Positions 1-64,000 of a stretch of 64,000 nucleotides of DNA are shown one piece after another. Numbering within the stretch: position 1 is the stretch's first letter; the number at the start of each line of letters is the position of its first letter. The position numbers were made by a program, and so were the translations under genes. Source of the DNA: an uncultured Thermodesulfobacteriota bacterium (GTDB taxonomy: Bacteria > Desulfobacterota > Desulfarculia > G963662305); the NCBI GenBank assembly GCA_964634465.1, contig CAZWLY010000004.1:160683-224682 (forward strand), read 5' to 3'. Under the pieces are notes generated by a model. That model saw nothing but the letters and a program-made list of their open reading frames with translations. It was not told where the DNA came from and ran no database searches.

Positions 1-967
1 TCTTCATCAGGTAGCGGCCCTCCTTGGCCAGACCGCCGTTGCGGGAGACGTTGCACGGATCCTGATAGGTGATCGGCTCGGTGAAGTGCTTCTCCTTGAT
101 CTTGATCTTGCCCTCGCGGATGTATTTGGCGAACAGCTCCACCGAGTGGACCACCTCGAAGGGGTGGGGTTCGCCCAGCCAGCTCGGCGATTCGTACTTC
201 ATCGACCGGTAGGCGTGGCCGCACTCGGTGATGGCCACCTGCTTGACGCCCAGCTCGATGGCCTGCTGCTTGACCAGGTTGGTCACGTGGGCCGCGCCTT
301 TGATCAGGCCGCCGAACATGGCCAGGTTGGTGGTGTCCCAGCCCGGTTTCTCCGGGAAGGTGTAATCCTCGCCGGCCAGGTAGAATATCTTGGCCGCCAA
401 CTGGATGTCCATGGGGTAGAACTTGGGCTCGCGGGCGTTGACCGTATACATGATCTTGGCGCCCTTCTTGCCGATGGGGAACTTCACCCCGGGCAGCTCG
501 TCCTGAAGTTCCTCTTCCATCCAGGCCAGGGTGTCCACCCAGTCCTCGTCCGAGACGGCCATCTGGTTGCCGGTCTCGAAGTAGTTCTGGGTGGCGATTT
601 TGAGCGGCTCAGGCACGAAGCCCTGCTCGGCCAGAAGCGAACGCGAGAAGGCGATCATCGAGGCGATGTCGATGCCGAAGGGGCAGTAGATCGAGCAACG
701 GCGACACATCGAGCACTTGCCGAAGGCGATGTTGTACCACTCGGTCATGAAGTCGTCGTTCACGTCGCCCTTGCGCTTGACCACCTCGAGCAGCGGCCTG
801 ACCTTGAGGGCCGGAACCTGCTCGGGGTTTTTGTCCTCGGCCAGATAGAAGTGGCAGGTGTCGGCGCAAAGCCCGCACCGGGCGCAGATGCGAAGGCCGG
901 TCTTGACGCGGGCGTTGAGCTTTTCGTCCAGCGATTTTTTCAACAGCTTGGTGTCAACCTGTCCCAT
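1..967 (-). CDS. dsrK: DsrK/HdrD-like heterodisulfide reductase catalytic subunit (two 4Fe-4S ferredoxin motifs plus CCG domains); 3' end runs off the window
   Basis: Own translation of the minus strand from the ATG at 967 (AAGGAG Shine-Dalgarno 7 nt upstream): MGQVDTKLLKKSLDEKLNARVKTGLRICARCGLCADTCHFY...CSMCRRCSIYCPFG...ITECGHAYRS...YQDPCNVSRNG. It has two CxxCxxCxxxC(P) motifs and CCG-type cysteine motifs typical of HdrD/DsrK. Not in the ORF track because the ORF is open at the window edge. The ORF 86..1633 on the plus strand is its antisense artifact. Confidence 0.7.
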   Translation of the reverse strand, partial: MGQVDTKLLKKSLDEKLNARVKTGLRICARCGLCADTCHFYLAEDKNPEQVPALKVRPLLEVVKRKGDVNDDFMTEWYNIAFGKCSMCRRCSIYCPFGIDIASMIAFSRSLLAEQGFVPEPLKIATQNYFETGNQMAVSDEDWVDTLAWMEEELQDELPGVKFPIGKKGAKIMYTVNAREPKFYPMDIQLAAKIFYLAGEDYTFPEKPGWDTTNLAMFGGLIKGAAHVTNLVKQQAIELGVKQVAITECGHAYRSMKYESPSWLGEPHPFEVVHSVELFAKYIREGKIKIKEKHFTEPITYQDPCNVSRNGGLAKEGRYLMK

Positions 968-997
968 TGGGCTCTCCTTATCTTTCCTGGAGGTCGG

Positions 998-1666
998 TTA
1001 CGCGGAGTAGCCGCGCCGGCCCCATTCGATGCCGATCATCATCCGCGAGGGGAAGAACAGCAGCCAATGGGACAGCTTGGTCAGCGGGATGAGGATCAAC
1101 ATCAACTCACCACACAGGATGTGGATCAGGCGGATGTTGATCGCCTCCAGGAACTCGCTGTCGGCGAAGTTGACCGACAGCCAACCGGTCAGGAACGGCA
1201 GCACCGTCACCACCAAGACGACGATGTCGGTCCAGGTGGTCAGAATGCGAACGCTGGGGTTCAAAAGGCGCCGCAAGAGGAAGTAGAGCCCGATGAAGAT
1301 GACAGCCAAAGTCATCCAGTAGGCCCACTGTTCGGGCAACGCCCACCAGGACCACTCGAACATGGTTTCCTCTTCCCAGTAGCTGACGTGCTCGATGATG
1401 AAGATGGGAACCACGATGAGACAGAAGTGGAAGACGTAGCCCAATATCGAAAACAGCGGCGTCTTACCCACCGTCTGGTTGAAGGGCGACAGATACCTGA
1501 TCCAGGTCTGGAGGACGTACTTCCAACTGAAGTGCTGGAAAACGACCTTGTCCCTCTTTTTGGCCAGGGTGAAGAAGGAGATCAGCCTGATCAGGCTGCC
1601 GATAATGAAGACTCCCCAGGCGATCCAGAGTAGGGGGCCTTCAACAAAATCGCCGAAAGACTCCAT
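998..1666 (-). CDS. dsrM: DsrM/HdrE/NarI-like membrane-bound heme b subunit
   Basis: 222-aa polytopic membrane protein (about 5-6 TM helices) encoded immediately upstream of, and co-oriented with, the DsrK-like gene (30-bp gap). GAGGAGG Shine-Dalgarno lies before the ATG at 1666. The M-K gene order matches dsrMK(JOP) and hdrED. Confidence 0.6.
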   Translation of the reverse strand: MESFGDFVEGPLLWIAWGVFIIGSLIRLISFFTLAKKRDKVVFQHFSWKYVLQTWIRYLSPFNQTVGKTPLFSILGYVFHFCLIVVPIFIIEHVSYWEEETMFEWSWWALPEQWAYWMTLAVIFIGLYFLLRRLLNPSVRILTTWTDIVVLVVTVLPFLTGWLSVNFADSEFLEAINIRLIHILCGELMLILIPLTKLSHWLLFFPSRMMIGIEWGRRGYSA

Positions 1667-1832
1667 AGGGCCTCCTCAAGCCCGGTCCCTCCAGGCGAAC
1701 CGGAAGGATACGCAGTATTGAAACTGTTGTGATTCTACGGAAATAAAGCGACAACACCATAGTTGTCTATCACATCGGCTTGAGGGGTGTCAATAACGGT
1801 TTATGTTCTTGAAAAACCGAGTTGTCATCAAT

Positions 1833-1850
1833 GGATGCCGGCAGGCATCC
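1833..1850. promoter_or_regulatory. Imperfect inverted repeat GGATGCC-GGCA-GGCATCC in the low-GC dsrM upstream region
   Basis: Seen directly in the sequence; lies in the 254-bp AT-rich gap between the receiver gene stop and the dsrM start on the minus strand. Confidence 0.3.
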
Positions 1851-1883
1851 GCTTCGATTCGGCCGCGGATGGACGACCGGCGG

Positions 1884-1905
1884 GCTGAAACGAATTCGTT
1901 TCAGC
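1884..1905. promoter_or_regulatory. Perfect 22-nt palindrome GCTGAAACGAATTCGTTTCAGC, a candidate operator for a dimeric regulator
   Basis: Perfect dyad symmetry seen directly. No T-run follows on either strand, so it is unlikely to be an intrinsic terminator. It sits about 220 bp upstream of the dsrM start. Confidence 0.3.
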
Positions 1906-1920
1906 GCGGCGAACTCCGCC

Positions 1921-2295
1921 CTAGAGGTTTAGAAACTCGGCCAGGCCGTCCAACGAATCGGCGCCGAGCCTGACGGAGATCGGAAGCGCCCCCGCCGGAA
2001 CCTCGATCAACCGGGTTCGGGCCGGATCGACGAGAAGGCCGATTTCGGCCTCGGGGTTTGCGGCTCGCAGGCGGGCGATGAGCCGGTCGGTCGAAGCCTG
2101 ATCCGGCAAGGGGCTGACCAACACCTTGCCGCACCCCCGCAGCGCCTCACCCCCGGCCATGGCCTCCCGGCTGGTCAGGCGGATGGCGACCCGCCCCCGT
2201 CTCTTCAGCCAGGCTTCGATCAACCCGGCGGTTACCGGGTCGTCCTCCACCACGCCGACGCGGACGGCGTGATTTTTCGCAAATTTGATGGCCAT
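1921..2295 (-). CDS. Stand-alone response regulator receiver (REC) domain protein
   Basis: MAIKFAKNHAVRVGVVEDDPVTAGLIEAWLKRRG...LLVDP has the acidic pocket and overall pattern of a CheY-like receiver. An ATG at 2295 is preferred over the longer track ORF reaching 2466, whose extra N-terminus is Gly/Arg-rich junk. No output domain. Confidence 0.55.
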   Translation of the reverse strand: MAIKFAKNHAVRVGVVEDDPVTAGLIEAWLKRRGRVAIRLTSREAMAGGEALRGCGKVLVSPLPDQASTDRLIARLRAANPEAEIGLLVDPARTRLIEVPAGALPISVRLGADSLDGLAEFLNL

Positions 2296-2701
2296 CGATA
2301 GATTTTGATATGCAAGATTCCGGCCAATCCCGCGAAATTTCGAGCCGAGAAGACGCCTGACGGATTGGGAGCGTCCCTTCACTTTAAGAAAAGCCTCCAG
2401 CCGGGTATCTGCCTGAGATGGCGACAAAAAACGCCCCCCACCTGCCTCTCCCCCGCCGCGGACCACCTCGTCGCTTGCCGCGGGGCTCGCTTCTTTTTGG
2501 GACCGGGTCGATTCGACATGGATCGGGGCGTTGAGCCGGGCCGGAGGCGGGCCAAGATGACAGGCGTCCGTGTCGCTGGCAAGCGGGTCGTTCGCAATTG
2601 CGCGCCGCCGGGGGACGGCTTGAAGCGGGGACGCTGGTCGCTTACGGCGTCCGATTCACGGCTGGAGGTATTCCCTCCTCTCGGCCGGGCCGGTCAGGCG
2701 A

Positions 2702-3544
2702 TCAAGGCCGGCTCTCTTCGTCGAGGAACGAATCGATCAGCTTCCGGGCGATGGACACCCCGCCGGGCAGTCTGGGCAGGTCGTCGCGGCCGAACCAGCC
2801 GGCCGAGACGATCTCCCGGCCGTCGATCTCGATCTCGCCGCCGGCCCAGACGGCGGAGAAGCCGATCATCAGCGAGTCGGGGAAGGGCCAGGGCTGGCTG
2901 CCGAAGTAGCGGACGTCGGTCACCTCCACCCCGACCTCCTCCTTGACCTCACGCACGACGGCCTCTTCCAGGGTCTCGCCCGGCTCGACGAAGCCGGCGA
3001 TGGTGGAGTGCATCCCCTCCGGAAAGTGGGGGGAACGGGCCAGCAGAATCCTGTCGTCGCGCCGGACCAGGACGATGACCGCCGGCGAGAGGCGGGGAAA
3101 CTTGACCAGACCGCAGGCCGGGCACTCCTTGGCCCGCTCGTCGGGCTTGACGGCCATCCTTTCGCCGCACCGGCCGCAAAAGACGTTCAAGCGGTCCCAG
3201 TCCAGAATCTGGACCGCCCGACCGGCCAGACAGAGGGCCTCCTCGTCGCCCCAAAGATACAGCCGCCTCAGATCGACGAAGACCATCCCCTCGGGCGGTT
3301 CGACCTCGCCGGGGTCGCCCAGGGCCTCGGCCACGTAGCACGGCGCGCCGTCCCAGAGGCCGATAAAGTGCTCGCGGGCGAGCTTAAGGCCGAGGCCGGC
3401 CGGGTCGTCCAGCCGGGGCAGCCGATGGCGGTTTTCGTCGTCGCCGCCGCCGATCAACAGCCTGCGGCCCGAGTAGACGAACCACCAGGCCGGTCCGTTC
3501 GCCTTGGCCGGCGGTTTCGAGCCGGGGATGAAGTCGCTGGTCAT
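2702..3544 (-). CDS. nudC: NAD+ diphosphatase NudC (Nudix hydrolase with zinc ribbon)
   Basis: AWWFVYSGRRLLI N-terminal motif, CGRCG...CPACG zinc ribbon, Nudix box GFVEPGETLEEAVVREVKEEVGV, and the SQPWPFP motif typical of NudC. Confidence 0.8.
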   Translation of the reverse strand: MTSDFIPGSKPPAKANGPAWWFVYSGRRLLIGGGDDENRHRLPRLDDPAGLGLKLAREHFIGLWDGAPCYVAEALGDPGEVEPPEGMVFVDLRRLYLWGDEEALCLAGRAVQILDWDRLNVFCGRCGERMAVKPDERAKECPACGLVKFPRLSPAVIVLVRRDDRILLARSPHFPEGMHSTIAGFVEPGETLEEAVVREVKEEVGVEVTDVRYFGSQPWPFPDSLMIGFSAVWAGGEIEIDGREIVSAGWFGRDDLPRLPGGVSIARKLIDSFLDEESRP

Positions 3545-3571
3545 GATCTGTTTCGCCTCTTCGCCCCGCCG

Positions 3572-3925
3572 TCACATCGGCCCGCCGCCGGTTTGCCGCC
3601 TGATGTACTCCAGGTCCCAGCGATAGGCTTCCCGCTCCGGCCTGAGCCAGAGCGCCTCGGCGTAGTCGTTTTCGGCCGAGCCCCAAAAGCCCTTGCGCTC
3701 ATAGGCCTGGCCCCGGGCGTTATAGGCCTTGGCCAGCTCGTCGCGGCCGAGTCGGCCCGAGTCGATGGCCTCGCTCAGCCGGGCCACGGCCCGATCCAAC
3801 TCGCCGGCGGCCAGCGCGGCCAACCCGTCCTGCATCGCCTCTCTGGCCGAGCCGGCCCAGGCCGGGCCGGCCAAGGCGACGACGACGATGAGGATGGCGG
3901 CCGCCGCGATCAGGCGTTTTTTCAT
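3572..3925 (-). CDS. TPR-repeat protein with signal peptide (probable periplasmic or lipoprotein)
   Basis: N-terminal MKKRLIAAAAILIVVVALAGPAWA signal-like segment followed by TPR-like helical repeats (AYNARGQAYERKGFWGSAENDYAEAL). 27 bp upstream of nudC on the same strand. Confidence 0.55.
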   Translation of the reverse strand: MKKRLIAAAAILIVVVALAGPAWAGSAREAMQDGLAALAAGELDRAVARLSEAIDSGRLGRDELAKAYNARGQAYERKGFWGSAENDYAEALWLRPEREAYRWDLEYIRRQTGGGPM

Positions 3926-3992
3926 CGACTCTCCCCCTTGGTCAGACGGGTGTTCCTGTTTGGTCCAGATTGTAGCCTCGGCCGGGCGGCGT

Positions 3993-5381
3993 TCAATCGA
4001 CCCGGGACGACTCGGCCCGGCGGGTGATCTCGGCCAACCGCTCGGCGTTCAGGTCGTAGCGCCACAAGACGGGCAGGCTGATCGCCAGAAGCGCCGCCGG
4101 GGCGATGGAGAAGGCGACGATGATTCCGGTCAGGGCGCTTTCCGGCTGGACGGCCGTCTGTCCGGCCACCGTCTCCACGAATCCGGAGGCGCCCAGGACG
4201 AGCCCCACCAACAGCGCGCCGCCGGCCATGCCGGTCTTCTCGCCGGCGGTCCAGACCCCGGTGAAGATACCCTCGCGCCTGAGCCCCGAGTTGGCGTAGT
4301 CGGCCTGGATGGCGTCGGGCAGCATGGAGAAGGGAAAGAGCTGGATGCCGGCGTAGGCCGAGCCCATGATCGCCGTCTGGATGTAGAGGAGCGTCATCCT
4401 CTCGGCGCTGGCGGTAAGCAGGCTCAAGTCCATGACGGCGAACAGGGCCGAGGTGATCAGGTAGGCGTTGAGCTTGCCCAGCCGCCTGGAGACCCAGACC
4501 CACCAGGGCATGGTCACGATGGCCGGGGCGACGAAACAGAGGAACATCGGCGTGACCATGGTGTCCGGGCCCTTGATGATGTACTTGACGAAGTAGGGCA
4601 GGCTGGCCAGGATCGAGCCGACCGCGATCTGCTGGGGAAAGAAACCGATCATCAGGATCAGAAACGGCTTGTTTCCCCAGGCGATGGCCATCTGCTCCTT
4701 GAACGGCAACGTCGTCTCGACCTTGGTCGTGAACGGCGCCTTGGCCGTGCCCCAGACGGCGATGAGCATGACGATCAGACACACCGCGGCCAGGCTGACC
4801 GACATGACGGCGTAACCATGGCGGCCGCCGCCGGCGGCGGCGATGACGGCCGGGGCCGCCCCGCCGGCGATAAGGATGCCGGCGGTCATGAAGGCCATCC
4901 GAAAGGACATGATCGCGGTCCGCTCGTCGTAATCCTGGGTCATCTCGGCCGGCATGGCCACGTAGGGCACCTGGAAGAGAGTGTAGGCCGTGGCGCAGAG
5001 GATGAAGGCGATCATCACCCACCAGAACTTGGGCATGGGCGAGGCGAAGTCGGGCACGGCGAAGAGCAGGGCCAGGAAGACGGGCAGGGTCAGCGACCCG
5101 GCCAGCAGGTAGGGCCGCCGTCGGCCCCAGCGGGTCTGGGTCTTGTCCGAGAGGGCGCCGACGATGGGATCGGTGACGACGTCCCATATCTTGGGGATGA
5201 AGACGGCCAGGGAGGCCAGGGAGGCGGCGACGCCCAGGGTGTCGGTCATGAAGTACATCAAGAGCAGGCCCGGCAGGGCGGCGAACATGCCGGTGCCCAT
5301 GGAGCCGACGCCGTAGCTGAGGTAGATCGATCGGGGCAGCCTGCCGCCGGGGGTGGTGGTCTCGGTGCCGGCCATGGCCAA
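3993..5381 (-). CDS. MFS transporter, glycoside-pentoside-hexuronide (GPH) cation symporter family
   Basis: 12-TM profile. DKTQTRWGRRRPYLL matches the GPH/MelB family signature after TM2. Confidence 0.75.
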   Translation of the reverse strand: MAMAGTETTTPGGRLPRSIYLSYGVGSMGTGMFAALPGLLLMYFMTDTLGVAASLASLAVFIPKIWDVVTDPIVGALSDKTQTRWGRRRPYLLAGSLTLPVFLALLFAVPDFASPMPKFWWVMIAFILCATAYTLFQVPYVAMPAEMTQDYDERTAIMSFRMAFMTAGILIAGGAAPAVIAAAGGGRHGYAVMSVSLAAVCLIVMLIAVWGTAKAPFTTKVETTLPFKEQMAIAWGNKPFLILMIGFFPQQIAVGSILASLPYFVKYIIKGPDTMVTPMFLCFVAPAIVTMPWWVWVSRRLGKLNAYLITSALFAVMDLSLLTASAERMTLLYIQTAIMGSAYAGIQLFPFSMLPDAIQADYANSGLRREGIFTGVWTAGEKTGMAGGALLVGLVLGASGFVETVAGQTAVQPESALTGIIVAFSIAPAALLAISLPVLWRYDLNAERLAEITRRAESSRVD

Positions 5382-5653
5382 TCCTCCCAGAAAGCCGAAT
5401 CGGTCGTGGTTGGAGGTGAAGTGCGATCGCAGACCCCTGGCCCGGCCGAACCGTGAACACCGGATCGCGGGGGCTTATCTGAAAAACAAAAGTATCACAC
5501 CGGCCTTCGACCGGGCAAGCCCGCTCGGCCGGCGGGACCGGCGCAGGCCGGTTGCCGGGGGACCGGCCGGGACCAAGCTTACGGCATGACGTGTGACAGA
5601 AATGGAACGCATCGGGGAAAGGGACTTCAAGGCAAGGAGACCGGACACTCGCT

Positions 5654-6691
5654 CTAGACGAAGACCTTGTATCCCCCGGCGAAGCGGGATTGGCGAAAGA
5701 AGAAGGTCAGCCGGATGGTGTCGCGGGTCACTCCGTCGCGGCCCTTGGCGATGATCAGGCGGTTGAAGGTCATCCCCACCCGCTCCATCAACGCCCTGGC
5801 CGCGGCCGGGTCGCCGCCTATCTCTTTGAGCGCCTCGGCTTCGGAGAGGGGCTGGAGGAGCATGACCATGTCCGGGGTGTAGATCGTCCGGGACGAGCCG
5901 ACGACGTCTTTTAGAGACGCGGCCCAGTCCTGGCCCGGCTCGGGCCGGCGGACCTCGGAGATGACCAGGACCGCGTCGCCGGTTCGGTCTCGAAGCGTCT
6001 TCATCGCCCCGACTCGCCAGGCGTCGGCCTCGGAGGCCTCCAGGGCGGCCAGGCTCTTGTCGCCATGCCAGGGCAGGGGAAAGGCCTGGAGATAATCGAC
6101 CAGGATGATCGACCGCCGGCACCCGGTTTGGGCCTTGAGGCGGGTCACCTGGTCGAGGATCCTTTCGACCGTCGGCTCGGGGAAGTTGGTCTCGTCCAGG
6201 ATCAGAATCCGCTCGCCCAGCCGCTCCAGCTCCAGCCGGGCCGTCTCCAGGGCCGCCCGCTCCTCGGCGGTGAGGGACGCCCCCTCCGCCTCCTCCCCGC
6301 CCGGGCGGGAGCCCAACACCAGCGTCCGCCAGTCCAGGTGGGCCCGGTTGCACAGCATTCGGGTGACGATCTCCTGGCTGGTCATCTCCAGGGACAAGAA
6401 CAGAAAGCAGGCGTCGGGATTGTGGGCCACCGCGTCCAGACCGAGTTGGACGGCCAGGGCGGTCTTGCCCACGTTGGGCGCGGCGGCCAAGAGCATCAAC
6501 CCCCGCAGCCCCAACGTGGCCCGATCCAGACCGGCGATGGTCTTCTGGGGCAGGCCGATGAACTGCCGGCCGCGCCAGCGTTCCAGGGCCTGGTCGTGGA
6601 GCGCGAGGCCCTCTCTCAGACTCAGCCCGAGCCGGCTCGGCTTGGGGTTGTCACGGTTGTCGGCGATCATCGATCGACTCCCTGGTCTCAC
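5654..6691 (-). CDS. DnaB-helicase C-terminal-domain (RecA-fold) ATPase lacking the DnaB N-terminal domain
   Basis: IGLPQKTIAGLDRATLGLRGLMLLAAAPNVGKTALAVQL (Walker A), SLEMTSQE, IILVDYLQAF (Walker B / H2), ISEVRR, NRLIIAKGRDGVTRDTIRLTFF. All DnaB-family motifs are present in a 345-aa protein. The start is either the GTG at 6691 (4-bp overlap with the upstream PilZ gene) or the ATG at 6670. Confidence 0.7.
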   Translation of the reverse strand: MRPGSRSMIADNRDNPKPSRLGLSLREGLALHDQALERWRGRQFIGLPQKTIAGLDRATLGLRGLMLLAAAPNVGKTALAVQLGLDAVAHNPDACFLFLSLEMTSQEIVTRMLCNRAHLDWRTLVLGSRPGGEEAEGASLTAEERAALETARLELERLGERILILDETNFPEPTVERILDQVTRLKAQTGCRRSIILVDYLQAFPLPWHGDKSLAALEASEADAWRVGAMKTLRDRTGDAVLVISEVRRPEPGQDWAASLKDVVGSSRTIYTPDMVMLLQPLSEAEALKEIGGDPAAARALMERVGMTFNRLIIAKGRDGVTRDTIRLTFFFRQSRFAGGYKVFV

Positions 6692-7104
6692 TCGTCATCG
6701 CCGCTTGGCTCACCCGCCTTCAGCCGGTCGCGCCAGTCGATGGGCTGGGTTGGGCCGATGAATTCGACGCCCAGCCTGAAGCGGCGGTCTTTGTCCGAGG
6801 GCGCGGTGTTGATCCACACCAGGCGCGCCTGCGCCCGCCAGGTTTCCGAGGCTCCGATCTCGACCTCGATCTCCAGGCGATGGACCTCCGGCTCGGCCAG
6901 GCAGCGGTGGAGGTGGAAGTCGCCCCGCTTCAGCTCGGCCACGGCCAGGCCGCAGCCGGCCTCGGTCAAGTCCACCAGTCGGGCCTCGAACGAGGGCGCG
7001 TCGCGCTCGTCTTCGCTCCAGCCCAACACTCTGAACCGCGCCGGCCGGTCGATGACGAGCCGCGAGTGTTTGCGCCGCTCTTTGAGGCTTTGCCACAGGC
7101 CCAT
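6688..7104 (-). CDS. PilZ-domain protein (putative c-di-GMP receptor)
   Basis: RKHSR (RxxxR) followed about 25 aa later by DLTEAGCG (DxSxxG-like), in a 138-aa protein; the classic PilZ motif pair. Its stop overlaps the start of the downstream ATPase gene. Confidence 0.6.
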   Translation of the reverse strand: MGLWQSLKERRKHSRLVIDRPARFRVLGWSEDERDAPSFEARLVDLTEAGCGLAVAELKRGDFHLHRCLAEPEVHRLEIEVEIGASETWRAQARLVWINTAPSDKDRRFRLGVEFIGPTQPIDWRDRLKAGEPSGDDE

Positions 7105-7291
7105 GGCGACGCCCTCCCGGCGACGATTTCTTTCAGAGTGATGATCCGGTTACGCCGCCATTATCAATCATAGATGGAAACGGCCCAAATGCCAAGGAAG
7201 GCCCCTCGGACCCAGCCGCCTGGCCGCCGATTGCGCCTTCAAACCGGTTCTGATATCCTGCCCGTCGAATCATCGACCAAGGGGGGCGGAC

Positions 7292-7861
7292 ATGGAACGG
7301 CGGGTGGCGGCGGCCGGATCGGGCTTCATCTTCGAGGAAGATCAGCTCGTCCGCAACAGCCCCTGGGGCTGGCTGGCCCTGGCCGGGGCGGGACTGATCG
7401 TCGCCGTCTTCGGCTACGCCCTGTACCAGCAGTTGGTCCTGGGGCGGCCCTGGGGGGATCGGCCCATGTCCGACGCGGCCCTGATCGCCCTCGCCCTGCC
7501 CATGTTCGCCCTGGCCGGGTTTCTGGCCGTGCTCGGCTTGGCCGGCCGGCTGACCGTCCGGGTGAGGCCGGCCGAACTCCAGATCCGCTACTTTCCCCTT
7601 GTCAACAAAACCATACCCTGGGCCGACATCGCCGCCTGCACCGCCCGGAGTTATCGTCCCCTGTTGGAGTACGGCGGTTGGGGCGTCCGCTGGGGCGGTC
7701 GAAAGAGGGGCTGGGCCTACAGCGTCTCGGGCAATCGGGGCGTCCAATTGGAGCTTGCGAGCGGCAAGCGGATTCTGATCGGCTCCAAGCGAGCCGAGGA
7801 GCTGGAGGCGGCGTTCATCGAGGCCGGCGGGCCGACTCCGCCGCCCTCGACGACCCGCTGA
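7292..7861 (+). CDS. Membrane protein with two N-terminal TM helices and a bacterial PH-like (YdbT/bPH_2-like) domain
   Basis: Hydrophobic helices WGWLALAGAGLIVAVFGYALY and LIALALPMFALAGFLAVLGLAG, then a beta-rich segment resembling membrane-flanked bacterial PH domains. No catalytic motif. Confidence 0.4.
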   Translation: MERRVAAAGSGFIFEEDQLVRNSPWGWLALAGAGLIVAVFGYALYQQLVLGRPWGDRPMSDAALIALALPMFALAGFLAVLGLAGRLTVRVRPAELQIRYFPLVNKTIPWADIAACTARSYRPLLEYGGWGVRWGGRKRGWAYSVSGNRGVQLELASGKRILIGSKRAEELEAAFIEAGGPTPPPSTTR

Positions 7862-7945
7862 CCCGCCTTCCCCTGCCTTCAAAACGCGGCTTGTTGTAGA
7901 ATTAGGCGGCGGGACCGTCAACCTGATTCGCCGATCGGAGTAGCC

Positions 7946-9682
7946 ATGCTCTGCTGTCACATCACCCACGAGGCCTCGCGCAAGTTCGGCGGCATCGGCG
8001 CCGTCCTGGCCGGGCTGATCGCATCCTCGGCCTACACCGAGGCATTCGACAAGACCCTTGTCTACGGGCCGCTGTTCGACCGAACAGGCCCGGTCGGCTC
8101 CCGGATCGAGGCCGGCGGCGAGGTGGTCTACTCCGGCCCGGACGGTTTCGACGACGGCGGCCTGGCCGACCTCTTTCGTCCCATTGAACGGCGCCACGGC
8201 GTCGGTCTGGTCTACGGCCGGCGGCTGATGGTCGATGAACTGGCGCCGGAACGCTCCCGTGAGGTGGACGTCGTCCTCATCGACGTGACGACCATGCCGG
8301 CCGAGAAGGCCGATCTTTTGAAGTACGGTCTGTGGGAGAACTTCGGCCTCGAGTCGGACCGCTACCCGGACTGGGACTACGAGCAGTACATTCGCCTGGC
8401 CGGCCCCTACCTGGACGTCGTCGAGGCCCTCTACCCCCAGGAGAGGGGCGCCGTCCACCTGGCCCACGAGTACATGGGCCTGCCCTCGGCCCTGACGGTC
8501 GTCTCGGCCCAGCGGGCCGGGCGGCGGACGGCGGACAAGACCTTCTTCTACGCCCACGAGGTCGCTCCGGCCCGGGCCATCGTCGAGAATCTGCCCGGCC
8601 ACGAGATCGCCTTCGACAACCTCCTCCGGCTGGGTCTGAAGGAGGGCCGGGTCTTGGAGGACGATTTCGGCTCCCAGGCCCACAACTATCGCTCCGAGCT
8701 GGTCAAACGGGCCGAGCATCTGACCGGCGTTCTGGCCGTCAGCGACAACATCCGGGACCAGTTGCTCTATTTTTACCCGGCCATCGGGGCCGATAGAATC
8801 CATGTCGTCTACAACGGCGTCGGCTTCGGGTCGATCGGCTTCGAGGACAAGATGAAAGACCGGGAGCTGATCAAGGATTACTGCGAGACGCTTTTCAACT
8901 ACCGGCCGGAGATCATCATCAGCCACGTCACCAGGCTGATCGTCAGCAAGGGTCTGTGGCGCGACGTCGCCTTCCTCTACCGCCTCGATGAACACCTGGC
9001 CCGGGCCGGGGTCAAGGGCTTCTACATCCTGGTCTCCAGCCTGATCGCCTCGGGCCGTCCCCACGACGAGATCAGGCGCATGGAGGCCGAGTACGGCTGG
9101 CCGGTCTTCCATCGCCGCGGCTGGCCGGACCTGGAGGGGGCCGAGGCGGACATCTACGAGTTTCTGACCCTGTTCAACGCCCGCTCCAGGGCGGTCAAGG
9201 GCGTCTTTCTCAACCAGTTCGGCTTCTCGAACGAGGCGGCCGGCAGCCGGGTGCCGGCCGGAGCCGACACCCTGACCCTGCGTTCGGCCAGCGACATGGA
9301 ACTGGGGCTGTCCACCTACGAGCCCTTTGGCATCGCCCAGTTGGAGACCTATCCCTTTGGCGGCGTGCCGGTCTTGAGCCGGGCCTGCGGCTGTTCGTTT
9401 CTTCTGGACGCCGCCGCGCCGAAGGATACCCACCTGGTAATCGATTTCGCCGCCCCGCCGGCCGAAATGGGGCTCGACGTCGATGACGCGAAGGCGCTCA
9501 AGAACATGTCGGCCGATACGCGCCGGCTTGTGGAGGAGGCGGTCATCGACCGCCGGGCGGCCGAAGCGTTCAAGCTCGTCTGGCCCGAACGGCGACGGGA
9601 GCTCTTCAATACCATGCGGGCCGCGGCCGCCGATCTGGGTTGGGAGGCCATCGGCCGGCGGGTGGTGGCGGCCATCGGCTGA
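7946..9682 (+). CDS. GT3-family (eukaryote-type) glycogen synthase-like glycosyltransferase
   Basis: N-terminal HITHEASRKFGGIGAVL resembles the FEVAWEVANKVGGIYTV motif of GT3 glycogen synthases. The C-terminal LSTYEPFGIAQLETYPFGGVPVLS aligns with the yeast Gsy2 segment [23 protein letters not shown]. 578 aa. Confidence 0.5.
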   Translation: MLCCHITHEASRKFGGIGAVLAGLIASSAYTEAFDKTLVYGPLFDRTGPVGSRIEAGGEVVYSGPDGFDDGGLADLFRPIERRHGVGLVYGRRLMVDELAPERSREVDVVLIDVTTMPAEKADLLKYGLWENFGLESDRYPDWDYEQYIRLAGPYLDVVEALYPQERGAVHLAHEYMGLPSALTVVSAQRAGRRTADKTFFYAHEVAPARAIVENLPGHEIAFDNLLRLGLKEGRVLEDDFGSQAHNYRSELVKRAEHLTGVLAVSDNIRDQLLYFYPAIGADRIHVVYNGVGFGSIGFEDKMKDRELIKDYCETLFNYRPEIIISHVTRLIVSKGLWRDVAFLYRLDEHLARAGVKGFYILVSSLIASGRPHDEIRRMEAEYGWPVFHRRGWPDLEGAEADIYEFLTLFNARSRAVKGVFLNQFGFSNEAAGSRVPAGADTLTLRSASDMELGLSTYEPFGIAQLETYPFGGVPVLSRACGCSFLLDAAAPKDTHLVIDFAAPPAEMGLDVDDAKALKNMSADTRRLVEEAVIDRRAAEAFKLVWPERRRELFNTMRAAAADLGWEAIGRRVVAAIG

Positions 9683-9728
9683 TCGGCCGCCGGGGCCGGC
9701 CCCGTCAGCCTGATCCAAACAACTTTTT

Positions 9729-10787
9729 TCAGGTCAAGACCCGGATCCGACCCTTGGGCTCGGCCTCCACCCGGCCGATGATCGACGCCTCGACCCCCCG
9801 GCCGGCCAGATCGGCCATCAGTCCCTCCGTCCGCTCCTCGGGTGCGGCCATCAGCAGGCCGCCCGAGGTCTGGGCGTCGGCCAGCACGCCGAGGATGAAT
9901 GGATCGACGCCTTCGGCGACGTCCACCGCCTTGGCGCAAAAGGCCTGGTTGGCGTGGCTGCCGGCCGGCGTCATCCCCATCCGGGCCAGGCCGAGAACCT
10001 CCTCCAGAATCGGCGTCCTGGCCGCCTCGATTATCAGGCCCACTCCCGAGGCCTGGGCCATCTCCAGGCCGTGGCCCAGGAGCCCGAAGCCGGTGATGTC
10101 GGTCGCCGCCCTGACCCCGGCCGCGATCATGGCCTCGGCCGCCCGGTCGTTGAGGTCGGCCATGACCTCGATCATCCGTCGCTCCAAATCGGGCGAGCCC
10201 AACCGGCCCTTGAGCGCCGTGGCCAGGATGCCCAGCCCCAGCGGCTTGGTCAGGATCAAGACTTGGCCGGGGCGGGCGGCGGCGTTGGTGACGACCCGGT
10301 CGGGGTGGACCAGGCCGGTGACCGACAGCCCGTACTTGATCTCGGGATCATCCACCGAATGCCCGCCGACCAAGAGCGCCCCGGCCTCCCGGATCTTGTC
10401 CAGACCGCCCTTGAGTATCTCCAGCAGGACGCCCTTGTCCATGTTCTTGGCCGGGAAGCAGACGATGTTCATCGCCGTCAGGGGCTTGCCGCCCATGGCG
10501 TAGACGTCGGACAGGGCGTTGGCGGCCGCGATCTGGCCGAAGGCGTAGGGGTCGTTGACGAGAGGGGTGAAGAAATCGACCGTCTGGATCAGGGCCGTGT
10601 CCTCGTTGAGTTTGATGACCCCGGCGTCGTCAGAGCTCTCCCGTCCGACCAGCAGACGGGGGTCGGCGTCGAGCGGCAGGCGGTCCAAAACTTCGGCCAG
10701 GTCCCCCGGCCCCAGTTTGGCCGCTCAACCGGCCGCGGTCACCGTCTCGGCCAGACGGGGAGGATCCTTGATTCGATCGGCGCTCAC
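9729..10787 (-). CDS. selD: Selenide,water dikinase SelD, a selenoprotein with in-frame UGA (Sec) at 10725..10727
   Basis: The track ORF 9729..10688 matches SelD (DFFTPLVNDPYAFGQIAAANALSDVYAMGGKP). Reading through the TGA at 10727..10725 (minus strand) continues in frame to a GTG at 10787 preceded by GGAG. This encodes VSADRIKDPPRLAETVTAAG-U-AAKLGPGDLAEVLDRLPLD, aligning to E. coli SelD ([24 protein letters not shown]) with Sec at the Cys17 position. Confidence 0.8.
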
Positions 10788-10872
10788 GTCTTCTCGCTCC
10801 TTACGTTCTCGGCTTCCAACAACTCGGCCAGTTTCCGCCCGCCGGGAGTCAGGCTCCGGCCGACGCGTTTGA

Positions 10873-11691
10873 TCAGGAAGAAGTCGCGTTGATGTTAAGC
10901 CCCTCCACCTCGAGCTGGACCAGGCGGCCCGAGCGGACGTCGTCGCCCACGGCCAGGCTGGAGAGGATCGACGCCCCCAGTCCGGCCAGGATGGCCTGGC
11001 GGACGGCCTGGGTCGAACCCAGCTCGGCGACGACGTTGAGGTCGGCCAGCGACACGCCCAGCCTGTCCAAAGCCTGGGCGGTCACCATCCGGGTCCCGGA
11101 GCCGGCCTCGCGCAACAGAAAAGGCAGGTCGGTCAAACCGGCCGGCTTCAGTCTCGGCCCGCCGGCCGGCTTCAGATCGGGCGGGGCGACCAGGATCAGC
11201 TCGTCCTGGCAGCAGGCGGCGTACTTCAGTTTGGGGTCGTCCAGCCTGGCCCCGATGACGCCCATCTCCAGCTCGCCGGCGGCGACCTTGAGGGCGATGG
11301 AGCGGGTGTCGGCCACGGTCAGCCGGACGATCAGCTCGGGATAGAGGGAGCGCATCTGGGCCAGGTAGGCCGGCAGAAGGTAGTGGCCGGGGATGGTCGA
11401 GCCGCCCACGGACAGCTCGCCCTTGACCTGCTCCGAGGCCTCGGCCACCGCCTCCAAGGCCTCGTCGCGCAGGGCGATGAGCTTCAAGGCGTACTCGTGG
11501 AGGACCTCAGCCTGACGGGTGGGGGCCACGCCCCGCCCCAGCCGGTCGAAGAGCCGGACGCCGAGTTCGTCCTCCAGGGCCTTGATGTGGCCGCTGACCG
11601 TCGGCTGGGACAGGTAGACCGCCTCGGCCGCCCGAGACAGCGAGCCCATCTCGTAGACTTTGGCGAAGACCTGGAGGCGATGAAGGTCCAT
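10873..11691 (-). CDS. LysR-family transcriptional regulator
   Basis: N-terminal HTH LHRLQVFAKVYEMGSLSRAAEAVYLSQPTVSGHIKALEDELGVRLFDR and LysR substrate-binding domain topology. Contains an in-frame 24-bp tandem duplication at 11138..11185. Confidence 0.85.
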   Translation of the reverse strand: MDLHRLQVFAKVYEMGSLSRAAEAVYLSQPTVSGHIKALEDELGVRLFDRLGRGVAPTRQAEVLHEYALKLIALRDEALEAVAEASEQVKGELSVGGSTIPGHYLLPAYLAQMRSLYPELIVRLTVADTRSIALKVAAGELEMGVIGARLDDPKLKYAACCQDELILVAPPDLKPAGGPRLKPAGLTDLPFLLREAGSGTRMVTAQALDRLGVSLADLNVVAELGSTQAVRQAILAGLGASILSSLAVGDDVRSGRLVQLEVEGLNINATSS

Positions 11692-11975
11692 TTAGACGTC
11701 ACCTATCTGGTTCATAGATGAAACCTATTATAAAGGACGGGTCGGGGAAGGCAAGGCAAGATAGAGACCGGAACCTTGTTGCGGCCTCCGGTGTGGTTTT
11801 TTGTTTACTTTTGGCTTGACAACCGGCTACCCGAGGAGTAGTTGCTACGCTTCTTCGAGCGGTCGTTTTGGTTCTCGGCCGGCCTTCCCAGGGCTAAAAC
11901 GATGGGTGTTTCACCTTTGTCGGACCCCATTCTTGGGATAGAATCTCTCAAGGGTTCCAATCGGGAGATCGGGCT

Positions 11976-14009
11976 ATGGGCGGCGTCTTTCTGCGGGCGG
12001 CCTACCACCACGAGTGGCTTCTGACCAACGGCCGGGGCGGCTACGCCCTGGGCTTCGGCAACTTCTTGAACGAGCGCAAGTACAATGGCTTGCTCGTCGC
12101 CGGGCTCGACGGCTTCAAGCGGGTCCACGTCCTGGCCTCGCTGGAGGAGGCGGTCGAGTGGCGTGGAGCCAGGTTCCACCTCGACGCCAACCACTACCCG
12201 GACACCATCCATCCCCAGGGTTACCGCCACATCGTCAAGTCCTGGCCCCGGCCCTACCCGAGCGCGCTCTACTCGGCCGACCCGGTCAATCCCGATTTTC
12301 TGATCCTCAAGGAGCTGTTCATGATCGCCGGGGTGAACGCGGTCGTGGTCAAGTACACTAACCTGGGCGCGTTCCCGATCAACTTCACCATCCGGCCCAA
12401 GCTGACCCTGCGCGACCACCACACCGTGAGCCGGCCCGGCCGCTGGGAGGCCGAGGAGGTGGAGATCGAGTTCCACGGCGACTCGTTCTCGGTCTACAAG
12501 CCGGGGCTCGAAGACGAGGTCTGGGGCTATACCGAGTCCGGCGGCATGGCCGATAACCGGATCGTTTTCAGAAACGTCTTCTACCCCCTGGAGGCGGCCC
12601 GGGGCTACGAGGCCGTGGAGGACCTGCTCTCCCCGGCCGACATCCACTTCCGCCTTACGCCGGGGGCCAGCAACCGGTTGGTCTTCTCCCTGGGGCGGCT
12701 CGAGGAGGCCGTGGTCCGGGCCGAGGCGGCCGAGGCCGACTACCGGCGCCTGCCCCTGCCGGCCGACCATCCGGAGCGACTGAAGGGCCAGCCCGACTGG
12801 CTGTCGCTGATCAGGTTCAACGAGCCGGTCTTTTCCCACGGTGAGTACCGCCGGATCCTGGAGGGAGCCGCGGCCGACTTCTTGACCGAGGGCGACTGCC
12901 TGGCCGGCTACCCCTGGTTCGGGCCGTGGGGCCGGGACAGCCTGATCGCGCTCTCCGGCATTCGGTTGTTGAAAGGCGGCCGCCGGCTGGCGGTGCGCAT
13001 CCTCAAGAAATACGGCCGGGCGATAAGAAACGGCCTCTTGCCCAACACCTTCGGCGAGGGCGGCCAGGGGCTCAACTATCTGTCGGTGGACGCTCCGCTG
13101 TGGTTCGTGCTGCGCTCGTTCGAGATCGCGCCCCGGGACAAGGAGCTTTTCGCCAGGGCGGGTAAGATCGTGCTCAACTACCTGTTCAACCAGGACCTGC
13201 CCTTCTTCGCCGCCGAGGACGGCTTGATCGAGCTGCGCGAAGGGCCCTGGGCGCTGACCTGGATGGACGCCAAAGTCTATGACGAGCCGGTCACGCCGCG
13301 CTTCGGCAAGCCGGTCGAGATCAACGCCCTGTGGTTCAACGCTCTCAACGGCCTCCTCAAGATGGCCGAGGCCCAGGGCTTGAAGGGCGGCGCCAGACTG
13401 GCCGCCCGACCCTACTCGATCTCCTGCCGGGACCTTGAGGACCTGGCCGGGCACGTCAAGCGCGGTCTGGCCGGTTTCGTCGGCGACGATTACCGCGACG
13501 ATTACCTGGCCGATCGGATCGACGCCTCCGGGCCGGTCTTTGAGATCCGGCCCAACGCCGTCATCGCCGCCGGCCTGCCCTTCGAGCCCTGGGCCAGAGA
13601 CGTCCAGGCCATGGTTCTGGAGACGGCCCGGCGCGAGCTTCTGACACCCTTCGGCCTCAGAAGCCTGAACGTCGGTCACCCGGCCTTCAAGAACAAGTAC
13701 CTCGGCGGTCAAAAACAGCGCGACCTGGCCTACCACCAGGGCACGGTGTGGGCCTGGCCTCTGGCCTACCTGGCCCGGCTGCACTTGAGGGTCCACGGCG
13801 ACAAACCGAAGCGGAAGCTGATCAAGGATCTCAGCGCTCTCATCTGGCGCTTCAGGGACGGCTTTCTCAAGGACCAGATCGCCTCGGTGGCCGAGATCTG
13901 GGACGGCCTGGAGCCGACCATTCCCAAGGGCTGTCCGGCCCAGGCTTGGTCGGTGATGGCCGTCCTGGAGATCGAGCACCTGATCGACGGACTGGAGGGC
14001 GGGCGGTGA
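11976..14009 (+). CDS. Amylo-alpha-1,6-glucosidase / glycogen debranching enzyme (GDE C-terminal, GH133-like)
   Basis: N-terminal GDE_N-like region plus TFGEGGQGLNYLSVDAPLWFV and DAKVYDEPVTPRFGKPVEINALWFNAL, characteristic of archaeal/bacterial amylo-1,6-glucosidases. Confidence 0.75.
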   Translation: MGGVFLRAAYHHEWLLTNGRGGYALGFGNFLNERKYNGLLVAGLDGFKRVHVLASLEEAVEWRGARFHLDANHYPDTIHPQGYRHIVKSWPRPYPSALYSADPVNPDFLILKELFMIAGVNAVVVKYTNLGAFPINFTIRPKLTLRDHHTVSRPGRWEAEEVEIEFHGDSFSVYKPGLEDEVWGYTESGGMADNRIVFRNVFYPLEAARGYEAVEDLLSPADIHFRLTPGASNRLVFSLGRLEEAVVRAEAAEADYRRLPLPADHPERLKGQPDWLSLIRFNEPVFSHGEYRRILEGAAADFLTEGDCLAGYPWFGPWGRDSLIALSGIRLLKGGRRLAVRILKKYGRAIRNGLLPNTFGEGGQGLNYLSVDAPLWFVLRSFEIAPRDKELFARAGKIVLNYLFNQDLPFFAAEDGLIELREGPWALTWMDAKVYDEPVTPRFGKPVEINALWFNALNGLLKMAEAQGLKGGARLAARPYSISCRDLEDLAGHVKRGLAGFVGDDYRDDYLADRIDASGPVFEIRPNAVIAAGLPFEPWARDVQAMVLETARRELLTPFGLRSLNVGHPAFKNKYLGGQKQRDLAYHQGTVWAWPLAYLARLHLRVHGDKPKRKLIKDLSALIWRFRDGFLKDQIASVAEIWDGLEPTIPKGCPAQAWSVMAVLEIEHLIDGLEGGR

Positions 14010-15322
14010 GAGTCCTCTTTCTGACCTGGGAGTTTCCCCCGCTGATCTCCGGCGGGCTGGGAACGGCCTGCTACGGCATGGTCCGCTCTTTGCTGGGCCG
14101 GGGGGTCGAGATCGACCTGGTCCTGCCGGCGAGGGAGGAGGTCTACTTCAAGCTCCGCTCGCCCCGGGACGCCGACGAGCTGCCGGTCTCTTTTCTGAGC
14201 GCCTCGGCGGCGGCCAAAGAGGTCGAGCGGACCGCCGAGCTGATCGAGCGGCTGGAACTGGTCGGCGTCAGCGCCATCCCCGAGACCTACCTCTCCCCGG
14301 CGGCCAGTCACCAGGCCCTGTGGACCGAGTTGGCCCGAACGTCCTCGGCCGGCCGAGCCAAGGTCTTCGCCCGGATCGAGAGACAGCTTTTGGGCGGCGA
14401 GAGGCTGTTCAGAAAGGTCCAGGAGATGGCCGACCGGGTCCAGCTCGTCGCCGACAGGCTCGACTTCGACCTCATTCACGCCCACGACTGGCTGACCTAC
14501 CCGGCCGGGCTGGCCCTGGCCGAGCTGTCCGGGAAGCCGCTGGTCGCCCACATCCACGCCACCGAGTTCGACCGGGCCGGCGGCGTCGGCGACGAGCGCA
14601 TCCACCAGATCGAGTACGCCGGCCTGTCCGCCGCCGACACGGTCATCGCCGTGTCGCGCTACACCGCCGAGATGGTCATCAACCGCTACCGGATCTGGCC
14701 GGCCAAGATGCGGGTCGTCCACAACGCCTTCGACCTGCCTCCGGTGAGGCTGGCGGACAAACGCCGGATCTTCAAACACCCGCTGGTCCTCTACCTGGGC
14801 CGGATCACCGTCCAGAAGGGGCCGGACTACTTCCTGGAGGTGGCCCGCCGGGTCCTGAAGCGCCACCCCAAGACCCAGTTCGTCATGGCCGGCGCCGGCG
14901 ACATGATGCGCTCGATCCTTCACCGCTCGGCCTCGATGCGCTTGAGGCAGCGCTTTCTCTTCACCGACTTTCTGAACCGCCGCCAGGTGGAAGAGATCTT
15001 GAAAGCGGCCGACATCTTCATCATGCCCTCGGTCTCCGAGCCCTTCGGCATCGTCCCCCTGGAAGCCATGGCCCACGGCGCGGCGGCCATCATCTCCAAA
15101 CAGTCGGGCGTGGCCGAGGTTTTGACCAACGTCCACAAGGTCGATTTCTGGGACGTGGACCAGATGGTCGATCTGGTCTGCCGGCTCATCGAGGACCCGG
15201 AGGAGAGGCTGGCCCTGGCCCGGGCCGGCCAGGAGGAGGTGTCGCGCATCCAGTGGGACGAGGCGGCCGAGAAGATCGAGGCGGTCTACGCCGAAACCCT
15301 CGAGACGGCCGGGCGGAGGTAG
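14006..15322 (+). CDS. Archaeal-type (GT4/GT5-like) glycogen or alpha-glucan synthase
   Basis: Start GTG at 14006 overlaps the stop of the upstream gene (GTGA). VRVLFLTWEFPPLISGGLGTACYGMVRSLLGRGVEIDLVLP resembles the N-terminus of Pyrococcus-type glycogen synthases. C-terminal GT-B E...FG...E motif: IMPSVSEPFGIVPLEAMAHG. Confidence 0.65.
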   Translation: MRVLFLTWEFPPLISGGLGTACYGMVRSLLGRGVEIDLVLPAREEVYFKLRSPRDADELPVSFLSASAAAKEVERTAELIERLELVGVSAIPETYLSPAASHQALWTELARTSSAGRAKVFARIERQLLGGERLFRKVQEMADRVQLVADRLDFDLIHAHDWLTYPAGLALAELSGKPLVAHIHATEFDRAGGVGDERIHQIEYAGLSAADTVIAVSRYTAEMVINRYRIWPAKMRVVHNAFDLPPVRLADKRRIFKHPLVLYLGRITVQKGPDYFLEVARRVLKRHPKTQFVMAGAGDMMRSILHRSASMRLRQRFLFTDFLNRRQVEEILKAADIFIMPSVSEPFGIVPLEAMAHGAAAIISKQSGVAEVLTNVHKVDFWDVDQMVDLVCRLIEDPEERLALARAGQEEVSRIQWDEAAEKIEAVYAETLETAGRR

Positions 15323-15325
15323 GCG

Positions 15326-16519
15326 GTGCTCAACATCGTCTTCTACTTCCAGGTCCACCAGCCCTATCGACTGCGGCCCTACAGCGTCCTCGACATCGGC
15401 CGGGACCACGACTACTTCGACGAGCGCCTCAACCGGATGGTGGCCGAAAAGGTCGGCCACAGGTGCTATCTGCCGACCAACCGCCTCTTCCTGGAGCTGA
15501 TCGAGCGCTTCGAGGGGAGATTCAAGATCGCCTTTTCGATTACCGGCACCGCCGTGGAGCAGTTCAAACGCTACACGCCCGAGGTGCTCGATTCGTTCAA
15601 GGCCCTGGCCGCCACCGGCTGCGTCGAGTTCCTGGGCGAGACCTATTACCACTCTTTGGCCTTTCTCTTCGACGAGGAGGAATTCCTGGCCCAGGTCAGG
15701 CTGCACAAGGAGTTGATGCAGCGGGAGTTCGGCTTCACGCCGATCGTCTTTCGAAACACCGAGTTGATCTACCAGGACGAGCTGGGCGAGCTGGTGGCCG
15801 ACCTGGCCGGCTTCAAGGTCGTCCTGGCCGAAGGGGCCGACCGGGTGCTCGATTGGCGTTCGCCGCTGTACGCCTACCAGAACTACTCCCGGCGGCTGTT
15901 TTTGCTCTTGAAGTACTACACCCTCTCCGACGACATCGCCTTCCGCTTCTCGGATCGCTCCTGGGCCGAGTGGCCGCTGAGCGTAACCAAGTTCGTCGAT
16001 TGGGTGGCCCGGCTCGGCCTCAATGAGCACCGCGGCCGGAACCTTTTTTTGAACCTGTTCATGGACTACGAGACCTTCGGCGAGCACCAGTGGGCCGAGA
16101 CGGGCATCTTCGAGTTTCTTCGCCGGCTGCCCGGGGAGGTTCTGAAGCAGCCCCACCTCGGCTTCGCCTGGCCCTCGGACGTCCTCGACCTGACCGACTA
16201 CCCGACCGAGGCGCTGTCCGTGCCCCAGCCGGTCTCCTGGGCCGACACCGAGCGCGACCTTTCGGCCTGGATGGAGAACGATCTGCAGCTCAACGCCCTG
16301 GAATCGTTCTATATCCTCCTGGAGACGATCAAAGAGCAGGGCCGGAACGATCTTCTGGAAGAGGCTCGGCGGCTGTCCACCTCGGATCATTTCTATTACA
16401 TGTCGACCAAGTACTTCCAGGACGGCGACGTCCACAAGTACTTCTCGCCCTACGGCGCGCCCGAGGAGGCCTATCTTTATTACATGAACGCCCTGGCCGA
16501 TTTAGAGGAGAGGCTGTAG
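15326..16519 (+). CDS. Glycoside hydrolase family 57 protein (alpha-amylase / 4-alpha-glucanotransferase type)
   Basis: VFYFQVHQPYRL, the hallmark N-terminal GH57 motif, with overall GH57 catalytic-domain composition. Confidence 0.8.
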   Translation: MLNIVFYFQVHQPYRLRPYSVLDIGRDHDYFDERLNRMVAEKVGHRCYLPTNRLFLELIERFEGRFKIAFSITGTAVEQFKRYTPEVLDSFKALAATGCVEFLGETYYHSLAFLFDEEEFLAQVRLHKELMQREFGFTPIVFRNTELIYQDELGELVADLAGFKVVLAEGADRVLDWRSPLYAYQNYSRRLFLLLKYYTLSDDIAFRFSDRSWAEWPLSVTKFVDWVARLGLNEHRGRNLFLNLFMDYETFGEHQWAETGIFEFLRRLPGEVLKQPHLGFAWPSDVLDLTDYPTEALSVPQPVSWADTERDLSAWMENDLQLNALESFYILLETIKEQGRNDLLEEARRLSTSDHFYYMSTKYFQDGDVHKYFSPYGAPEEAYLYYMNALADLEERL

Positions 16520-16726
16520 GATGTACTCTTCCCCGCCACGACCTCGATTCCGGCTCGGCCCGTCGGTCGGGTTTGAGCCTTCTTCACGGCCGCGGCCGAT
16601 ATTCCGGGCGAGGCGCTGCGCCCGCTTGGCGGGCCTCGGCGATCTTGGCCGACCCGTTCCGGTCCGGCCAAGCCGCCGGGTGGGGATTACATGAACGCCC
16701 TGGCCGATCTGGAGGAGAGGCTGTAA
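16480..16726 (+). repeat. 40-bp direct repeat of the GH57 gene 3' end (16480..16519 and 16687..16726), separated by a 167-bp GC-rich spacer
   Basis: ttacatgaacgccctggccgatTTAgaggagaggctgtaG versus ttacatgaacgccctggccgatCTGgaggagaggctgtaA. Both encode YMNALADLEERL* and all three differences are synonymous. The second copy is not attached to any long ORF. Confidence 0.8.
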
Positions 16727-16785
16727 CTTGGGGGTATAATGGGACTGTCCGGAACCGAGCCTGACAGTGTAATCAGGGAGAAACG

Positions 16786-19338
16786 ATGAACCTGCGCCGC
16801 TTCTACGTCAAGCCTCACATGCCCGGCCGGCTCAAGCCGCTGTTCGAGCTGGCCTACAACGTCTGGACTACTTGGGACCAGGAGGCGATCAGGCTCTTTT
16901 CGCGCATCGACCCGGCCTTGTTTCGAAAGGTCCACCACAACCCGGTCGAGTTCATCCATCGTCTGGGCAGCGAGCGCCTGGCCGAGCTGGCCAAGGACCC
17001 CGGCTTCCTGTTCGAGCTGGAGCAGGTCTGGTACAAGTTCATCACCTACCTCTCCTTTGAGGGGACCTACTTGAGCGAGGCCGGCGAGGAGAAGTCCTTC
17101 GGCGAGGGCGACATCATCGCCTATCTGTCCATGGAGTTCTCCCTCCACGAGTCGATCCCCATCTATTCCGGCGGCCTGGGAATCTTGGCCGGCGACTACC
17201 TGAAGGCCGCCTCCGACGTCGGCCTGCCCCTGGTCGGCTTCGGATTGTTGTACCGCTTCGGTTACTTCACCCAGCGCATCAACCTCCACGGCCTCCAGGA
17301 AGAGGAGTACAAGGAGAACGTCTGGCACCTGAAACCGGTCGAGGAGGTGCTCGACCCGGAGGGCCAGCCGATCGTCTTCGGCGTCCCCCTCAAGGATGTC
17401 GAGGCGGCGGTCAAGCTGTGGAAGATCAACGTCGGGCGGACCACGCTCTATCTTCTGGACACCAACCTGGAGGACAATCCGCCCCAGGTCCGGGCGATCA
17501 CCGACATGCTCTACGATCCCGACCGGGACGACCGGATCGAGCAGGAATTGATCCTGGGCCGGGGCGCCCGGGTGGCCATGCGCCGGCTGGGCATCGAGCC
17601 CAAGGTCTACCACTTGAACGAAGGCCACTCGGCGTTCATCATCCTGGAGCGTTTGAAGGAATTGATGCTGGGCGAGGGCCGGTCTTTCGAGGAGGCGGCC
17701 AACATCATCCGCAACTCGACCGTCTTCACCACCCACACCCCGGTGATCGAGGGCAACGAGCATTTCGACGAGGAGTTGATCCTCGATTACGCCGCCGCCG
17801 ATCTCAAGAAACTGGGGCTGTCGGCCGACCGGTTCCTGGACCTGGGTCGGGTCTCGGGCCGGGGCAAGAGCTTTTGGCTGCCGGCCCTGGCCATTCGCTT
17901 CTCCCGCTTTACCAACGGCGTCTCGCCGATCCACGCTCAGGTGAGCCGCGGTATGTGGCGGCCGCTGTTCGCCGAGTTGCACGAGCTGGAGATACCGATC
18001 CACTCGATCAACAACGGCGTCCACCTGCCGACCTGGATGAGCAAGGACATCGCCTTCCTGTTCGACCGTTACGTCGGGCCGGACTATCTCCACAAGGCCG
18101 AGAAGCCCGAAGTCTGGGAGAAGGTCGCCGCCATCCCGGACGCCGAGTTGTGGGAGGCCCATCTTCGGGCCAAGCGGGACCTGATCTCCTTCGTTCGCCG
18201 CCGCCTGATGGCCGAGATGGAGCGCAAGGGCTTTGCCGAGTCCAAGCTTCGTGAGATCGAGGACGTGCTTTCGCCCCACGCCCTGACCATCGGCTTCGCC
18301 CGCCGCTTCGCTCCCTACAAGCGGGCCAACCTCATTCTTTCCAATCCGGAGCGGCTCAAGGCCATCCTGACCCATCCCCAGCGACCGGTCCAGATCATCT
18401 TCTCGGGCAAGTCCCACCCGGCCGACCTGGAAGGCAAGAGGATCATCCAGCAGGTGTTGCGCTTCATCCGGGACCACGAGCTGGAGACCAGGGTCGTCTT
18501 TGTCGAAGACTACGACATGGACGTCGCCCGGCACCTGGTCACCGGGGTGGACGTCTGGCTCAACACGCCCCTCAAACCCCTGGAGGCCAGCGGCACCTCG
18601 GGCATGAAGGCCGGCATCAACGGCGTGCTGAACTTGAGCGTCATGGACGGCTGGTGGCCGGAGTGCTACAACGGCGAGAACGGCTGGGCCATCACCGCCG
18701 GTGAGGCCATCGAGAACCTGGAGGCCAAGGCCGCGGCCGAGGCCAACCAGATATACGAACTCCTGGAGGAAGAGATCGCCCCGATGTTCTTCGAGCGCTC
18801 CGAGGGCGACATCCCCCGGGACTGGGCCCAGTGGATGAAGAACGCCATCGAGACCGTCGGCCGGGGCTTCAACATCCACGCCATGCTCAGGGGTTACCTC
18901 TACTCCTTTTACCTCCCCGAGACCGAGACCAGCGCCCGGCTGGCGGCCGACAAGGGCAAGGGGCTCAAGGCCCTGACCAAGCTCAAGAAAGACATCGATC
19001 GCTACTGGTCCAAGATCTATATCCGGGACTACTTCACCTCCATCGACGACCACGTTCCGGCGGTGGAAGAGGAGGTGACGGTCGATTGCTACGTCCAGGT
19101 GGACGACGCTCCGGTCGAACTCGTTATGGCCGAGGTGGTCTACACCTACGGCGAAGACGGCGGCCGCCTGGAGCGTATTCCCCTGAGTTTCCAGGAGTCT
19201 TACCCGGACAAGGTGGCCAAGTTCAGCGGTTCGTTCAGGCTCAAGGAGCCGGGCCTCCAGGAGATGGGGGTCAGGGTCCGGCCGGCCGACCCGCTCTTTT
19301 CGGAGCTCAACCCCAATTACGTCATCTGGGCCGGATAG
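16786..19338 (+). CDS. glgP: Alpha-glucan phosphorylase (GT35, maltodextrin/glycogen phosphorylase)
   Basis: 850 aa with an N-terminus typical of the alpha-glucan phosphorylase family (MNLRRFYVKPHMPGRLKPLFELAYNVWTTWDQEAIRLF). The long ORF 16687..19053 on the minus strand is its antisense artifact. Confidence 0.85.
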   Translation: MNLRRFYVKPHMPGRLKPLFELAYNVWTTWDQEAIRLFSRIDPALFRKVHHNPVEFIHRLGSERLAELAKDPGFLFELEQVWYKFITYLSFEGTYLSEAGEEKSFGEGDIIAYLSMEFSLHESIPIYSGGLGILAGDYLKAASDVGLPLVGFGLLYRFGYFTQRINLHGLQEEEYKENVWHLKPVEEVLDPEGQPIVFGVPLKDVEAAVKLWKINVGRTTLYLLDTNLEDNPPQVRAITDMLYDPDRDDRIEQELILGRGARVAMRRLGIEPKVYHLNEGHSAFIILERLKELMLGEGRSFEEAANIIRNSTVFTTHTPVIEGNEHFDEELILDYAAADLKKLGLSADRFLDLGRVSGRGKSFWLPALAIRFSRFTNGVSPIHAQVSRGMWRPLFAELHELEIPIHSINNGVHLPTWMSKDIAFLFDRYVGPDYLHKAEKPEVWEKVAAIPDAELWEAHLRAKRDLISFVRRRLMAEMERKGFAESKLREIEDVLSPHALTIGFARRFAPYKRANLILSNPERLKAILTHPQRPVQIIFSGKSHPADLEGKRIIQQVLRFIRDHELETRVVFVEDYDMDVARHLVTGVDVWLNTPLKPLEASGTSGMKAGINGVLNLSVMDGWWPECYNGENGWAITAGEAIENLEAKAAAEANQIYELLEEEIAPMFFERSEGDIPRDWAQWMKNAIETVGRGFNIHAMLRGYLYSFYLPETETSARLAADKGKGLKALTKLKKDIDRYWSKIYIRDYFTSIDDHVPAVEEEVTVDCYVQVDDAPVELVMAEVVYTYGEDGGRLERIPLSFQESYPDKVAKFSGSFRLKEPGLQEMGVRVRPADPLFSELNPNYVIWAG

Positions 19339-19629
19339 GCCCGGGGCGGACCGAACGGCAGCCCCCCAAACACGGCCTTAAGCCGCCGGTTTCGGCCGAT
19401 GACCTCGGGCGCTGGCTTCTCTTGCCCGCCGATCCTTCGCCGGCGCGGGGTCCGTTCGATCACCTCTTCTTCGAGACGGCCTTCATGGCCTTGACGCCCT
19501 GAGAGACGCCCAAAACAGGCGAGCCTCTCGAAGCCCGAATTCCGAGATAATCGAGTCGTCGATTGCCGCCCCGGCAGGCGGGTTTGTAATGGATTTATCG
19601 CGGGTTCAACCCCCATCAAGGAGGGGCGT

Positions 19630-19923
19630 ATGTTTGAGACCCGGAAAGAGTTTCTGGAAGAGGTGATGCGGCGGGCCGGCTTGGGCTCCATTGAGGAGGC
19701 CGACAGAGTCGCCCGAGTCGTCATCGGGTTGATCAAGGCTCGGATCGGGCCCGAGCTGTCCGAGAAGGTGGCCGAGGTGTCTCCGCCGGACTTGAGCAAG
19801 GGCTGGCGGGCCATCGCCCTGCCCGGTGAGGCCATGGAGTTGCAGGAGATGATGTTCGAGGTGGAGGAGGTGGGCGAGGAAGCGAAGCCGGCGGCGGACA
19901 CCCGCCCGGCCGAGTACGGCTAA
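19630..19923 (+). CDS. DUF2267-family small protein
   Basis: MFETRKEFLEEVMRRAGLGSIEEADRVARVVIGLIKARIGPELSEKVAEV matches the DUF2267 pattern. GGAGGGG Shine-Dalgarno upstream. Confidence 0.45.
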   Translation: MFETRKEFLEEVMRRAGLGSIEEADRVARVVIGLIKARIGPELSEKVAEVSPPDLSKGWRAIALPGEAMELQEMMFEVEEVGEEAKPAADTRPAEYG

Positions 19924-20079
19924 GCCCGGTTCGAGGCGAACCGGGCCATATTTCATGGACAGGTCTTCGGCGGCGAGGTTCGGTTTCCGATTCTTGATCT
20001 CGACGCCCTATCGAGCGCAGCACGCCGGGGCGGCCTGTAGCGGCGCGTTCGGCCGCCGGCCCCGGCCACCTTGGCCGGG

Positions 20080-22311
20080 CTAGCCGGGGCCGGAATCGCG
20101 CCGGCGGTCCCGGCCGGTCGATATAAGCGCCCCGTCCAAGACTTCCCGAACCTTTTGGAGCAGGCCGGCGAGGCGGTAGGGCTTGCCGATGAATCCGGCC
20201 ACGCCTTTGTCCGCCAATTCTTCGATCCGGTCTTCCACCGGATAGCCGCTGGCGATGATGATCTTCACCTCCGGATCGAGCTTCATCAGCTCCTCGAGAC
20301 ATTGATCCCCGCCCATGCCGGGCATTCCCAAATCGAGGATGACCAGCTCGATCTCGCCCCGTTGGTCCCGGTAGATATCGAGGGCCGCCTTTCCGCTCGA
20401 GGCGGTCAGGACCCGATAGCCGTACTGACTCAACAGGTCCTGGGCGACCTCCAGGATCGGGATCTCATCGTCCACGACCAGAATCGTCTCGACGCCGGCC
20501 GGGATGTCCTCTTCCGGTTCCTCGACGGCTCCTTCTGCGGCCGCACTCGCCGCCGGCAGGTAGACCTTGAAGATGGTCCCCTGGTCGATTTCGCTGTAGC
20601 AGGTGATCTGGCCGCCGTGGGCCTTGACGATGCCGTAGGCCGTGGCCAGTCCCAGCCCGGTGCCTTGGCCGATCTTCTTGGTGGTGAAGAAGGGCTCGAA
20701 TATGCGGTCCAGGGTTTCCCTGTTCATGCCCGTACCGGTGTCCTGGATCGACAACTGGACGTAACGCCCAGGCTTCAATCCCAGATAGCGACGGCAGTGC
20801 TCCTTGTCCAGGAACACATTCTCCGTCTTGAAGATCAACCGGCCGCCGTCGGGCATGGCGTCGCGCGCGTTGGTGGCCAGATTCAGGATGATCTGCTCCA
20901 ACTGGGTCGCATCGGCGTCGATCGGCCACAAGTCCTCGGCCAGGTGGACCTCGATGTCGATCGTCTTGGGGAGGGCGCTTCCCAGCAACCCGGCGGCCTG
21001 CCCGATCTCGTCGTTGAGGTCGAGCGACTGTTTTTGACTTTCCACCTTGCGGCTGAAGGTCAAAAGCTGGCGGACCAGCTCGGTGGCCCTCTGGATCGAC
21101 TTGTCTATCTTGGTCAGGTACCCGGCGGCCGAATCGGAGGGGTCGCCCTTTATCAGCAACAGTTGGACGCTTCCGGAGATGACCTGGAGAATGTTGTTGA
21201 AGTCGTGGGCCACCCCGCCGGCCAGGGCGCCCACCGCTTCCATCTTTTGGGCCTGTCTGAGCTGAGCCTCCATCTTTCTTTGTTCGGTGACGTCACGCAG
21301 GTTGATGACGCTGCCGACTGGGCCGCCGTCGCTATTCCGCATCACCGCGGCGCTGACGCTGACGTCGAGAATCCGGCCCCACTTGTCGTAGCGGCGGGTT
21401 TGAACACTGGAGAAACTCTCGCCCCGCTTGACCCGTTCGATTATCTCCAATGTCTCGGGCTTGGCCTCCTGGGGCACGAAATCTATTCGCCGGCCCAAGA
21501 CCTCCTCCAGTCTCCAGCCAAAGACGCGGGTGAAAGCCGGATTGAGATAGGTGACCCTGCCGGTCATGTCGTAGAGCACCACCGGGTCGGGCGCGACCTC
21601 CAGTATCTTGTGGTAGCGCTCTTCGCTCTCCCGGAGCGCCTCTCTGGCTCTTTTATCGTCGGTTACGTCGATGAAGCTCTCCACGATGCCCAACCTTTCG
21701 CCGTCAGCCCCCAGGTACGGCGCCGCCGTGGCGAAGCAAGAGATCGTCGCCCCGTTGCGGAGGTCCATTTCGGCTTCATATTCGACAAGTTCCCGCCCCT
21801 CCATGATGGCGGTCATCGGGCAATCGAGGGTGTGGCAGAGGGGGACGGTCCAGGTTTCGTGGCACTTCCGGCCGACTATTTCGTCCTTGGGGAGACCCAA
21901 CAGGCCGGAAAGTCTATCGTTTACTCGAAGGACGGTGAAGTCCCTGCCGATCACGGTCATGGCCATGGCCGGGGCGTTGAACGCCTGATCCAGTTCGGCG
22001 TAGGCGAGCTTGAGGGAGTTCTCCGAACGTTTGATCGATTTGAAGAGAGGCGTTATCCAGGCCAGGCCGATCACCATGAGCGCTGAAATCGCCAGCGCAA
22101 CCAGTTCCACGCTCAAGTCACGGGGGAGAACCCCGTTTCCCGACGCGACATGATAGAGAGTGATGCTTCGCCGCCAGCCCATCAGGATGATGGCGAGAGA
22201 CAACACCAGCCATCCGCTCCGCCGGCCAGTGATGGAGATCAAGCGCAGGGCCATGAAGGCGGCCGCGAACTGCAGCAGGACGGATGTCCCCAGAATCGAC
22301 AAGATGAGCAT
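20080..22311 (-). CDS. Hybrid sensor histidine kinase (N-terminal TM region, PAS domains, HisKA, HATPase_c, C-terminal receiver)
   Basis: The H-box AHDFNNILQVISG and the N/G1/G2 boxes of the HATPase domain are present. C-terminal receiver ILVVDDEIPILEVAQDLLSQYGYRVLTASSGKAALDIY...LDLGMPGMGG. Confidence 0.85.
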   Translation of the reverse strand: MLILSILGTSVLLQFAAAFMALRLISITGRRSGWLVLSLAIILMGWRRSITLYHVASGNGVLPRDLSVELVALAISALMVIGLAWITPLFKSIKRSENSLKLAYAELDQAFNAPAMAMTVIGRDFTVLRVNDRLSGLLGLPKDEIVGRKCHETWTVPLCHTLDCPMTAIMEGRELVEYEAEMDLRNGATISCFATAAPYLGADGERLGIVESFIDVTDDKRAREALRESEERYHKILEVAPDPVVLYDMTGRVTYLNPAFTRVFGWRLEEVLGRRIDFVPQEAKPETLEIIERVKRGESFSSVQTRRYDKWGRILDVSVSAAVMRNSDGGPVGSVINLRDVTEQRKMEAQLRQAQKMEAVGALAGGVAHDFNNILQVISGSVQLLLIKGDPSDSAAGYLTKIDKSIQRATELVRQLLTFSRKVESQKQSLDLNDEIGQAAGLLGSALPKTIDIEVHLAEDLWPIDADATQLEQIILNLATNARDAMPDGGRLIFKTENVFLDKEHCRRYLGLKPGRYVQLSIQDTGTGMNRETLDRIFEPFFTTKKIGQGTGLGLATAYGIVKAHGGQITCYSEIDQGTIFKVYLPAASAAAEGAVEEPEEDIPAGVETILVVDDEIPILEVAQDLLSQYGYRVLTASSGKAALDIYRDQRGEIELVILDLGMPGMGGDQCLEELMKLDPEVKIIIASGYPVEDRIEELADKGVAGFIGKPYRLAGLLQKVREVLDGALISTGRDRRRDSGPG

Positions 22312-22444
22312 GTCGTTCCCACTACCGGCCGGTGGAAGGCTTTCGGGCGCGCCTCACTGCGCCGCCACGCCGGAAAGGCAAGGATCGATTCGCTGAGGGG
22401 GCGGCTGGTTAAGCCGCCCGGCCGCCCCCTCCCAAGGCCCGGTC

Positions 22445-24361
22445 TCAAAAGTCATGAAGATCGTCTTCATCCAGCGGGATGACCTTGTCGGGCGAAACTT
22501 CATGACCGATTTGCCGGGGAACGGTTCGGACCTCCCGCCCGGCTTCGTTTTGCCGCCGGACCAGACTCACCCATCTCAACCTCGAACCGCCCGTTTTTTT
22601 CCGGTCGCCGTTGGCGCCGCCGACTACGGCCATCAACTGATCGACCATGTCCTTCATCACTTCGGCCTGGGCGCTCATTTCCTCGGAGGCCGAGGCGCTC
22701 TCCTCGGCGCTGGAGGCGTTGCCCTGGGTCACCTGATCGAGCTGGCCCATGGCGATGTTGATCTGATCGACGCCCTGAGCCTGTTCGCTGGAGGCGGCGG
22801 CTATCTCGGTCACCAGTCCCGAGACCTTGTTGACCGCGTCGGTGACCTCCTTGAATCCGTCCTGGGTCTTGGCGACCAGGTCCGAACCTTGGCCGATTCG
22901 GTTGACCATGTCGTCCACCAGGGCCTGGGTGCCCTTGGCCGCCTCGGCCGCCCGCATGGCCAGGTTGCGGACCTCGTCGGCGACCACGGCGAAGCCGGCG
23001 CCCGCCTCTCCGGCCCGGGCCGCCTCCACGGCGGCGTTGAGAGCGAGCAGGTTGGTCTGGAAGGCGATCTCGTCGATGGACTTGACGATCTTGCCGGTCT
23101 CTCCGCCCAACTCGGCGATCTGCTCCATGGAGCCGGCCATCTGGGCCATGGCCTGGCCGGCGTCGATCACCGTCTGTTTGGCCTCCCTCATCAGCGAGTC
23201 GGCTTGGCCGGCGTTGTCGGCGTTGGTCCTGATCATCGAGGACATCTCCTCCAGGGACGCAGACGTCTCTTCCAGCGCCGCCGCCTGTTCGCTGGCCCCT
23301 TCGGCCAGGCTCTGGGAGGATGAAGAGACCTGGGTCGAAGCCGAAGCCACCTGCTCGGCGCCGGCGCCGAGAGCGTCGATGATGCGGTTGAGCGGCTTGG
23401 TGATGGAGCGCGAGATGAAGAAACTCAGCAGCAGGCCGACGAGGATGGCCGCCGCCGAGATTATCAGGGCCACCATCCGCTGGGCCGCGGCGTCCTTCAC
23501 CATCGTCTTCTCTATTTCGGCGCTGACTTTGGCGCTGGCGGCCTGAAGGCTGCGCCCGCTCTCGAACATGCCTTCCACCGCTTTTTTCTGGGCCAAGGTG
23601 AAGGTGAGGGCTCGCTGGAACGATTTCTGGTAATCCTTGGCTTCCTTCTCCAGCCTGGCCATCGCCTGTCTCATCTGGGCGCTTTTGAAGCGGGAGAGCA
23701 GGGTACCGGCTTTGGCCACCATGGCGGCGGTGTTTTTCGACGCCTGATCGGCGTAGCCTTGCTCGCCGGTAAGGATGAACTCTTTTTCCTGGCGGCGGGC
23801 GTTCAGGACGTGAGTCACGATTTCGCTCAGCGTATCTCGCTTGGCTATCAGATCGTCTATCACCTCTATAGAGGCGTTTTCGTTTCGGGCCTTCAAGTAC
23901 TTCGCCCGCATGTCGGTCATCAGATCGAGGGCCAACCGCTCGGCCTCCTTGGCCTGGCGGAGCATGTCGGCCTGGGCCTCTTTTCGCCGTGCGCTCGCCT
24001 CGTGATAACGGTCGAACTGCTCTTTATACCCGGCCAGATAGTTCAGAATTCCTCTCATCTCGTTTTTATGGACGTCGTTGGCCAGACTCGTCCCCAGCCG
24101 TTGGGCGTCGCCCTTCAACGCCTCGAGTTTGTCTTTGATGTCCGCGGCGACTTCCTCTTCGCCGGTGATGACGTATTTTTTCTCCTGCTCGATCACCCGC
24201 AGCATGTCTCTCACCAGCCGATTGACCGCCAATACGCCCTGGCTCTCCTCTTCCAGACCGGTCAGAGCCCAATGGGCCACTATGGCCGCAGCGCAAAGCA
24301 TGACCAATACCGACCCAAAGCCGATCGCCAGTTTTACCCCGACTCTTACGTTGTTAAGCAT
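22445..24361 (-). CDS. Methyl-accepting chemotaxis protein (N-terminal helical sensor, HAMP, MCP signalling domain)
   Basis: Highly conserved MCP tip [40 protein letters not shown]. About 75% identical in the signalling domain to the second MCP at 62387..64000. Confidence 0.85.
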
Positions 24362-24928
24362 CTACACAACCCTCTTTTCCTCGTGCGACACACCAGGAAT
24401 CCCCCAGCGGTCGCTGCCCGGCCCGGTGTGGCTTCGGGCCGCCTCCCCGGAGCGAACCACCCGATCGATGTCGAGCAATATCTTGACTCCGCTTTCGATC
24501 TTGGCCATGCCGAGGATGCATTCGTTGTCCCAAACGGTTCCAAAAGACGGCGTCTCCTCTATGTCGCCCGCCTTGATGTTCATTACTTCGGAGACGGAAT
24601 CGACCACGACGCCCATCCGGACATTCCCTTCCCCGTTTCCGACTTCGACGACGACGATGCAGGTTTTGTCGGCGTCGCCGGCCTGTTCCAGACTGAAGAG
24701 ACTCCTCAAATCGACGATCGGGATCACCTTGCCCCGGAGATTGATCACCCCTCTGATGAAGGGCGGCGCCTGGGGTACGGTGGTGATGGTCATCATTCCG
24801 ATGATCTCCTTGACCTTCAAAATGCCGATGCCGTACTCCTCCCCGGCCAAGGTGAAGGTCAGATACTTCCCCTCCGCCGCAGGCAAGACTCCGACTCCCT
24901 GTTCCTGTCCTTCCAAATGTGCGTCCAT
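24362..24928 (-). CDS. cheW: Chemotaxis coupling protein CheW
   Basis: LTFTLAGEEYGIGILKVKEIIGMMTITTVPQAPPFIRGVINLRGKVIPIVDLR is the canonical CheW fold sequence. Immediately upstream of, and abutting, the MCP gene. Confidence 0.85.
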   Translation of the reverse strand: MDAHLEGQEQGVGVLPAAEGKYLTFTLAGEEYGIGILKVKEIIGMMTITTVPQAPPFIRGVINLRGKVIPIVDLRSLFSLEQAGDADKTCIVVVEVGNGEGNVRMGVVVDSVSEVMNIKAGDIEETPSFGTVWDNECILGMAKIESGVKILLDIDRVVRSGEAARSHTGPGSDRWGIPGVSHEEKRVV

Positions 24929-25755
24929 AACCCCCTCTTTTCTCTAAGAATCTCTGATCGGCCGCCGCCGCTTTTCGATGCGGCGGCCGGGTGTGAAAAC
25001 ATTGATCCGGCATAGACCGAACAAGCGCATCGGCGCCCTATGCCTCCCGGCGGCGATCGCCGATCCTTTGCCGGAAACGCCCGGAACGAACGGGCACATG
25101 CCGGGACGGATTCGCGGGCCGGCCGCCCTTCCTTTTTTCTTGTCTATCGCCACAGTGTCACCGTTGAGGAGTCAAGTGGAGCAGTTCATGGAGAGCAGGC
25201 GGGCCGCAGCGTAGTTGGCGCTGTTTCGGGAGTGATCCATTTCCCCAATTCTTCCTGACGAGGCCGAAAGCGATTGCTTGGCCGGAGGATGTTTACGGCC
25301 GGAACGGAGACTTGCTCGCTGTTTGGCGGGCGGGCAAAACCGGAACTGCATGCGGTAAAGACGAATCGCGGCGCTCGACCCGATTGCGACCGGCGATATC
25401 CCTCCGCTCCGTTGAACTCCTCTCAAAATCGCTGGCCTCCTTTTTTGCCTTCCGCGTTCGTTTTTGACCGAAACCAATTTTCTCAGAGACACATCAAACA
25501 TCACATTACGAGTCGAAAACGTCTCTGTCTAAATAAGGATATCGCAGTTATGATGCAGAACAATTGGCGAGGTTGCGTATTTGATGATCTAACCTGGCAG
25601 GATAGACGGCGACATTTTCCCCGAGGAAGTATCAGGCCCGGCCTGATATGAAACTAAGACATTGAACGCCGAGCATGGTTGTTTGCCGTCTTGCTCGAAG
25701 AATTGGAAGGCGAGCGATTTTTCTCCGCCGGTTTTGTGAACCGGCGGCAGAAAGG

Positions 25756-26286
25756 TTAGAATCCCTTGGCGGCGATCTCCGGACTGAGGTAGGGTTGGTC
25801 GGCGGCCGCCGAGTGGACGGCGGAGACGAGTTCTTTGGATATCCTGTTCTTGAGAACATAGGCCGAGACGCCCGCCTTGATCATCCCCTGGACATAGCTC
25901 CGGCCGGAATGCATCGACACGGCGATGATTTTTATGCTGGGATTCTGGGCCATTATCTGACGAGCGGCCTCAAAACCGTTCAGTTGAGGCATTATCACGT
26001 CCATGATGACTATGTCCACGGTCGTACTCAGAACTTCTTCCACCGCCGTCTGTCCGTTGTCGGCTTCGCCGATTACTTTGAAACCCGGTTCGTTTTCAAG
26101 AAGCGACCTGATTTCCTGCCGGATGGCGTGGTCGTCGTCAGCTAAAAAGAATCGAATACACCCTCCCCTCCTTTGGCCGGCGCCGAAAGGACTTCGATAC
26201 AGTCGATTTTCGACTGCGGCTATGAAATCAATATAACCGATGGGGTTTCGAAGTGCAATCGACGAAGTGGAGATAGAAGCCGACAA
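25756..26286 (-). CDS. Stand-alone response regulator receiver domain protein (start uncertain)
   Basis: IRFFLADDDHAIRQEIRSLLENEPGFKVIGEADNGQTAVEEV...IVIMDVIMPQLNG is a canonical receiver. The track start is a TTG. A strong AAAGGAGGGGAGGG Shine-Dalgarno lies just upstream of the receiver core but with no in-frame ATG/GTG, so the true start is unresolved. Confidence 0.55.
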   Translation of the reverse strand: MSASISTSSIALRNPIGYIDFIAAVENRLYRSPFGAGQRRGGCIRFFLADDDHAIRQEIRSLLENEPGFKVIGEADNGQTAVEEVLSTTVDIVIMDVIMPQLNGFEAARQIMAQNPSIKIIAVSMHSGRSYVQGMIKAGVSAYVLKNRISKELVSAVHSAAADQPYLSPEIAAKGF

Positions 26287-26485
26287 AGACTTCAGTTATG
26301 TGATTAACGTGAGGAGTTTGTTCTGCATTTCCGAATATACACTCATGTCGATATTTTCAACCTACCCAACGACAATGTTTTTCCGACAATCGTCTATAAT
26401 TCATTGATTGTCGACAGATTTTTTATTTGAAAAAATTTTTTGTTTTTGGACTCAAGTTGTTGAATTCATCCTTGTCCGCCGGTTT

Positions 26486-27163
26486 CTATTCGGCCAGGTC
26501 CCAGGCTGGTTCGAGGTCCGCCAGCCGCTTTAACAGCCCCGGCACGTGGGCCCAACCGCCGACGTGGATCACCCGGGGATGGCGCTCGGTAAGGCGGCGG
26601 ATGAACCCGGCCAGATGGTCCTCGCGCTCGGCGTCGGCCTCGATCGCTTCTCCCCTCTCGATGGCCCGCCGGGCCCGTCGATAGGCCGCCTCGGCCCTGG
26701 CCGTGGGCGAGGGATCGTCGCCGTCGAGGACGGCCCGGACGTTGGCCGTCGAGACCAACTCCCAGGCGTGGGCCAGCTCCCTTTGGCTGGTGACGGCCGG
26801 CTCGGCCAGGCGGACCCGGCCCGGTCCGGCCCAGGCCCTGGCCGCAGTGAACTCCGCCGGCGGCCAGAGGTAGCGGGCCAGGGCGGCGATCCCGCCATGA
26901 GCCCAGAGTTCGTCGACGGTAAGACCGCGTTCGGCGGCGACTTCGGCTAGGCTCCGGCTCAGCCGATCGATCAGGAGGGGGGCGTGGCGACGGCGGAAAC
27001 TGAGGCTAAGGGGGCTGACCTCCACCGAGACCAGCGTTCGGGAGGGCGCAACGCCCGAGCGTTCGAACGCCGCGACGAGCCTGGCCCGGCCGGCCGGGTC
27101 GTGATGGACGGCGCCGATTATCAAGACTCGCGGCGGTGGAGCCAAAACCGAACCTCCCGGCAA
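26486..27163 (-). CDS. Hypothetical protein, possibly Tiki/TraB/ChaN-superfamily-like (start uncertain)
   Basis: GC3-rich codon usage supports coding. VLIIGAVHHDPAGRARL resembles the GxxH(H) N-terminal motif of ChaN/TraB/Tiki proteins. No other motif recognised. TTG start in the track; GGGAGG plus an alternative TTG at about 27145. Confidence 0.35.
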   Translation of the reverse strand: MPGGSVLAPPPRVLIIGAVHHDPAGRARLVAAFERSGVAPSRTLVSVEVSPLSLSFRRRHAPLLIDRLSRSLAEVAAERGLTVDELWAHGGIAALARYLWPPAEFTAARAWAGPGRVRLAEPAVTSQRELAHAWELVSTANVRAVLDGDDPSPTARAEAAYRRARRAIERGEAIEADAEREDHLAGFIRRLTERHPRVIHVGGWAHVPGLLKRLADLEPAWDLAE

Positions 27164-27266
27164 TCTCGACTCATTCTATCGCCCTTTGCGCCCGGCGGAC
27201 AAATCGGGCCACAACCGGCTTGTCTCCCGGCCGGAAAAATGAAAGAATAGGCGAGGGGGAGATTGT

Positions 27267-27896
27267 ATGCGCAGACGTAGTACCGGCAAGGCCTCGGGCC
27301 TGTTCTGCTGGCTGCCGACACGGCAGAAACACCGCCGTCCCATGGCCACCGGCAAGCGCAACCTGCCCGAAAAGGGCCCGCTGATTCTGATCGCCAACCA
27401 GGAGGAAATCCTGGACGCGAACATGCTCCAGGAACTGGTCGGGCGCGAGGTTCACCTCCTGGTCGGGCCCAAGCCTTCCTCCAAGTGGAAACGCCTTTTG
27501 GGGGTCGATCACTGCGGCGCGGTCAAGTTCGAGTACGGCGCCCTGGACGGTTGGCGGCAGGCCCTCGACTACCTGGCCCGGGGCGAGGCGGTGGTGGTCA
27601 GCCCCCTGGGCTGGGACGGTCAATCCGATCTGGCCGGCGCGGCCGGGCTGTTGTCCCGGCGCTCGGGCGCGCCGATCATCCCGATCTTCCTCCTGGTCGA
27701 TTGCTGTCATCTGCCCACCCCGGCCGCCGCCGATCTGCCGCCGCCGGATGAGATACTCACCTTTGGTCCACCCTTCGTCGCCGAGAAGTATGACGACCGG
27801 TCGGGGTTGACCGCGGCGCTCCACAACTGGTTTTTGACCATCGACACCACGGCCCACAATCGCTGGCCCTCGCCGACGGCCACTTCCTGGACCTGA
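27267..27896 (+). CDS. Lysophospholipid acyltransferase (PlsC/LPLAT)-like protein with degenerate catalytic motif
   Basis: GPLILIANQEEILDAN sits in the position of the NHxxxxD motif with His replaced by Gln. PIIPIFL resembles LPLAT motif IV. Codon usage is consistent with a real gene. Confidence 0.35.
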   Translation: MRRRSTGKASGLFCWLPTRQKHRRPMATGKRNLPEKGPLILIANQEEILDANMLQELVGREVHLLVGPKPSSKWKRLLGVDHCGAVKFEYGALDGWRQALDYLARGEAVVVSPLGWDGQSDLAGAAGLLSRRSGAPIIPIFLLVDCCHLPTPAAADLPPPDEILTFGPPFVAEKYDDRSGLTAALHNWFLTIDTTAHNRWPSPTATSWT

Positions 27897-28008
27897 CGCC
27901 CCGTCGCCGGGCCGGGGCCGATCTTTCGCCTCCAGGCTTGCCTCGCCTTGCCAGTCGTGATAGTTATGTTCGGTTAACGATAACGAACGCGGCCGGGGAT
28001 TTTGAGGA

Positions 28009-28950
28009 ATGATCGAGATCAAGCACCTGACCAAGCGCTACGGCCCGCTGACCGCCGTAAACGACGTCTCGTTCTCGGTGGCCAGGGGCGACATCCTCGG
28101 CTTTTTGGGACCCAACGGCGCCGGCAAGACGACCACCCTCAAAATCCTGACCGGCTTCCTGACCCCGGACGAGGGCTCGGTGCGCGTCGACGGCCTGGAC
28201 CCGAGCCGGGAGCCGATCGCGGTCAGGCGCAAGCTGGGTTACCTGCCCGAACACGTCCCCCTCTACACCGAGATGTTCGTGGACGAATATCTGGACTTCG
28301 TAGCCCGGGTAAAGGGGGTCGAGGACCGGCGCCGGGCCGTCGGCGAGGTGGTGGCCGCCTGCCAACTGGAGAAGGTCGAGCGGCGCCAGATCGCCAAGCT
28401 GTCCAAGGGTTACCGCCAGCGGGTCGGGCTGGCCCAGGCCCTGATCGGCCAGCCCGAAGTGCTCATCCTGGACGAGCCGACCATCGGCCTCGACCCGGCC
28501 CAGATCGTCGAGATCCGGAACCTGATCCGCTCGCTGGCCGGCGAGAAGACGATCATCCTCTCGACCCACATCCTGCCCGAGGTCAACCAGATCTGTTCCC
28601 GGGTGGTCATCATCGCCGGCGGCAAAGTTATCGCCGAGGACACCCCCCGGGGCTTGACCAGTCCCGGCGAGGCCGGCCTGGAGATCGTGCTCAAGGTGAC
28701 CGGCTCCGGGGAGCGGATGGAGAATGTCTTCAGCCGGGTGGACGGCCTGGCCGAGTGGAAGGCCATCCAGCGGGAGGGCGAGACGGCCAGCTTCAAGATC
28801 GTCGGTCGCCCCGGCTGCGACGTCCGGCCCCAACTGGCCCGGGAGGTCGTCGCCGCCGGGTTGGACCTCCTGGAGATGAAGGCGGTCCGCCTCTCTCTGG
28901 AGGACGTCTTCGTCAAGCTGGTCACCCGCGAGGAGGGCCGGTATGTTTAG
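28009..28950 (+). CDS. ABC transporter ATP-binding protein (GldA-like)
   Basis: Walker A GPNGAGKTT, ABC signature LSKGYRQRVGLAQAL, Walker B LILDEPTIGLD. Confidence 0.85.
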   Translation: MIEIKHLTKRYGPLTAVNDVSFSVARGDILGFLGPNGAGKTTTLKILTGFLTPDEGSVRVDGLDPSREPIAVRRKLGYLPEHVPLYTEMFVDEYLDFVARVKGVEDRRRAVGEVVAACQLEKVERRQIAKLSKGYRQRVGLAQALIGQPEVLILDEPTIGLDPAQIVEIRNLIRSLAGEKTIILSTHILPEVNQICSRVVIIAGGKVIAEDTPRGLTSPGEAGLEIVLKVTGSGERMENVFSRVDGLAEWKAIQREGETASFKIVGRPGCDVRPQLAREVVAAGLDLLEMKAVRLSLEDVFVKLVTREEGRYV

Positions 28951-29719
28951 CCTGACCAACCTCTGGGCCGTCATCCGGCGGGAGATGCGGGTCTACTACA
29001 CCAGCCCCATCGCCTACGCGGTGATGGTCATCTTCCTGGTCGTCTCGGGCTACTTCTACTTCGTCAACTTCACCTACTTCGCCCTGCTCTCCTTCCAGGT
29101 CGGCCAGAACCCCTACCTGGCCACCCTCAACGTCAACGAGAGGGTCCTGGCCCCGACCTTCGGCGACATGGCCGTGGTGCTGTTGTTCATCATGCCCCTT
29201 TTGACCATGCGCCTGTTCGCCGAGGAGAAGAAAGCCGGCACCTTCGAGCTGGTGATGAGCTATCCTCTCCGGGAGTCCGAGATCATCCTGGGCAAGTTCT
29301 TCGCCGCCTTTGGCGTCTTCGGCTCGATGATGATCCCGACCCTGCTCTTTCCGGTCATGGCCGTCACCCTGGCCCAGACCGACCTGGGCCCGGTGGTGAC
29401 CGCCTACCTCGGCCTGATCCTTCTGGGCGCCGCCTTCATCAGTCTCGGCCTGTTCCTCTCGTCGCTGACCGAAAACCAGATCGTGGCCGCGGTCCTCACC
29501 TTGGGCAGCCTGATGGTCCTGTGGTTGATCGGCAACGCCTCCCGGACCTCCTCCTCGACTCTGGCCAAGGTGCTATCCGACATCTCGATCATCGCCCACT
29601 TCGACGGCTTCCACCAGGGTCTGATCGACACCCGAGACCTGGTCTACTACGTCCTGTTCACCCTCTTTTTCCTGTTTTTGACCGCCCGGAGCCTGGAGTC
29701 GAAACGATGGCGCGGCTGA
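28943..29719 (+). CDS. ABC-2 type transporter permease (GldF-like)
   Basis: Six predicted TM helices. 8-bp overlap with the upstream ATPase gene. Typical ABC-2 permease composition. Confidence 0.7.
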   Translation: MFSLTNLWAVIRREMRVYYTSPIAYAVMVIFLVVSGYFYFVNFTYFALLSFQVGQNPYLATLNVNERVLAPTFGDMAVVLLFIMPLLTMRLFAEEKKAGTFELVMSYPLRESEIILGKFFAAFGVFGSMMIPTLLFPVMAVTLAQTDLGPVVTAYLGLILLGAAFISLGLFLSSLTENQIVAAVLTLGSLMVLWLIGNASRTSSSTLAKVLSDISIIAHFDGFHQGLIDTRDLVYYVLFTLFFLFLTARSLESKRWRG

Positions 29720-31278
29720 ACATAATCATCGGCCTCGTCGGCCTGGCGGGGCTCGCCGCCGGCGGGATCATGGTCAACCTCTGGCTCCTGCCGCCGTGGT
29801 GGGCCTGGGCCAGCCTCATCGCCGGCGGTGCGGCCGGGTTGTATTTCGTCCTCGCCGAGCGGCGCTCGATCGCCGGCCTCCTGGGCAGCCGCCGCGGCCG
29901 GCGAGGGGCCGGGGTGGGCTTGATGGTGGTCCTGGTCCTGGCGATCTTCACCTTCATCGAGCTGATCAGCTACCGCCACCACTTCCGTTTCGATCTGACC
30001 GAGGGCAAGTTTCACTCCCTGGCCCCGCAGACCGTCAGCCAGTTGAAGGGTCTCAAAAAAGAGGTCGAGGCCCTGGCCTTCTTCCAGGAGGGGGACAAGC
30101 TCAGGCGGCCGGCCGAGGCTCTGCTCAAGGCCTACGCCTACGAATCGCGGCTGTTCAGTTATCGCTTCCTCGACCCCGACACCAACCCGGCGCAGGCCAA
30201 GCGGTTCGGGATCAAATCCGACGCGGTCATCGTTCTCACCTCGGGCGGGCGCCACCAGCAGGTCGCCGTCATGGATGAAGAATCGCTGACCAACGCCCTG
30301 ATCAATCTGACCAGGGAGGCCAGCAAGAAGGTCTTTTTCGTCACCGGCCACGGCGAACACTCCATCACCGAGGCCGGGCGGACCTCCATGGCCCAGGCGG
30401 CGGAGGAGTTGAGGGCGCAGGGTTACGACGTCGCGCCGATCAACCTGGTGCAAACCGACGCCCTGGAGCCCGGTTCGGTGATCGTCATCGCCGGCCCGGA
30501 GAGCGACTTCGCCCCCCAGGAGGTGGAGTTCCTCAGCCGCTACGCCGCGCAGGGGGGGCGGCTGTTGGTCATGCTCAACCCCGGAGCGGACGCCGGCCTG
30601 TCCGCCTTCCTGGCCGGTTTCGGGGTGGCGCCCCAAGAGACGGTGATCATCGACCGCCTGGCCCGGCGGATGGGGGCGGCGCTGACCATGGCCGTGGTCA
30701 CCAACTACCCGCCCCATGCCATCACCCGCGGCTTCGAGATGATGTCGCTGTTTCCCAACGCCCGCTCGCTGAAGCTCGAGAAGGAGTGGCCCAGGAACCT
30801 GGCCGTGGCCCCCCTGGCCCTGACCGGTCCCAGCGCCTGGGGCGAAACCGATATCGCCCGGCTCTTTAAGGGCGAGGCCGAACTGACCGAGGACGACGTC
30901 AAGGGGCCGCTGCCGGTGGCGGTGGTCGTCGAGGCGGTGGAGGAACCGGACGGCGGGAGCGAGGAGAAGAATCGGCCGCAACAGCCGGCCAGCCCGGCCG
31001 GCCGGGGCTTTCGAATGGTCGTCTTCGGCGATTCCGAGTTCGCCTCCAACGCCCACATCAACGTCGCCGGTAACCGGAACCTGTTCCTGAACACCGTCGC
31101 CTGGTTGGCCGAGGACGAGGAGTTGATCTCGCTTCGGCCGTCGAGGTCCCGGTTCAAGCCGGCGGTGTTGTCGGTGACGGCCGGGCGGCTCGTCTTTTGG
31201 CTGCCGGTGGTGGTCGTGCCGGGCATCGTCTTGTTGATCGGACTCGTCGCGGTCATCCGGAGGCGGAGGCGGGCTTGA
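29707..31278 (+). CDS. GldG-like ABC-transporter auxiliary component (N- and C-terminal TM anchors, large periplasmic domain)
   Basis: ATG at 29707 overlaps the permease stop. N-terminal TM helices and C-terminal TM LVFWLPVVVVPGIVLLIGLVAVIRRRRRA. The FVTGHGE motif region is typical of the GldG family. Confidence 0.65.
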   Translation: MARLNIIIGLVGLAGLAAGGIMVNLWLLPPWWAWASLIAGGAAGLYFVLAERRSIAGLLGSRRGRRGAGVGLMVVLVLAIFTFIELISYRHHFRFDLTEGKFHSLAPQTVSQLKGLKKEVEALAFFQEGDKLRRPAEALLKAYAYESRLFSYRFLDPDTNPAQAKRFGIKSDAVIVLTSGGRHQQVAVMDEESLTNALINLTREASKKVFFVTGHGEHSITEAGRTSMAQAAEELRAQGYDVAPINLVQTDALEPGSVIVIAGPESDFAPQEVEFLSRYAAQGGRLLVMLNPGADAGLSAFLAGFGVAPQETVIIDRLARRMGAALTMAVVTNYPPHAITRGFEMMSLFPNARSLKLEKEWPRNLAVAPLALTGPSAWGETDIARLFKGEAELTEDDVKGPLPVAVVVEAVEEPDGGSEEKNRPQQPASPAGRGFRMVVFGDSEFASNAHINVAGNRNLFLNTVAWLAEDEELISLRPSRSRFKPAVLSVTAGRLVFWLPVVVVPGIVLLIGLVAVIRRRRRA

Positions 31279-32570
31279 GGGCGTTTCTGATCCTGACCGG
31301 AATTCTGATCTGCCTGGCCGGCTTCTACCTCGCCTGGGATGTACCCCGAGAGGCCAGGGAGGAGGAGGCCGAGTACCAGAGCCGATTGTTCTTCGGCATC
31401 GACCCGAACCGGGTGATCGGCCTCCAGATCCGCCGGGCCGGCCGGCCGGCCATCGAGCTTGTCCGGGAGGGCGGAGAGTGGCGGCTGATCGCGCCCATCG
31501 AGGATCGGGCCGAGCGGTTCGAGGTGCTGGAGGTGCTCGAAGGCCTGGCCAAGCTGAGCGAGATCAAGTCCATAAAAAACGCCGAGTTGGGGCAGTTCGG
31601 GCTTGAACCGCCCGAGATGCGTCTTATCCTTGAGTTTGAAGACGGCCCGAGACGCTCGTTGGACGTCGGCGGGACCAATCCCAAGGGGGACGGCCGCTAC
31701 GTCAGGGCCGACGGCGGGCGAACGGTCCGGCTGGTGGACAAGGACTCGGTGGCCCCCTTCGAGAAGGACGCCGCCGCCTTCCGGGACAGGATCGTCCTGG
31801 AGGTGGATCGGGCCAAGCTTACGGCCATCGACCTCGGCGGCCCCAAGGGGCGGTTGGAGGCTCGCCGCCGTGACGGTCGCTGGTGGGTGTCGGCTCCGGG
31901 CGGCGCACCGGCCCGGCCGGCCGACCCGAAGCTGATCGAACGGCTGGCGGCGGCGCTTTTCAGCCACCGGATCAAGGCCTTCCTGGACCGCCCCCCGGCC
32001 GGCGAGCCGGAGCTGACTTTGAGCCTCGCCGGCGCCAACGGCCGTTACTGGGTCAAGCTGTGGCGGCCGGCGGAGGGCGAGAAGCTGGTCAGCGGCGTCT
32101 CCAGCCGCCAGAAGCAGGCCTTCCGGGTGGAGCGAGGCTTCTGGGACCAGTTGAGCTTAAACGCCGATGATTTGATCGATCGCCGGCTGTTGATTTACGA
32201 CTTGGACAAGGTCCGCCGGCTGGAGGTGGTCCGAGGGGACAAGTGGCTGGTGGTGGAAAAGGACCTCAACGGGGTGTGGCGCATCGAGGAGCCCGAAGGC
32301 GGCGTCATCGACGGCCGCCCGATCGACCCGGCCTCGGCCGCGTCGGTGATTTTCGATATGAGCGAGGTCCGATACAAGAGACTCGCCCGGGGGCCGTTTG
32401 AGCCCCGAGTGACCTTGCGGGTGACCGGCAAAGACGGCCTTGACGCCGCCCTGGAACTGGGCCGGAAGACCGAGGGCGGGATAACGGCCCGGCTGGCCGG
32501 CCAGGACAAGATCTATGTCGTCGGGCTGGAGTACTTTGCCGATCTGCCCGCGCCCTGGGCAATTGAATGA
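31275..32570 (+). CDS. DUF4340-domain protein (usual fourth gene of GldA/F/G-like transporter clusters)
   Basis: TTG at 31275 overlaps the GldG-like stop (TTGA). N-terminal TM LRAFLILTGILICLAGFYLAW. Position after the GldG-like gene matches the conserved 4-gene arrangement. Confidence 0.5.
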   Translation: MRAFLILTGILICLAGFYLAWDVPREAREEEAEYQSRLFFGIDPNRVIGLQIRRAGRPAIELVREGGEWRLIAPIEDRAERFEVLEVLEGLAKLSEIKSIKNAELGQFGLEPPEMRLILEFEDGPRRSLDVGGTNPKGDGRYVRADGGRTVRLVDKDSVAPFEKDAAAFRDRIVLEVDRAKLTAIDLGGPKGRLEARRRDGRWWVSAPGGAPARPADPKLIERLAAALFSHRIKAFLDRPPAGEPELTLSLAGANGRYWVKLWRPAEGEKLVSGVSSRQKQAFRVERGFWDQLSLNADDLIDRRLLIYDLDKVRRLEVVRGDKWLVVEKDLNGVWRIEEPEGGVIDGRPIDPASAASVIFDMSEVRYKRLARGPFEPRVTLRVTGKDGLDAALELGRKTEGGITARLAGQDKIYVVGLEYFADLPAPWAIE

Positions 32571-32657
32571 GGATACGACTCCGGCCCGGCCGGAGCGGAG
32601 GCGTTTCGCCCCGGCTTTTGAGGGCCGAGATGATCAAACTTTGGTGAGGAACAAAAG

Positions 32658-32930
32658 ATGGCTCGTGTAACCGTTGAAGACTGCCTGCGTGAAGTCAACA
32701 ATCGCTTCGCCCTGGTCCATCTGGCCGCCCAGCGGGTCCGCCAGTTCAGGCAGGGCGCCAAGCCCCGGATCGAAAGCAAGAACAAAGAGGTGGTCGTCGC
32801 CTTGAGGGAGATCGCCGCGGCCAAGACCAGCTTTGACGAGCCGCCGGCCATCGTCCGTCCGGCCAGAATCGCCCCCGGCGCCCTGAACGTTCCAGCCGCC
32901 ACCGGCGACGTCGATCCCGAAGAGGATTAG
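32658..32930 (+). CDS. rpoZ: DNA-directed RNA polymerase subunit omega
   Basis: [30 protein letters not shown] is the canonical RpoZ N-terminus. Confidence 0.75.
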
Positions 32931-33015
32931 CCGGCCTTTCGAGTTGGAGCGGCGCCGGGCGAGGCCTCCGACGGCAAGCTCGCGGCGGGGTTGAGAGCAG
33001 CGATCGACAAAGACG

Positions 33016-34182
33016 ATGGCGGAGAGAGTGGACTACTACGAAATTCTTGGAGTCTCGGCCAACTGCAGCGCCGAGGAGCTGAAGTCTGCCTATCGCAAGA
33101 AGGCGATGCAGTACCATCCCGACCGCAACCCCGGCGACAAGGAAGCCGAGACCCTGTTCAAGCAGTGCGCCGAGGCCTACGAGGTCTTGAGCGATCCGGA
33201 GAAGCGACGCATCTACGACCAGTTCGGCCATGAAGGGCTCAACGGCCACGGCTTCCAGGGCTTCTCCGGCTTCGAGGACATCTTCTCCCACTTCTCCGAC
33301 ATCTTCGGCGAGTTCTTCGGTTTCACCTCCCGGGGGCAGCGGGGCCTGGCCGGCGCCGACCTGCGCTACGACCTGGAGATCGATTTCGAACAGGCCGTCT
33401 TCGGGGCCGAGGTGGAGTTGGAAGTCCCTCGGATGACCACCTGCTTCGACTGCGGCGGCACCGGGGCCAGGCCCGGCACCGACCCCCAGCCCTGCCCGGA
33501 CTGCCGGGGACGGGGCCAGATCTACCGCAGCCAGGGCTTCCTGCGCATCGCCGCCGCTTGTCCCACCTGCCGGGGCGAGGGCAAGGTCATCACCGATCCC
33601 TGCCCCCGGTGCTACGGCCAAGGTCGGACCCGTCAGACGGCCAGGGTGAAGGTCAAGATTCCGGCCGGGGTGGACACCGGCTCGCGCCTGAGGCTCAGGG
33701 GCGAGGGCGAGGACGGCCTTCGCGGCGGTCCGCCCGGCGATCTCTACGTCGTCTTGAAGGTCAAGGAAGACGAGCGCTTCGTGCGCGAGGGCGACAACCT
33801 GATCCACACCGTCCACCTCGACATGGCCGCCGCCGCCTTGGGTGTCCAGATCGAAATCCCCACCCTGGGCGAGCCCAAGGCGCTCAAGATCCCGGCCGGC
33901 GTCCAGTCCGGCCACGTCTTCCAGCTTCGGGGAGAGGGCGTGCCCCGTCTCAGGGGTTACGGCCGGGGTGATCTGCTGGTCCAGGTCATCGTCGACACCC
34001 CGAGAAAGCTGACCGCCCGCCAGAAGGAGTTGCTCAGGGAGTTCGCCGAGATCGAGGCCGAAAAGGCCGGTGGCGGCGGCTTTATCGACGGCCTGAAGAA
34101 AATGGCCTCCAAGGCGGCCGGCTTGAGCGGTAACGGCAAAAAGTCCAAGGCCAAAGCCGAAAAGAGCGACCAGACCGGATAG
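33016..34182 (+). CDS. dnaJ: Chaperone DnaJ
   Basis: J domain with [16 protein letters not shown] (HPD motif), G/F-rich linker, and four CxxCxGxG zinc-finger repeats. Confidence 0.9.
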
Positions 34183-34190
34183 GAGGGGCG

Positions 34191-34661
34191 ATGGGGCTTT
34201 CCCACGTTGACGACAAGGGTCAGGCCAGGATGGTGGACGTCACCGACAAGGCGGCCACCCGCCGAGTGGCCCGGGCCGTGGGAACGATCAAGCTGGGAGC
34301 CGAGGCCCTGAGCGCACTCCAGGAGAACCGGGCGGCCAAGGGCGACGTCCTGGGCGCCGCCCGGCTGGCCGGGATCATGGCCGCCAAGAAGACGCCCGAA
34401 CTCATCCCCCTCTGTCACCCCCTGCCCATCTCTTCGGTCAAGGTCGATCTCGACGTCAACGAGGCCGAATCGAGCGTCGAGGTCACGGCCGAGGCCAAGA
34501 CCACCGCCGTCACCGGGGTGGAAATGGAGGCCCTGACCGCGGCCAGCGTGGCGCTTTTGACCGTCTACGACATGCTCAAGGCGGTGGACAAATCCATGGT
34601 CATCGGCCCGATCAGACTGGTCTACAAATCGGGCGGCAAGAGCGGCGTCTACCAGGCCTGA
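34191..34661 (+). CDS. moaC: Cyclic pyranopterin monophosphate synthase MoaC
   Basis: HVDDKGQARMVDVTDKAATRRVARA...ELIPLCHPLPISSVKVDL is highly characteristic of MoaC. Confidence 0.85.
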   Translation: MGLSHVDDKGQARMVDVTDKAATRRVARAVGTIKLGAEALSALQENRAAKGDVLGAARLAGIMAAKKTPELIPLCHPLPISSVKVDLDVNEAESSVEVTAEAKTTAVTGVEMEALTAASVALLTVYDMLKAVDKSMVIGPIRLVYKSGGKSGVYQA

Positions 34662-34739
34662 TCGGCCGCCCAAACCCTTTACACGTGCCTGGTAACGTGC
34701 TAAAGAGAATAACCTTTGCAGTTTACCTGGGAGTAGGTA

Positions 34740-35102
34740 ATGAAAAAAGAGCAGCTTGAGGAGTTCCGCAAAATCCTGAACGAGCGGCTCGCTGAGCTGA
34801 TCGACGAGGCGGCCAAGACCGTCTCCGGTATGACCGACACCAAGGAGAATCTGCCCGACCCGACCGACCGGGCCACCATGGAGTGGGACCAGAACTTCAT
34901 GCTCCGCATCCGCGATCGGGAGAGGAAGCTGATCAGCAAGATCAGGAAGGCCTTGGAGCGGATAGACGACGGCAGCTACGGCATCTGCGACGGCTGCGGC
35001 GAGGAGATCGGCCTCGAGCGGCTCAAGGCCCGGCCGGTGACCACGCTGTGCATTGAGTGCAAGACGGCTCAAGAGGCCAAGGAGAAGGCCAGGGGCCTTT
35101 AG
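34740..35102 (+). CDS. dksA: DksA/TraR-family C4 zinc-finger transcription factor
   Basis: Coiled-coil N-terminus and CDGCGEEIGLERLKARPVTTLCIECK C4 zinc finger. Confidence 0.8.
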   Translation: MKKEQLEEFRKILNERLAELIDEAAKTVSGMTDTKENLPDPTDRATMEWDQNFMLRIRDRERKLISKIRKALERIDDGSYGICDGCGEEIGLERLKARPVTTLCIECKTAQEAKEKARGL

Positions 35103-35204
35103 CCCGGATATTTCATGAGCGATTTGCTGGGACTTCCAACTTCCGCCCGCGGGGCTTGGTTCACGGTTTCGGCCCTCGGCCCGGCGTTCAGGCGCGCCGC
35201 AGGC

Positions 35205-35241
35205 GATATCCCCTCACTTGCGGCGGGGTTGTTTATCTTCG
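35205..35241 (+). repeat. 37-bp repeat copy A (gatatcccctcacttgcggcggggttgtttatcttcg) upstream of the WbaP-like gene
   Basis: 81% identical to copy B at 36798..36834 (gataccccgtcgctggcggcggggttgctcattttcg). A partial third copy lies at about 36756..36778. Confidence 0.6.
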
Positions 35242-35337
35242 CGTTTCGCCAGCGGATTTGGCCCTCTCGTTACGATCACGCGCGCCACATCCGGGCCATA
35301 AAATAATTAAGTCAAGCTCTATTCAGCCGGGGCGGTC

Positions 35338-36735
35338 ATGCTGGTCCAAAGGCTCCAATTCTACCGTTCCGTACTCCTGCTCTCCGACGCCCTGGTTATC
35401 GCCGCCACCTGGATCGCGGCCTACTTCATCCGTTTTCACCTCCCCCTGATCGCCGTCACCAAGGGCGTGCCGCCCTTCTCCCTCTATCTCAAGGGGTTGA
35501 TTCTGGTCGAGGTGATCTGGCTGACGACCTTCTATTTTACCGGCCTCTACAAGGTGACCACCCGCAACACCCGCCAGTTGATGGTCGTCTTGGCCAGGGC
35601 CGAGGTGGTCGCCTTCTTGACCCTGATCGCAATCACCTGGTTCACCCACCGCCAGACCTTTTCCCGGATCGTTTTTCTGTTCTTCTTCGTCCTGTCCTAC
35701 TTCGCCCTGGCCGGGGCGCGAATGTGGCTCAAGCGGCGCTTCGTGCTGGCCGATCGACCGGGATTCAAGGTCAGGACGCTCATCGTCGGCGTGGGCGAGT
35801 TGGGCGAGCGGACCGCCGAGCGCCTCTGCCTGAGGCCCGAGTTGGGGGTGGAGGTGGTCGGTTTTCTGGCCGAGCGCCCCGATCAGGCCCCGCCCCAGGT
35901 CTGCGACCGGCCGGTTCTGGGCGGCTACGAGGAGTTGGACCGGATCATCGGCGAGATGGGCGTCGGCCTGGTCTTCATCGCCCTGCCTCTGGAGTCGCAG
36001 CACCGCCTGGGCGAGATCATCGCCTCGATCACCAACGATATGGTCGATGTCAAGGTGGTCCCGGACCTGGGCCGGTTCATGGCGCTGAGGAGTTCGATCG
36101 AGGAACTGGACGGCCTGCCCATCGTCAGCCTGAGGGAATCGCCCATGCACGGCTGGAACCAGGTGCTGAAGAGGGCCCTGGACATCGCCGTGGCCGTGCC
36201 GGCCCTGATCATCAGCTCGCCGATCATGCTCTTGGCCGCCATCGCCATCAAGCTGACCTCCAAGGGACCGGTCTTGTATCGCCAGGAGCGGATGGGCCTC
36301 GACGGCCAGATCTTCAACATGGCCAAGTTCAGAACGATGAGGGTCGATGCCGAGGAGAAGACCGGACCGGTCTGGGCCAAGCGCGACGATCCCCGGCGGA
36401 CTCTGGTCGGCCGGTTCCTGCGCCGCTTCTCCATCGACGAACTGCCCCAATTGGTCCACGTCTTGAAAGGCGAGATGTCCCTGGTCGGCCCCCGCCCCGA
36501 ACGGCCCGAGTTCATCGAGCAGTTCAAGACCCGCATCCCCAAGTACATGGCCCGCCACAAGATGAAGGCCGGCATGACCGGCCTGGCCCAAGTCAAGGGC
36601 TATCGGGGCAACACTTCGATCGAGGGCCGCATCGAGTACGATCTGGAATACATCAAGAACTGGTCGGTCGGGCTCGATCTGAAGATCATGGCCCGGACGA
36701 TATGGCTGATTCTGGTCGATCGCAACGCCTATTGA
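35338..36735 (+). CDS. Exopolysaccharide/O-antigen priming polyprenyl glycosylphosphotransferase (WbaP/EpsB-like bacterial sugar transferase)
   Basis: N-terminal multi-TM region, then the C-terminal bacterial sugar transferase domain (VGPRPERPEFIEQFKTRIPKYMARHKMKAGMTGLAQV). Confidence 0.8.
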   Translation: MLVQRLQFYRSVLLLSDALVIAATWIAAYFIRFHLPLIAVTKGVPPFSLYLKGLILVEVIWLTTFYFTGLYKVTTRNTRQLMVVLARAEVVAFLTLIAITWFTHRQTFSRIVFLFFFVLSYFALAGARMWLKRRFVLADRPGFKVRTLIVGVGELGERTAERLCLRPELGVEVVGFLAERPDQAPPQVCDRPVLGGYEELDRIIGEMGVGLVFIALPLESQHRLGEIIASITNDMVDVKVVPDLGRFMALRSSIEELDGLPIVSLRESPMHGWNQVLKRALDIAVAVPALIISSPIMLLAAIAIKLTSKGPVLYRQERMGLDGQIFNMAKFRTMRVDAEEKTGPVWAKRDDPRRTLVGRFLRRFSIDELPQLVHVLKGEMSLVGPRPERPEFIEQFKTRIPKYMARHKMKAGMTGLAQVKGYRGNTSIEGRIEYDLEYIKNWSVGLDLKIMARTIWLILVDRNAY

Positions 36736-36797
36736 GCCCCCACGGGGGATTCATTCCCCGCAACTTGCGGCGAAAAAACGACTCTGCCTCTGTTACC

Positions 36798-36834
36798 GAT
36801 ACCCCGTCGCTGGCGGCGGGGTTGCTCATTTTCG
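36798..36834 (+). repeat. 37-bp repeat copy B downstream of the WbaP-like gene
   Basis: See copy A. In one shared frame both copies encode D[IT]PSLAAGL[FL]IF, and 5 of 7 differing codons are synonymous. Confidence 0.6.
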
Positions 36835-37114
36835 GTAGATGGGCCGCTCTCGCAGCCGCCCCCGCCGAGTGACAATTGCTTAGAGAGGCGATCGGACGCC
36901 TGTCAGCGTCCAGGCCGGAGTCGTTTCGTTTTCGGGGAGGGATATCTTTGGCCGGATCGGCTCTCCGGTCGGCTAGAATTACGCCCTCAACCTTCCAGGG
37001 CCTGGTCTTAGGCGGGACGGCCGGCTCGCCCCCGGCGCGCCCCGCCGTGACCCTTGAAGATTCCGGTCGATGCGCCGGAACGAGGCATGGGCGGCTCGCT
37101 CCGGCTGGATAGGT

Positions 37115-38470
37115 CTAGGCTCCCGCTTTCGGCGAACCGCAGACCTCGACGAGCACCTCGCGGAAAATTTCCAGACAGACCTGAATCTCGTCCGAAGACA
37201 CGCTCAGGGCCGGGCAGAAGCGGACGGTGTTCTGGCCGCAGCCCAGCAGCAGCAGGCCCTTCTCGAAGGCCCGGGCGATGACCTGGCCCTGCCAGTCCGA
37301 GGCCCGCTCCTTGCTCTCCCGATCCTTGACCAGCTCGGCGCCGACCATCAGCCCCTTGCCGCGCACGTCGCCCAGGCACTCGAACTCGGCCTGGAGTTCC
37401 CTCAAGCCCTTCATCAGCTCCTCGCCCCGCTCGGCCGCGTTTTCGACCAAACCCCGCTCCAGAAGGTCGATCGTGGCCAGCGCCGCGGCGCAGCAGACCG
37501 GGTTGCCGCCGAAGGTGGAGGCGTGGGAGCCGGCCTCCCAGGTCATCAACTCGGCCCAGGCGACCATCGCCCCCAGCGGCATGCCCGAGGCGATGCCCTT
37601 GGCCAGGGCGATGATGTCCGGCTCGACTCCGAAATGCTCGCTGGCGAACATCCGACCCGTCCGGCCCATGCCCGATTGAACCTCGTCGGCCACGTAGAGG
37701 ATGCCGTAACGGCCGATGATCTCCTTCAACCGCGGGTGGAACTCCGGCGGCGGGACGATGTAGCCGCCCTCGCCCTGGATCGGCTCGACGAAGACGGCGG
37801 CCACCTCCTCGGGCGGCATGATCGTCTTAAACAGCGTCTCCTCGATCCACCTGACGCACTCCAGTTCGCAGGAGGGATAGTCGAGGTTGTAGGGGCAGCG
37901 GTAGCAATAGGGGTAGGGCACGTGGGTGATGCCCGGCACCAGTGGATTGTAGTGCTTCTTCTGGATCGCCTTGGAGGCGGTCAGCGACAGGGCGCCCATG
38001 GTCCGGCCGTGGAAGGCGCCGAAGAAGGCGATGTTCAACTCCCGCTGGGTCCGCCAGCGGGCCAGCTTGAAGGCCGCCTCGACCGCCTCGGCGCCGGAGT
38101 TGGCGAAGAACACCTTCCGGGCGCCCTCGCCGGGCGAGATGGCGTTGAGCTTCTCGGCCAGGAGCATCTGGGGGGTGTAGTAGAAATCGGTGCCGGACAT
38201 ATGCAACAGCTTGCCGGCCTGATCCCTGATCGCCTCCACCACCTCGGGGTGGCAGTGGCCGGTGGCGGTCACGGCGATACCCGAGGTGAAGTCCAGAAAG
38301 ACGTTGCCGTCCGGGTCTTCGATCCACAGGCCTTCCCCTCGGGCGGCGACCAGGGGATAAGCCCTGGTGTAAGAAGGCGAAATGTAGCGTCCGTCCAGCT
38401 CGATCCAGCGACTGGCTTTCTCTCCGGGCACCTTCCCGGCGACGATCGGTCTCCGCATGATAACCTCCAA
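37115..38470 (-). CDS. Class III pyridoxal-phosphate aminotransferase (acetylornithine/4-aminobutyrate aminotransferase family)
   Basis: FTSGIAVTATGHCHPEVVEA, YVADEVQSGMGRTGRMFA, and the PLP-lysine region IIALAKGIASGMPLG are class III aminotransferase signatures. Confidence 0.8.
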   Translation of the reverse strand: MEVIMRRPIVAGKVPGEKASRWIELDGRYISPSYTRAYPLVAARGEGLWIEDPDGNVFLDFTSGIAVTATGHCHPEVVEAIRDQAGKLLHMSGTDFYYTPQMLLAEKLNAISPGEGARKVFFANSGAEAVEAAFKLARWRTQRELNIAFFGAFHGRTMGALSLTASKAIQKKHYNPLVPGITHVPYPYCYRCPYNLDYPSCELECVRWIEETLFKTIMPPEEVAAVFVEPIQGEGGYIVPPPEFHPRLKEIIGRYGILYVADEVQSGMGRTGRMFASEHFGVEPDIIALAKGIASGMPLGAMVAWAELMTWEAGSHASTFGGNPVCCAAALATIDLLERGLVENAAERGEELMKGLRELQAEFECLGDVRGKGLMVGAELVKDRESKERASDWQGQVIARAFEKGLLLLGCGQNTVRFCPALSVSSDEIQVCLEIFREVLVEVCGSPKAGA

Positions 38471-38607
38471 CGACTCATGAATGTTCGGAGCATGTCTACC
38501 AGATCGGACCGGGGGAAGTCCAGCGCTATGATCCGGCCGGGTCCGGGGCTTGGAGAGATGTTTTGAATGTGTTATCTTTAAGCCCCTGGTTCGGTTCCGG
38601 AGGGGGC

Positions 38608-39207
38608 ATGAGAACTGAAGGACTGGATTGGCTTCGAATCGCTTTGGCCGCGCCGGCGCCGTTGTTTATCGCCAAAAAAAACGGCGAATTGATCGGCATG
38701 AGCCAGATGTTGTTCGATATCGTTCAAAGCGAGGCCAAGCTCATCGACCACCTGCTGGCCCCTGAATCCAGGTCCGGCGGGCGGTTGGCGGCCAAGGCCG
38801 AGCCGTTCCCGGCCCCGCCGATCAAGGTCTCGGTCACCCTGCCCGACGGCCGGCCGGCGATCATGAGCCTGAGGGCGGTCGAGGACAGCGAGCTGATCGT
38901 CGGCGAAATAAGGCCCAGCGACGATGAAGCGGTCAGCGAGGCCGAGAAGCTGGAAGGGGTCATCCAGATGGCCCGGGCCTTGGGCCACGAGCTCAACCAG
39001 CCGCTGACGGTGATCATGGGTCAGGCGGAGATACTCTTGATGCGCCTCAAGGACGACGAGGGGGCCAAGAGACGTCTGGAGACGATCATCGCCGAGGTGG
39101 AGCGGATGGAGGAACTGACCAGGAAGCTGTCCCGGATCGTTCGCTACAAGACCCAGACCTACGCTGACGGCACGCCCTACCTGGACATCCACAAGTCGGC
39201 CGAATAG
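38608..39207 (+). CDS. Histidine-kinase dimerisation (HisKA) domain protein lacking an ATPase domain
   Basis: MARALGHELNQPLTVIMGQAEILLMRL is a clear H-box / DHp helix. The protein ends about 70 aa later with no HATPase_c motifs. ATG at 38608 is preceded by GGAGGGGG. Confidence 0.5.
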   Translation: MRTEGLDWLRIALAAPAPLFIAKKNGELIGMSQMLFDIVQSEAKLIDHLLAPESRSGGRLAAKAEPFPAPPIKVSVTLPDGRPAIMSLRAVEDSELIVGEIRPSDDEAVSEAEKLEGVIQMARALGHELNQPLTVIMGQAEILLMRLKDDEGAKRRLETIIAEVERMEELTRKLSRIVRYKTQTYADGTPYLDIHKSAE

Positions 39208-39214
39208 CCTCGCC

Positions 39215-40339
39215 TCAGCCGATGTATCGCCGCGGATTGAACCCGCCCAAGGTGCAAAGCAACTCGTAGGAGATACTCCCGGCCGCCTCGGCCACCTCCT
39301 CGGCCCGTAACACCGCCCCCTCCTGCCGGCCCAGGGCGACGACCACGTCGCCGACCTCGACCCCTTCGAGACCGGTGATGTCCAGCATGGTCAAATTCAT
39401 GCACACCCGGCCGATGATCGGCGCCCGCCGGCCGTTGGCCAGCATCGAACCCCGGTTGGAAAGCCGGCGGGACAGGCCGTGGCCGTATCCCAGCGGGACC
39501 ACGCCGATCCGGATCGGCGTTGGGGCCCGGTAGGTCAAGCCGTAGCTCACCCCCCGGCCGGCCTCCACCTCCCGAATCTGGATCAGCCTGGTTTTCAGGG
39601 TCATCACCGGCTCCAGCTCGGGCTTGTTGTGGAGCCCGTCGCCGGGCAGGCAGCCGTAGAGCATGATCCCCGGCCGGACCAGGTCGAAACGGGCCTGGGG
39701 CAGGTCGATCAGCCCGGCCGAGTTGGCCAGGGAGTTGAGGTCCAACTCCAGCCCGATATCACCGGCCAGGCCCAAAGCGGCCTTGAAGCGTTCGATCTGT
39801 TGTTCGGCGGCGGTCTTGTCCGCCTCGTCGGCCGTGGCCAGGTGCGAGGCCAACCCCCTGACCGCCAGGCCGTCCAGTTCCTTGAGCCGCCTCAAGACCT
39901 CGCCCAAGCCGTCGAGATCGAAACCCAGTCTGGTCATGCCGGTGTCGATCTTGATCAGGACCTGGGCCCGGCGGCCCAGATTCCGGGCCGCTGCGGCCAG
40001 CGCTTCGGCCGTCTCCAGGTCGAAGACGAAGGGCAGGGCCTTCAGCCGGACCGCCTGCGCGGCCTCCCGGGGCAGGAGGCCGGCCAGCACCGCCACCGGC
40101 AGGCCGACCCCGGCCCGGCGCAGCTCTTCCACCTCGTCGAGACGGGCGACGCCCAGGTATTCGGCCCCCTCGGCCGCCAGCCGCCGGGCGGCCGGAATGA
40201 GGCCATGCCCGTAGGCGTCGGCCTTGACCACCCCCATCACCCGCACTCCCGCCCCGGCCAGCCGCCGGGCCAGCCGGAAGTTGGCGCTGAGGGCCCCGAG
40301 ATCAATGACCGCCTGGCGGTCCAGAAAATCGTCGTTCAT
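39215..40339 (-). CDS. alr: Alanine racemase
   Basis: VVKADAYGHG PLP-binding signature near the N-terminus; 374 aa with typical Alr architecture. Confidence 0.85.
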   Translation of the reverse strand: MNDDFLDRQAVIDLGALSANFRLARRLAGAGVRVMGVVKADAYGHGLIPAARRLAAEGAEYLGVARLDEVEELRRAGVGLPVAVLAGLLPREAAQAVRLKALPFVFDLETAEALAAAARNLGRRAQVLIKIDTGMTRLGFDLDGLGEVLRRLKELDGLAVRGLASHLATADEADKTAAEQQIERFKAALGLAGDIGLELDLNSLANSAGLIDLPQARFDLVRPGIMLYGCLPGDGLHNKPELEPVMTLKTRLIQIREVEAGRGVSYGLTYRAPTPIRIGVVPLGYGHGLSRRLSNRGSMLANGRRAPIIGRVCMNLTMLDITGLEGVEVGDVVVALGRQEGAVLRAEEVAEAAGSISYELLCTLGGFNPRRYIG

Positions 40340-40349
40340 CTCTCTTCAC

Positions 40350-41696
40350 TCAACCGGCCACGTCCAGCCGTCCGATGGTCAGGCTCGGTGAACCGACCCG
40401 CCCCAGGAACCTCAGGTCGCCGCCGACCACCTCCACCCGGCCGAAGAGATCGACCAGGTTGCCGGAGATGGCCGCGCCCTGAACCGGAAAGCTCTTTCGC
40501 CCGCCTTCGATCCAGTGGCCGGCCGCCCCGAGGGAGAAATCGCCCGAGATGGGATCGGCGGTGTGGAGACCCATCACCTCGGTGATGAAAAATCCGTCGG
40601 CGATGTCGCCGATGAGCTCCTCGACCGTCCCCCGGCCGGGCACGATGTAGAGATTGCTCACCCCGGCCGAGGGCGGGGCCTTGAGCGAGGGCCGGAAGCC
40701 GTTGCCGGTGGAAACCGCCCCGCCGCCCTCACGAGCCGCGGCCAGGCGATCGTAGAGAAAGCCTCTCAACACGCCGCCGGACATCAGCTCGGTCCGCTGC
40801 TGGGGCGTGCCCTCGTCGTCGAAGGGGCTGCTGCCGGCGCCGGCGGGGTAGAGGCCGTCATCGACGATGTCGATCTTCTCCGAAAAAACTTTTCGGCCGA
40901 TCCGACCGGCCAGGAGAGACTTGCCCTTCTGGACGTTTTCGGCCAGGAAGGGCCCGGCCAGAACCGAAAGCAGTTGGGCCGAGGTGACGTTGTCGAAGAC
41001 GACGGGGTAGGGGCCGGTCTTGCCCTTCCTCGCCCCCAACAGTCCGACCGCCTGGGCCGCCGCCCGCCGCCCGCACTCGGCCGCGTCGAGCCGGTCGAAA
41101 AACGGCGAGAAGTCGAAGTCCCAACCCATCTGGCTCTCGTCGCCGTCCTGGACCAGAAGACCCAGGGAGACGTGGCAGCCGGTCCGCCGGCGGTTAAGGT
41201 CCAGCCCCCTGGAGTTCATCAGCCAGGTTTGGGAGACGCTCTCCTCGTACTCGGCCCGACGGACCTTGATCACCCGCCGGTCGAAGGCCAGTGCGGCCGC
41301 CTCCATCTCCAGGGGCTTTTGGGCCTTGGCCGCCTGGTCGATGTCGCTGAGGGCTTCGTCGAAGACGTCCACCTCGGGCAGCTCGTCCGGCCTGTCGGCC
41401 AGGCACTGCTCACCGGCCAGGACCGGCTCCGGCGTCGCCTCCTCGGCCAAGGCGGCGGCCTGTCGCGCCGTCCGCTCGAGGGTGGCGGGCGAGAGATCGA
41501 AGGTGTAGGCCGAACCCGCCTTCTGGTCCTTGAACGCCCGGACGGCCAGGCCGGTCTCCTTGGCGCGGGTCAGAGTCTCGATGGTCCCTTCCTTGGCGCC
41601 GAGGCTGAGCTCCTCGCGCGAGGCGACCATCACCTCCCAACCGTCCAGTCCCAGGCCGGCCAGGATGTCGGCCGCCTGCCGGGCCGCCCGGCGCAT
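40350..41696 (-). CDS. TldD/PmbA-family metalloprotease
   Basis: PmbA/TldD-like sequence throughout (GGAVSTGNGFRPSLKAPPSAGVSNLYIVPG). ATG at 41696 (MRRAARQAADIL) overlaps the stop of the upstream GNAT gene (ATGA). Confidence 0.7.
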   Translation of the reverse strand: MRRAARQAADILAGLGLDGWEVMVASREELSLGAKEGTIETLTRAKETGLAVRAFKDQKAGSAYTFDLSPATLERTARQAAALAEEATPEPVLAGEQCLADRPDELPEVDVFDEALSDIDQAAKAQKPLEMEAAALAFDRRVIKVRRAEYEESVSQTWLMNSRGLDLNRRRTGCHVSLGLLVQDGDESQMGWDFDFSPFFDRLDAAECGRRAAAQAVGLLGARKGKTGPYPVVFDNVTSAQLLSVLAGPFLAENVQKGKSLLAGRIGRKVFSEKIDIVDDGLYPAGAGSSPFDDEGTPQQRTELMSGGVLRGFLYDRLAAAREGGGAVSTGNGFRPSLKAPPSAGVSNLYIVPGRGTVEELIGDIADGFFITEVMGLHTADPISGDFSLGAAGHWIEGGRKSFPVQGAAISGNLVDLFGRVEVVGGDLRFLGRVGSPSLTIGRLDVAG

Positions 41697-42181
41697 CAGG
41701 CTTCCACCTCGTAGATCATCGCCACCTCGTCGCACTCGGGGAACTTGACGCAGTGGACGCAGTCGAACCACACCTTGTGGGGCAGGGCCGACTTGTCCAC
41801 CTCCTTGAAGCCCAGTCGGCCGAAGAAATCGGGCCGGTAGGTCAAGACGAAGACCCGGCGCAACCCCAGCATAACCGCCTCGTCCAGACAGGCGTCGACC
41901 AGCCGGCGGCCGATGCCCCGGCCCCTGAACTCCTCGGCCACCACCAGCGAGCGGACCTCGGCCAGATCCTCCCAGGTGATGTGCAGGCCGCCGACGCCGA
42001 CCAGCCGTCCCTGGGGCGAAATCCAGACGAAGAAGTCCCGCAGCGAGGCGTAGAGATCGGCCCGGGAACGCTGAATGATCTCGCCCCGCTGGCCCGGCTC
42101 GTAGAGCAAGGCGTGCATCGGCTCCACGTCCTGGATCTTGGCTTTGCGCAACGCTCCCGGCGGGTTATCCATGGCGGGCAT
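41696..42181 (-). CDS. GNAT-family N-acetyltransferase
   Basis: Acetyl-CoA binding motif VVAEEFRGRGIGRRLVDACLDEA (Q/RxxGxG/A). Confidence 0.7.
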   Translation of the reverse strand: MPAMDNPPGALRKAKIQDVEPMHALLYEPGQRGEIIQRSRADLYASLRDFFVWISPQGRLVGVGGLHITWEDLAEVRSLVVAEEFRGRGIGRRLVDACLDEAVMLGLRRVFVLTYRPDFFGRLGFKEVDKSALPHKVWFDCVHCVKFPECDEVAMIYEVEA

Positions 42182-42340
42182 AATAGCGCGGCCCCGCCTC
42201 GACGGTCAAGGAACCTCTCTCCGGATCGAGCCGCGCCGGTGACATTGCCGACGGCGCGGCCGCAGCCTTTCCGGCCGGGCAAAGCGATTGACAGGATGAC
42301 CGTCCTTTTTTAAGGTGGAGGATGCTCTACATTTGTCCAC

Positions 42341-42359
42341 GGAAATTGCCTGAATTTCC
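42341..42359. promoter_or_regulatory. Inverted repeat GGAAATT-gcctg-AATTTCC, candidate operator upstream of the beta-oxidation cluster
   Basis: Perfect 7-bp arms with a 5-nt spacer, 19 bp upstream of the first thiolase ATG (42378). A TTGACA sits about 60 bp further upstream. Confidence 0.3.
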
Positions 42360-42377
42360 TGAGATCGAGGTGTATCC

Positions 42378-43556
42378 ATGCGAGAGGTGGTGATCGTCAG
42401 CGCCTGCAGAACCCCCATCGGCGCTTTTGCCGGGAGCCTGAGCACAGTTCCGGCCACGGAGCTGGGCCGGGTGGTGATAGAGGAATCGTTGAACCGGGCC
42501 GGAATCGGCAAGGACGTGGTCGATGAGGTCATCATGGGCTGCGTGCTGCCGGCCGGGCTGGGCCAGAACCCGGCCCGCCAGGCCATGCTCAGGGCCGGTC
42601 TGGATTACATGGTCGGGGCGATTACGGTCAACAAGGTCTGCGGCTCCGGCCTCAAGGCGGTCATGCTGGCCGCCCAGGCGGTGGCCGTGGGCGACGCCGA
42701 CGTCGTCGTCGCCGGCGGACTGGAGAACATGAACCAGGCCCCCTACTACCTGCTCAAAGGTCGAGGCGGGGTCCGCATGGGCCATGACCGGGTGATCGAC
42801 GGGATGATCTGGGACGGGTTGTGGGACCACGTCAACGACTTCCACATGGGCCTGTCGGCCGAGCTGTGCGGCGAGAAGTACGGCGTCAGCCGCCAGGACC
42901 AGGACGAGTTCGCCCACGCCTCCTACGAGAAGGCCCTGGCCGCCCAGGCGGCCGGCAAGTTCAAGGAGGAGATCGTCCCGGTGACGGTCAAGACCAGGAA
43001 GGGCGAGACGGTCTTCGACACCGACGAGGTGCCCGTACCGACGCCGATGGAGACCTTGGCCAAGCTCAGGCCCGCCTTCAAGAAGGACGGCACGGTCACC
43101 GCCGGCAACGCCTCCAAGATCTCCGACGGCGCGGCGGCGGTGGTGGTCATGGCCGCTGAAAAGGCTGAGGAGTTGGGTGTGACTCCCCTGGTGCGCGTCG
43201 GAGCCCAGGGTTCGGCCGGACTGGATCCCAAGTACGTCCTGGTAGCGCCGATCCTGTCCATCCCCAAGGTCTGCGCCAAGGCCGGGCTCAAGCCGACCGA
43301 GATCGACCTTCATGAGATCAACGAGGCCTTCTCCGCCTCCAGCGTGGCCGTCCAGAAAGAACTGGGCCTCGACCCACAAAAAATAAACATCCGGGGCGGC
43401 TCGGTCGCCCTGGGTCATCCCATCGGCGCTTCCGGAGCCAGGGTGCTGACCACCCTGATCTACGCCATGAAGGACGTCGAAGCCAAAACCGGCATGGCCT
43501 CGCTGTGCCTGGGCGGCGGGGAAGCGGTGTCTCTTATTGTCGAATCAGTAGGTTAG
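42378..43556 (+). CDS. Acetyl-CoA C-acetyltransferase (thiolase II)
   Basis: MREVVIVSACRTPIGAFAGSL N-terminus, the active-site Cys region NKVCGSGLKAV, and the C-terminal GGGEAVSLIVE motif. Confidence 0.9.
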   Translation: MREVVIVSACRTPIGAFAGSLSTVPATELGRVVIEESLNRAGIGKDVVDEVIMGCVLPAGLGQNPARQAMLRAGLDYMVGAITVNKVCGSGLKAVMLAAQAVAVGDADVVVAGGLENMNQAPYYLLKGRGGVRMGHDRVIDGMIWDGLWDHVNDFHMGLSAELCGEKYGVSRQDQDEFAHASYEKALAAQAAGKFKEEIVPVTVKTRKGETVFDTDEVPVPTPMETLAKLRPAFKKDGTVTAGNASKISDGAAAVVVMAAEKAEELGVTPLVRVGAQGSAGLDPKYVLVAPILSIPKVCAKAGLKPTEIDLHEINEAFSASSVAVQKELGLDPQKINIRGGSVALGHPIGASGARVLTTLIYAMKDVEAKTGMASLCLGGGEAVSLIVESVG

Positions 43557-43585
43557 CGAAACAGCCTTTGAACAAGGAGTGGTAG

Positions 43586-44761
43586 ATGAGCGATGCAGTC
43601 ATAGTTGGAGCCGCCCGGACGGCGGTGGGTAAATTCGGCGGCGGCCTGACCGACGTCGGCCCGGCCGAACTGGGCCGGGTGGCCCTCACCGAAGCCTTGA
43701 CCAGGGCCCGGATCGAGCCGGAGATGGTCGACGAGGTCATCATGGGCAACGTGCTCTCGGCCGGCTTGGGCCAGAACGTGGCCCGCCAGATATTGATCAA
43801 CTCCGGCATCCCCAACGACCGGACGGCCTTCACCATCAACAAGGTCTGCGCCTCGGGCCTGAAGTCGGTCATGCTGGCCGCCCAGGCGATCAAGTGCGGC
43901 GACGCCGAGGTGGTGGCGGCCGGCGGAGTGGAGAACATGTCGGCCTCGCCCTACCTGGTGCCCAAGGGGCGCTGGGGCCATCGCATGGGTCACGGCGTCT
44001 TGACCGACCACATGATCAAGGACGGTCTCTGGGACGTCTTCAACGACTACCACATGGGCATCACCGCCGAGAACGTGGCCGAAAAGTACGACATCAGCCG
44101 CCAGGCCCAGGACGAGCTGGCCGTCACCAGCCAGAACCGGGCCGAGGCGGCCATCACCTCCGGTCGGTTCAAAGACGAGATCGTGCCGGTGACGATCAAG
44201 ACCCGAAAGGGCGAAACGGTCTTCGACACCGACGAACACCCCCGTTTCGGCACCACCATGGAGAGCGTGGCCAAGGTCCGGCCGGCCTTCAAGAAGGACG
44301 GCACCGTGACCGCGGCCAACGCCTCGGGCATCAACGACGGCGGTGCGGCCCTGGTGGTCATGAGCGAGGCCAAGGCCAAGGAACTTGGGCTTGAGCCCAT
44401 GGTCAAGATCAGATCGTATGCCACGGCCGGCGTCGATCCGAAAATTATGGGTATCGGCCCACACGCTGCCTCGACCAAGGCTCTCGAAAAGGCCGGAATC
44501 GAGGTCTCCGACCTAGATATCATCGAGGCCAACGAGGCCTTCGCCGCCCAGGCCGAAGCGGTCATCCGGCTGATGGGCTTCGATCGCGACATCGTCAACG
44601 TCAACGGCGGGGCCATCGCTCTCGGCCACCCCATCGGCTGCTCCGGGGCCAGGATCTTGATCACGCTGATCTACGAGATGCTCAAGCGAGACGTCAATCT
44701 CGGTCTGGCCACGCTGTGCATCGGCGGCGGCATGGGCGCGGCGATGGTAGTCGAGCGCTAA
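43586..44761 (+). CDS. Acetyl-CoA C-acetyltransferase (thiolase II), tandem paralogue
   Basis: [44 protein letters not shown]. About 60% identical to the upstream thiolase. Confidence 0.9.
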
Positions 44762-44770
44762 GGAGGCGAA

Positions 44771-45556
44771 ATGTCTTACGAAAACCTGCTTTTTGAGGTC
44801 ACGGAAGGTATCGCCGTCATCACCTTTAACCGGCCCAAGGCCCTCAACGCCTTGAGCCCGGAGGTGATGAGTGAGTTGGACGCGGCTTTGGATAGAGTCG
44901 CCGCCGATGAGTCGATCAGGGTGGTCATCTTGACCGGAGCCGGCGACAAGGCCTTCGTCGCCGGGGCCGACATCAAGGTCATGTCCGAGTTCACCCCCTT
45001 GGACGCCAAGCGCTTCGCCAGCGCCGGCCAGAAGGTGTTGGACAAACTGGGCGCCATCCCCCAGCCGACCATCGCCTGCGTCAACGGCTACGCCCTGGGC
45101 GGCGGCTGCGAGATCGCGCTGGCCTGCGACTTCATCTACGCCGCCGACACGGCCGTGCTGGGCCAGCCCGAAATAAATCTGGGCATCATGCCAGGTTTCG
45201 GAGGCACCCAGCGCCTGGCCCGCCGGGTCGGCCTGGGGCTGGCCAAGGAGCTGTGCCTTTCCGGCGTCAACATCTCCGCCGAGGAGGCCCTCAGGATCGG
45301 CCTGGTCAACAAGGTCTTCCCCAAGGACGAGCTCATGGCGGCGACGATGAAGACGGCCAAGATCATCGCCGCCAAGGGCCGGGTGGCCTTGCGCGAAATC
45401 AAGACCGTCCTCGAAGAAGGCTTCGATATGGAGTTGAAGAAAGCCTGCGCCATGGAGGTGGATCGGTTCGCCATCTGCTTCACCTCCGAGGACCAGAAGG
45501 AGGGCATGAGCGCCTTCATCGAGAAGCGCCAACCCGAGTTCAAAGGCGGCTATTGA
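44771..45556 (+). CDS. Enoyl-CoA hydratase (crotonase)
   Basis: ITFNRPKALNAL and VNGYALGGGCEIALACDFIYAADTAVLGQPE crotonase-fold signatures. Confidence 0.85.
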   Translation: MSYENLLFEVTEGIAVITFNRPKALNALSPEVMSELDAALDRVAADESIRVVILTGAGDKAFVAGADIKVMSEFTPLDAKRFASAGQKVLDKLGAIPQPTIACVNGYALGGGCEIALACDFIYAADTAVLGQPEINLGIMPGFGGTQRLARRVGLGLAKELCLSGVNISAEEALRIGLVNKVFPKDELMAATMKTAKIIAAKGRVALREIKTVLEEGFDMELKKACAMEVDRFAICFTSEDQKEGMSAFIEKRQPEFKGGY

Positions 45557-45602
45557 AGCTGAATCGACGCTACCGTCCGGGCGGGTTTCGTCCGCCCGGG
45601 CG

Positions 45603-46769
45603 TTGACCGGAGGAACGAGTATGGATTTCGCTCTGAGCGAAGAGCAAAAGATGGTCAAGGAGATGGCCGCCCGGATGGCCGATGAGGTCATCAAGCCCGC
45701 CGCCGCCGAGTTGGACGCCACCCATCGCCATCCCCAGGAGATCTGCGAGCAACTGGGCGAGCTGGGGTTGATGGGCGTGGCCGTGCCCGAGGAGTACGGC
45801 GGGGCCGAGATGGACTACGTATCCTACGTCCTGTCCTTGATCGAGGTCAGCCGGGGCTGCGCCTCCTGCGGGGTGATAATGAGCGTCAACAACTCGCTCT
45901 ACTGCTTTCCCGTCATGACCTTCGGCACCGAAGAGCAGAAGAAGAAGTACCTCACCCCGGTCGCCTCGGGCAAGGCCATGGGCTGCTTCGGCCTGACCGA
46001 AGCCGGGGCCGGCTCCGATCCGGCCGGGATGCGAACCACGGCCGTCCTGGACGGCGACACGTGGGTCTTGAACGGCGAGAAGAAGTTCATCACCAACGGC
46101 AACGTGGCTTCCTACGCCGTTATCGCCGCGGTGACCGACAAGGACAAGGGGTACAAGGGCATCTCGTCGTTCATCGTCGATCTCGAGAACACGCCCGGCT
46201 TCAAGGTCGGTCGGGTCGAGGAGAAGATGGGCATCAGGGCCTCGGGCACCTCGGAGCTCATTTTCGAAGACGCCCGCATTCCCAAGGAGAACCTTCTCGG
46301 CAACGAGGGTGACGGCTTGAAGCAGATGCTGACCACCCTGGACTCGGGCCGGATCGGCATCGCCTCCCAGGCCATCGGCATCGGCCGGGCCATTCTCGAA
46401 GAGGCCGTGGAGTACGCCAAGACCCGGGAACAGTTCGGCAAGCCCATCGCCTCCTTCCAGGCCATCCAGTGGAAGTTGGCCGACATGGCCGCCGAGATCG
46501 ACGCGGCCGAGCTGTTGACCCTGAGGGCGGCCTGGATGGAAGACAACCACATGCACTTCGAGAAAGAGGCGGCCATGGCCAAGATGTACGCTTCGGACGC
46601 GGCCATGCGGGCCGCCGTCGAGGGCGTCCAGGTTCTGGGCGGTTACGGTTACTGCATGGAGTACCCCATGGAGCGGCACATGCGCGACGCCAAGATCACC
46701 CAGATCTACGAGGGCACCAACGAGATCATGCGCCTGGTCATCGCCAGAAACCTCTTGAAAGGACGTTGA
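45603..46769 (+). CDS. Acyl-CoA dehydrogenase (short/butyryl-chain type)
   Basis: ACAD N-terminal, middle and C-terminal domains ([52 protein letters not shown]). Confidence 0.9.
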   Translation: [388 protein letters not shown]

Positions 46770-46772
46770 TAC

Positions 46773-47312
46773 ATGGTCACGGATGAGTCCAGATCGGTCG
46801 GCCGGAAAATCCGCTTGTTGCGCCAGGAAAGAAAGCTCTCGGTGGAGCAACTGGCCGAGCGGACCGGCTGTTCGGCCGAGTACCTGGAGTGGGTCGAAGA
46901 GGGTCAGGTCTTTCCGCCGGTGGCCTTGCTCCTGCGATTGGCTCAGGCGATGCAGCTCGATCGGGGGGCCTTCCTCGATCGCGATGAATCGCCGGAGTCG
47001 CGCCTCGAAGAGGCGGCCAAGCGGGCGGAGCACTACTCGTACCAGACGCTCACTCCGCCCGAGCCCGACAAGCGCCTGATGGCCTTTTCGATCCACATCC
47101 CGCCCCGGACGGCCCACGAGGGCGTCGGCTACAGCCACGAGGGCGAGGAGTACGTCTACGTCCTCTCCGGCCAGGTGGAGCTCACCGTGGGCGAGGACAA
47201 GAGACTGCTGGCCGAAAGAGAGTCTTTTCGTTTCAACTCGAGCATCGATCACCATTTGGCCAACCCCGGCGACGAGGCGGCCGAGTTGCTGGTCGTGCTC
47301 TACGTGCCTTAA
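46773..47312 (+). CDS. XRE-family HTH transcriptional regulator with C-terminal cupin domain
   Basis: HTH RIRLLRQERKLSVEQLAERTGCSAEYLEWVE, followed by a cupin-fold C-terminus (HEGVGYSHEGEEYVYVLSG). 3 bp after the acyl-CoA dehydrogenase stop. Confidence 0.75.
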   Translation: MVTDESRSVGRKIRLLRQERKLSVEQLAERTGCSAEYLEWVEEGQVFPPVALLLRLAQAMQLDRGAFLDRDESPESRLEEAAKRAEHYSYQTLTPPEPDKRLMAFSIHIPPRTAHEGVGYSHEGEEYVYVLSGQVELTVGEDKRLLAERESFRFNSSIDHHLANPGDEAAELLVVLYVP

Positions 47313-47449
47313 GCCCCGAAAGGGTATCTGACGGCCCCGCCCGCCAGCCGCCGCGGACGGGCGGAGCCGAGAGAGTCGGGTTTGTTTGACAACCAAAGCC
47401 AGGCGGCGCAGAGCCCCAGGCGGAAGCCGGGGAGCAGAGGAGCCGGACA

Positions 47450-57601: not shown

Positions 57602-58222
57602 ATGCTTTTCGACCTGCACGTCCACTCGAACTACTCCCCCTGCGGTCGGGTCAGCCCCGAGGGAATCGTCGTTCAAGCCGCGCGAAGCGGTCTGGACGGG
57701 GTGGCCGTCACCGACCACGATTCGATGGCCGTCCGCCGCCGGCTCAGAGAGGGAGTCCAGCCCAACGGGCTGACCGTCGTCTTCGGGCTGGAGTATTCCA
57801 CCTCCCAGGGCGACTTCCTGGTTTTCGCCCTCCAAGCCGAAATACTGCCGCCGCTCCTGTCCGCGCCGGAGCTTTTGGCCAGGGTGCGCGACCTGGGCGG
57901 CGTGGCCGTGGCCGCCCATCCGTTCAGGCGGGTTCGACCGGCGGACGAGTCGATCCTGAAGCCGGGGTTGTGCCCCATCGTGGAGGGGGTCAACGGCCGG
58001 AACACGGCCGAGGAGAACGAGGCCGCCTATGCTTTGGCCGAGCGCCGCGGTCTGGCTCTCGTCGGCGGCAGCGACGGCCACACCCTCGACGAGATCGGCC
58101 GAGTCGCCACCCGATTCGAAGAGCCGATCCGCTCCCGCTTGGATCTCATCGCCGCCCTCAAGAGCGGCCGTTTCAGGCCCGAAGTGCTGGAAACGGCGAG
58201 CCAAACCGGCTTGGCCGCCTGA
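57602..58222 (+). CDS. PHP-domain metal-dependent phosphoesterase
   Basis: MLFDLHVHSNYSPCGRVSPEGIV...GVAVTDHDS is the PHP motif I/II pattern. Confidence 0.7.
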   Translation: MLFDLHVHSNYSPCGRVSPEGIVVQAARSGLDGVAVTDHDSMAVRRRLREGVQPNGLTVVFGLEYSTSQGDFLVFALQAEILPPLLSAPELLARVRDLGGVAVAAHPFRRVRPADESILKPGLCPIVEGVNGRNTAEENEAAYALAERRGLALVGGSDGHTLDEIGRVATRFEEPIRSRLDLIAALKSGRFRPEVLETASQTGLAA

Positions 58223-58328
58223 CGAAATCGGGGGAGCCCTTCTCAAAGGAAAGCCTCCCCCCGCGGTCTCGAAAAAGCTTTTCCGGGTTAGATGCCCCGC
58301 CTCGATTACCCGGCCGGAACCGCTTCTC

Positions 58329-58784
58329 TTACTCTTGGTCCAGGACTACGATCTCGTCCCCGGGCCTGACCGTCCCGCCGGCAAGAACCTTGACGAAGAT
58401 CCCCTCCCGGGGCATGACGCAATCCCCGACCTGGACCCTGATGGCGCAGCCGTGGTGACACTCCTTGCCGATCTGGGTCACCTCGCACAGCGCCTCGGGG
58501 CCGATCCTGAGCCTCGTTCCAACCGGCAAGGTCCAGACATCCAGGTTCCTGGTGGTGATGTTCTCGGCAAAGTCGCCGGCTTTGACTTCCACCCCGGCCG
58601 CCCTCATCTTGTCGATGGATTCCTGGGCCAGCAGGCTGACCTGCCGGTGCCACTCGCCGGCGTGGGCGTCGCCCTCCAGGCCGTGGTCGGGAATCAGGGT
58701 CGCCTGGGCGACGTTGGTCTTTTTGACGCCCTTGGTCTCGGAAACCGAGACGGCGACGACCACCGGCCGGTCGTTTGTCGTCAT
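58329..58784 (-). CDS. MOSC-domain protein
   Basis: MTTNDRPVVVAVSVSETKGVKK...ENITTRNLDVWTLPVGTRLRIGPEALCEVTQIGKECHHGC contains the MOSC beta-barrel with a conserved Cys. ATG at 58784 is preferred over the longer track ORF. Confidence 0.6.
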   Translation of the reverse strand: MTTNDRPVVVAVSVSETKGVKKTNVAQATLIPDHGLEGDAHAGEWHRQVSLLAQESIDKMRAAGVEVKAGDFAENITTRNLDVWTLPVGTRLRIGPEALCEVTQIGKECHHGCAIRVQVGDCVMPREGIFVKVLAGGTVRPGDEIVVLDQE

Positions 58785-58957
58785 GCCTTCACCTCGCTTC
58801 GGGGCCGAATCGGCCCGATCTGAACCTCTCGCCGTCAACGGCGCTTCAGACTCGATTAGTACCATATCCGGGCGGTTCGGGCAAAGGCGGCCGTCTATTT
58901 TGAGAGGCGTTTTTCCTTGCCGGATACGGCGCTTTGGTGTAAAAAATCAAGACCCAG

Positions 58958-59033
58958 GGCGGCGTAGCCAAGTGGCTAAGGCAGCGGCCTGCAAAGCCGT
59001 TATTCACCGGTTCGAATCCGGTCGCCGCCTCCA
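58958..59033 (+). tRNA. tRNA-Cys (anticodon GCA), with encoded CCA
   Basis: GGCGGCG TA GCC AAGTGGCTAA GGC A GCGGC CUGCAAA GCCGU ... ACCGG TTCGAAT CCGGT CGCCGCC T CCA. 7-bp acceptor stem, T-loop TTCGAAT, anticodon loop CU-GCA-AA. Confidence 0.85.
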
Positions 59034-59042
59034 AAGAATCCA

Positions 59043-59076
59043 AAGACTTGGGCCCGTTCGGCTCAAGTCTTTTTTT
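59043..59076 (+). terminator. Rho-independent terminator after tRNA-Cys (possibly bidirectional, also closing feoB)
   Basis: AAGACTTGGGCC-cgttc-GGCTCAAGTCTT hairpin followed by TTTTTTT. Confidence 0.6.
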
Positions 59077-59118
59077 CTACCCCTTTCGCCGGCGGGTAGG
59101 CGCTCGAGAAACGCCGTA

Positions 59119-61251
59119 TCAGCCCAATCCCAGCACCCGGCCGCCTTGGTAGACGATCAGGGCCAGCAGATAGGCGAAGGCGGTGTTGTAGATCACTGAA
59201 AAGAGCGCCCACTTGGCCCCGGCCTCCTTGCGGATGACGGCCAAGGTGACGAAGCAGGGCGCGTAGACCATGACGAACAGCAGGAGGGCAAAGGCTTTCA
59301 GCGGCGTCCAGCCCGGCTCGGCGGCCAGCCGCTGGCTCAACGAGGCCGTGTCGTCTTCGGCGACTTGGCCCATGGAGTAGGCCGTACCCAGGGTGGCCAC
59401 CACCACCTCCTTGGCCGCGAAACCGCCCACCAGGGCGACGTTGACCCGCCAGTCGAAACCCAGCGGCCGGGTGACGACGGTCAGCCCGCGGCCCAACCGG
59501 CCGGCGATGGAATTGGCCAGGCGCGCCTCGGCCTCCTCGCCGTCGATGGCGGCCAGCTCGCTCTGGGAAGCGCCGGCCCGCCGAGCCTCGAACTCGGCCC
59601 GCTTTTCGGCCGGCAGGCCGGGGAAGGTCATGATCGCCCACATCAGAATCGAGATGGCCAGGATGACCGTACCCGCTTTTCTGATATAGGCCCAGGTCCG
59701 CTCCCAGGTGTGGATCAGAAGGCCCTTCAAGGTCGGCAGCCGATAGGGCGGCAGCTCCATGACGAACGGGGTGGCCTCGCCCTTGAGCACGGTATGGCGG
59801 ATGATCCAGGCCGCACTCAGGGCCAGACTCCAGGCGATCAGGGTCAACAGGAAGAACATCGCCGCCTCGTATCTGGCGAAGAAGGCGGCGATGAGCACGG
59901 CGTAGACCGGCAGCTTGGCCCCGCAGTTCATGAACGGCACCACCAGGATCGTGGCCAGCCGCTCCTTGGGGTCGCGAAGCGTCCGGGCCCCCATCACGGC
60001 CGGCACGGCGCAGCCGCCGGCGATGCCGCCGCCGACGATCAACGACAGGACCGAGCCGCCATGCAACCCGAAGAGGCGCAGAATGCGGTCCATCATGAAG
60101 GCGATTCGGGCCATGTAGCCCGAGTCCTCCAGAATGGCGATGGCGAAGAACATGAAGGCGATCAAGGGGACGAAGCCCAGCACTCCCCCCACGCCGTCGA
60201 TGAGACCCGAGATCAGCATCGATTTGACCGGCCCCTCGGGCAAGAGGGCGTCGAAGGAATCGCCCAGCCAGGCGAAGAAGGCCCCGAACCAGGCCACCGG
60301 CGTTTCAGAGGCGGTGAAGGTGAACTGGTAGATGGCGTAGAGCACGGCCAGGAGGATCAAGGGTCCGGCCAGGCGGTTCAAGAGAACCTTGTCGATCTTG
60401 TCCGAGGCGTGGATTCGCTTGTCGGTCTTGGTGCTGACCGCCTTTTTGGCCACCGTGGCGATGAAGCCGTAGCGGTAGTCGGCGATCAGGCCCTCCGGCG
60501 TCTCGTCCAGGGTCTGGTCCAGGTGGCGGACCGCCTCGTCGGCCGCCTTGAGGAGCTTCAAACCCAATTCGCCGGCTTCGCGGTGGACCACCTCGGTCAC
60601 CTGGCTGTCGCCCTCGAGAATCTTGAGGGCCAGCCAGCGGGGCGGGTAGAGGTCGGTTCGCCAGCCCTCCGCCTCGATCCAGTCGACCATCTCCTTGAGT
60701 TTGGCGTCCAGGTCGCGACCGTAGGACAACACCGCCGGCTGCCATGTCCGTCGCCGCTCGGCCAGATCGATCGCCGCGTCCAACAGCTCGTCCATGCCCT
60801 TGCCGGAACGGGCTACGGTGGCCACCACCGGCGTGCCCAGGGCTTCGCTCAGGGCCTGGACGTCGATCTTAAGACCCCGCGCCTCGGCCACGTCGATCAT
60901 GTTGAGCGCGATCAACACCGGCACGCCCAACTCCATGAACTGGACGGCCAGGTAGAGGTTGCGCTCCAGGTTGGCCGCATCGACGACGTCGATGACCAGA
61001 TCGGGCCGCTGGTTGATCAAATAGTCGCGGGCGACGCGCTCTTCCAAGGAGTAGGCGGTCAGGGAATAGGCGCCGGGCAGGTCGACGACCTCTATCTCGC
61101 GGCCGCGGTGGATCAGGCCGCCCCGCTTCTGCTCCACCGTCACCCCGGGGTAGTTGCCGACGTGCTGCCGGGCGCCGGTGAGTTGATTGAACAGCGATGT
61201 CTTGCCGGAATTGGGGTTGCCGGCCAGGGCGATGGTTATCTTCCGGGCCAC
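59119..61251 (-). CDS. feoB: Ferrous iron transport protein B
   Basis: N-terminal G-domain IALAGNPNSGKTSLFNQLTG (G1) and a multi-TM permease domain. 710 aa. Confidence 0.9.
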   Translation of the reverse strand: MARKITIALAGNPNSGKTSLFNQLTGARQHVGNYPGVTVEQKRGGLIHRGREIEVVDLPGAYSLTAYSLEERVARDYLINQRPDLVIDVVDAANLERNLYLAVQFMELGVPVLIALNMIDVAEARGLKIDVQALSEALGTPVVATVARSGKGMDELLDAAIDLAERRRTWQPAVLSYGRDLDAKLKEMVDWIEAEGWRTDLYPPRWLALKILEGDSQVTEVVHREAGELGLKLLKAADEAVRHLDQTLDETPEGLIADYRYGFIATVAKKAVSTKTDKRIHASDKIDKVLLNRLAGPLILLAVLYAIYQFTFTASETPVAWFGAFFAWLGDSFDALLPEGPVKSMLISGLIDGVGGVLGFVPLIAFMFFAIAILEDSGYMARIAFMMDRILRLFGLHGGSVLSLIVGGGIAGGCAVPAVMGARTLRDPKERLATILVVPFMNCGAKLPVYAVLIAAFFARYEAAMFFLLTLIAWSLALSAAWIIRHTVLKGEATPFVMELPPYRLPTLKGLLIHTWERTWAYIRKAGTVILAISILMWAIMTFPGLPAEKRAEFEARRAGASQSELAAIDGEEAEARLANSIAGRLGRGLTVVTRPLGFDWRVNVALVGGFAAKEVVVATLGTAYSMGQVAEDDTASLSQRLAAEPGWTPLKAFALLLFVMVYAPCFVTLAVIRKEAGAKWALFSVIYNTAFAYLLALIVYQGGRVLGLG

Positions 61252-61254
61252 CGA

Positions 61255-61494
61255 TCAGTCCTCCAGTTCGACCTCTATCCAGTCGGCCTCGTTGTTGCGA
61301 AGAGTTAGGTTGTAACCCCGAAGCTTCAGATTGACCGGGTCATAGAGCGGCGCTCGACCGTGGATCTCGATCGGCGTCCCGGCCACCAGACCCATGTCCC
61401 GGATGCGCCGGTTCATCTCGCCCTTGGCCCGAATTTTGACGATGACGCCTCTACCACCGACGGCCATCTGTCTGAGGGGTACAACACGACCCAC
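61255..61494 (-). CDS. feoA: Ferrous iron transport protein A
   Basis: 79-aa SH3-like FeoA sequence: PLRQMAVGGRGVIVKIRAKGEMNRRIRDMGLVAGTPIEI. Confidence 0.75.
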   Translation of the reverse strand: MGRVVPLRQMAVGGRGVIVKIRAKGEMNRRIRDMGLVAGTPIEIHGRAPLYDPVNLKLRGYNLTLRNNEADWIEVELED

Positions 61495-61648
61495 TTTTCA
61501 CCTCCGGCGAGCACTTGGAATCCTGAACCGCGACCGGGCCCGAGCAGCCGCAACCCGCATCTTGGGCCTTGACCTGACGGGCGAAGCGCCTGACGATGAA
61601 CACTCCGGCCAGGGCCACGATTGAAATGACGATGATGGTCTGCCACAT
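61451..61648 (-). CDS. FeoB-associated Cys-rich small membrane protein
   Basis: MWQTIIVISIVALAGVFIVRRFARQVKAQDAGCGCSGP is a single TM helix plus a GCGCSG motif typical of this family. ATG at 61648 with a GAGGGAAAGGGG Shine-Dalgarno. The 3' end overlaps feoA in another frame. Confidence 0.5.
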   Translation of the reverse strand: MWQTIIVISIVALAGVFIVRRFARQVKAQDAGCGCSGPVAVQDSKCSPEVKSGSCCTPQTDGRRW

Positions 61649-61664
61649 CCCCTTTCCCTCTTTC

Positions 61665-61687
61665 TTATTGCAATTGATTCTCAATAA
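61665..61687. promoter_or_regulatory. AT-rich palindrome TTATTGCAATTGATTCTCAATAA, Fur-box-like operator candidate upstream of the feo operon
   Basis: TTATTG...CAATAA outer inverted repeat and an inner ATTGA-ttc-TCAAT, located 17..39 nt upstream of the first feo-operon start codon. 12/19 match to the Fur consensus GATAATGATAATCATTATC. Confidence 0.3.
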
Positions 61688-62386
61688 CAGCATACCCCGC
61701 CGTTGTCAACAGGCAAGCAAGAATTATTTTACCGGCTGGTCCGGAGGCTGACGAGAAGGCCATAAAAATAGTTAGCCAACTGATATAATGGATTAACGGG
61801 TGATCCGGCTTTCGATCGAGGTCTTGGACCGCCGCCCCCATTCAATCAACCCTGATGCGTATTTCCATTTCGGCCGGCAACCGCCGATAGATGGCGATGG
61901 GATCGGCGCTTCTCCGAACCGGCCGAGGCCGCATTTCCTGCTCAAAGTGAACGAAGATCGGGCTCGATTCTCCGGCCGGAGACAAGACGAGTGACGGCGG
62001 GCCGGAGACAAGGATTTAATCATCGAGAGGGAAGGGCGCTGGATCGCCGATTCCAAAAAGTGAGGAGTGACCGGGTGTTATGGTGTCTGTTCGAGGCCGG
62101 CAGGAGGGGACGGGACGAGGAAGGGCGAGGTGGTTGATTCGGCCGCGAGGATGATTAGCTTAAAAAAATGAGGAGATCGAGAACGCGTCGCCGTGTCGGG
62201 CGGCGGCGGGCGCGGATTACATCTTGGGCCCAGCCAAACCGGCTGAAATGAAATGAAGACGGAATCGAGGCCCTCATTTTGCGGACGAGCGAAGATTGGG
62301 AAGCGAGAGGCTGGAGCCCCCCAGACCGCGGCCTGAAGGCGCTGACGACCGTTGATCGGGCCGGGGATTTGTCGAAGGAGGACGCT

Positions 62387-64000
62387 ATGTTCAAGAACAT
62401 GACCGTGGGGATCAGGATCGCCCTTGGTTTCGGGTTGTTGATCCTCATCGCCATGGCCCTGGGCGGGGTGGCCTTCTGGCACATGGAGCACGTGGCCGTC
62501 GAATCGACCCAGGTGGCCCAGGATTACGTGCCCCAGGTCAAGACCTTCACCGAAATAGAATCCAACTCCCTCCAGGCCATGTCCAGCATGCGCGCCTTCA
62601 TCCTCAGCGCGGACGAGGCCCACCGCAACCAGGGACTGAAAGCCATCGAAAACGTCAAGAAACTCTTCCAGCAGGCCAAAGACCTGGCCCAGCGCTCCCA
62701 GGCCCTGAGTCGACTCCGGGGCCAGATCGACCAGGCGGTGGCCAAACTGGCCCAGTACGAAGCCGCCGTTGAGAAAACCAGTCAGTTGAACCAATCAATA
62801 ACCCAGGCCCGCCTGGCTCTCGATCGGGCCGGAAAGAACTTCATCAAGGCCTGCAACGACTACCTCGACGGGCAGAACCGAGCCCTCGACCAAGAGGTGA
62901 AGAGCGGAGCCGGACAGGAGGCGCTTCTCCAGAGAATAAAAAAGATCGATCTGGTCAAAAAAATCCTGGTCGAGGGCGGCATCCTCCAGGTGGACGCCCT
63001 CAAAAGCCAGATCATGCGCGACCCAAAACTGCTTGAGGAAACGCTCAAGGGCTTCGAGAACATCGCCAGACTGGCCGCCGAGATCAAGGCCGTCACCTCC
63101 GACAGCCAGCACCTCCAGCAGGTGACCAAAATACAGACCAGCGCCCAAACCTACCGGGCCGCCATGGACAAGCTCCGCCAGGACTGGGTCGAGACCCAGA
63201 AGGTCGAACAGGAGCAACAGAAAATCGCCGCCGACATCCTGGCCGCCGCCAGAAACAACGCCGCCGACGGGCTCAACCAGGCCCAGACCATCGCCGCCAA
63301 GGCCGAAGAGATGCTCGGAACCGCCTCCACGGTCATGATCATCGGCCTGGCCGCAGCCCTCGTCCTCGGCGTCGTCCTGGCCGTCGTCATCACCCGCAGC
63401 GTCACCAAACCCCTCAATCGGGTCATCGACTCCCTCAACGCCGGCTCCGACCAGGTCGCCGCCGCTTCCAGCCAGGTCTCCGCTTCCAGCCAGTCCCTGG
63501 CCGAAGGCGCTTCCGAACAGGCCGCCGCCGTCGAGCAGACTTCCGCCTCCCTCGAACAGCTAAACGCCATGACCCGATCCAACGCCGACAACGCTCAGCA
63601 GGCCGACGCCTTGACCAAGGACGCCGATCGGTTGATGACCGAGGCCGGGCAGGCCATGAACGAGATGGCCGCCTCCATGGAGCAAATCGCCGAGGCGGGC
63701 CAGGAGATATCCAAAATCGTCAAGTCGATCGACGAGATCGCCTTCCAGACCAATTTGCTGGCCCTCAACGCCGCCGTGGAGGCGGCCCGGGCCGGCGAGG
63801 CGGGCATGGGCTTCGCCGTCGTCGCCGACGAGGTCCGCGCCCTGGCCCAACGCGCCGCCGAGGCGGCCAAGAACACCGCCCAGCTCATCGAGGGTTCGGT
63901 GGGCAACATCAACCGGGGCGCCGAACTGGTAGAGAGGACCCAAGAGGCCTTCGAGACGGTGGTCCATCACAACCGCAAGGTGGGTACGCTGGTGGATGAG
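62387..64000 (+). CDS. Methyl-accepting chemotaxis protein (4-helix sensor, HAMP, MCP domain); 3' end truncated by the window
   Basis: ATG at 62387 with a GAAGGAGG Shine-Dalgarno. [27 protein letters not shown]...[40 protein letters not shown]. Not in the ORF track because it is open at the window end. Confidence 0.85.

Follow-up and report, generated by a model that had tools for sequence, protein, structure and literature searches.

A lineage-specific operon joining a single-domain PilZ protein to a stand-alone DnaB-like ATPase, and its possible link to c-di-GMP

Introduction

[quoted passage not shown] A 2023 review of its receptors names no bacterial helicase among its targets, and the only hint of a link between c-di-GMP and a helicase in the literature comes from M. 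xanthus, where the stand-alone PilZ protein CdbS pulls down DnaB, a direct interaction not having been confirmed in that study (PMC10313047). A gene pair in a 64,000-nucleotide stretch of DNA from an uncultured Thermodesulfobacteriota bacterium (the whole stretch is called the window below) raises the question of whether the two may be connected elsewhere, as a gene for a PilZ-domain protein lies directly upstream of a gene for a DnaB-family ATPase. An earlier note on this DNA had proposed that the two form a c-di-GMP-responsive ATPase module. Is the pair a true operon, what is the ATPase and where does it come from, and does the PilZ protein regulate it?

The answer matters in several ways. 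A real link would make this the first helicase in bacteria to be gated by c-di-GMP, and signalling of sessility and stress would be tied directly to DNA replication, repair or restart activity; should the PilZ protein gate the ATPase, the pair would offer a simple two-protein system in which to study the route from a second messenger to DNA metabolism. A fortuitous link would leave nothing more than an ordinary operon in which two known domain families meet.

Results

Organization of the gene pair

Both reading frames lie on the minus strand at the coordinates first reported, the PilZ gene at 6688..7104 (138 aa; the product may be a c-di-GMP receptor or adaptor), and the longest frame of the ATPase at 5654..6691 (345 aa, from GTG 6691). 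The 4-bp overlap that had been read between them depends on that GTG codon and did not survive comparison with relatives, since all 42 of 42 ATPase homologues in the family alignment start where Met8 of the 345-aa frame stands, the public gene call gives 338 aa, and a Shine-Dalgarno sequence (GGGAG, 6678..6682, minus strand, read directly from the sequence) stands 7 nt ahead of ATG 6670. A gap of 17 nt is therefore most likely, and the gene for this stand-alone DnaB-type ATPase or helicase probably occupies 5654..6670 on the minus strand (338 aa). In the closest relative, locus L049, the PilZ stop codon does overlap the ATPase start codon (TGATG); its PilZ orthologue is 49% identical to that of the window and keeps both PilZ motifs, and a divergent glycosyltransferase gene is conserved between the two loci.

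A scan of 5300..7400 returned a single promoter-like site, where shuffled sequences average 0.2: a sigma-70-like candidate at 7167..7195 on the minus strand (TTGGCA-17-TATGAT, a consensus match only, at 10/12 positions), about 60 nt 5' of the PilZ start. Neither a promoter-like site nor a terminator appeared between the two genes in the same scan. Third-position GC (GC3) is 0.88 in the PilZ gene and 0.90 in the ATPase gene, as is usual for true genes of this genome. Downstream lies an MFS_2 transporter gene and upstream a divergent gene for a DUF6141 protein with a weak bPH_6 match; no replication or mobile-element genes occur within about 6 kb of the pair, a setting that agrees with the one described earlier, and the ATPase locus has no GC anomaly. 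Taken as a whole, this anatomy is very probably that of a two-gene operon on ordinary, non-mobile chromosomal DNA.

The PilZ-domain protein

Taken alone, the match of the 138-aa protein to Pfam PilZ (PF07238) is borderline, at 22.5 bits against a gathering cut-off of 22.5 (E 1.5e-4), and a word-index homology search with the protein found nothing but the protein itself. An exhaustive HMMER search gathered a family of 34 members, and 29 of 32 relatives match Pfam PilZ, the best with an E of 7e-12. The AF2 model (pLDDT 87) has the six-stranded beta-barrel of the PilZ fold, and its top ~38 PDB fold matches in Foldseek are all PilZ domains, among them those of YcgR, Alg44, BcsA, MapZ, MotI and PlzD. 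This family and fold evidence settles the identity of the protein despite the score at the cut-off, and by sequence and predicted fold it is a genuine single-domain PilZ protein. The earlier note, for which a failure to match PilZ profiles would have told against its proposal, was right on this point, and both of the motif sequences that it named are there, the second as a variant.

The first of these, the RRxxxR c-di-GMP-binding motif, reads RRKHSR in the sequence (residues 10-15; 7060..7077, minus strand), R11 and R15 being kept in at least 90% of the family. The second, a variant of D/NxSxxG, reads DLTEAG (residues 45-50; 6955..6972, minus strand), with the Asp and the invariant G50 in place and Thr for the usual Ser. 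This Ser is found in 24 of 32 family members; neither of the PilZ proteins linked to an ATPase has it, the window carrying Thr and L049 Ala, and the change may weaken ligand binding. The protein belongs to a subfamily marked by a GFHLxxCLxxP insert of its own and, at the C-terminus, by a PxxWR helix, and it matches none of the PADLOC defence models.

We predict that it binds c-di-GMP as a receptor of the adaptor type. The single-domain adaptors MapZ (which acts on CheR1) and CdbS and the PilZ domain of YcgR have the same beta-barrel with RRxxxR and DxSxxG motifs, whereas the insert, the helix and the Thr, seen here in sequence and model, set the window protein apart. Both MapZ and CdbS are stand-alone PilZ proteins that work by binding a partner protein.

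The stand-alone ATPase

The second protein matches Pfam DnaB_C (PF03796) at 70.9 bits against a cut-off of 27, over profile positions 6-254 of 255, and has no match to the DnaB N-terminal domain (PF00772). Against the DnaB equivalog model TIGR00665 it reaches 67.5 bits, where the cut-off is 385; judged by its sequence, it is not the housekeeping replicative DnaB. A profile search of the PDB matched it to Bst DnaB (E 2.4e-18), the AF2 model has the DnaB structure 4esv as its best match (E 4e-15), and a linker helix is predicted at residues 25-36. From sequence and model, the protein comprises the DnaB C-terminal RecA-fold domain in full, along with the inter-domain linker helix, and lacks the N-terminal domain, much as it had first been described.

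Its catalytic motifs (all on the minus strand, 345-aa numbering) are well preserved. Walker A, or H1, reads AAPNVGKTAL (residues 70-79; 6455..6484), with P72, N73, G75, K76 and T77 invariant in 43/43 family members, and Walker B, or H2, reads IILVDYLQAF (residues 195-204; 6080..6109), with D199, Y200, L201 and Q202 likewise invariant in 43/43. H4, the arginine-finger region, reads LIIAKGRDGVT (residues 312-322; 5726..5758), with K316, G317, R318 and G320 invariant; we take it to be the equivalent of the KQRNG motif of Bst DnaB, the alignment to Bst DnaB ending at about residue 275, before that region. The core signatures GKT (H1), the Glu of SLEM (H1a), DYLQ (H2) and KxRxG (H4) are thus present and invariant throughout the 43 members. 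At the H3 sensor, ISE stands where DnaB has SQL, so that Glu246 aligns with the DnaB Gln; the same substitution is found in primase-helicase relatives and is therefore a trait of the clade and not a sign of inactivation. The C-terminal tail is conserved, aromatic and basic, with an FFYRQSRFAxGFRxF core, and is modelled with low confidence.

Replicative DnaB of G. stearothermophilus (PDB 2r6a/4esv) shares with the window ATPase the fold, H1, H1a, H2, H4 and the linker helix; the window ATPase differs in lacking the N-terminal collar and primase-binding domain, in its H3 Glu for Gln and its distinctive tail, and the two are only ~24% identical. Because the linker helix and the catalytic motifs are kept, ring assembly and NTP-driven translocation on single-stranded DNA are to be expected. 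No label more specific than 'DnaB-like' came from PADLOC, PHROGs or NCBIfam, the one PADLOC match being a weak one to the P-loop of TRIP13 (E 0.0045), and a scan of IMG/VR found no relatives.

Kinship and genomic contexts of the ATPase family

The stand-alone proteins form a clade of 43 members, all full-length (313-343 aa), that is set off by a gap in profile score (488-545 bits, with all other sequences at or below 407 bits) and groups together in a neighbour-joining tree; from these comparisons the ATPase is a member of a monophyletic family of ~330-aa stand-alone proteins. Outside the clade, its nearest kin (about 50-56% identity; sister group in the tree) are helicase modules that belong to fused DnaG-primase-helicases (~830-880 aa, e.g. 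L011, L012 and L016), proteins which carry DNAG_N and Toprim domains and adjoin Phage_integrase and ParA-like genes in mobile elements. The family-specific motifs, the Glu sensor and the core of the tail are common to the fused and the stand-alone forms. The fused DNAG_N/Toprim primase is absent from the window ATPase and from all 43 clade members, and integrase, ParA and primase genes are absent from every stand-alone locus examined.

Two classes of known helicases invite comparison. T7 gp4-type DnaG-primase-helicases of mobile elements have helicase modules that are 50-56% identical to the window ATPase and share all its family-specific motifs; unlike them, the window ATPase has no primase half, lies outside a mobile element and belongs to a separate stand-alone clade. 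RSF1010 RepA-type plasmid helicases (Pfam AAA_25) are the textbook case of a hexameric DnaB-like helicase core that stands alone. The window ATPase is likewise an N-domain-less RecA-fold core and has a weak match to AAA_25 (PF13481; 26.3 bits, under the cut-off of 27), whereas it is chromosomal, is without plasmid replication partners and is nearer to DnaB_C in sequence; no RepA structure is found among its top PDB sequence and fold matches.

Synteny is stable within sub-clades of the ATPase, and the family as a whole is spread over about seven unrelated chromosomal contexts. Five lineages have no PilZ or GGDEF partner and carry upstream a DUF202, NrdG, SMC-like or lipoprotein gene, or none. 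At L006 and L056 the helicase gene follows two genes, one for an SbcD-like phosphoesterase and one for an SbcC/SMC-like ATPase, with junctions of 4 bp and 14-17 nt, an SbcCD-like context that, as far as gene neighbours can tell, we count in favour of a DNA-related role. A scan of genome contigs with the single ATPase sequence had returned one distant match, L005. The stand-alone family has the look of a mobile-element helicase that was domesticated, and most of its lineages are without PilZ. The earlier note had held that an ordinary phage or plasmid RepA, found widely without PilZ, would speak against its module; the family is indeed widespread without PilZ, and it is not such a RepA.

Genes for c-di-GMP proteins beside the ATPase

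The PilZ partner is confined to the lineage of the window, which comprises the window and L049, with ATPases that are 65% identical. Among 56 loci, the profile of the PilZ subfamily matches these two only; it rejected the upstream genes of L002 and L003 (a DUF202 membrane protein) and the upstream lipoprotein gene of L053 as hidden PilZ homologues. A member of the PilZ subfamily at L057 (40% identical) has no ATPase neighbour. The operon is lineage-specific, and of the module first proposed, the pairing itself recurs, in L049, while it is absent from L057 and from the five ATPase lineages noted above.

In one further ATPase lineage, represented by L051, L052 and L054, the ATPase gene is preceded, at a distance of 28-38 nt, by an intact GAF-GGDEF gene in the same slot as PilZ. 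The PilZ-linked and GGDEF-linked ATPases are not direct sister clades, as the tree places them as separate sub-clades of one larger clade. Genes for c-di-GMP proteins thus occupy the upstream slot in 2 of 7 lineages, and c-di-GMP domains are found in none of ~58 other called neighbour genes across the ATPase loci (hypergeometric P ~0.01, a post hoc value from only about seven lineages). The cyclase gene in a second lineage favours a c-di-GMP link as independent support. As the PilZ pairing is found in one lineage only, we regard control of the helicase by a second messenger as a lead, short of an established module.

Discussion

We propose that the first gene of the operon encodes a single-domain PilZ protein that would act as an adaptor-type c-di-GMP receptor, and the second a primase-less DnaB-type RecA-fold ATPase with linker helix and catalytic motifs retained, which by homology would form a ring and move along single-stranded DNA using NTP. 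The helicase would have come originally from a mobile element, been domesticated and settled in varied chromosomal settings, and in the lineage of the window the PilZ protein would most likely be an added regulator coupling helicase activity or loading to the level of c-di-GMP. The contact between PilZ and helicase, the ring and the action on DNA are predictions from kinship and gene order. As a whole, this explanation, operon anatomy, domesticated helicase and added regulator together, falls a little short of being probable in our judgement. Its regulatory part, in which c-di-GMP controls a domesticated DnaB-like helicase, is plausible, if on balance doubtful, and the fuller form, in which a ring helicase is controlled through a PilZ adaptor in one lineage and supplied by a co-transcribed GAF-GGDEF protein as local signal source in another, is a tentative reading that we lean against.

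An unlikely alternative is that the PilZ protein serves the divergent glycogen-type glycosyltransferase and alpha-glucan cluster, in c-di-GMP control of storage or exopolysaccharide, and that the helicase is merely co-transcribed. A GT-B glycosyltransferase gene is divergently adjacent in 3/3 loci with this PilZ subfamily (GT4-like and 576-578 aa long in the window and L049, and GlgA-like, of GT5/GT1 type, at the ATPase-free locus L057), and in the window it borders a cluster encoding GT4-like, GDE debranching, GlgA-like, GH57 and glucan phosphorylase enzymes. Glycosyltransferases such as BcsA and Alg44, both among the fold matches of the window protein, are classically gated by PilZ domains, and GlgX is also regulated by c-di-GMP according to work cited in PMC10519070. 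The glycosyltransferases of the two independent lineages are, however, not orthologous (local E only 0.001), so that only two independent cases remain for this reading. The DUF6141 gene of the window separates PilZ from the glycosyltransferase, the tight PilZ-ATPase junction is conserved in the window and L049, and the presence of a GGDEF gene before the ATPase of the other lineage is left unexplained.

Also unlikely is an operon of convenience, in which helicase and PilZ protein are functionally unrelated and the PilZ and GGDEF adjacencies reflect inherited synteny and chance. The contexts of the ATPase are highly variable, and the conserved gene order of the window and L049 carries limited weight, as the two are fairly close kin (glycosyltransferases 67% and ATPases 65% identical). 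There is also a precedent in the B. subtilis operon comFA-comFB-comFC, where ComFB, a small c-di-GMP receptor, is encoded beside a helicase-like DNA translocase as here, albeit with a different receptor fold and an ATPase of the DEAD-box class; what ComFB regulates is motility, not ComFA, and this calls for caution in reading function from operon membership. Against mere coincidence stand the two types of c-di-GMP gene in one upstream slot in two sub-clades, set against none of the other neighbours, and the overlapping PilZ stop and ATPase start codons of L049.

It is improbable that the ATPase is a KaiC- or RadA-like signalling or protein-remodelling enzyme with no action on DNA and with PilZ as its input module. 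The protein is a stand-alone RecA-fold core with Glu for the sensor Gln, its conserved tail could be a docking peptide, and one source names a relative a KaiC/GvpD/RAD55-family ATPase. No KaiC family matches it at E<=0.1, however, and the KaiC-like identity suggested earlier gives way to the kinship with bona fide primase-linked helicase modules, in which the Glu sensor and the core of the tail recur, to best sequence and fold matches that are DnaB with DNA bound, and to the lineage in the SbcCD-like context. The idea, also raised in the earlier note, of a decaying RepA or primase-helicase remnant of a plasmid or integrative element captured beside PilZ is highly improbable and largely refuted, for its near-threshold AAA_25 score and its mobile-element kin with integrase and ParA neighbours are outweighed by a monophyletic clade whose 43 members are all full-length with invariant catalytic residues, and by stable synteny in stand-alone loci devoid of integrase, ParA and primase genes, with no GC anomaly and no IMG/VR match.

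We thus return to a domesticated helicase with an added PilZ regulator as the preferred explanation. Apart from PilZ, the stand-alone ATPases form a coherent clade of chromosomal DnaB-like helicases, apparently uncharacterised so far and probably descended from mobile-element primase-helicases, and this clade is widespread in anaerobe metagenomes.

Gene structure and junction of the pair

Both the PilZ ORF (6688..7104, minus strand, 138 aa) and the ATPase ORF in its longest form (5654..6691, minus strand, 345 aa) resemble genuine genes of this genome (67% GC) in their GC3 (0.88 and 0.90, respectively), while the antisense ORFs overlapping them have lower or mixed values, and the GC content over the pair is that of the flanks. 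The 4-bp overlap described in the earlier note requires a GTG start at 6691. Since the start of 42 of 42 aligned ATPase homologues falls on Met8, public annotation gives a 338-aa protein, and a Shine-Dalgarno sequence (GGGAG, 6678..6682, minus strand) lies 7 nt before ATG 6670, the sequence most likely holds a 17-nt gap instead, which is still an operon-type junction. A sigma-70-like site 5' of the PilZ gene (7195..7167) is the only candidate promoter ahead of the pair, and no promoter-like or terminator-like site was found between the two genes.

The 138-aa protein is a PilZ protein

The motifs RRKHSR (7060..7077, minus strand) and DLTEAG (6955..6972, minus strand) can be read directly in the sequence. 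The Pfam PilZ score of 22.5 bits falls exactly on the gathering threshold, no match was obtained in NCBIfam, PHROGs or PADLOC, and a word-index homology search returned only the protein itself. With phmmer, run exhaustively over 1.84 billion representatives, we recovered 34 relatives (115-188 aa, 27-48% identical), most of them aligned end to end, with the consensus ERRxxxR...DLSxxG, R11 and R15 conserved in at least 90% and G50 invariant. Pfam PilZ is matched by 29 of 32 family members (best E 7e-12), the family profile matches PilZ proteins only, weakly, in the PDB, and the top ~38 fold matches of the AlphaFold model (pLDDT 87) are all PilZ domains, including YcgR, Alg44, BcsA, MapZ, MotI and PlzD. 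Taken together, the alignment, the Pfam matches of relatives, and the profile and fold matches make PilZ membership secure despite the borderline profile score. A caveat is that the Ser position of the second motif is Thr in the window, Ala in the orthologue of L049 (the closest relative with the gene pair), and Ser in 24 of 32 relatives.

The ATPase is a DnaB-type motor

Pfam DnaB_C matches the ATPase with 70.9 bits over almost the entire model, and AAA_25 also matches, slightly under its cut-off; the Pfam search found neither a DnaB N-terminal domain nor a match to any KaiC family. With the DnaB equivalog model the protein reaches 67.5 bits, where the cut-off is 385. The best PDB sequence for the family profile is Bst DnaB (E 2.4e-18), and the best fold match of the AF2 model (pTM 0.77) is ssDNA-bound DnaB (4esv, E 4e-15), followed by other DnaBs and G40P; the match extends to the DnaB linker helix, whose counterpart here is the helix at residues 25-36. 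Invariant in the family (n=43) are GKT (Walker A), the SLEM Glu, DYLQ (Walker B), the GSxRxxYxPD block and KGRxG (Lys/Arg finger region). The reading of DnaB C-terminal motifs without the N-terminal domain was upheld, and a KaiC-like identity found no support. At the H3 gamma-phosphate sensor (I244-S245-E246, 5953-5961), Glu takes the place of DnaB Gln (SQL) and is invariant throughout the clade, mobile-element primase-helicases included, which makes this DnaB motor an unusual one. The C-terminal tail (residues ~326-345, 5654-5716; consensus LTFFYRQSRFAxGFRxF) is strongly conserved, with T329, Q334, R336 and G340 invariant, whereas fused primase-helicases terminate earlier, at ...RFEEG; because model confidence is very low there, the conserved tail may be a docking peptide.

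We are highly confident of the anatomy of the pair, a bicistronic arrangement of a PilZ fold with its RRxxxR switch and a complete DnaB-type motor domain with linker helix. Each protein belongs to a known superfamily: stand-alone DnaB-core helicases (RSF1010 RepA, the gp4 helicase domain) and single-domain PilZ adaptors are both established. The novelty lies in a clade of DnaB-like helicases that is coherent, chromosomal and primase-less, and in its lineage-specific coupling to c-di-GMP genes.

Genomic contexts of the stand-alone ATPases

Across about 20 stand-alone loci, contexts fell into seven lineage-specific types matching sub-clades of a neighbor-joining (NJ) tree. The window and L049 form the first, in which the PilZ gene precedes the ATPase gene and has a divergent GT4-like gene (576-578 aa) on its other side; the GT4-like proteins are 67% and the PilZ proteins 49% identical between the two. 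In L049 the PilZ stop codon overlaps the ATPase ATG, and the PilZ protein, if begun at GTG 2426, reads MGVWRKFIERRARRR. In the second type (L051, L052, L054), a Ser/Thr-rich protein is followed by a GAF-GGDEF protein with an intact GGDEF active site and, after 28-38 nt, by the ATPase. The first of these proteins (289-337 aa, conserved, without Pfam match; L051 2869-3882, L054 2991-3860) is of low complexity and rich in Ser, Thr and Asp over its N-terminal half, and rich in Trp and Tyr over its C-terminal half (WxDDIPHRIN..., YYWQDQWWTDNW).

In the third type (six loci), formate-dehydrogenase-like genes and a DUF202 gene precede the ATPase gene, and a conserved 117-aa protein follows. Throughout the largest sub-clade the DUF202 membrane protein is always 5' and the ~117-aa protein always 3' (L002 7275-7628, L003 7068-7421, L008 1009-1365, L010 1231-1614; without Pfam match; MLxLEDLKNDPALVARIDWHITPQEAFETYQLKSPGNWRG...), and both are possible lineage-specific partners. 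The remaining types are NrdD/NrdG, ATPase, racemase; an SbcD-like phosphoesterase, an SbcC/SMC-like ATPase and then the helicase (L006 867-5966, L056 3-2142); lipoprotein, ATPase, alpha-2-macroglobulin; and a divergent HDAC gene, ATPase, hemerythrin. The SbcD-like Metallophos protein (485 aa), the SbcC/YhaN-like AAA_27 SMC ATPase (875 aa) and the helicase, third in order, are joined at junctions of 4 bp and 14-17 nt, and their genes look like a DNA-end-processing operon. The hemerythrin-domain protein (135 aa, L055 3947-4354, 37 nt after the ATPase) is another small sensor-type neighbor.

Is the PilZ-ATPase pair a c-di-GMP module?

A PilZ-subfamily HMM run against six-frame segments of 56 loci matched in the window and L049 only, and reciprocally, no ATPase adjoins the 40%-identical PilZ-subfamily member on a 48-kb contig (L057); the pair is therefore a lineage-specific operon and no general module, the co-occurrence that the earlier note proposed to look for recurring in L049 and nowhere else among these loci. 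C-di-GMP genes of two types, receptor and cyclase, occupy the position immediately 5' of the ATPase gene, on its strand, in two ATPase sub-clades, and GGDEF, EAL, HD-GYP and PilZ domains are absent from the ~58 other called neighbor genes. The hypergeometric estimate for this slot (P ~0.01) is post hoc and drawn from seven lineages, so that it is no more than suggestive of a c-di-GMP link.

PilZ domains classically gate glycosyltransferases, and there are hints that the PilZ protein is instead tied to the divergent glycogen-synthase-type enzyme, linking c-di-GMP to glucan metabolism. In 3/3 loci holding it, the subfamily gene forms a divergent pair with a GT-B glycosyltransferase of this type (outside the window, L049 419-2149 and L057 4311-5855), and in the window it borders an alpha-glucan/glycogen cluster (7946-19338) of GT4-like (578 aa), GDE debranching enzyme, GlgA-like GT, GH57 and glucan phosphorylase genes. 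These are just two independent cases, however, and the partners in independent lineages are not orthologous, being a widespread, uncharacterised GT4-like family in the window and L049 but a GlgA-like GT5 in L057; the GGDEF-ATPase lineage is also left unexplained. Streptomyces GlgX is regulated by c-di-GMP (as cited in PMC10519070).

For a regulatory link between c-di-GMP/PilZ and the ATPase, which we regard as plausible but less likely than not, the literature offers mixed precedent. Replicative DnaB of Myxococcus xanthus was pulled down by CdbS, a stand-alone PilZ protein, with direct interaction not seen (PMC10313047), and a 2023 review of c-di-GMP receptors names no bacterial helicase (PMC10519070). 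The gene for the c-di-GMP receptor ComFB lies between comFA, which encodes a helicase-like translocase, and comFC, yet ComFB regulates motility (PMC12265714), a case that by analogy would caution against deriving a c-di-GMP/helicase link from operon position. The PilZ-ATPase locus is a testable lead, and no established system. By homology, the ATPase would form a ring through linker-helix packing, in the manner of DnaB and of the gp4 helicase domain, and translocate on ssDNA; lacking the N-terminal collar, it would need neither DnaG docking nor a canonical loader interface. Its SbcCD-like neighbors in one lineage point to a possible accessory role in repair or restart. In the window's lineage, c-di-GMP-bound PilZ might dock on the ATPase, with the conserved, low-confidence aromatic/basic tail as candidate site, and modulate assembly, loading or turnover.

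Origin of the stand-alone ATPases

Homology searches recovered ~43 proteins (313-345 aa, 51-66% identical), and remoter relatives differ in their N-terminal modules (Toprim, RepB primase/PriCT or DnaB N domain). The family HMM scores the stand-alone set at 488-545 bits and all else at no more than 407 bits. Many best matches in the metagenomic loci make up the C-terminal third of longer ORFs (830-880 aa), which, bearing DNAG_N and Toprim domains, are identifiable by domain content as T7 gp4-type primase-helicases; they have every family-specific motif, Glu sensor included. Their cassette, a recurrent one, runs from a tyrosine integrase through the primase-helicase, a ParA-like ATPase and a small ORF to an HTH protein of 918-1076 aa (L012 2089-10476, L013 2163-10330, L014 3143-9668, L016 3420-9966), placing them, by gene content, in integrative mobile elements. 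In the NJ tree the stand-alone proteins are a single clade beside these fusions; a search of IMG/VR found no relative. The score gap, the motifs and cassette of the fused relatives, and the tree therefore favor, as the best reading, that the stand-alone family derives from a replicative helicase of mobile elements, without the primase, and is now chromosomal and under purifying selection. A decaying remnant, in the earlier note that of a plasmid RepA-type helicase, was rejected, the family being monophyletic, with invariant motifs.

Within the cassette, the primase-helicase (~850 aa, DnaG-type) is accompanied by an AAA_31 ParA-like protein and a small ORF of ~100-147 aa, a C-terminal HTH is the sole recognised domain of the 918-1076-aa protein, and in L016 an AAA_21/DUF4276 (OLD/AbiEii-like) pair lies 5' of the primase-helicase. 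Very long antisense ORFs (358-861 aa) over real genes in the window (6065-7141, plus; 7133-9718, minus; 3729-5456, plus) were rejected as high-GC artefacts by their lower GC3 (0.62-0.76 versus 0.87-0.94 in real genes). Positions 1-2000 are lower in GC (0.54-0.61 versus ~0.67-0.70), and a 222-aa polytopic membrane protein without Pfam match is encoded in these first ~2 kb (998-1666, minus strand).

Follow-up and report, generated by a model that had tools for sequence, protein, structure and literature searches.

Glycogen synthases of family GT3 (PF05693) include yeast Gsy2p, human GYS1 and the C. elegans GS. In the eukaryotic enzymes, a central coiled-coil insert and an Arg-cluster helix serve tetramerisation and control by G6P, which binds to the Arg-rich regulatory helix. 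GT3 is also widespread in prokaryotes (PMC11046441), with at least 600 metagenome loci counted in the present analysis, and the term "eukaryote-type", applied by the original prediction to the first synthase of the locus described here, is therefore misleading. In archaea, for example Picrophilus torridus, genes for GT4, GH133 and GH57-amylase enzymes form clusters, and a recent review posed the question of whether the GH57 amylase could be a missing branching enzyme (Chem Rev 2024, PMC11046441).

Gene content of the locus

Within the window (the whole 64-kb stretch of DNA analyzed), five alpha-glucan ORFs lie on the plus strand as predicted (Table 1), and domain profiles agree with the families proposed for the debranching enzyme (GDE, GH133), GH57 and GT35 proteins. 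The selD/LysR pair is outside glucan metabolism and does interrupt the cluster; selD converges with the gene for the 578-aa protein (GTX578) and forms one unit with the LysR gene, divergent from the GDE operon. Set apart from the operon in this way, GTX578 may be independently transcribed. The selD product is itself probably a selenoprotein, judging from an in-frame TGA at 10725-10727 (read-through translation ...TAAG*AAKLGPGDL...), and its GTG start at 10787-10785 has AAGGAG ahead of it. The GT4 start overlaps the GDE stop, and a consensus match weakly suggestive of a sigma-70-like promoter sits 32 nt upstream of the GDE start. A gene for an MFS_2 glycoside transporter is found 2.6 kb upstream of the cluster.

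Table 1. Features of the alpha-glucan locus (positions in the window).
Feature	Position	Strand	Assignment and evidence
GTX578	7946..9682	+	Predicted 578-aa retaining GT-B glycosyltransferase, unnamed family
selD	9729..10787	-	Selenide, water dikinase; TIGR00476 3.9e-105
LysR	10873..11691	-	Selenium-metabolism-associated regulator; NF040786 257.4 bits (cutoff 250); HTH_1 + LysR_substrate
Sigma-70-like promoter candidate	11917..11944	+	For GDE-GT4-GH57(-GT35) operon; consensus scan, 9/12 matches
GDE	11976..14009	+	GH133-type amylo-alpha-1,6-glucosidase, 677 aa; GDE_N + GDE_C
GT4	14006..15322	+	GT4-type retaining glycosyltransferase, 438 aa; Glycos_transf_1, Glyco_transf_4, Glyco_transf_5
GH57	15326..16519	+	Alpha-amylase subgroup, 397 aa; PF03065 (Glyco_hydro_57) 2.3e-69
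GT35	16786..19338	+	Alpha-glucan phosphorylase, DUF3417 type, 850 aa; DUF3417 (PF11897) + Phosphorylase (PF00343); TIGR02094

The GDE protein matches PF06202 (1.8e-78, 264 bits) and PF12439 (9.3e-48, 163 bits), which places it in GH133, scores 232 bits against the equivalog TIGR01561 (below the cutoff of 364), and is homologous (1e-14) to the glucosidase domain at the C terminus of eukaryotic GDEs of known structure; by sequence, it is a prokaryotic short glycogen debranching enzyme. The GT35 protein scores 772 bits against TIGR02094 (cutoff 192), with E-values of 4.9e-166 for 9l6i, a solved "alpha-glucan family phosphorylase," and 3.6e-165 for 20yr, the glycogen phosphorylase of Segatella copri.

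The GH57 protein has no further domain beside PF03065 and begins directly with the catalytic domain, without an N-terminal extension; no solved structure close to it was found. Its motifs HQPYR, RNTE146LI, FMD247YETFGEH and DHFYY include a nucleophile (E146) and a proton donor (D247) that are invariant in 31 operon homologues, and the catalytic machinery is predicted to be complete. Members of the GH57 alpha-amylase subgroup have PF03065, five conserved regions, a Glu nucleophile and an Asp donor, together with a fingerprint consisting of an Arg starting CSR-3, a Thr at logo position 23 and Tyr-Tyr ending CSR-5 (PMC6037648). The diagnostic residues R143-N-T-E146, D247-Y-E-T250 and F-Y357-Y358 place the protein in this subgroup, whose mean length is 414 aa. 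GH57 branching enzymes are ∼520-550 aa long with a C-terminal domain, and have Trp or another aromatic residue starting CSR-3, Leu at position 23, and Phe plus a non-aromatic residue ending CSR-5 (PMC6037648). A protein of 397 aa with PF03065 only and Arg/Thr/Tyr-Tyr at the diagnostic positions would not be of this type, and given the alpha-amylase fingerprint the proposal that it substitutes for a GH13 branching enzyme is only hypothetical.

Searches of the 64-kb window by tblastn with E. coli GlgC, GlgB, GlgX, GalU and MalQ returned no match, in line with the predicted absence of glgC and glgB. Neither an NDP-glucose pyrophosphorylase nor a recognized branching enzyme was found in the window or in related loci, and thus the pathway is incomplete as seen there. 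GlgE, TreS and Pep2 were not seen near the cluster, and no flank contained GlgE (GH13, probed solely with E. coli GlgB and GlgX queries).

Relationship of GTX578 to GT3 synthases

At threshold, GTX578 matched none of the Pfam or NCBIfam families; PF05693 was absent even at E<=10, and the sole Pfam signal was PF13439 at 22.7 bits (cutoff 28.5). Within a set of 53 family members (GTX), this weak GT4-type signal was present in 47 (best 1.3e-6) and PF05693 in five, all sub-threshold (best 3.6e-5). The GTX family profile nevertheless gave an end-to-end hhalign alignment with a profile of diverse GT3s (99.6%, E 1.6e-24, 512 columns), compared with 95.9%, 5e-9 and 220 columns for the operon GT4. An HMM built from 98 GT3s matched all 53 members at 18.6-88.6 bits (GT4 and GlgA controls, 25-37 bits), with GTX578 alone at 24 bits, no higher than these controls. 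Full-length sequence homology between GTX and GT3 is detectable, and appears stronger than that between GTX and GT4/GT5. Structural comparison points in the same direction: a Foldseek search with the AF2 model of GTX578 (pLDDT 94) returned GT3 synthases as the top 37 matches (∼1e-19), with the GT5 enzyme PaGS at 5.6e-15, while in the control search with the neighboring GT4, Gsy2p ranked just 43rd. For the greater part of its length, the modeled GT-B fold appears nearest to the GT3 synthases of known structure.

All retaining-GT-B motifs tested (K-x-G-G, R...K-G and E-x7-E) are present, and K13, G15, G16, R330, K335, E459 and E467 are invariant in the 53 GTX sequences and align with their GT3 equivalents; such motifs are also common to GT4 and GT5, and therefore do not discriminate GT3. 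The central helical insert of GT3 spans ∼80 template columns of the hhalign alignment, most of them gaps in GTX, and the C-terminal Arg positions of the Arg-cluster helix are not conserved in the GTX family consensus. Since the insert is much shorter, quaternary structure and regulation probably differ from those of GT3. Pairwise identity to any sampled GT3 is at most 25%, and GTX forms a separate monophyletic group. The original description of the protein as GT3-like thus holds for its fold and for profile-profile comparison, but not for membership of GT3. By sequence comparison, GTX578 belongs to an unnamed family, deep sister to the GT3 glycogen synthases, and it is predicted to be an NDP-glucose:alpha-1,4-glucan glucosyltransferase.

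The GTX family is found in at least 595 species from several mostly anaerobic phyla, under names such as "hypothetical" or "glycosyltransferase." In a quarter of the species surveyed (20 of 80), the GTX homologue has alpha-glucan genes, usually GDE-GT4-GH57-GT35, no more than 10 kb away; these species belong to several phyla and show at least three different arrangements. The remaining recurrent neighbors are lineage-specific housekeeping genes. Of 80 metagenome loci, 28 have a true GT3 gene next to these GT4, GH57, GDE and GT35 genes, and one of the 28 (L144) reads GDE-GT4-GH57-GT3-GT35. GTX occupies the place that a bona fide GT3 takes within this conserved operon in other bacteria, and (GDE)-GT4-GH57-GT3/GT3-like-GT35 is a conserved bacterial module that recurs across phyla; we found no literature description of the (GDE)-GT4-GH57-GT3-GT35 operon. 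Because the same genes are neighbors in many unrelated lineages, the cluster is not a chance association, and its reading as a non-classical alpha-glucan cluster is upheld. The same recurrence indicates a conserved module rather than a one-off assembly of "eukaryotic" and "archaeal" parts, and the GC and GC3 content of the cluster matches that of its flanks, so that the suggested horizontal assembly is not indicated.

Proposed function and alternatives

With the genes present, the fold, the remote homology and the conservation of both catalytic motifs and synteny shown above, we consider the region to be probably a non-classical and widely conserved cytoplasmic glycogen/alpha-glucan storage module with GTX578 as its GT3-related synthase. 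The substrate, the product, the nucleotide of the donor and the way in which the two transferases share the work are inferred as follows. GTX578 would most likely add glucose from NDP-glucose to the non-reducing end of an alpha-1,4-glucan, the task that a bona fide GT3 synthase performs where other prokaryotes have the equivalent operon. The GDE, GT4, GH57 and GT35 genes would be translationally coupled, with the GDE removing alpha-1,6 stubs, the GT4 serving as an accessory glucosyltransferase, the GH57 enzyme cutting or rearranging chains, and the phosphorylase releasing glucose-1-phosphate. Between GTX578 and the other glucan genes of this genome, the selD/LysR pair would have been inserted as a self-contained selenium unit.

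The roles of the transferases may instead be reversed or split, with the GT4 as elongating synthase and GTX578 as a glycogenin-like initiator, a maltose-1-phosphate-type synthase or a second synthase with another donor, which we regard as unlikely. The closest characterized sequence relatives of the 438-aa GT4 are GlgM, its best PDB match (1.5e-22, 28% identity), and the P. abyssi glycogen synthase; some sources label the operon GT4 a glycogen synthase, and cluster-embedded GT4s have been speculated to be uncharacterized glycogen synthases or GlgM-like (PMC11046441). The GT4 is paired with GT3 as well as with GTX in operons, and thus the two transferases clearly work together. However, GTX aligns end to end with the elongating synthases of GT3 and has their motifs, while the GT4 reads LISGGLG, without the Lys of K-x-G-G, and the flanks searched with GlgB and GlgX queries offer no GlgE to use maltose-1-phosphate. 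The GT4 scored 121 bits against the GlgM-type TIGR02149 (cutoff 302), reached no GlgA (GT5) family model at threshold and lacks the K-T-G-G-L motif; of the original GT4/5 assignment, GT4 stands and GT5 does not. The protein is a candidate initiator, maltose-1-phosphate synthase or second synthase.

It is considerably less probable that GTX578 is a generic GT4-like enzyme for another glycoconjugate (a cell envelope sugar or compatible solute), with its proximity to glycogen genes incidental. The weak GT4-type Pfam signals, a JGI label of "glycosyltransferase involved in cell wall biosynthesis" on several members, the intervening selD/LysR pair and the 60 of 80 species without adjoining glucan genes are consistent with such a role. 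Yet the best full-length match in both structure and profile is GT3, genes for envelope or solute functions are not among the recurrent neighbors, and single-copy glucan genes adjoin GTX across phyla far more often than expected by chance, a 20-kb neighborhood being an estimated <1% of a 3-Mb genome. Least probable is a mainly catabolic cluster acting on imported maltodextrin or glycogen-like glucans, with the transferases minor: the GH57 amylase, GH133 and GT35 enzymes are degradative, a transporter gene lies upstream, and GH57 and GH133 were read as starch degradation in a Cloacimonadota survey (PMC12590816), but two conserved transferases, catalytically intact by motif, lie in or beside the operon in many lineages, the GH57 enzyme starts with its catalytic domain, and storage-polymer operons such as E. 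coli glgBXCAP normally combine synthesis and breakdown genes.

Beyond the storage module with GTX578 as synthase, a more speculative reading, which we regard as possible but doubtful, is that GTX represents a family of synthases new at the CAZy level, or else a deep subfamily of GT3, with the GT4 as a glycogenin-like initiator or building-block synthase and the GH57 as a branching enzyme. If so, the glycogen pathway would be complete without GlgA (GT5), GlgB (GH13) or glycogenin, the invariably paired GT4 and GH57 would supply the two functions visibly missing from prokaryotic pathways of the GT3 type, and GTX alpha-glucan synthases would be used by many anaerobic bacteria.

Comparison with known systems

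The mycobacterial GlgM/GlgE pathway provides the best solved-structure match of the operon GT4, GlgM, yet at only 28% identity. Like E. coli glgBXCAP, the locus mixes synthesis and degradation genes of a storage glucan and includes a GT35 phosphorylase, although of a different subgroup; unlike it, the window has no homologue of GlgC, GH13 GlgB or GlgX, and encodes a GT3-like synthase instead of a GT5 one and a GH133 debrancher instead of a GH13 one. The archaeal clusters of the Picrophilus torridus type share the three-gene core of GDE (GH133), GT4 and alpha-amylase-type GH57, whereas the core in the window is bacterial, is accompanied by a DUF3417-type GT35 and a GT3-like synthase, and is found in many bacterial phyla.

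GT3 synthases share the GT-B fold with GTX and are its best structural neighbors. Motifs common to both are the N-terminal K-x-G-G-I, an LWE-containing N-domain segment, HE(W/Y), H-x5-R, R-x4/5-K-G, (V/I)-F-x-x-(F/Y), YEP(F/W)G...E and a C-terminal Trp; GTX differs in that the long central helical insert is largely missing and the Arg-rich regulatory helix is unconserved. Prokaryotic GT3s occur in Bacteroidota, PVC, DPANN and Methanosarcinales, and true GT3 genes in metagenome loci have the same operon partners as GTX. In metagenome (GDE)-GT4-GH57-GT3-GT35 operons (L144, L151, L150, L133, L163), the gene order is nearly the same and the proteins are 27-55% identical to those of the window, but where these operons hold a bona fide GT3, the lineage of the window and its relatives hold GTX instead.

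The alpha-glucan gene cluster and its surroundings

An ORF listing places all five predicted alpha-glucan genes at exactly the coordinates of the original prediction, on the plus strand, and confirms that the cluster is split by selD and a selenium-associated LysR gene, both on the minus strand between 9682 and 11976. The start of the GT4 glycosyltransferase gene overlaps the stop of the debranching enzyme gene (GDE), the GH57 gene starts 4 nt past the GT4 stop, and the GT35 phosphorylase gene follows after a 267-nt gap, with a promoter-like site located directly upstream of GDE. As predicted, glgC and glgB are absent from the window: E. coli GlgC and GlgB had no tblastn match in the 64 kb, searches of the whole window with E. 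coli GlgX, GalU and MalQ returned zero matches, and no recognised branching enzyme was found there. The cluster is flanked by genes of unrelated function (MFS_2 transporter, DnaB_C-like ATPase, PAS histidine kinase, MCP, and CheW), and its GC content (0.63-0.68) and GC3 (0.89-0.92) are the same as those of the flanks. Recent horizontal transfer into this genome is unsupported, given the lack of any discontinuity in GC or GC3.

Features of the glucan gene cluster and neighbouring genes in the window
Feature	Coordinates	Strand	Length	Assignment
Sugar transporter	3993-5381	-		MFS_2 (glycoside-pentoside-hexuronide type), 1.9e-92
DUF6141 protein	7292-7861	+	189 aa	DUF6141
GTX578	7946-9682	+	578 aa	PF13439 22.7 bits (cutoff 28.5), TIGR02149 31.6 bits; no family at threshold
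selD	9729-10787	-		listed ORF start 10688
selD in-frame TGA	10725-10727	-		
selD likely start (GTG)	10787-10785	-		AAGGAG ribosome-binding site 9 nt upstream
GDE	11976-14009	+	677 aa	GDE_N + GDE_C, GH133-type amylo-alpha-1,6-glucosidase (Pfam/NCBIfam)
GT4	14006-15322	+	438 aa	Glycos_transf_1, Glyco_transf_4, Glyco_transf_5
GH57	15326-16519	+	397 aa	Glyco_hydro_57 as sole domain
GT35	16786-19338	+	850 aa	DUF3417 + Phosphorylase; TIGR02094 772 bits (cutoff 192)
Signalling block	20080-24928	-		PAS/HisKA/HATPase/receiver hybrid kinase, methyl-accepting chemotaxis protein, CheW

The reading frame of selD continues upstream of the listed start through an in-frame TGA (...TAAG-TGA-AAKLGPGDL...), at the position of the catalytic Cys of GAGCGCK in E. 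coli SelD, and the gene probably encodes a selenoprotein. The adjoining LysR is of the selenium-metabolism-associated type (NF040786, above cutoff). A distance of 2.6 kb separates the cluster from the upstream sugar transporter gene, which is transcribed in the opposite direction, and the signalling block directly downstream has no evident connection to the glucan genes.

GTX578 and its relationship to GT3

Pfam and NCBIfam scans assigned GTX578, the 578-aa protein encoded first in the cluster, to no family at threshold. Sequence searches of solved structures (PDB phmmer and profile) returned weak GT4/GT5 matches (GlgM at 1e-4, SS4, and P. abyssi GlgA) and no GT3 chain, while PF05693 missed the protein and gave a sub-threshold match in 5 of 53 relatives. 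The family of GTX578, which we refer to as GTX, is large and well conserved: the 8,000 candidates scored yielded over 2,399 clusters at 90% identity, called 'hypothetical protein' or 'glycosyltransferase' in the sources, where they are named at all. The gene occurs in at least 595 GTDB species representatives, including Thermodesulfobacteriota (Desulfarculia, Thermodesulfobacterium, Caldimicrobium, and Thermodesulfatator), Planctomycetota (Phycisphaerae, Sedimentisphaerales, and Pirellulales), Cloacimonadota, Spirochaetota, and Delongbacteria; the closest homologue of GTX578 among these representatives, which do not include the window genome, is 60% identical and comes from a Desulfarculia MAG. 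An alignment of 53 sequences has a mean column identity of 52%, and its invariant residues include H5, H8, E9, K13, G15, G16, H174-E175-Y176, H204, R210, R330, K335, and E459-x7-E467, a pattern characteristic of active GT-B enzymes of the retaining type.

The AlphaFold model of GTX578 (pLDDT 94.2, pTM 0.92) has eukaryotic GT3 glycogen synthases as its top 37 Foldseek matches (C. elegans GS, yeast Gsy2p, human GYS1; E 1e-19 to 1e-16, TM 0.57-0.71), followed by PaGS (5.6e-15) and GlgM (4e-14); in a control with a model of the 438-aa GT4 from the window, Gsy2p ranked 43rd. For comparison of sequences, a GT3 collection was seeded with a human GYS1 core, 99% identical to the database GYS1, which was then used in its place; the resulting set of 150 diverse representatives includes many of prokaryotic size (~590 aa), and 98 full-length GT3s were used to build an HMM. 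This HMM matches all 53 GTX family members (18.6-88.6 bits), and its score on GTX578 was 24.4 bits versus 25-37 bits on GT4 and GlgA controls. We consider the profile-profile comparison decisive for the relationship at the sequence level: GTX and GT3 align end to end over 512 columns (99.6% probability, E 1.6e-24), versus 220 columns confined to the C-domain for GTX and the operon GT4 (95.9%, 5e-9). Aligned segments of GTX and GT3, respectively, include HITHEAxxKIGGIGAV and FEVSWEVCNKVGGIYTV, FKFxLWExFGIxS and LKxxLWExxxIDS, HEYMG and HEWxSG, RLVxSKG and GRYEFxNKG, KGVFINQFGF and VKVIxYPxYL, and SIYEPFGIAQxE with a counterpart of 12 residues. GTX mostly lacks the long helical insert in the centre of GT3, and it shares no more than 25% pairwise identity with any GT3.

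In a neighbour-joining tree, GTX, GT3, and GT4/GlgA are each monophyletic, with saturated distances (0.92-0.94) that make the sister relation of GTX and GT3 in this tree uninformative. The motif H-x5-R was rejected as GT3-specific, since the operon GT4 carries it as well (HATEFDR). The original description of the 578-aa protein as GT3-like therefore holds for fold and ancestry, as indicated by Foldseek and profile-profile comparison, but not for membership in GT3. Judging from sequence and predicted structure, we regard GTX as a distinct deep sister family of GT3, outside GT3 by current models.

A shared operon position of GTX and GT3

Alpha-glucan genes lie no further than 10 kb from the GTX homologue in 20 of 80 species representatives, and in 8 of the 38 loci where the gene is flanked by 5 kb or more on either side. 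Such a 20-kb neighbourhood makes up an estimated <1% of a typical genome, which puts the association far above chance. The commonest partner is the GDE-GT4-GH57-GT35 block. Its layout relative to GTX varies: the genes may form a co-directional five-gene operon, GTX-GDE-GT4-GH57-GT35 (L007, L008, L014, L018), GTX may be convergent with GT35 at the block end (L010, L012, L015, L019, L027, L041, L043), or GTX may lie downstream of GH57 (L005). The glucan-linked loci come from MAGs labelled Delongbacteria, UBP11, Spirochaetota, Planctomycetota, "Myxococcales", "Pseudomonadota", and Anaeroferrophillacea. A link to glycogen metabolism of another kind is found in two Phycisphaerae loci, where a GH13 GlgB-type gene lies ~1.7 kb upstream of GTX (L048, 6482-8287; L049, 6433-8250; E 4e-52 and 3e-56 against E. 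coli GlgB), and a GT5 GlgA is encoded close to GTX in one Spirochaetota locus.

Every other gene that recurs beside GTX is a lineage-specific housekeeping gene that gives no clue to function: in Planctomycetota these are queC/E/F, rho, and coaE, and in Thermodesulfobacteria RimK, M48, and a PLP enzyme. In the Delongbacteria/UBP11 group, a UDP-glucose/GDP-mannose dehydrogenase family protein (~547 aa) is encoded ~150 nt upstream of GTX (L007, L008, L009, L011, L018, L032), which may hint at UDP-sugar metabolism or reflect mere lineage synteny. With E. coli GlgC and GalU as queries, no NDP-glucose pyrophosphorylase turned up either in the window or in the 80 GTX and 80 GT3 loci. The DUF6141 gene lies 85 nt upstream of GTX578 on the same strand, a pairing that seems to be genome-specific, since GTX has no adjoining DUF6141 homologue in the 80 other species.

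A profile built from 45 prokaryotic-type GT3s retrieved the GT3 loci from metagenome contigs. In 28 of the 80 loci examined (8 of 15 with long flanks), a bona fide GT3 adjoins homologues of the window proteins (GH57 in 25, GT4 in 23, GT35 in 7, and GDE in 5). A pair of GT4 and alpha-amylase-type GH57 immediately precedes GT3 in 23-25 of the 80 (L086-L163), sometimes framed by GDE and GT35, and the full operon GDE-GT4-GH57-GT3-GT35 is present in L144 (5328-14227), with further full operons in L151, L150, L133, L163, and L155. The occurrence of the same partners beside GT3 and GTX thus defines a conserved prokaryotic module, (GDE)-GT4-GH57-[GT3 or GTX]-GT35, present in the window in its GTX form, where an insertion of selD/LysR separates GTX from GDE. 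It is mainly because GTX occupies the GT3 slot of this module that we assign a synthase role to GTX578. The suggestion that the cluster was possibly horizontally assembled finds no support, as the same gene combination recurs as a module elsewhere and base composition runs on into the flanks.

A putative storage-glucan cycle and known glycogen pathways

We propose that the cluster genes together form a cytoplasmic storage-glucan cycle. Based on GT3 homology, intact motifs and operon position, GTX578 would elongate alpha-1,4 chains from NDP-glucose, with GT4 in an accessory role (candidates are initiation, building-block synthesis, or a second synthase). GH57 may trim or rearrange chains by the hydrolase/transferase chemistry of its family, and GT35 and GH133, by family membership, would break the polymer down to glucose-1-phosphate and glucose. 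Among solved structures, GT35 matches two chains named "alpha-glucan family phosphorylase", 9l6i (4.9e-166) and 20yr (3.6e-165), the latter being the Segatella copri glycogen phosphorylase, the paper on which does not discuss gene context; the match of GDE to eukaryotic debranching enzymes is in their glucosidase domain. GH57 had been proposed to stand in for a branching enzyme, but it bears the fingerprint that Martinovicova and Janecek give for alpha-amylases (Arg at the CSR-3 start, Thr at position 23, Tyr-Tyr at the CSR-5 end, subgroup mean length 414 aa) and is not a GH57 branching enzyme by the same criteria (PMC6037648). All 31 operon homologues share its E146 and D247. Branching activity is speculative, and a recent review asks whether alpha-amylase-type GH57 is the missing branching enzyme in archaea (PMC11046441).

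The four-gene core and prokaryotic GT3s have been described before. In the searchable literature we found no description of the five-gene operon or of the GT3 version with its GT4-GH57 pair, and no characterisation or family model of GTX, which may already be filed in CAZy. Three questions that the 2024 Chem Rev review (PMC11046441) does not answer are how prokaryotic GT3 synthases are primed, what cluster-embedded GT4s do, and whether the GH57 "amylase" supplies the missing branching; the tight GT4-GH57 pairing beside both GT3 and GTX offers concrete candidates for all three. Moreover, an internal storage pathway may be mislabelled where metagenome surveys take GH57 and GH133 as a sign of starch degradation.

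Glycogen synthesis is at present attributed to GT5 in bacteria, archaea, and plants, to GT3 in eukaryotes and some prokaryotes, and to the GlgE route. It is plausible, from its relationship to GT3 and its place in the GT3 slot, that GTX is an additional glycogen-synthase family; it would then add a further synthase type to these routes and explain carbon storage in many uncultured anaerobes without recognisable glgA, among Thermodesulfobacteriota, Planctomycetota, Cloacimonadota, Spirochaetota, and Delongbacteria.

Follow-up and report, generated by a model that had tools for sequence, protein, structure and literature searches.

Known Sec-type SelD enzymes and their neighbours

The activity of E. 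coli SelD needs Cys17 and Lys20. In some bacteria the enzyme carries selenocysteine (Sec): Haemophilus influenzae SelD is a Sec enzyme, and A. aeolicus SelD (structures 2yye and 2zod) has Sec by nature as well, its structure having been solved with Cys in place of Sec. In a bacterial SECIS such as that of E. coli fdhF, the stem lies about 11–13 nt past the UGA and the loop, which begins with a G, about 21 nt past it.

A survey of prokaryotic SelD genes found that 19% of them encode Sec, always at the same position, and that the rest encode Cys (Mariotti et al. 2015, PMC4561486). Genes of the Sec type have the bacterial SECIS inside the coding sequence, and selenoprotein genes are usually misannotated (PMC4561486). 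A subfamily of LysR-type regulators, LysR_Se, adjoins Sec-pathway genes and has been proposed to act as a selenophosphate sensor (Lin et al. 2015, PMC5322559).

Here we analysed a selD gene in a 64-kb stretch of DNA, referred to below as the window. Comparison with related genes makes it very probable that this selD is a selenoprotein gene in which UGA encodes Sec, and that it was previously called short at the Sec codon.

The selD frame continues upstream through a single TGA

A six-frame call reads selD on the minus strand from TTG 10688 to 9729, giving a product of 319 aa. Upstream of this TTG the frame is broken only once, by a TGA, and past the TGA it stays open to a GTG and beyond. The GTG is preceded by a Shine-Dalgarno-like AGGAG with a spacer of 9 nt, and the GGAG within this element begins 13 nt upstream of the GTG. 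An earlier reading of this DNA, made from its letters and open reading frames (the sequence-only reading), had placed the called start at TTG 10688 and had traced the open frame via a single TGA to GTG 10787 with GGAG 13 nt upstream, and all of these coordinates proved right. The features of the extended gene are as follows.

9729..10787, minus strand: full-length selD coding sequence, 352 aa plus stop, with predicted Sec at residue 21 (translation, TIGR00476, NF002098)
10785..10787, minus strand: proposed GTG start of selD, with a Shine-Dalgarno sequence; it sets the predicted Sec at residue 21
10797..10801, minus strand: Shine-Dalgarno-like AGGAG, 9 nt upstream of the selD GTG, read off the sequence
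10725..10727, minus strand: in-frame TGA, the predicted Sec codon (residue 21), aligned to E. coli Cys17 and backed by the codon pattern in relatives

The peptide gained by the extension is MSADRIKDPPRLAETVTAAG-U-AAKLGPGDLAEVL, and the extended product of 352 aa would begin MSADRIKDPPRLAETVTAAG-U-AAKLGPGDLAEVLDRLPL…. Upstream of the TGA the frame is open for as many as 118 codons. Because the DNA is 64.6% G+C, however, the open frame alone says little and is a weak argument for the extension; in our judgement the weight lies on the homology of the added residues. Besides GTG 10787, only one other in-frame start precedes the TGA, a GTG 5 codons before it that lacks a Shine-Dalgarno sequence. 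The best-placed start candidate of most relatives is usually an ATG preceded by a Shine-Dalgarno sequence and would set Sec at approximately residue 14–20, compared with residue 21 here.

The extension would restore the catalytic loop of SelD

With Cys put in for the UGA, the 352-aa product scored 376.1 bits against TIGR00476 (the SelD equivalog, cutoff 125 bits) over model positions 1–309 of 311, and 326.4 bits against NF002098 (cutoff 299 bits) over model positions 4–344 of 347. The TIGR00476 match begins at model position 1, which corresponds to SelD residue 11. The AIRS and AIRS_C (PurM-like) pair, PF00586 and PF02769, is on record for the identical protein P0001. The best matches among solved structures were E. 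coli SelD (3u0o, E = 1e-69) and A. aeolicus SelD (2yye/2zod, E = 6e-69).

In the HMMER alignment with 3u0o, residue 21, encoded by the UGA, falls on Cys17 and K24 falls on Lys20, so that the loop AAG-U21-AA-K24 lies opposite GAG-C17-G-C-K20. In A. aeolicus SelD (2yye), the UGA residue faces the cysteine of ...SSGCAAKVGPGDL..., and the local motifs, AAG-U-AAKLGPGDLAEVL here and SSG-C-AAKVGPGDLQEIL there, are almost the same. The catalytic loop is present only when the UGA is read through, and there are no start codons between the TGA and the loop Lys codon. Two further proposals of the sequence-only reading were thereby borne out: that the extension fits the SelD N-terminus with Sec at the Cys17 site, which is seen in the TIGR00476 match from position 1 and in the alignment with 3u0o, and that no start after the TGA keeps a catalytic Cys.

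The same alignments bear on whether the TGA could be a true stop, which would make selD either a pseudogene or a gene for a 319-aa SelD that starts at TTG 10688 without the N-terminal loop. Automatic gene callers do read selD in this way, as in P0001, and Sec machinery was not seen in the 64-kb window. However, a product made after the TGA would have neither the Cys/Sec nor the Lys of the G-[C/U]-x-x-K loop, the 20 codons upstream of the TGA are conserved at the protein level with variation at third positions, and the remaining gene is intact and highly conserved (376 bits), which argues against a pseudogene. The TGA also recurs in 47 related loci among the matches listed. A true stop is thus very improbable.

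Relatives carry TGA or a Cys codon at the same site

We fetched 80 related genomic loci from the matches listed, and in 62 of these the homologous codon could be found. Compared with Sec- and Cys-type SelD, as the sequence-only reading had proposed, the extended N-terminus falls into a family that uses both: among these loci from the matches listed, the codon at the Sec site is TGA in 47 of 62 and TGC or TGT in 15 of 62. The best-matching relatives among the matches listed are uncultured deltaproteobacteria, Desulfarculaceae and Syntrophobacterales with 57–63% identity, and TGA is present in every one of them whose site could be located.

The nearest proteins in a collection of 5.8 billion sequences are mostly 297–329 aa long and have their N-terminus just past the Sec position, which is the usual sign of Sec genes miscalled by gene callers. 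A few full-length homologues with Cys were also found, including P0008 (GCAAKIGPGDL) and P0048 (GCGAKIGPGDL). In alignment A2, the Ala-Ala-Gly codons before the TGA vary across relatives chiefly at the third position, and these three codons are thus under protein-level selection. In four related loci (L023, L036, L041 and L050), a tRNA-SeC gene lies less than 6 kb from a TGA-type selD.

In P0094, a SelD homologue of 399 aa, the Sec/Cys position is occupied by W (GWAAKIGPEVL), perhaps because a TGA was translated with a different genetic code. The same protein contains an internal tandem duplication of 47 residues (LLVGGHTVDDKEPKYGLSV...).

A hairpin follows the UGA in TGA-type genes

Directly after the UGA, the transcript of selD is predicted to fold into a stem-loop that resembles a bacterial SECIS.

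10695..10711, minus strand: putative bacterial SECIS core hairpin, 7-bp stem GGCCGGG/CCUGGCC with the loop GGA at 10704..10702, 13 nt past the UGA
10680..10724, minus strand: extended stem-loop (lower stem plus core), the 45 nt after the UGA, MFE −27.1 kcal/mol

The energy of the core hairpin is −11.4 kcal/mol. The lower stem of the putative SECIS is weaker, begins 6 nt past the UGA and is specific to the window sequence. The sequence-only reading had predicted a SECIS hairpin about 11 nt past the UGA; a hairpin is indeed present, but its core lies at 13 nt.

Because the Gly-Pro-Gly-Asp-Leu codons impose part of the stem, we chose synonymous recoding as the null and generated 2000 recodings with the window's own codon usage. 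Only 0.45% of them fold as well as the 45-nt structure, which thus beats 99.5% of the recodings, and the 19-nt stretch holding the core hairpin is stabler than 96.4% of them. When the whole 71-nt fold was compared with dinucleotide shuffles, the result was marginal (z = −1.9); synonymous recoding is the more fitting null.

The helix was then scored in the related genes. In the 47 TGA-type sequences it is 70% paired, and the pairing or covariation was matched by none of 500 shuffles; in the 15 Cys-type genes it is 49% paired, no different from shuffles (271/500). For the window and 16 close relatives the helix is 82% paired, and both partners differ in three of the outer pairs (11 cells). This set had a covariation score of 0.257, compared with 0.152 in shuffles (reached by 0/500), and slid registers gave at most 0.077. 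RNAalifold, applied to the window and 16 of the closest TGA relatives, returned a 4-bp invariant core with 0 compensatory changes. The covariation comes from the outer stem pairs only, because the core CCNGG/CCUGG is partly forced by the codons of the Gly-Pro-Gly-Asp-Leu stretch.

The two groups of genes were also separated by a rule-based scan for hairpins with a perfect stem of at least 5 bp and a loop of 3–10 nt. The median of the best hairpin was −9.1 kcal/mol for TGA genes versus −2.6 kcal/mol for Cys genes (Mann-Whitney P = 1.3e-5), and hairpins of −7.5 kcal/mol or lower were found in 29/47 TGA genes versus 1/15 Cys genes. The hairpin is kept even where the peptide is altered, as in L057 (SPKVL), L070 (SPSIL) and L080 (GPTAL). 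A permissive Rfam scan of 10600..10800 gave only mir-648 and H19 at chance level and no match to a SECIS family. Taken as a whole, the folding and comparative results point to a putative bSECIS that is conserved and specific to TGA-type selD.

Within the first 60 nt past the UGA, the hairpins of TGA-type selD genes (L002–L080) show two placements. The window and its deltaproteobacterial relatives have the first, with a loop that is mostly GGA or GGU about 18–22 nt past the UGA. The second has a GUN loop 34 nt past the UGA and occurs in L020, L032, L033, L034, L043, L058 and L078, relatives that are labelled Clostridia/Bacillota, Dorea, Limnochordales and Dehalococcoidia.

If the TGA were a sequencing or assembly error for TGC or TGT, selD would be an ordinary Cys-type gene. 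Relatives of this type exist (15/62 of the loci among the matches listed, and the proteins P0008 and P0048), and a possible 1-nt error lies about 160 nt away in the neighbouring LysR gene. Against this, a hairpin specific to TGA genes is present and would not be expected to persist in a Cys-type gene, and the closest relatives in which the site was located, among the matches listed, all have TGA. In addition, window positions 2880..16081 (13.2 kb) recur without a difference in an independent Logan assembly of run SRR15988953, which speaks against an error peculiar to one assembly, although the two assemblies probably share reads. We consider such an error at the TGA highly implausible.

UGA as a stop and as a probable Sec codon in the window

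A UGA read as something other than Sec would require either its reassignment to Trp or Gly throughout the genome or read-through by a near-cognate tRNA. Pipelines have produced readings of this kind, as the W at the Sec/Cys site of P0094 shows. Reassignment is excluded, however, by the window itself, in which TGA ends 24 of the 42 Pfam-supported genes and is the commonest stop codon. Moreover, homologues switch between TGA and Cys codons only, and Trp or Gly in place of the catalytic nucleophile would be expected to inactivate the enzyme. There is thus only a very slight chance that the selD UGA is decoded without Sec.

We favour the Sec reading because four independent lines of evidence coincide: the homology of the extension, the pattern of Sec and Cys codons in relatives, the hairpin specific to TGA genes, and the use of TGA as a normal stop. 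Under this reading, translation would begin at GTG 10787, and the hairpin just past the UGA (10727..10725) would recruit SelB carrying Sec-tRNA(Sec). Sec would then go in at residue 21, the catalytic position of the N-terminal glycine-rich loop G-[U/C]-x-x-K, and translation would run on to the stop at 9729 to give a 352-aa selenide, water dikinase. We infer that the decoding of the selD UGA depends on SelB.

Searches with ARAGORN and Rfam found no tRNA-Sec in the 64-kb window, and an Rfam scan of the whole window at the gathering threshold gave only a tRNA-Cys (58958..59033). Pfam scans of approximately 50 window ORFs showed no SelA, SelB, YbbB, YedE or YedF. The selA, selB and selC genes presumably lie elsewhere in the genome, as the sequence-only reading reasonably supposed; its suggestion of formate dehydrogenase or Hdr selenoproteins is speculative.

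The window was screened for other Sec genes by looking for high-GC3 segments in the same frame that are split by one TGA, a screen that is blind near gene ends. It yielded only pairs of adjacent genes and no further selenoprotein gene in the window. Two candidates were rejected as Sec codons. The TGA at 3572..3574 (minus strand) separates a TPR protein gene from the adjacent gene that comes after it, for a NudC-type NADH pyrophosphatase, and that at 46767..46769 (plus strand) separates an acyl-CoA dehydrogenase gene from the gene that comes next, for an XRE-cupin regulator. A DUF6141 ORF and the 578-aa ORF (TGA at 7859..7861) are likewise separate genes.

A LysR_Se-type regulator gene lies upstream of selD

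As the sequence-only reading had noted, a co-oriented lysR gene lies directly upstream of selD. Two points went unmentioned in that reading: the gene belongs to the selenium-associated subfamily, and its reading frame is not intact in the assembly.

10873..11691, minus strand: LysR_Se-type regulator, ORF as assembled, 272 aa with HTH_1 and LysR_substrate domains (NF040786)
10784..10888, minus strand: displaced C-terminal 34 codons of LysR_Se, in another frame; the TGA at 10786..10784 overlaps the selD GTG

The ORF as assembled scored 257.4 bits against NF040786 ('selenium metabolism-associated LysR'), whose cutoff is 250. It ends with ...GLNINATSS* at 10873, at model position 269 of 298, and the conserved LysR_Se C-terminus (RDFFLIKRVGRSLTPGG...) runs on in another frame to the TGA at 10786..10784. 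The displaced last 34 codons read RDFFLIKRVGRSLTPGGRKLAELLEAENVRSEKT. When the two frames were joined, the score rose to 273.7 bits over model positions 1–295 of 298. The loci L004, L007 and L013 also have a LysR_Se gene upstream of selD, and in all three the C-terminal segment is in a single frame. One base appears to be missing around 10886..10891, causing the frameshift, and an assembly error is the more likely explanation of it than a real mutation.

Once the frame is corrected, the stop of lysR and the start of selD share the sequence GTGA, an overlap that gives independent backing to GTG 10787 as the start of selD. A similar overlap is seen in L007, where the lysR stop overlaps the selD ATG as ATGAGTAA. 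Because the genes overlap in the frame-corrected reading, the arrangement suggests that lysR_Se and selD may form one transcription unit for a regulator and an enzyme. A stronger proposal would be that the two genes are translationally coupled via the stop/start overlap and that the regulator is genuinely truncated by the frameshift here. If so, the coupling would tie the synthesis of Sec-dependent SelD to a presumed selenophosphate-sensing regulator, and the truncation would change selenium regulation; we regard this combination as unlikely.

Other genes of the window

Beside the lysR-selD pair, positions 11976..19338 (plus strand) contain a cluster that resembles glycogen/alpha-glucan metabolism. 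Its genes encode a debranching-enzyme-like protein, for which locus L001 has GDE_N/GDE_C recorded, together with a GT4/GT5 glycosyltransferase, a GH57 enzyme and a DUF3417-type glucan phosphorylase. The 578-aa ORF at 7946..9682, across selD from this cluster, has only a weak GT4 match.

At the left edge of the window, a region cut by the window end (1..1675, minus strand) encodes a 4Fe-4S dicluster protein beside a weak NarI-like membrane subunit. This pair resembles a redox module of the DsrMK/Hme type, as would fit a sulfate-reducer-like (Desulfobacterota) origin.

Several ORFs of the window have no Pfam match. The 566-aa ORF at 49510..51210 (minus strand) is strongly coding-like (GC3 0.90); GC3 is 0.82–0.83 in the ORFs at 26486..27175 (minus strand) and 27243..27896 (plus strand). 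The ORF at 48253..49275 (minus strand) has a GC3 of 0.60 and may be no real gene. Another ORF, at 38464..39207 (plus strand), has a HisKA domain without HATPase_c and overlaps the 5' end of a class-III aminotransferase gene on the opposite strand (37115..38665); this ORF could be either a miscalled frame or a remnant.

Comparison with known systems

Sec-type SelD and the LysR_Se neighbour have both been described already, and the selD reported here is a routine addition to a known selenoprotein family; for the same reason it touches no open question. Its main value is for annotation: the public protein P0001 (319 aa) is cut at the Sec codon and without the catalytic loop, as are the majority of its closest relatives. 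From its nearest relatives the source appears to be a Desulfobacterota-like ("deltaproteobacterial") MAG, and selD makes it a probable user of selenocysteine, which justifies searching the genome for further selenoproteins that gene callers overlooked.

The regulator gene upstream of selD resembles LysR_Se/HrsM (PMC5322559) in that it scores above the NF040786 cutoff and adjoins a Sec-pathway gene, and differs in that, as assembled, a 1-nt frameshift puts its last 34 codons out of frame.

The product of selD aligns with E. coli SelD (3u0o) from end to end with E = 1e-69, and the E. coli Cys17/Lys20 pair corresponds to U21/K24. The nucleophile here would be Sec, whereas it is Cys in E. coli, and E. 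coli Cys19 is replaced by Ala. With Sec as the nucleophile, the translation of selD would depend on the product of its own pathway.

The hairpin after the UGA is similar to the fdhF SECIS in that it lies within the ORF, 13 nt past the UGA, and has an apical loop that starts with G, about 21 nt past the UGA. The two differ in the loop, which is the 3-nt GGA here and of the GGUC type in fdhF, and no bulged U is evident here.

The closest likeness is to the bacterial Sec-SelD enzymes. The selD of the window shares with them membership in the TIGR00476 family, a UGA in the G-U-x-x-K loop and a predicted stem-loop that lies within the coding sequence, just past the UGA. Its identity to genome representatives is approximately 63% at best among the matches listed, its N-terminus is a few residues longer, with the predicted Sec at residue 21, and it starts with GTG. 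No functional difference from these enzymes is evident, and the motif around the nucleophile is near-identical in A. aeolicus SelD and in the selD described here (…G-U/C-AAK[LV]GPGDL…).

What the first reader, a model, noticed from the sequence alone, without database searches (positions are those of the whole stretch)
16480..16726. Duplicated 3' end of the GH57 gene: two 40-bp copies differing only by synonymous changes, separated by 167 bp
The last 40 bp of the GH57 ORF (ending TAG at 16519) recur at 16687..16726 (ending TAA). The three nucleotide differences are TTA versus CTG (both Leu) and TAG versus TAA (both stop), so both copies encode YMNALADLEERL*. The second copy is not in frame with any gene. 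This looks like the scar of an insertion or recombination event at the gene 3' end that regenerated the coding end. One possibility is an integrative element that carried its own copy of the target and was later deleted. The other is a duplication. The first copy has AT-richer codons that are atypical for this genome (TTA, TAG).
Basis: seen in the sequence. Interest (0 to 1): 0.5.

Follow-up and report, generated by a model that had tools for sequence, protein, structure and literature searches.

The report
Recombination scar duplicating GH57 gene end
A 207-base insertion at the end of a glycogen-metabolism gene carries its own silently different copy of the gene's last 13 codons, so the enzyme is unchanged and the original gene end is stranded downstream; it is real, but it is an ordinary recombination scar, most like the footprint of an integrating mobile element.

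Summary
A 41-nt direct repeat (16479-16519 and 16686-16726) holds the last 13 codons plus stop of the GH57 gene. It has three differences, all silent (TTA/CTG Leu; TAG/TAA stop). Two separate sequencing runs give 100% identical contigs across it, so it is not an assembler artefact. Five relatives at 75-77% protein identity keep the same GDE-GT-GH57-GlgP operon without any duplication, and so do about 160 other GH57 loci. Without the 207-nt insert, the gap between the stop codon and glgP is 59 nt, close to the 56-91 nt seen in relatives. The downstream orphan copy carries the clade-typical CTG. The functional copy carries the only TTA among 1,927 operon codons. The orphan is therefore probably the native gene end. 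The 166-nt spacer is single-copy, 72% GC and non-coding. It has no Rfam, phage, plasmid or protein homologue, but it folds better than shuffled controls (z -2.7 and -3.5). My best reading (about 0.35) is an attL/attR-type scar of an integrative element that brought a replacement gene end, reduced to the size of a 'microCIME'. One-sided homologous import and de novo duplication with captured filler DNA remain live rivals. Interest is low to moderate.

The parts
15326..16519 (+). GH57 glycoside hydrolase gene (397 aa). It is the third gene of a GDE-GT-GH57-GlgP glycogen operon.
   Evidence: Translation. An identical protein, P0001, and 8,000 homologues carry PF03065. Gene calls on the identical Logan contigs appear.
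16479..16519 (+). Repeat copy 1. It forms the functional last 13 codons plus TAG stop and carries the rare TTA Leu codon at 16502-16504.
16520..16685 (.). Single-copy spacer of 166 nt (167 nt if the repeat is counted as 40 nt). It is 72% GC, shows no codon-phase signal, and has no known homologue.
   Evidence: Composition and frames. No Rfam hit. No second copy in the window by BLAST or covariance model. No match in 171 related loci by BLAST, nor in the 100 of them scanned with the covariance model. No match in phages, plasmids or viral contigs. No protein homologue.
16530..16686 (.). Predicted self-contained fold. A closing helix (16530-16537 with 16679-16686) encloses three GC-rich hairpins. 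The right end of the fold is flush with the junction to copy 2.
   Evidence: Minimum free energy is -91.4 kcal/mol with z = -2.74 on the + strand, and -92.3 kcal/mol with z = -3.48 on the - strand. None of 200 shuffles folds as well. The same helix appears in the centroid of the 321-nt fold. This is one sequence only, so there is no covariation evidence.
16570..16665 (+). Weak resemblance, in frame +2, to the glycine-rich loop of PEP carboxylase (LLHGRGRYSGRGAAPA...AIL..P). This could be a decayed captured gene fragment or chance.
   Evidence: Pfam PF00311 E = 0.012. NCBIfam PRK00009 E = 0.0033. PDB 1fiy E = 0.62. All are far below the curated cut-offs. None of 40 control peptides gave any hit. 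No homologue was found among 5.8 billion or 1.84 billion proteins.
16686..16726 (+). Repeat copy 2, the orphan and probably native GH57 3' end (CTG, TAA). It lies in the GH57 frame but behind two stop codons.
   Evidence: Four of five relatives have CTG at this Leu codon, one has TTG and none has TTA.
16727..16785 (+). Native 59-nt leader of glgP, with TATAAT at 16735-16740, a hairpin at 16744-16768 and GGGAG at 16776-16780.
   Evidence: Read from the sequence. The hairpin is I13. Its length matches the 56-91-nt gap in relatives L091, L089 and L082. No sigma-70 promoter or terminator was called.
16786..19338 (+). glgP, an alpha-glucan phosphorylase of 850 aa (DUF3417 + Phosphorylase + GlgP_C).
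   Evidence: Exact protein found on Logan contigs with Pfam annotation.

Best explanation
A 207-nt (69-codon) segment was inserted at the 3' end of the GH57 gene, and it brought its own functional copy of the last 13 codons plus stop. The gene now ends in the incoming copy (16479-16519; TTA, TAG). The native end (16686-16726; CTG, TAA) was pushed 207 nt downstream, where it still sits 59 nt in front of glgP. The most likely mechanism is site-specific integration of a mobile element whose attachment site mimics the gene's 3' end. That leaves attL (copy 1) and attR (copy 2), as e14 does with icd and icdC in E. coli. The element is now a gene-less 166-nt remnant, the size class described as 'microCIME'. 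What is shown: the repeat, its silent differences, that it is real, that relatives lack it, and that the orphan carries the clade-typical codon. What is inferred: an integrase made it, and the interior was lost or never existed. Present-day effect (inferred): the enzyme is unchanged. A very stable GC-rich RNA structure now separates GH57 from glgP in the operon, and it could alter coupling or mRNA stability.
For: The repeat covers exactly the gene end including the stop. All three differences are silent, with P of about 0.01-0.06 if unconstrained. This is expected if both copies evolved as working gene ends. The gene-proximal copy carries the codon that is foreign to this genome: TTA occurs once in 1,927 codons. 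The distal orphan carries the clade-typical CTG. The e14/icd/icdC arrangement has the same layout of a functional gene end at one side of the element and a C-terminal pseudogene fragment at the other, with mainly synonymous differences (PMC13626634). The remnant size of 166-207 nt falls in the 130-220-bp range of gene-less microCIMEs found between att repeats at the 3' ends of rpmG, rpsI, fda and rplL (PMC7563491). Relatives have the same operon with no duplication and a gap of 56-91 nt, and removing the insert restores 59 nt. The structure is real in two sequencing runs. The spacer is a discrete unit: it is single-copy and its fold closes flush with the right junction.
Against: No integrase or other element gene is called across window 5976-21220, which covers about 10 kb upstream of the insert but only about 4.5 kb downstream. 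Ten further ORFs in the window's atypical-composition regions gave no integrase either; the remaining ORFs were not annotated. None of about 160 other GH57 loci has a duplicated 3' end. No viral contig carries the repeat or pieces of the spacer. An element family that targets GH57 is therefore undocumented. The spacer is 72% GC and strongly structured, whereas attP arms are usually AT-rich (my knowledge, not tested). Its internal repeats are not significant once multiple testing is allowed for. All three differences can also be read as ordinary GC-to-AT transitions from a CTG...TAG ancestor, which needs no foreign DNA. The published microCIMEs were all found next to an ICE or IME, and this one stands alone.
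Confidence: 0.35

Rival explanations
1. One-sided homologous import. This could be homology-facilitated illegitimate recombination, or a Campbell-type single crossover of a small circular fragment. DNA from a related strain recombined homologously inside GH57 and joined illegitimately 40 nt before the recipient's stop. That installed the donor's gene end plus 166 nt of the donor's downstream sequence and left the recipient's own end as an orphan.
For: It explains the silent-only differences, the native-looking orphan and the short insert without requiring loss of a whole element. The GH57-glgP spacer differs completely among relatives (56, 88, 91, 288 and 334 nt, all unrelated sequences), so a donor with a different downstream sequence is plausible. 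The spacer's 72% GC lies within this genome's intergenic range of 0.52-0.82, as expected for a close relative. Both HFIR and single-crossover duplications of the homologous segment are documented (PMC3240628).
Against: No donor-like locus was found. Only 1 nt of microhomology (A) is present at the illegitimate junction. The lower GC3 of the GH57 tail, which could have marked an imported tract, is also present in relatives that lack the insert. Whether this organism is naturally competent is unknown.
Confidence: 0.22
2. De novo duplication with captured filler DNA, through template switching during replication or repair, or through end-joining. The last 41 nt were copied twice around 166 nt taken from elsewhere. 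Three later GC-to-AT transitions (two in copy 1, one in copy 2) produced the differences. Only a version that kept the GH57 C-terminus and the glgP leader survived.
For: Relative to the clade consensus CTG...TAG, all three differences are GC-to-AT transitions, which is the commonest spontaneous class (my knowledge). No element genes are needed. One frame of the spacer weakly resembles an internal piece of PEP carboxylase (E = 0.003-0.012; 0 of 40 controls hit), as captured gene fragments would. The third 'difference' may simply be the repeat boundary, since the sequences diverge completely after GCTGTA.
Against: An unconstrained orphan should collect most changes, and mostly non-silent ones. 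Instead it still encodes the exact peptide and keeps the typical codon, while the constrained copy has two hits in a single codon. No source copy exists in the 64-kb window. The PEPC-like peptide has no real homologue among 5.8 billion or 1.84 billion proteins. It also breaks the near-invariant GRGG motifs (my knowledge of the PEPC consensus; the E. coli alignment is), so it is either very old or chance.
Confidence: 0.25
3. Assembly or strain-mixing artefact that stitched two alleles of the gene end together.
For: The source is a metagenome assembly. One Logan contig set breaks inside GH57 at 16054-16081.
Against: Contigs built independently from two runs (SRR15988951 and SRR15988953) are 100% identical through both copies and the spacer. 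The longest exact repeat is 23 nt, shorter than the k = 31 I understand Logan to use (my knowledge), so every junction k-mer must occur in reads.
Confidence: 0.03
4. The insert is a functional structured RNA or DNA module, either an intercistronic regulator or stabiliser of the GH57-glgP transcript or a small mobile RNA-like element. On this reading the repeat is a by-product of its insertion.
For: The spacer folds significantly better than shuffles on both strands, with a closing helix that bounds it.
Against: There is no Rfam family, no second copy and no homologue, so no covariation can be tested. Equal stability on both strands points to DNA-level palindromes rather than a strand-specific RNA. 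No promoter or terminator was called.
Confidence: 0.08

Closest known systems
e14 (and phage 21) integration into the 3' end of icd in E. coli K-12, which leaves the icdC pseudogene fragment
   Same: The functional gene ends in element-supplied sequence that differs from the native end mainly by synonymous changes. The native C-terminal fragment is stranded as an orphan at the far side (PMC13626634, citing Hill et al. 1989).
   Different: e14 is a 15-kb element with an integrase between the two copies, and the icd homology is much longer (about 165 bp, from my memory). Here only 166 nt with no gene lies between 41-nt repeats, and no integrase was found.
microCIMEs: decayed cis-mobilizable elements of 130-220 bp between att repeats in Streptococcus salivarius
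   Same: They are gene-less remnants of the same size, bounded by direct repeats that include the 3' end of a protein-coding target gene (PMC7563491).
   Different: The published microCIMEs lie in tandem with an ICE or IME at known integrase targets (rpmG, rpsI, fda, rplL) in low-GC Firmicutes. This one stands alone, at a GH57 gene, in a 65% GC genome whose closest named relatives are annotated as Deltaproteobacteria MAGs, and no cognate element is known.
Homology-facilitated illegitimate recombination and single-crossover (Campbell) integration
   Same: Both produce an insertion anchored in a homologous gene segment. A single crossover duplicates the homologous segment on either side of the insert (PMC3240628).
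   Different: The duplications described there were 109-950 bp and arose from engineered plasmids. Here the repeat is 41 nt with at most 23 nt of uninterrupted identity, and no donor is known.

Membership tests
att-flanked integrative-element remnant (CIME / microCIME) | Direct repeats bound the element, and one repeat forms the 3' end of the target gene | tested here: met
   The 41-nt repeat at 16479-16519 and 16686-16726 includes the stop codon of GH57.
att-flanked integrative-element remnant (CIME / microCIME) | No genes inside; size 130-220 bp | tested here: met
   The spacer is 166 nt with no codon-phase signal and no significant family or homologue hit. The size range comes from PMC7563491.
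att-flanked integrative-element remnant (CIME / microCIME) | Derives from, or shares att sites with, an ICE, IME or prophage that encodes an integrase of that specificity | tested here: not met
   No integrase among the genes called across window 5976-21220, about 10 kb upstream and about 4.5 kb downstream of the insert, nor among ten further ORFs tested. No duplicated GH57 end in 166 loci tested. No viral contig holds the repeat or pieces of the spacer. Absence in these collections is not proof of absence.
att-flanked integrative-element remnant (CIME / microCIME) | Excision or mobilisation by a cognate integrase (attL x attR) | not testable with these tools
   This needs raw reads (circular-junction or empty-site reads) or an experiment.
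Prophage-type gene-end replacement (e14/icd-like) | The element-proximal functional end differs from the orphan native end by silent changes | tested here: met
   There are three silent differences. The functional copy has the rare TTA, and the orphan has the clade-typical CTG.
Prophage-type gene-end replacement (e14/icd-like) | Phage or element genes lie between the two copies | tested here: not met
   Only 166 non-coding nt lie between the copies.
MITE / IS insertion with target-site duplication | Terminal inverted repeats at the exact ends, a short identical duplication, and multiple genomic copies | tested here: not met
   The best end pairing starts 10 nt inside the left junction. The repeat is 41 nt and not identical. 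No second copy was found in 64 kb by BLAST or covariance model.
Diversity-generating retroelement (template and variable repeats at a gene's 3' end) | Differences confined to adenines of the template repeat, with a reverse transcriptase nearby | tested here: not met
   If the orphan copy were the template, two of the three differences (C to T, G to A) fall at C/G positions and only the stop-codon A/G is at an adenine. No reverse transcriptase is among the called neighbouring genes.
Any curated RNA family (Rfam 15) | A covariance-model score at or above the gathering threshold | tested here: not met
   The only hit is spurious: HTT-AS1_3 at 12.3 bits against a threshold of 70, E = 9.5. The whole window yields only tRNA-Cys.
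PEP carboxylase (PF00311 / PRK00009) gene fragment | Significant match to the family profile | tested here: inconclusive
   Scores of 14-15.6 bits (E = 0.003-0.012) over about 30 residues of the Gly-rich loop are far below the cut-offs of 22.4 and 815 bits. None of 40 control peptides hit. No protein homologue was found at all.

The most novel reading that the evidence does not exclude
The 166-nt insert plus one repeat could be a complete minimal integrative module: a bare attP-like unit of about 207 bp. It would carry a recoded replacement end for its target gene, fold into a closed three-hairpin structure, and remain mobilisable in trans by an unseen integrase. Alternatively it could be a previously undescribed structured intercistronic RNA that was selected because it uncouples glgP from GH57.
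Probability: 0.07. Interest if true: 0.6.

Novelty: new member of a known kind. Interest (0 to 1): 0.25.

Why it matters
It is a clean small example of how bacteria tolerate insertions at the ends of conserved genes: the incoming DNA supplies a working replacement end, and the old end survives as a fossil. If it is the scar of an element, it points to an undescribed integrative element that uses the GH57 3' end as its attachment site in an uncultured lineage whose closest named relatives are annotated as Deltaproteobacteria MAGs. It would also extend the 'microCIME' class beyond streptococci. In practice, annotators should recognise the orphan 41-mer as a pseudogene fragment, and the intercistronic gap as an insertion rather than a native regulatory region. 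It changes no protein and shows no new mechanism, so its wider importance is modest.

Tried and rejected
- **Rfam:** a permissive scan of 16300-16900 and a gathering-threshold scan of the whole window found no family.
- **Promoters, terminators, tandem repeats:** the promoter/terminator scan found nothing. TRF found no tandem array.
- **Internal repeats in the spacer:** a 27-nt pair at 74% identity and three TTCCGG at 54-55-nt spacing looked like arm-type sites. They are not significant once all hexamers and window sizes are considered (887 of 2,000 shuffles reach the same maximum hexamer count).
- **Imported-tail test:** GC3 of the last 87 codons of GH57 is 0.80 against 0.91 for the rest (p = 0.012). 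The same dip occurs in relatives without the insert, so it is a property of the gene and not evidence of import.
- **Local tandem duplication followed by deletion:** rejected. The sequences after the two copies are unrelated, and the spacer has no second copy within 16 kb upstream or 47 kb downstream.
- **GH57 paralogue as a source:** none in the window.
- **Searches for the spacer or repeat elsewhere:** phages and plasmids gave only chance-level GC-rich hits. Viral contigs gave nothing in four scans. Metagenome contigs gave nothing for any sequence encoding YMNALADLEERL*.
- **Related loci:** BLAST of the spacer against all 171 fetched loci found only the window's own Logan contigs. A single-sequence covariance model found nothing in the window or in 100 of those loci.
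- **Coding potential:** six-frame family search, a word-indexed search of 5.8 billion proteins and a full phmmer scan of 1.84 billion representatives gave only the weak PEPC resemblance.
- **The 57-aa ORF at 16521-16694:** it has a good SD and ATG but no codon-usage signal and no homologue, so I treat it as non-genic.
- **DGR and MITE readings:** rejected on their defining features (see the membership test).
- **Source of the sample:** looking up the exact GH57 protein failed, and a literature search for the SRR accessions found nothing.

Full report
**1. The observation**

Direct reading confirms the finding. The last 40 nt of the ORF ending at 16519 recur at 16687-16726. With the preceding A, the repeat is 41 nt (16479-16519 and 16686-16726). 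A degenerate pattern for the repeat matches only these two places in 64 kb and never in 100 shuffles.

The three differences are TTA versus CTG (two bases) and TAG versus TAA. Both copies encode YMNALADLEERL*. Simulation of three unconstrained substitutions gives P = 0.01-0.03 that peptide and stop stay unchanged, or 0.06 if only transitions are allowed. TTA at 16502 is the only TTA in 1,927 codons of the GDE, GH57 and GlgP genes.

One correction is needed. The copies start 207 nt = 69 codons apart, so the second copy lies in the GH57 frame, behind TAG (16517) and TGA (16574).

**2. Is it real?**

The exact GlgP, DUF2267 and GDE proteins of the window are found on Logan contigs from SRR15988951, -52 and -53. 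The contigs from -51 and -53 that span the locus are 100% identical to the window across both copies and the spacer. The longest exact repeat is 23 nt, shorter than the k = 31 that I understand those assemblies to use (my knowledge, not a tool result). The junction k-mers must therefore be present in the reads of two runs. An artefact specific to one assembler is very unlikely.

**3. Context**

The gene is a GH57 family protein (PF03065). It is the third gene of an operon: GDE (11976-14009), GT (14006-15322), GH57 (15326-16519) and GlgP (16786-19338).

The nearest relatives in the protein collection are only 75-77% identical. Five of their loci (L081, L082, L088, L089, L091) have the same four-gene order. 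None has a duplicated gene end.

Their GH57-glgP gaps are 56, 88 and 91 nt, or 288 and 334 nt. The two long ones share an unrelated, hairpin-rich insert of about 52% GC. The window's gap is 266 nt, and it becomes 59 nt once the 207-nt unit is removed. A scan of 166 GH57 loci from genome and metagenome collections found no other 3'-end duplication. This is a one-off event in a gap that varies across the clade.

**4. Which copy is native?**

At the variable Leu codon the relatives have CTG (4 of 5) or TTG (1 of 5), never TTA. The surrounding AACGCCCTGGCCGATCTGGAGGA is conserved at the DNA level. The orphan copy matches this and sits at the relative-like distance from glgP, so it is most likely the native end.

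The stop codon is less informative: TAG in 4 of 5 relatives and TGA in 1 of 5. A lower GC3 in the last 87 codons (0.80 against 0.91) at first looked like an imported tract. The same dip occurs in relatives without the insert, so it carries no such meaning.

**5. The spacer**

- It is 166 nt, 72% GC, with equal GC in all three codon phases. Intergenic regions of this window range from 52% to 82% GC, so its composition is not foreign.
- It has no Rfam match, no tandem repeat and no promoter or terminator call.
- It has no second copy in the window by BLAST or by a single-sequence covariance model.
- It has no relative in the 171 fetched loci by BLAST, in the 100 of them scanned with the model, in phage or plasmid collections, or in viral contigs.
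- It does fold better than shuffles: z = -2.74 on the + strand and -3.48 on the - strand, with 0 of 200 shuffles as stable. A closing helix (16530-37 with 16679-86) encloses three hairpins and ends flush with the right junction.
- Equal stability on both strands and the lack of any homologue mean this cannot be taken further than 'a discrete, palindrome-rich unit'.
- Apparent internal repeats (TTCCGG three times at 54-55-nt spacing) are not significant after correction.

**6. A weak lead in the spacer**

Frame +2 of the spacer is open. Its residues 17-48 resemble the glycine-rich loop of PEP carboxylase: Pfam E = 0.012, NCBIfam E = 0.0033, and E. coli PEPC 1fiy E = 0.62. None of 30 shuffled-spacer peptides and none of 10 real out-of-frame peptides from this window gave any hit at E <= 0.1. 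The E-values are therefore not inflated by composition.

Even so, no protein among 5.8 billion shares even three 5-mers with it. A full phmmer scan of 1.84 billion representatives found nothing at E <= 0.001. The peptide also breaks the near-invariant GRGG motifs (my knowledge of the PEPC consensus). It is either a very decayed captured fragment or chance (corrected P of roughly 0.02-0.07). It does not discriminate between the models.

**7. Mechanism**

The silent-only pattern means the differences arose while each copy served as a working gene end, or arose in the constrained copy only. Three models fit.

- **(a) Site-specific integration.** An element whose attachment site mimics the gene end integrated, giving attL (copy 1, element-derived right part) and attR (copy 2, native). 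e14 at icd in E. coli has the same layout: a functional gene end on one side, the icdC C-terminal pseudogene on the other, and mainly synonymous differences (PMC13626634). The small size is no longer an obstacle. Gene-less 'microCIMEs' of 130-220 bp between att repeats at the 3' ends of protein genes are documented in Streptococcus salivarius (PMC7563491). Against this model: no integrase across window 5976-21220 (about 10 kb upstream, about 4.5 kb downstream), no cognate element found anywhere, and a GC-rich structured spacer.
- **(b) One-sided homologous import from a related strain** (HFIR or a Campbell-type crossover; PMC3240628). This explains the same facts without an element, but no donor is known and the junction microhomology is 1 nt.
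- **(c) De novo duplication around captured filler DNA, followed by three GC-to-AT transitions.** This needs no foreign allele. It does require the unconstrained orphan to have stayed peptide-perfect while the constrained copy took two hits in one codon.

I rank (a) about 0.35, (c) about 0.25, (b) about 0.22, a functional RNA module about 0.08 (not exclusive of the others), and an artefact about 0.03.

**8. Consequence (inferred)**

The GH57 protein is unchanged. If the operon is co-transcribed, a structure of -91 kcal/mol now lies between GH57 and glgP and could affect coupling or mRNA decay. The two mismatched positions cut the repeat into 23- and 14-nt identical blocks. That is near or below the length usually needed for efficient RecA recombination (my knowledge), which may help the insert persist.

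**9. Verdict**

The interpretation as a recombination or insertion scar is supported in outline, but the specific mechanism is unresolved. It is a new instance of a known kind of footprint, of low to moderate interest.

Noticed in passing
L081 4195-4482 and L088 2695-3028 (relatives' GH57-glgP gap): Two relatives at 77% identity share a different insert of about 200-250 nt directly after the GH57 stop. It is about 52% GC and rich in hairpins, and L088 carries about 46 nt more than L081. The gap after GH57 therefore seems to be a recurrent insertion site in this clade.
   Followed up: partly
window 16521-16694 (+): A 57-aa ORF starts at an ATG 2 nt after the GH57 stop, preceded by a strong SD-like GAGGAGAGG inside the gene end, and it stops inside repeat copy 2. 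The product is rich in Pro and Arg, shows no GC3 signal and has no homologue. It is probably not a gene, although it could be translated by coupling.
   Followed up: partly
window 16054-16081: In the SRR15988953 Logan assembly, one contig ends at 16081 and the next starts at 16054, inside GH57. The SRR15988951 contig runs straight through. This may reflect low coverage or a minor variant in that sample.
   Followed up: no
window 16256-16519 and the homologous part of L081, L082, L088 and L089: The last ~87 codons of GH57 have lower GC3 than the rest of the gene (0.80 against 0.91). This holds in this genome and in four of the five relatives checked (L091 shows only 0.74 against 0.70), so it is a conserved property of the gene tail rather than a sign of import.
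   Followed up: yes
window 16735-16740: A perfect TATAAT lies 9 nt after the orphan copy's stop. If it is the -10 box of a glgP promoter, the -35 region would fall inside the orphan GH57 end, which could explain why that 41-mer is preserved. The consensus scan called no promoter.
   Followed up: partly
window 35204-35241 and 36797-36834: Two 38-nt blocks, 82% identical (CGATAYCCC.TC.CT.GCGGCGGGGTTG.T.AT.TTCG), flank the ORF at 35338-36735. Each looks like a small hairpin followed by a T-rich tract. The flanking sequence is otherwise unrelated.
   Followed up: partly
window 42459-44442 and 45738-49170: Two sets of diverged direct repeats (70-74% identity; spacing of 1,208 nt and about 2,413 nt, plus one 689-nt-spaced pair at 47010/47699) indicate tandem paralogous genes. 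They were not annotated here.
   Followed up: no
window 24362-27266: A stretch of about 2.9 kb has lower GC (0.57-0.58) and lacks the genome's typical high-GC3 ORFs. The only family hit there is a response-regulator receiver domain (25756-26286, - strand).
   Followed up: partly
window 61900-64000: The region has a strong A excess on the + strand (AT skew +0.25). The listed - strand ORFs have a GC pattern typical of antisense frames and no Pfam hits. A long + strand gene probably runs off the end of the window.
   Followed up: partly
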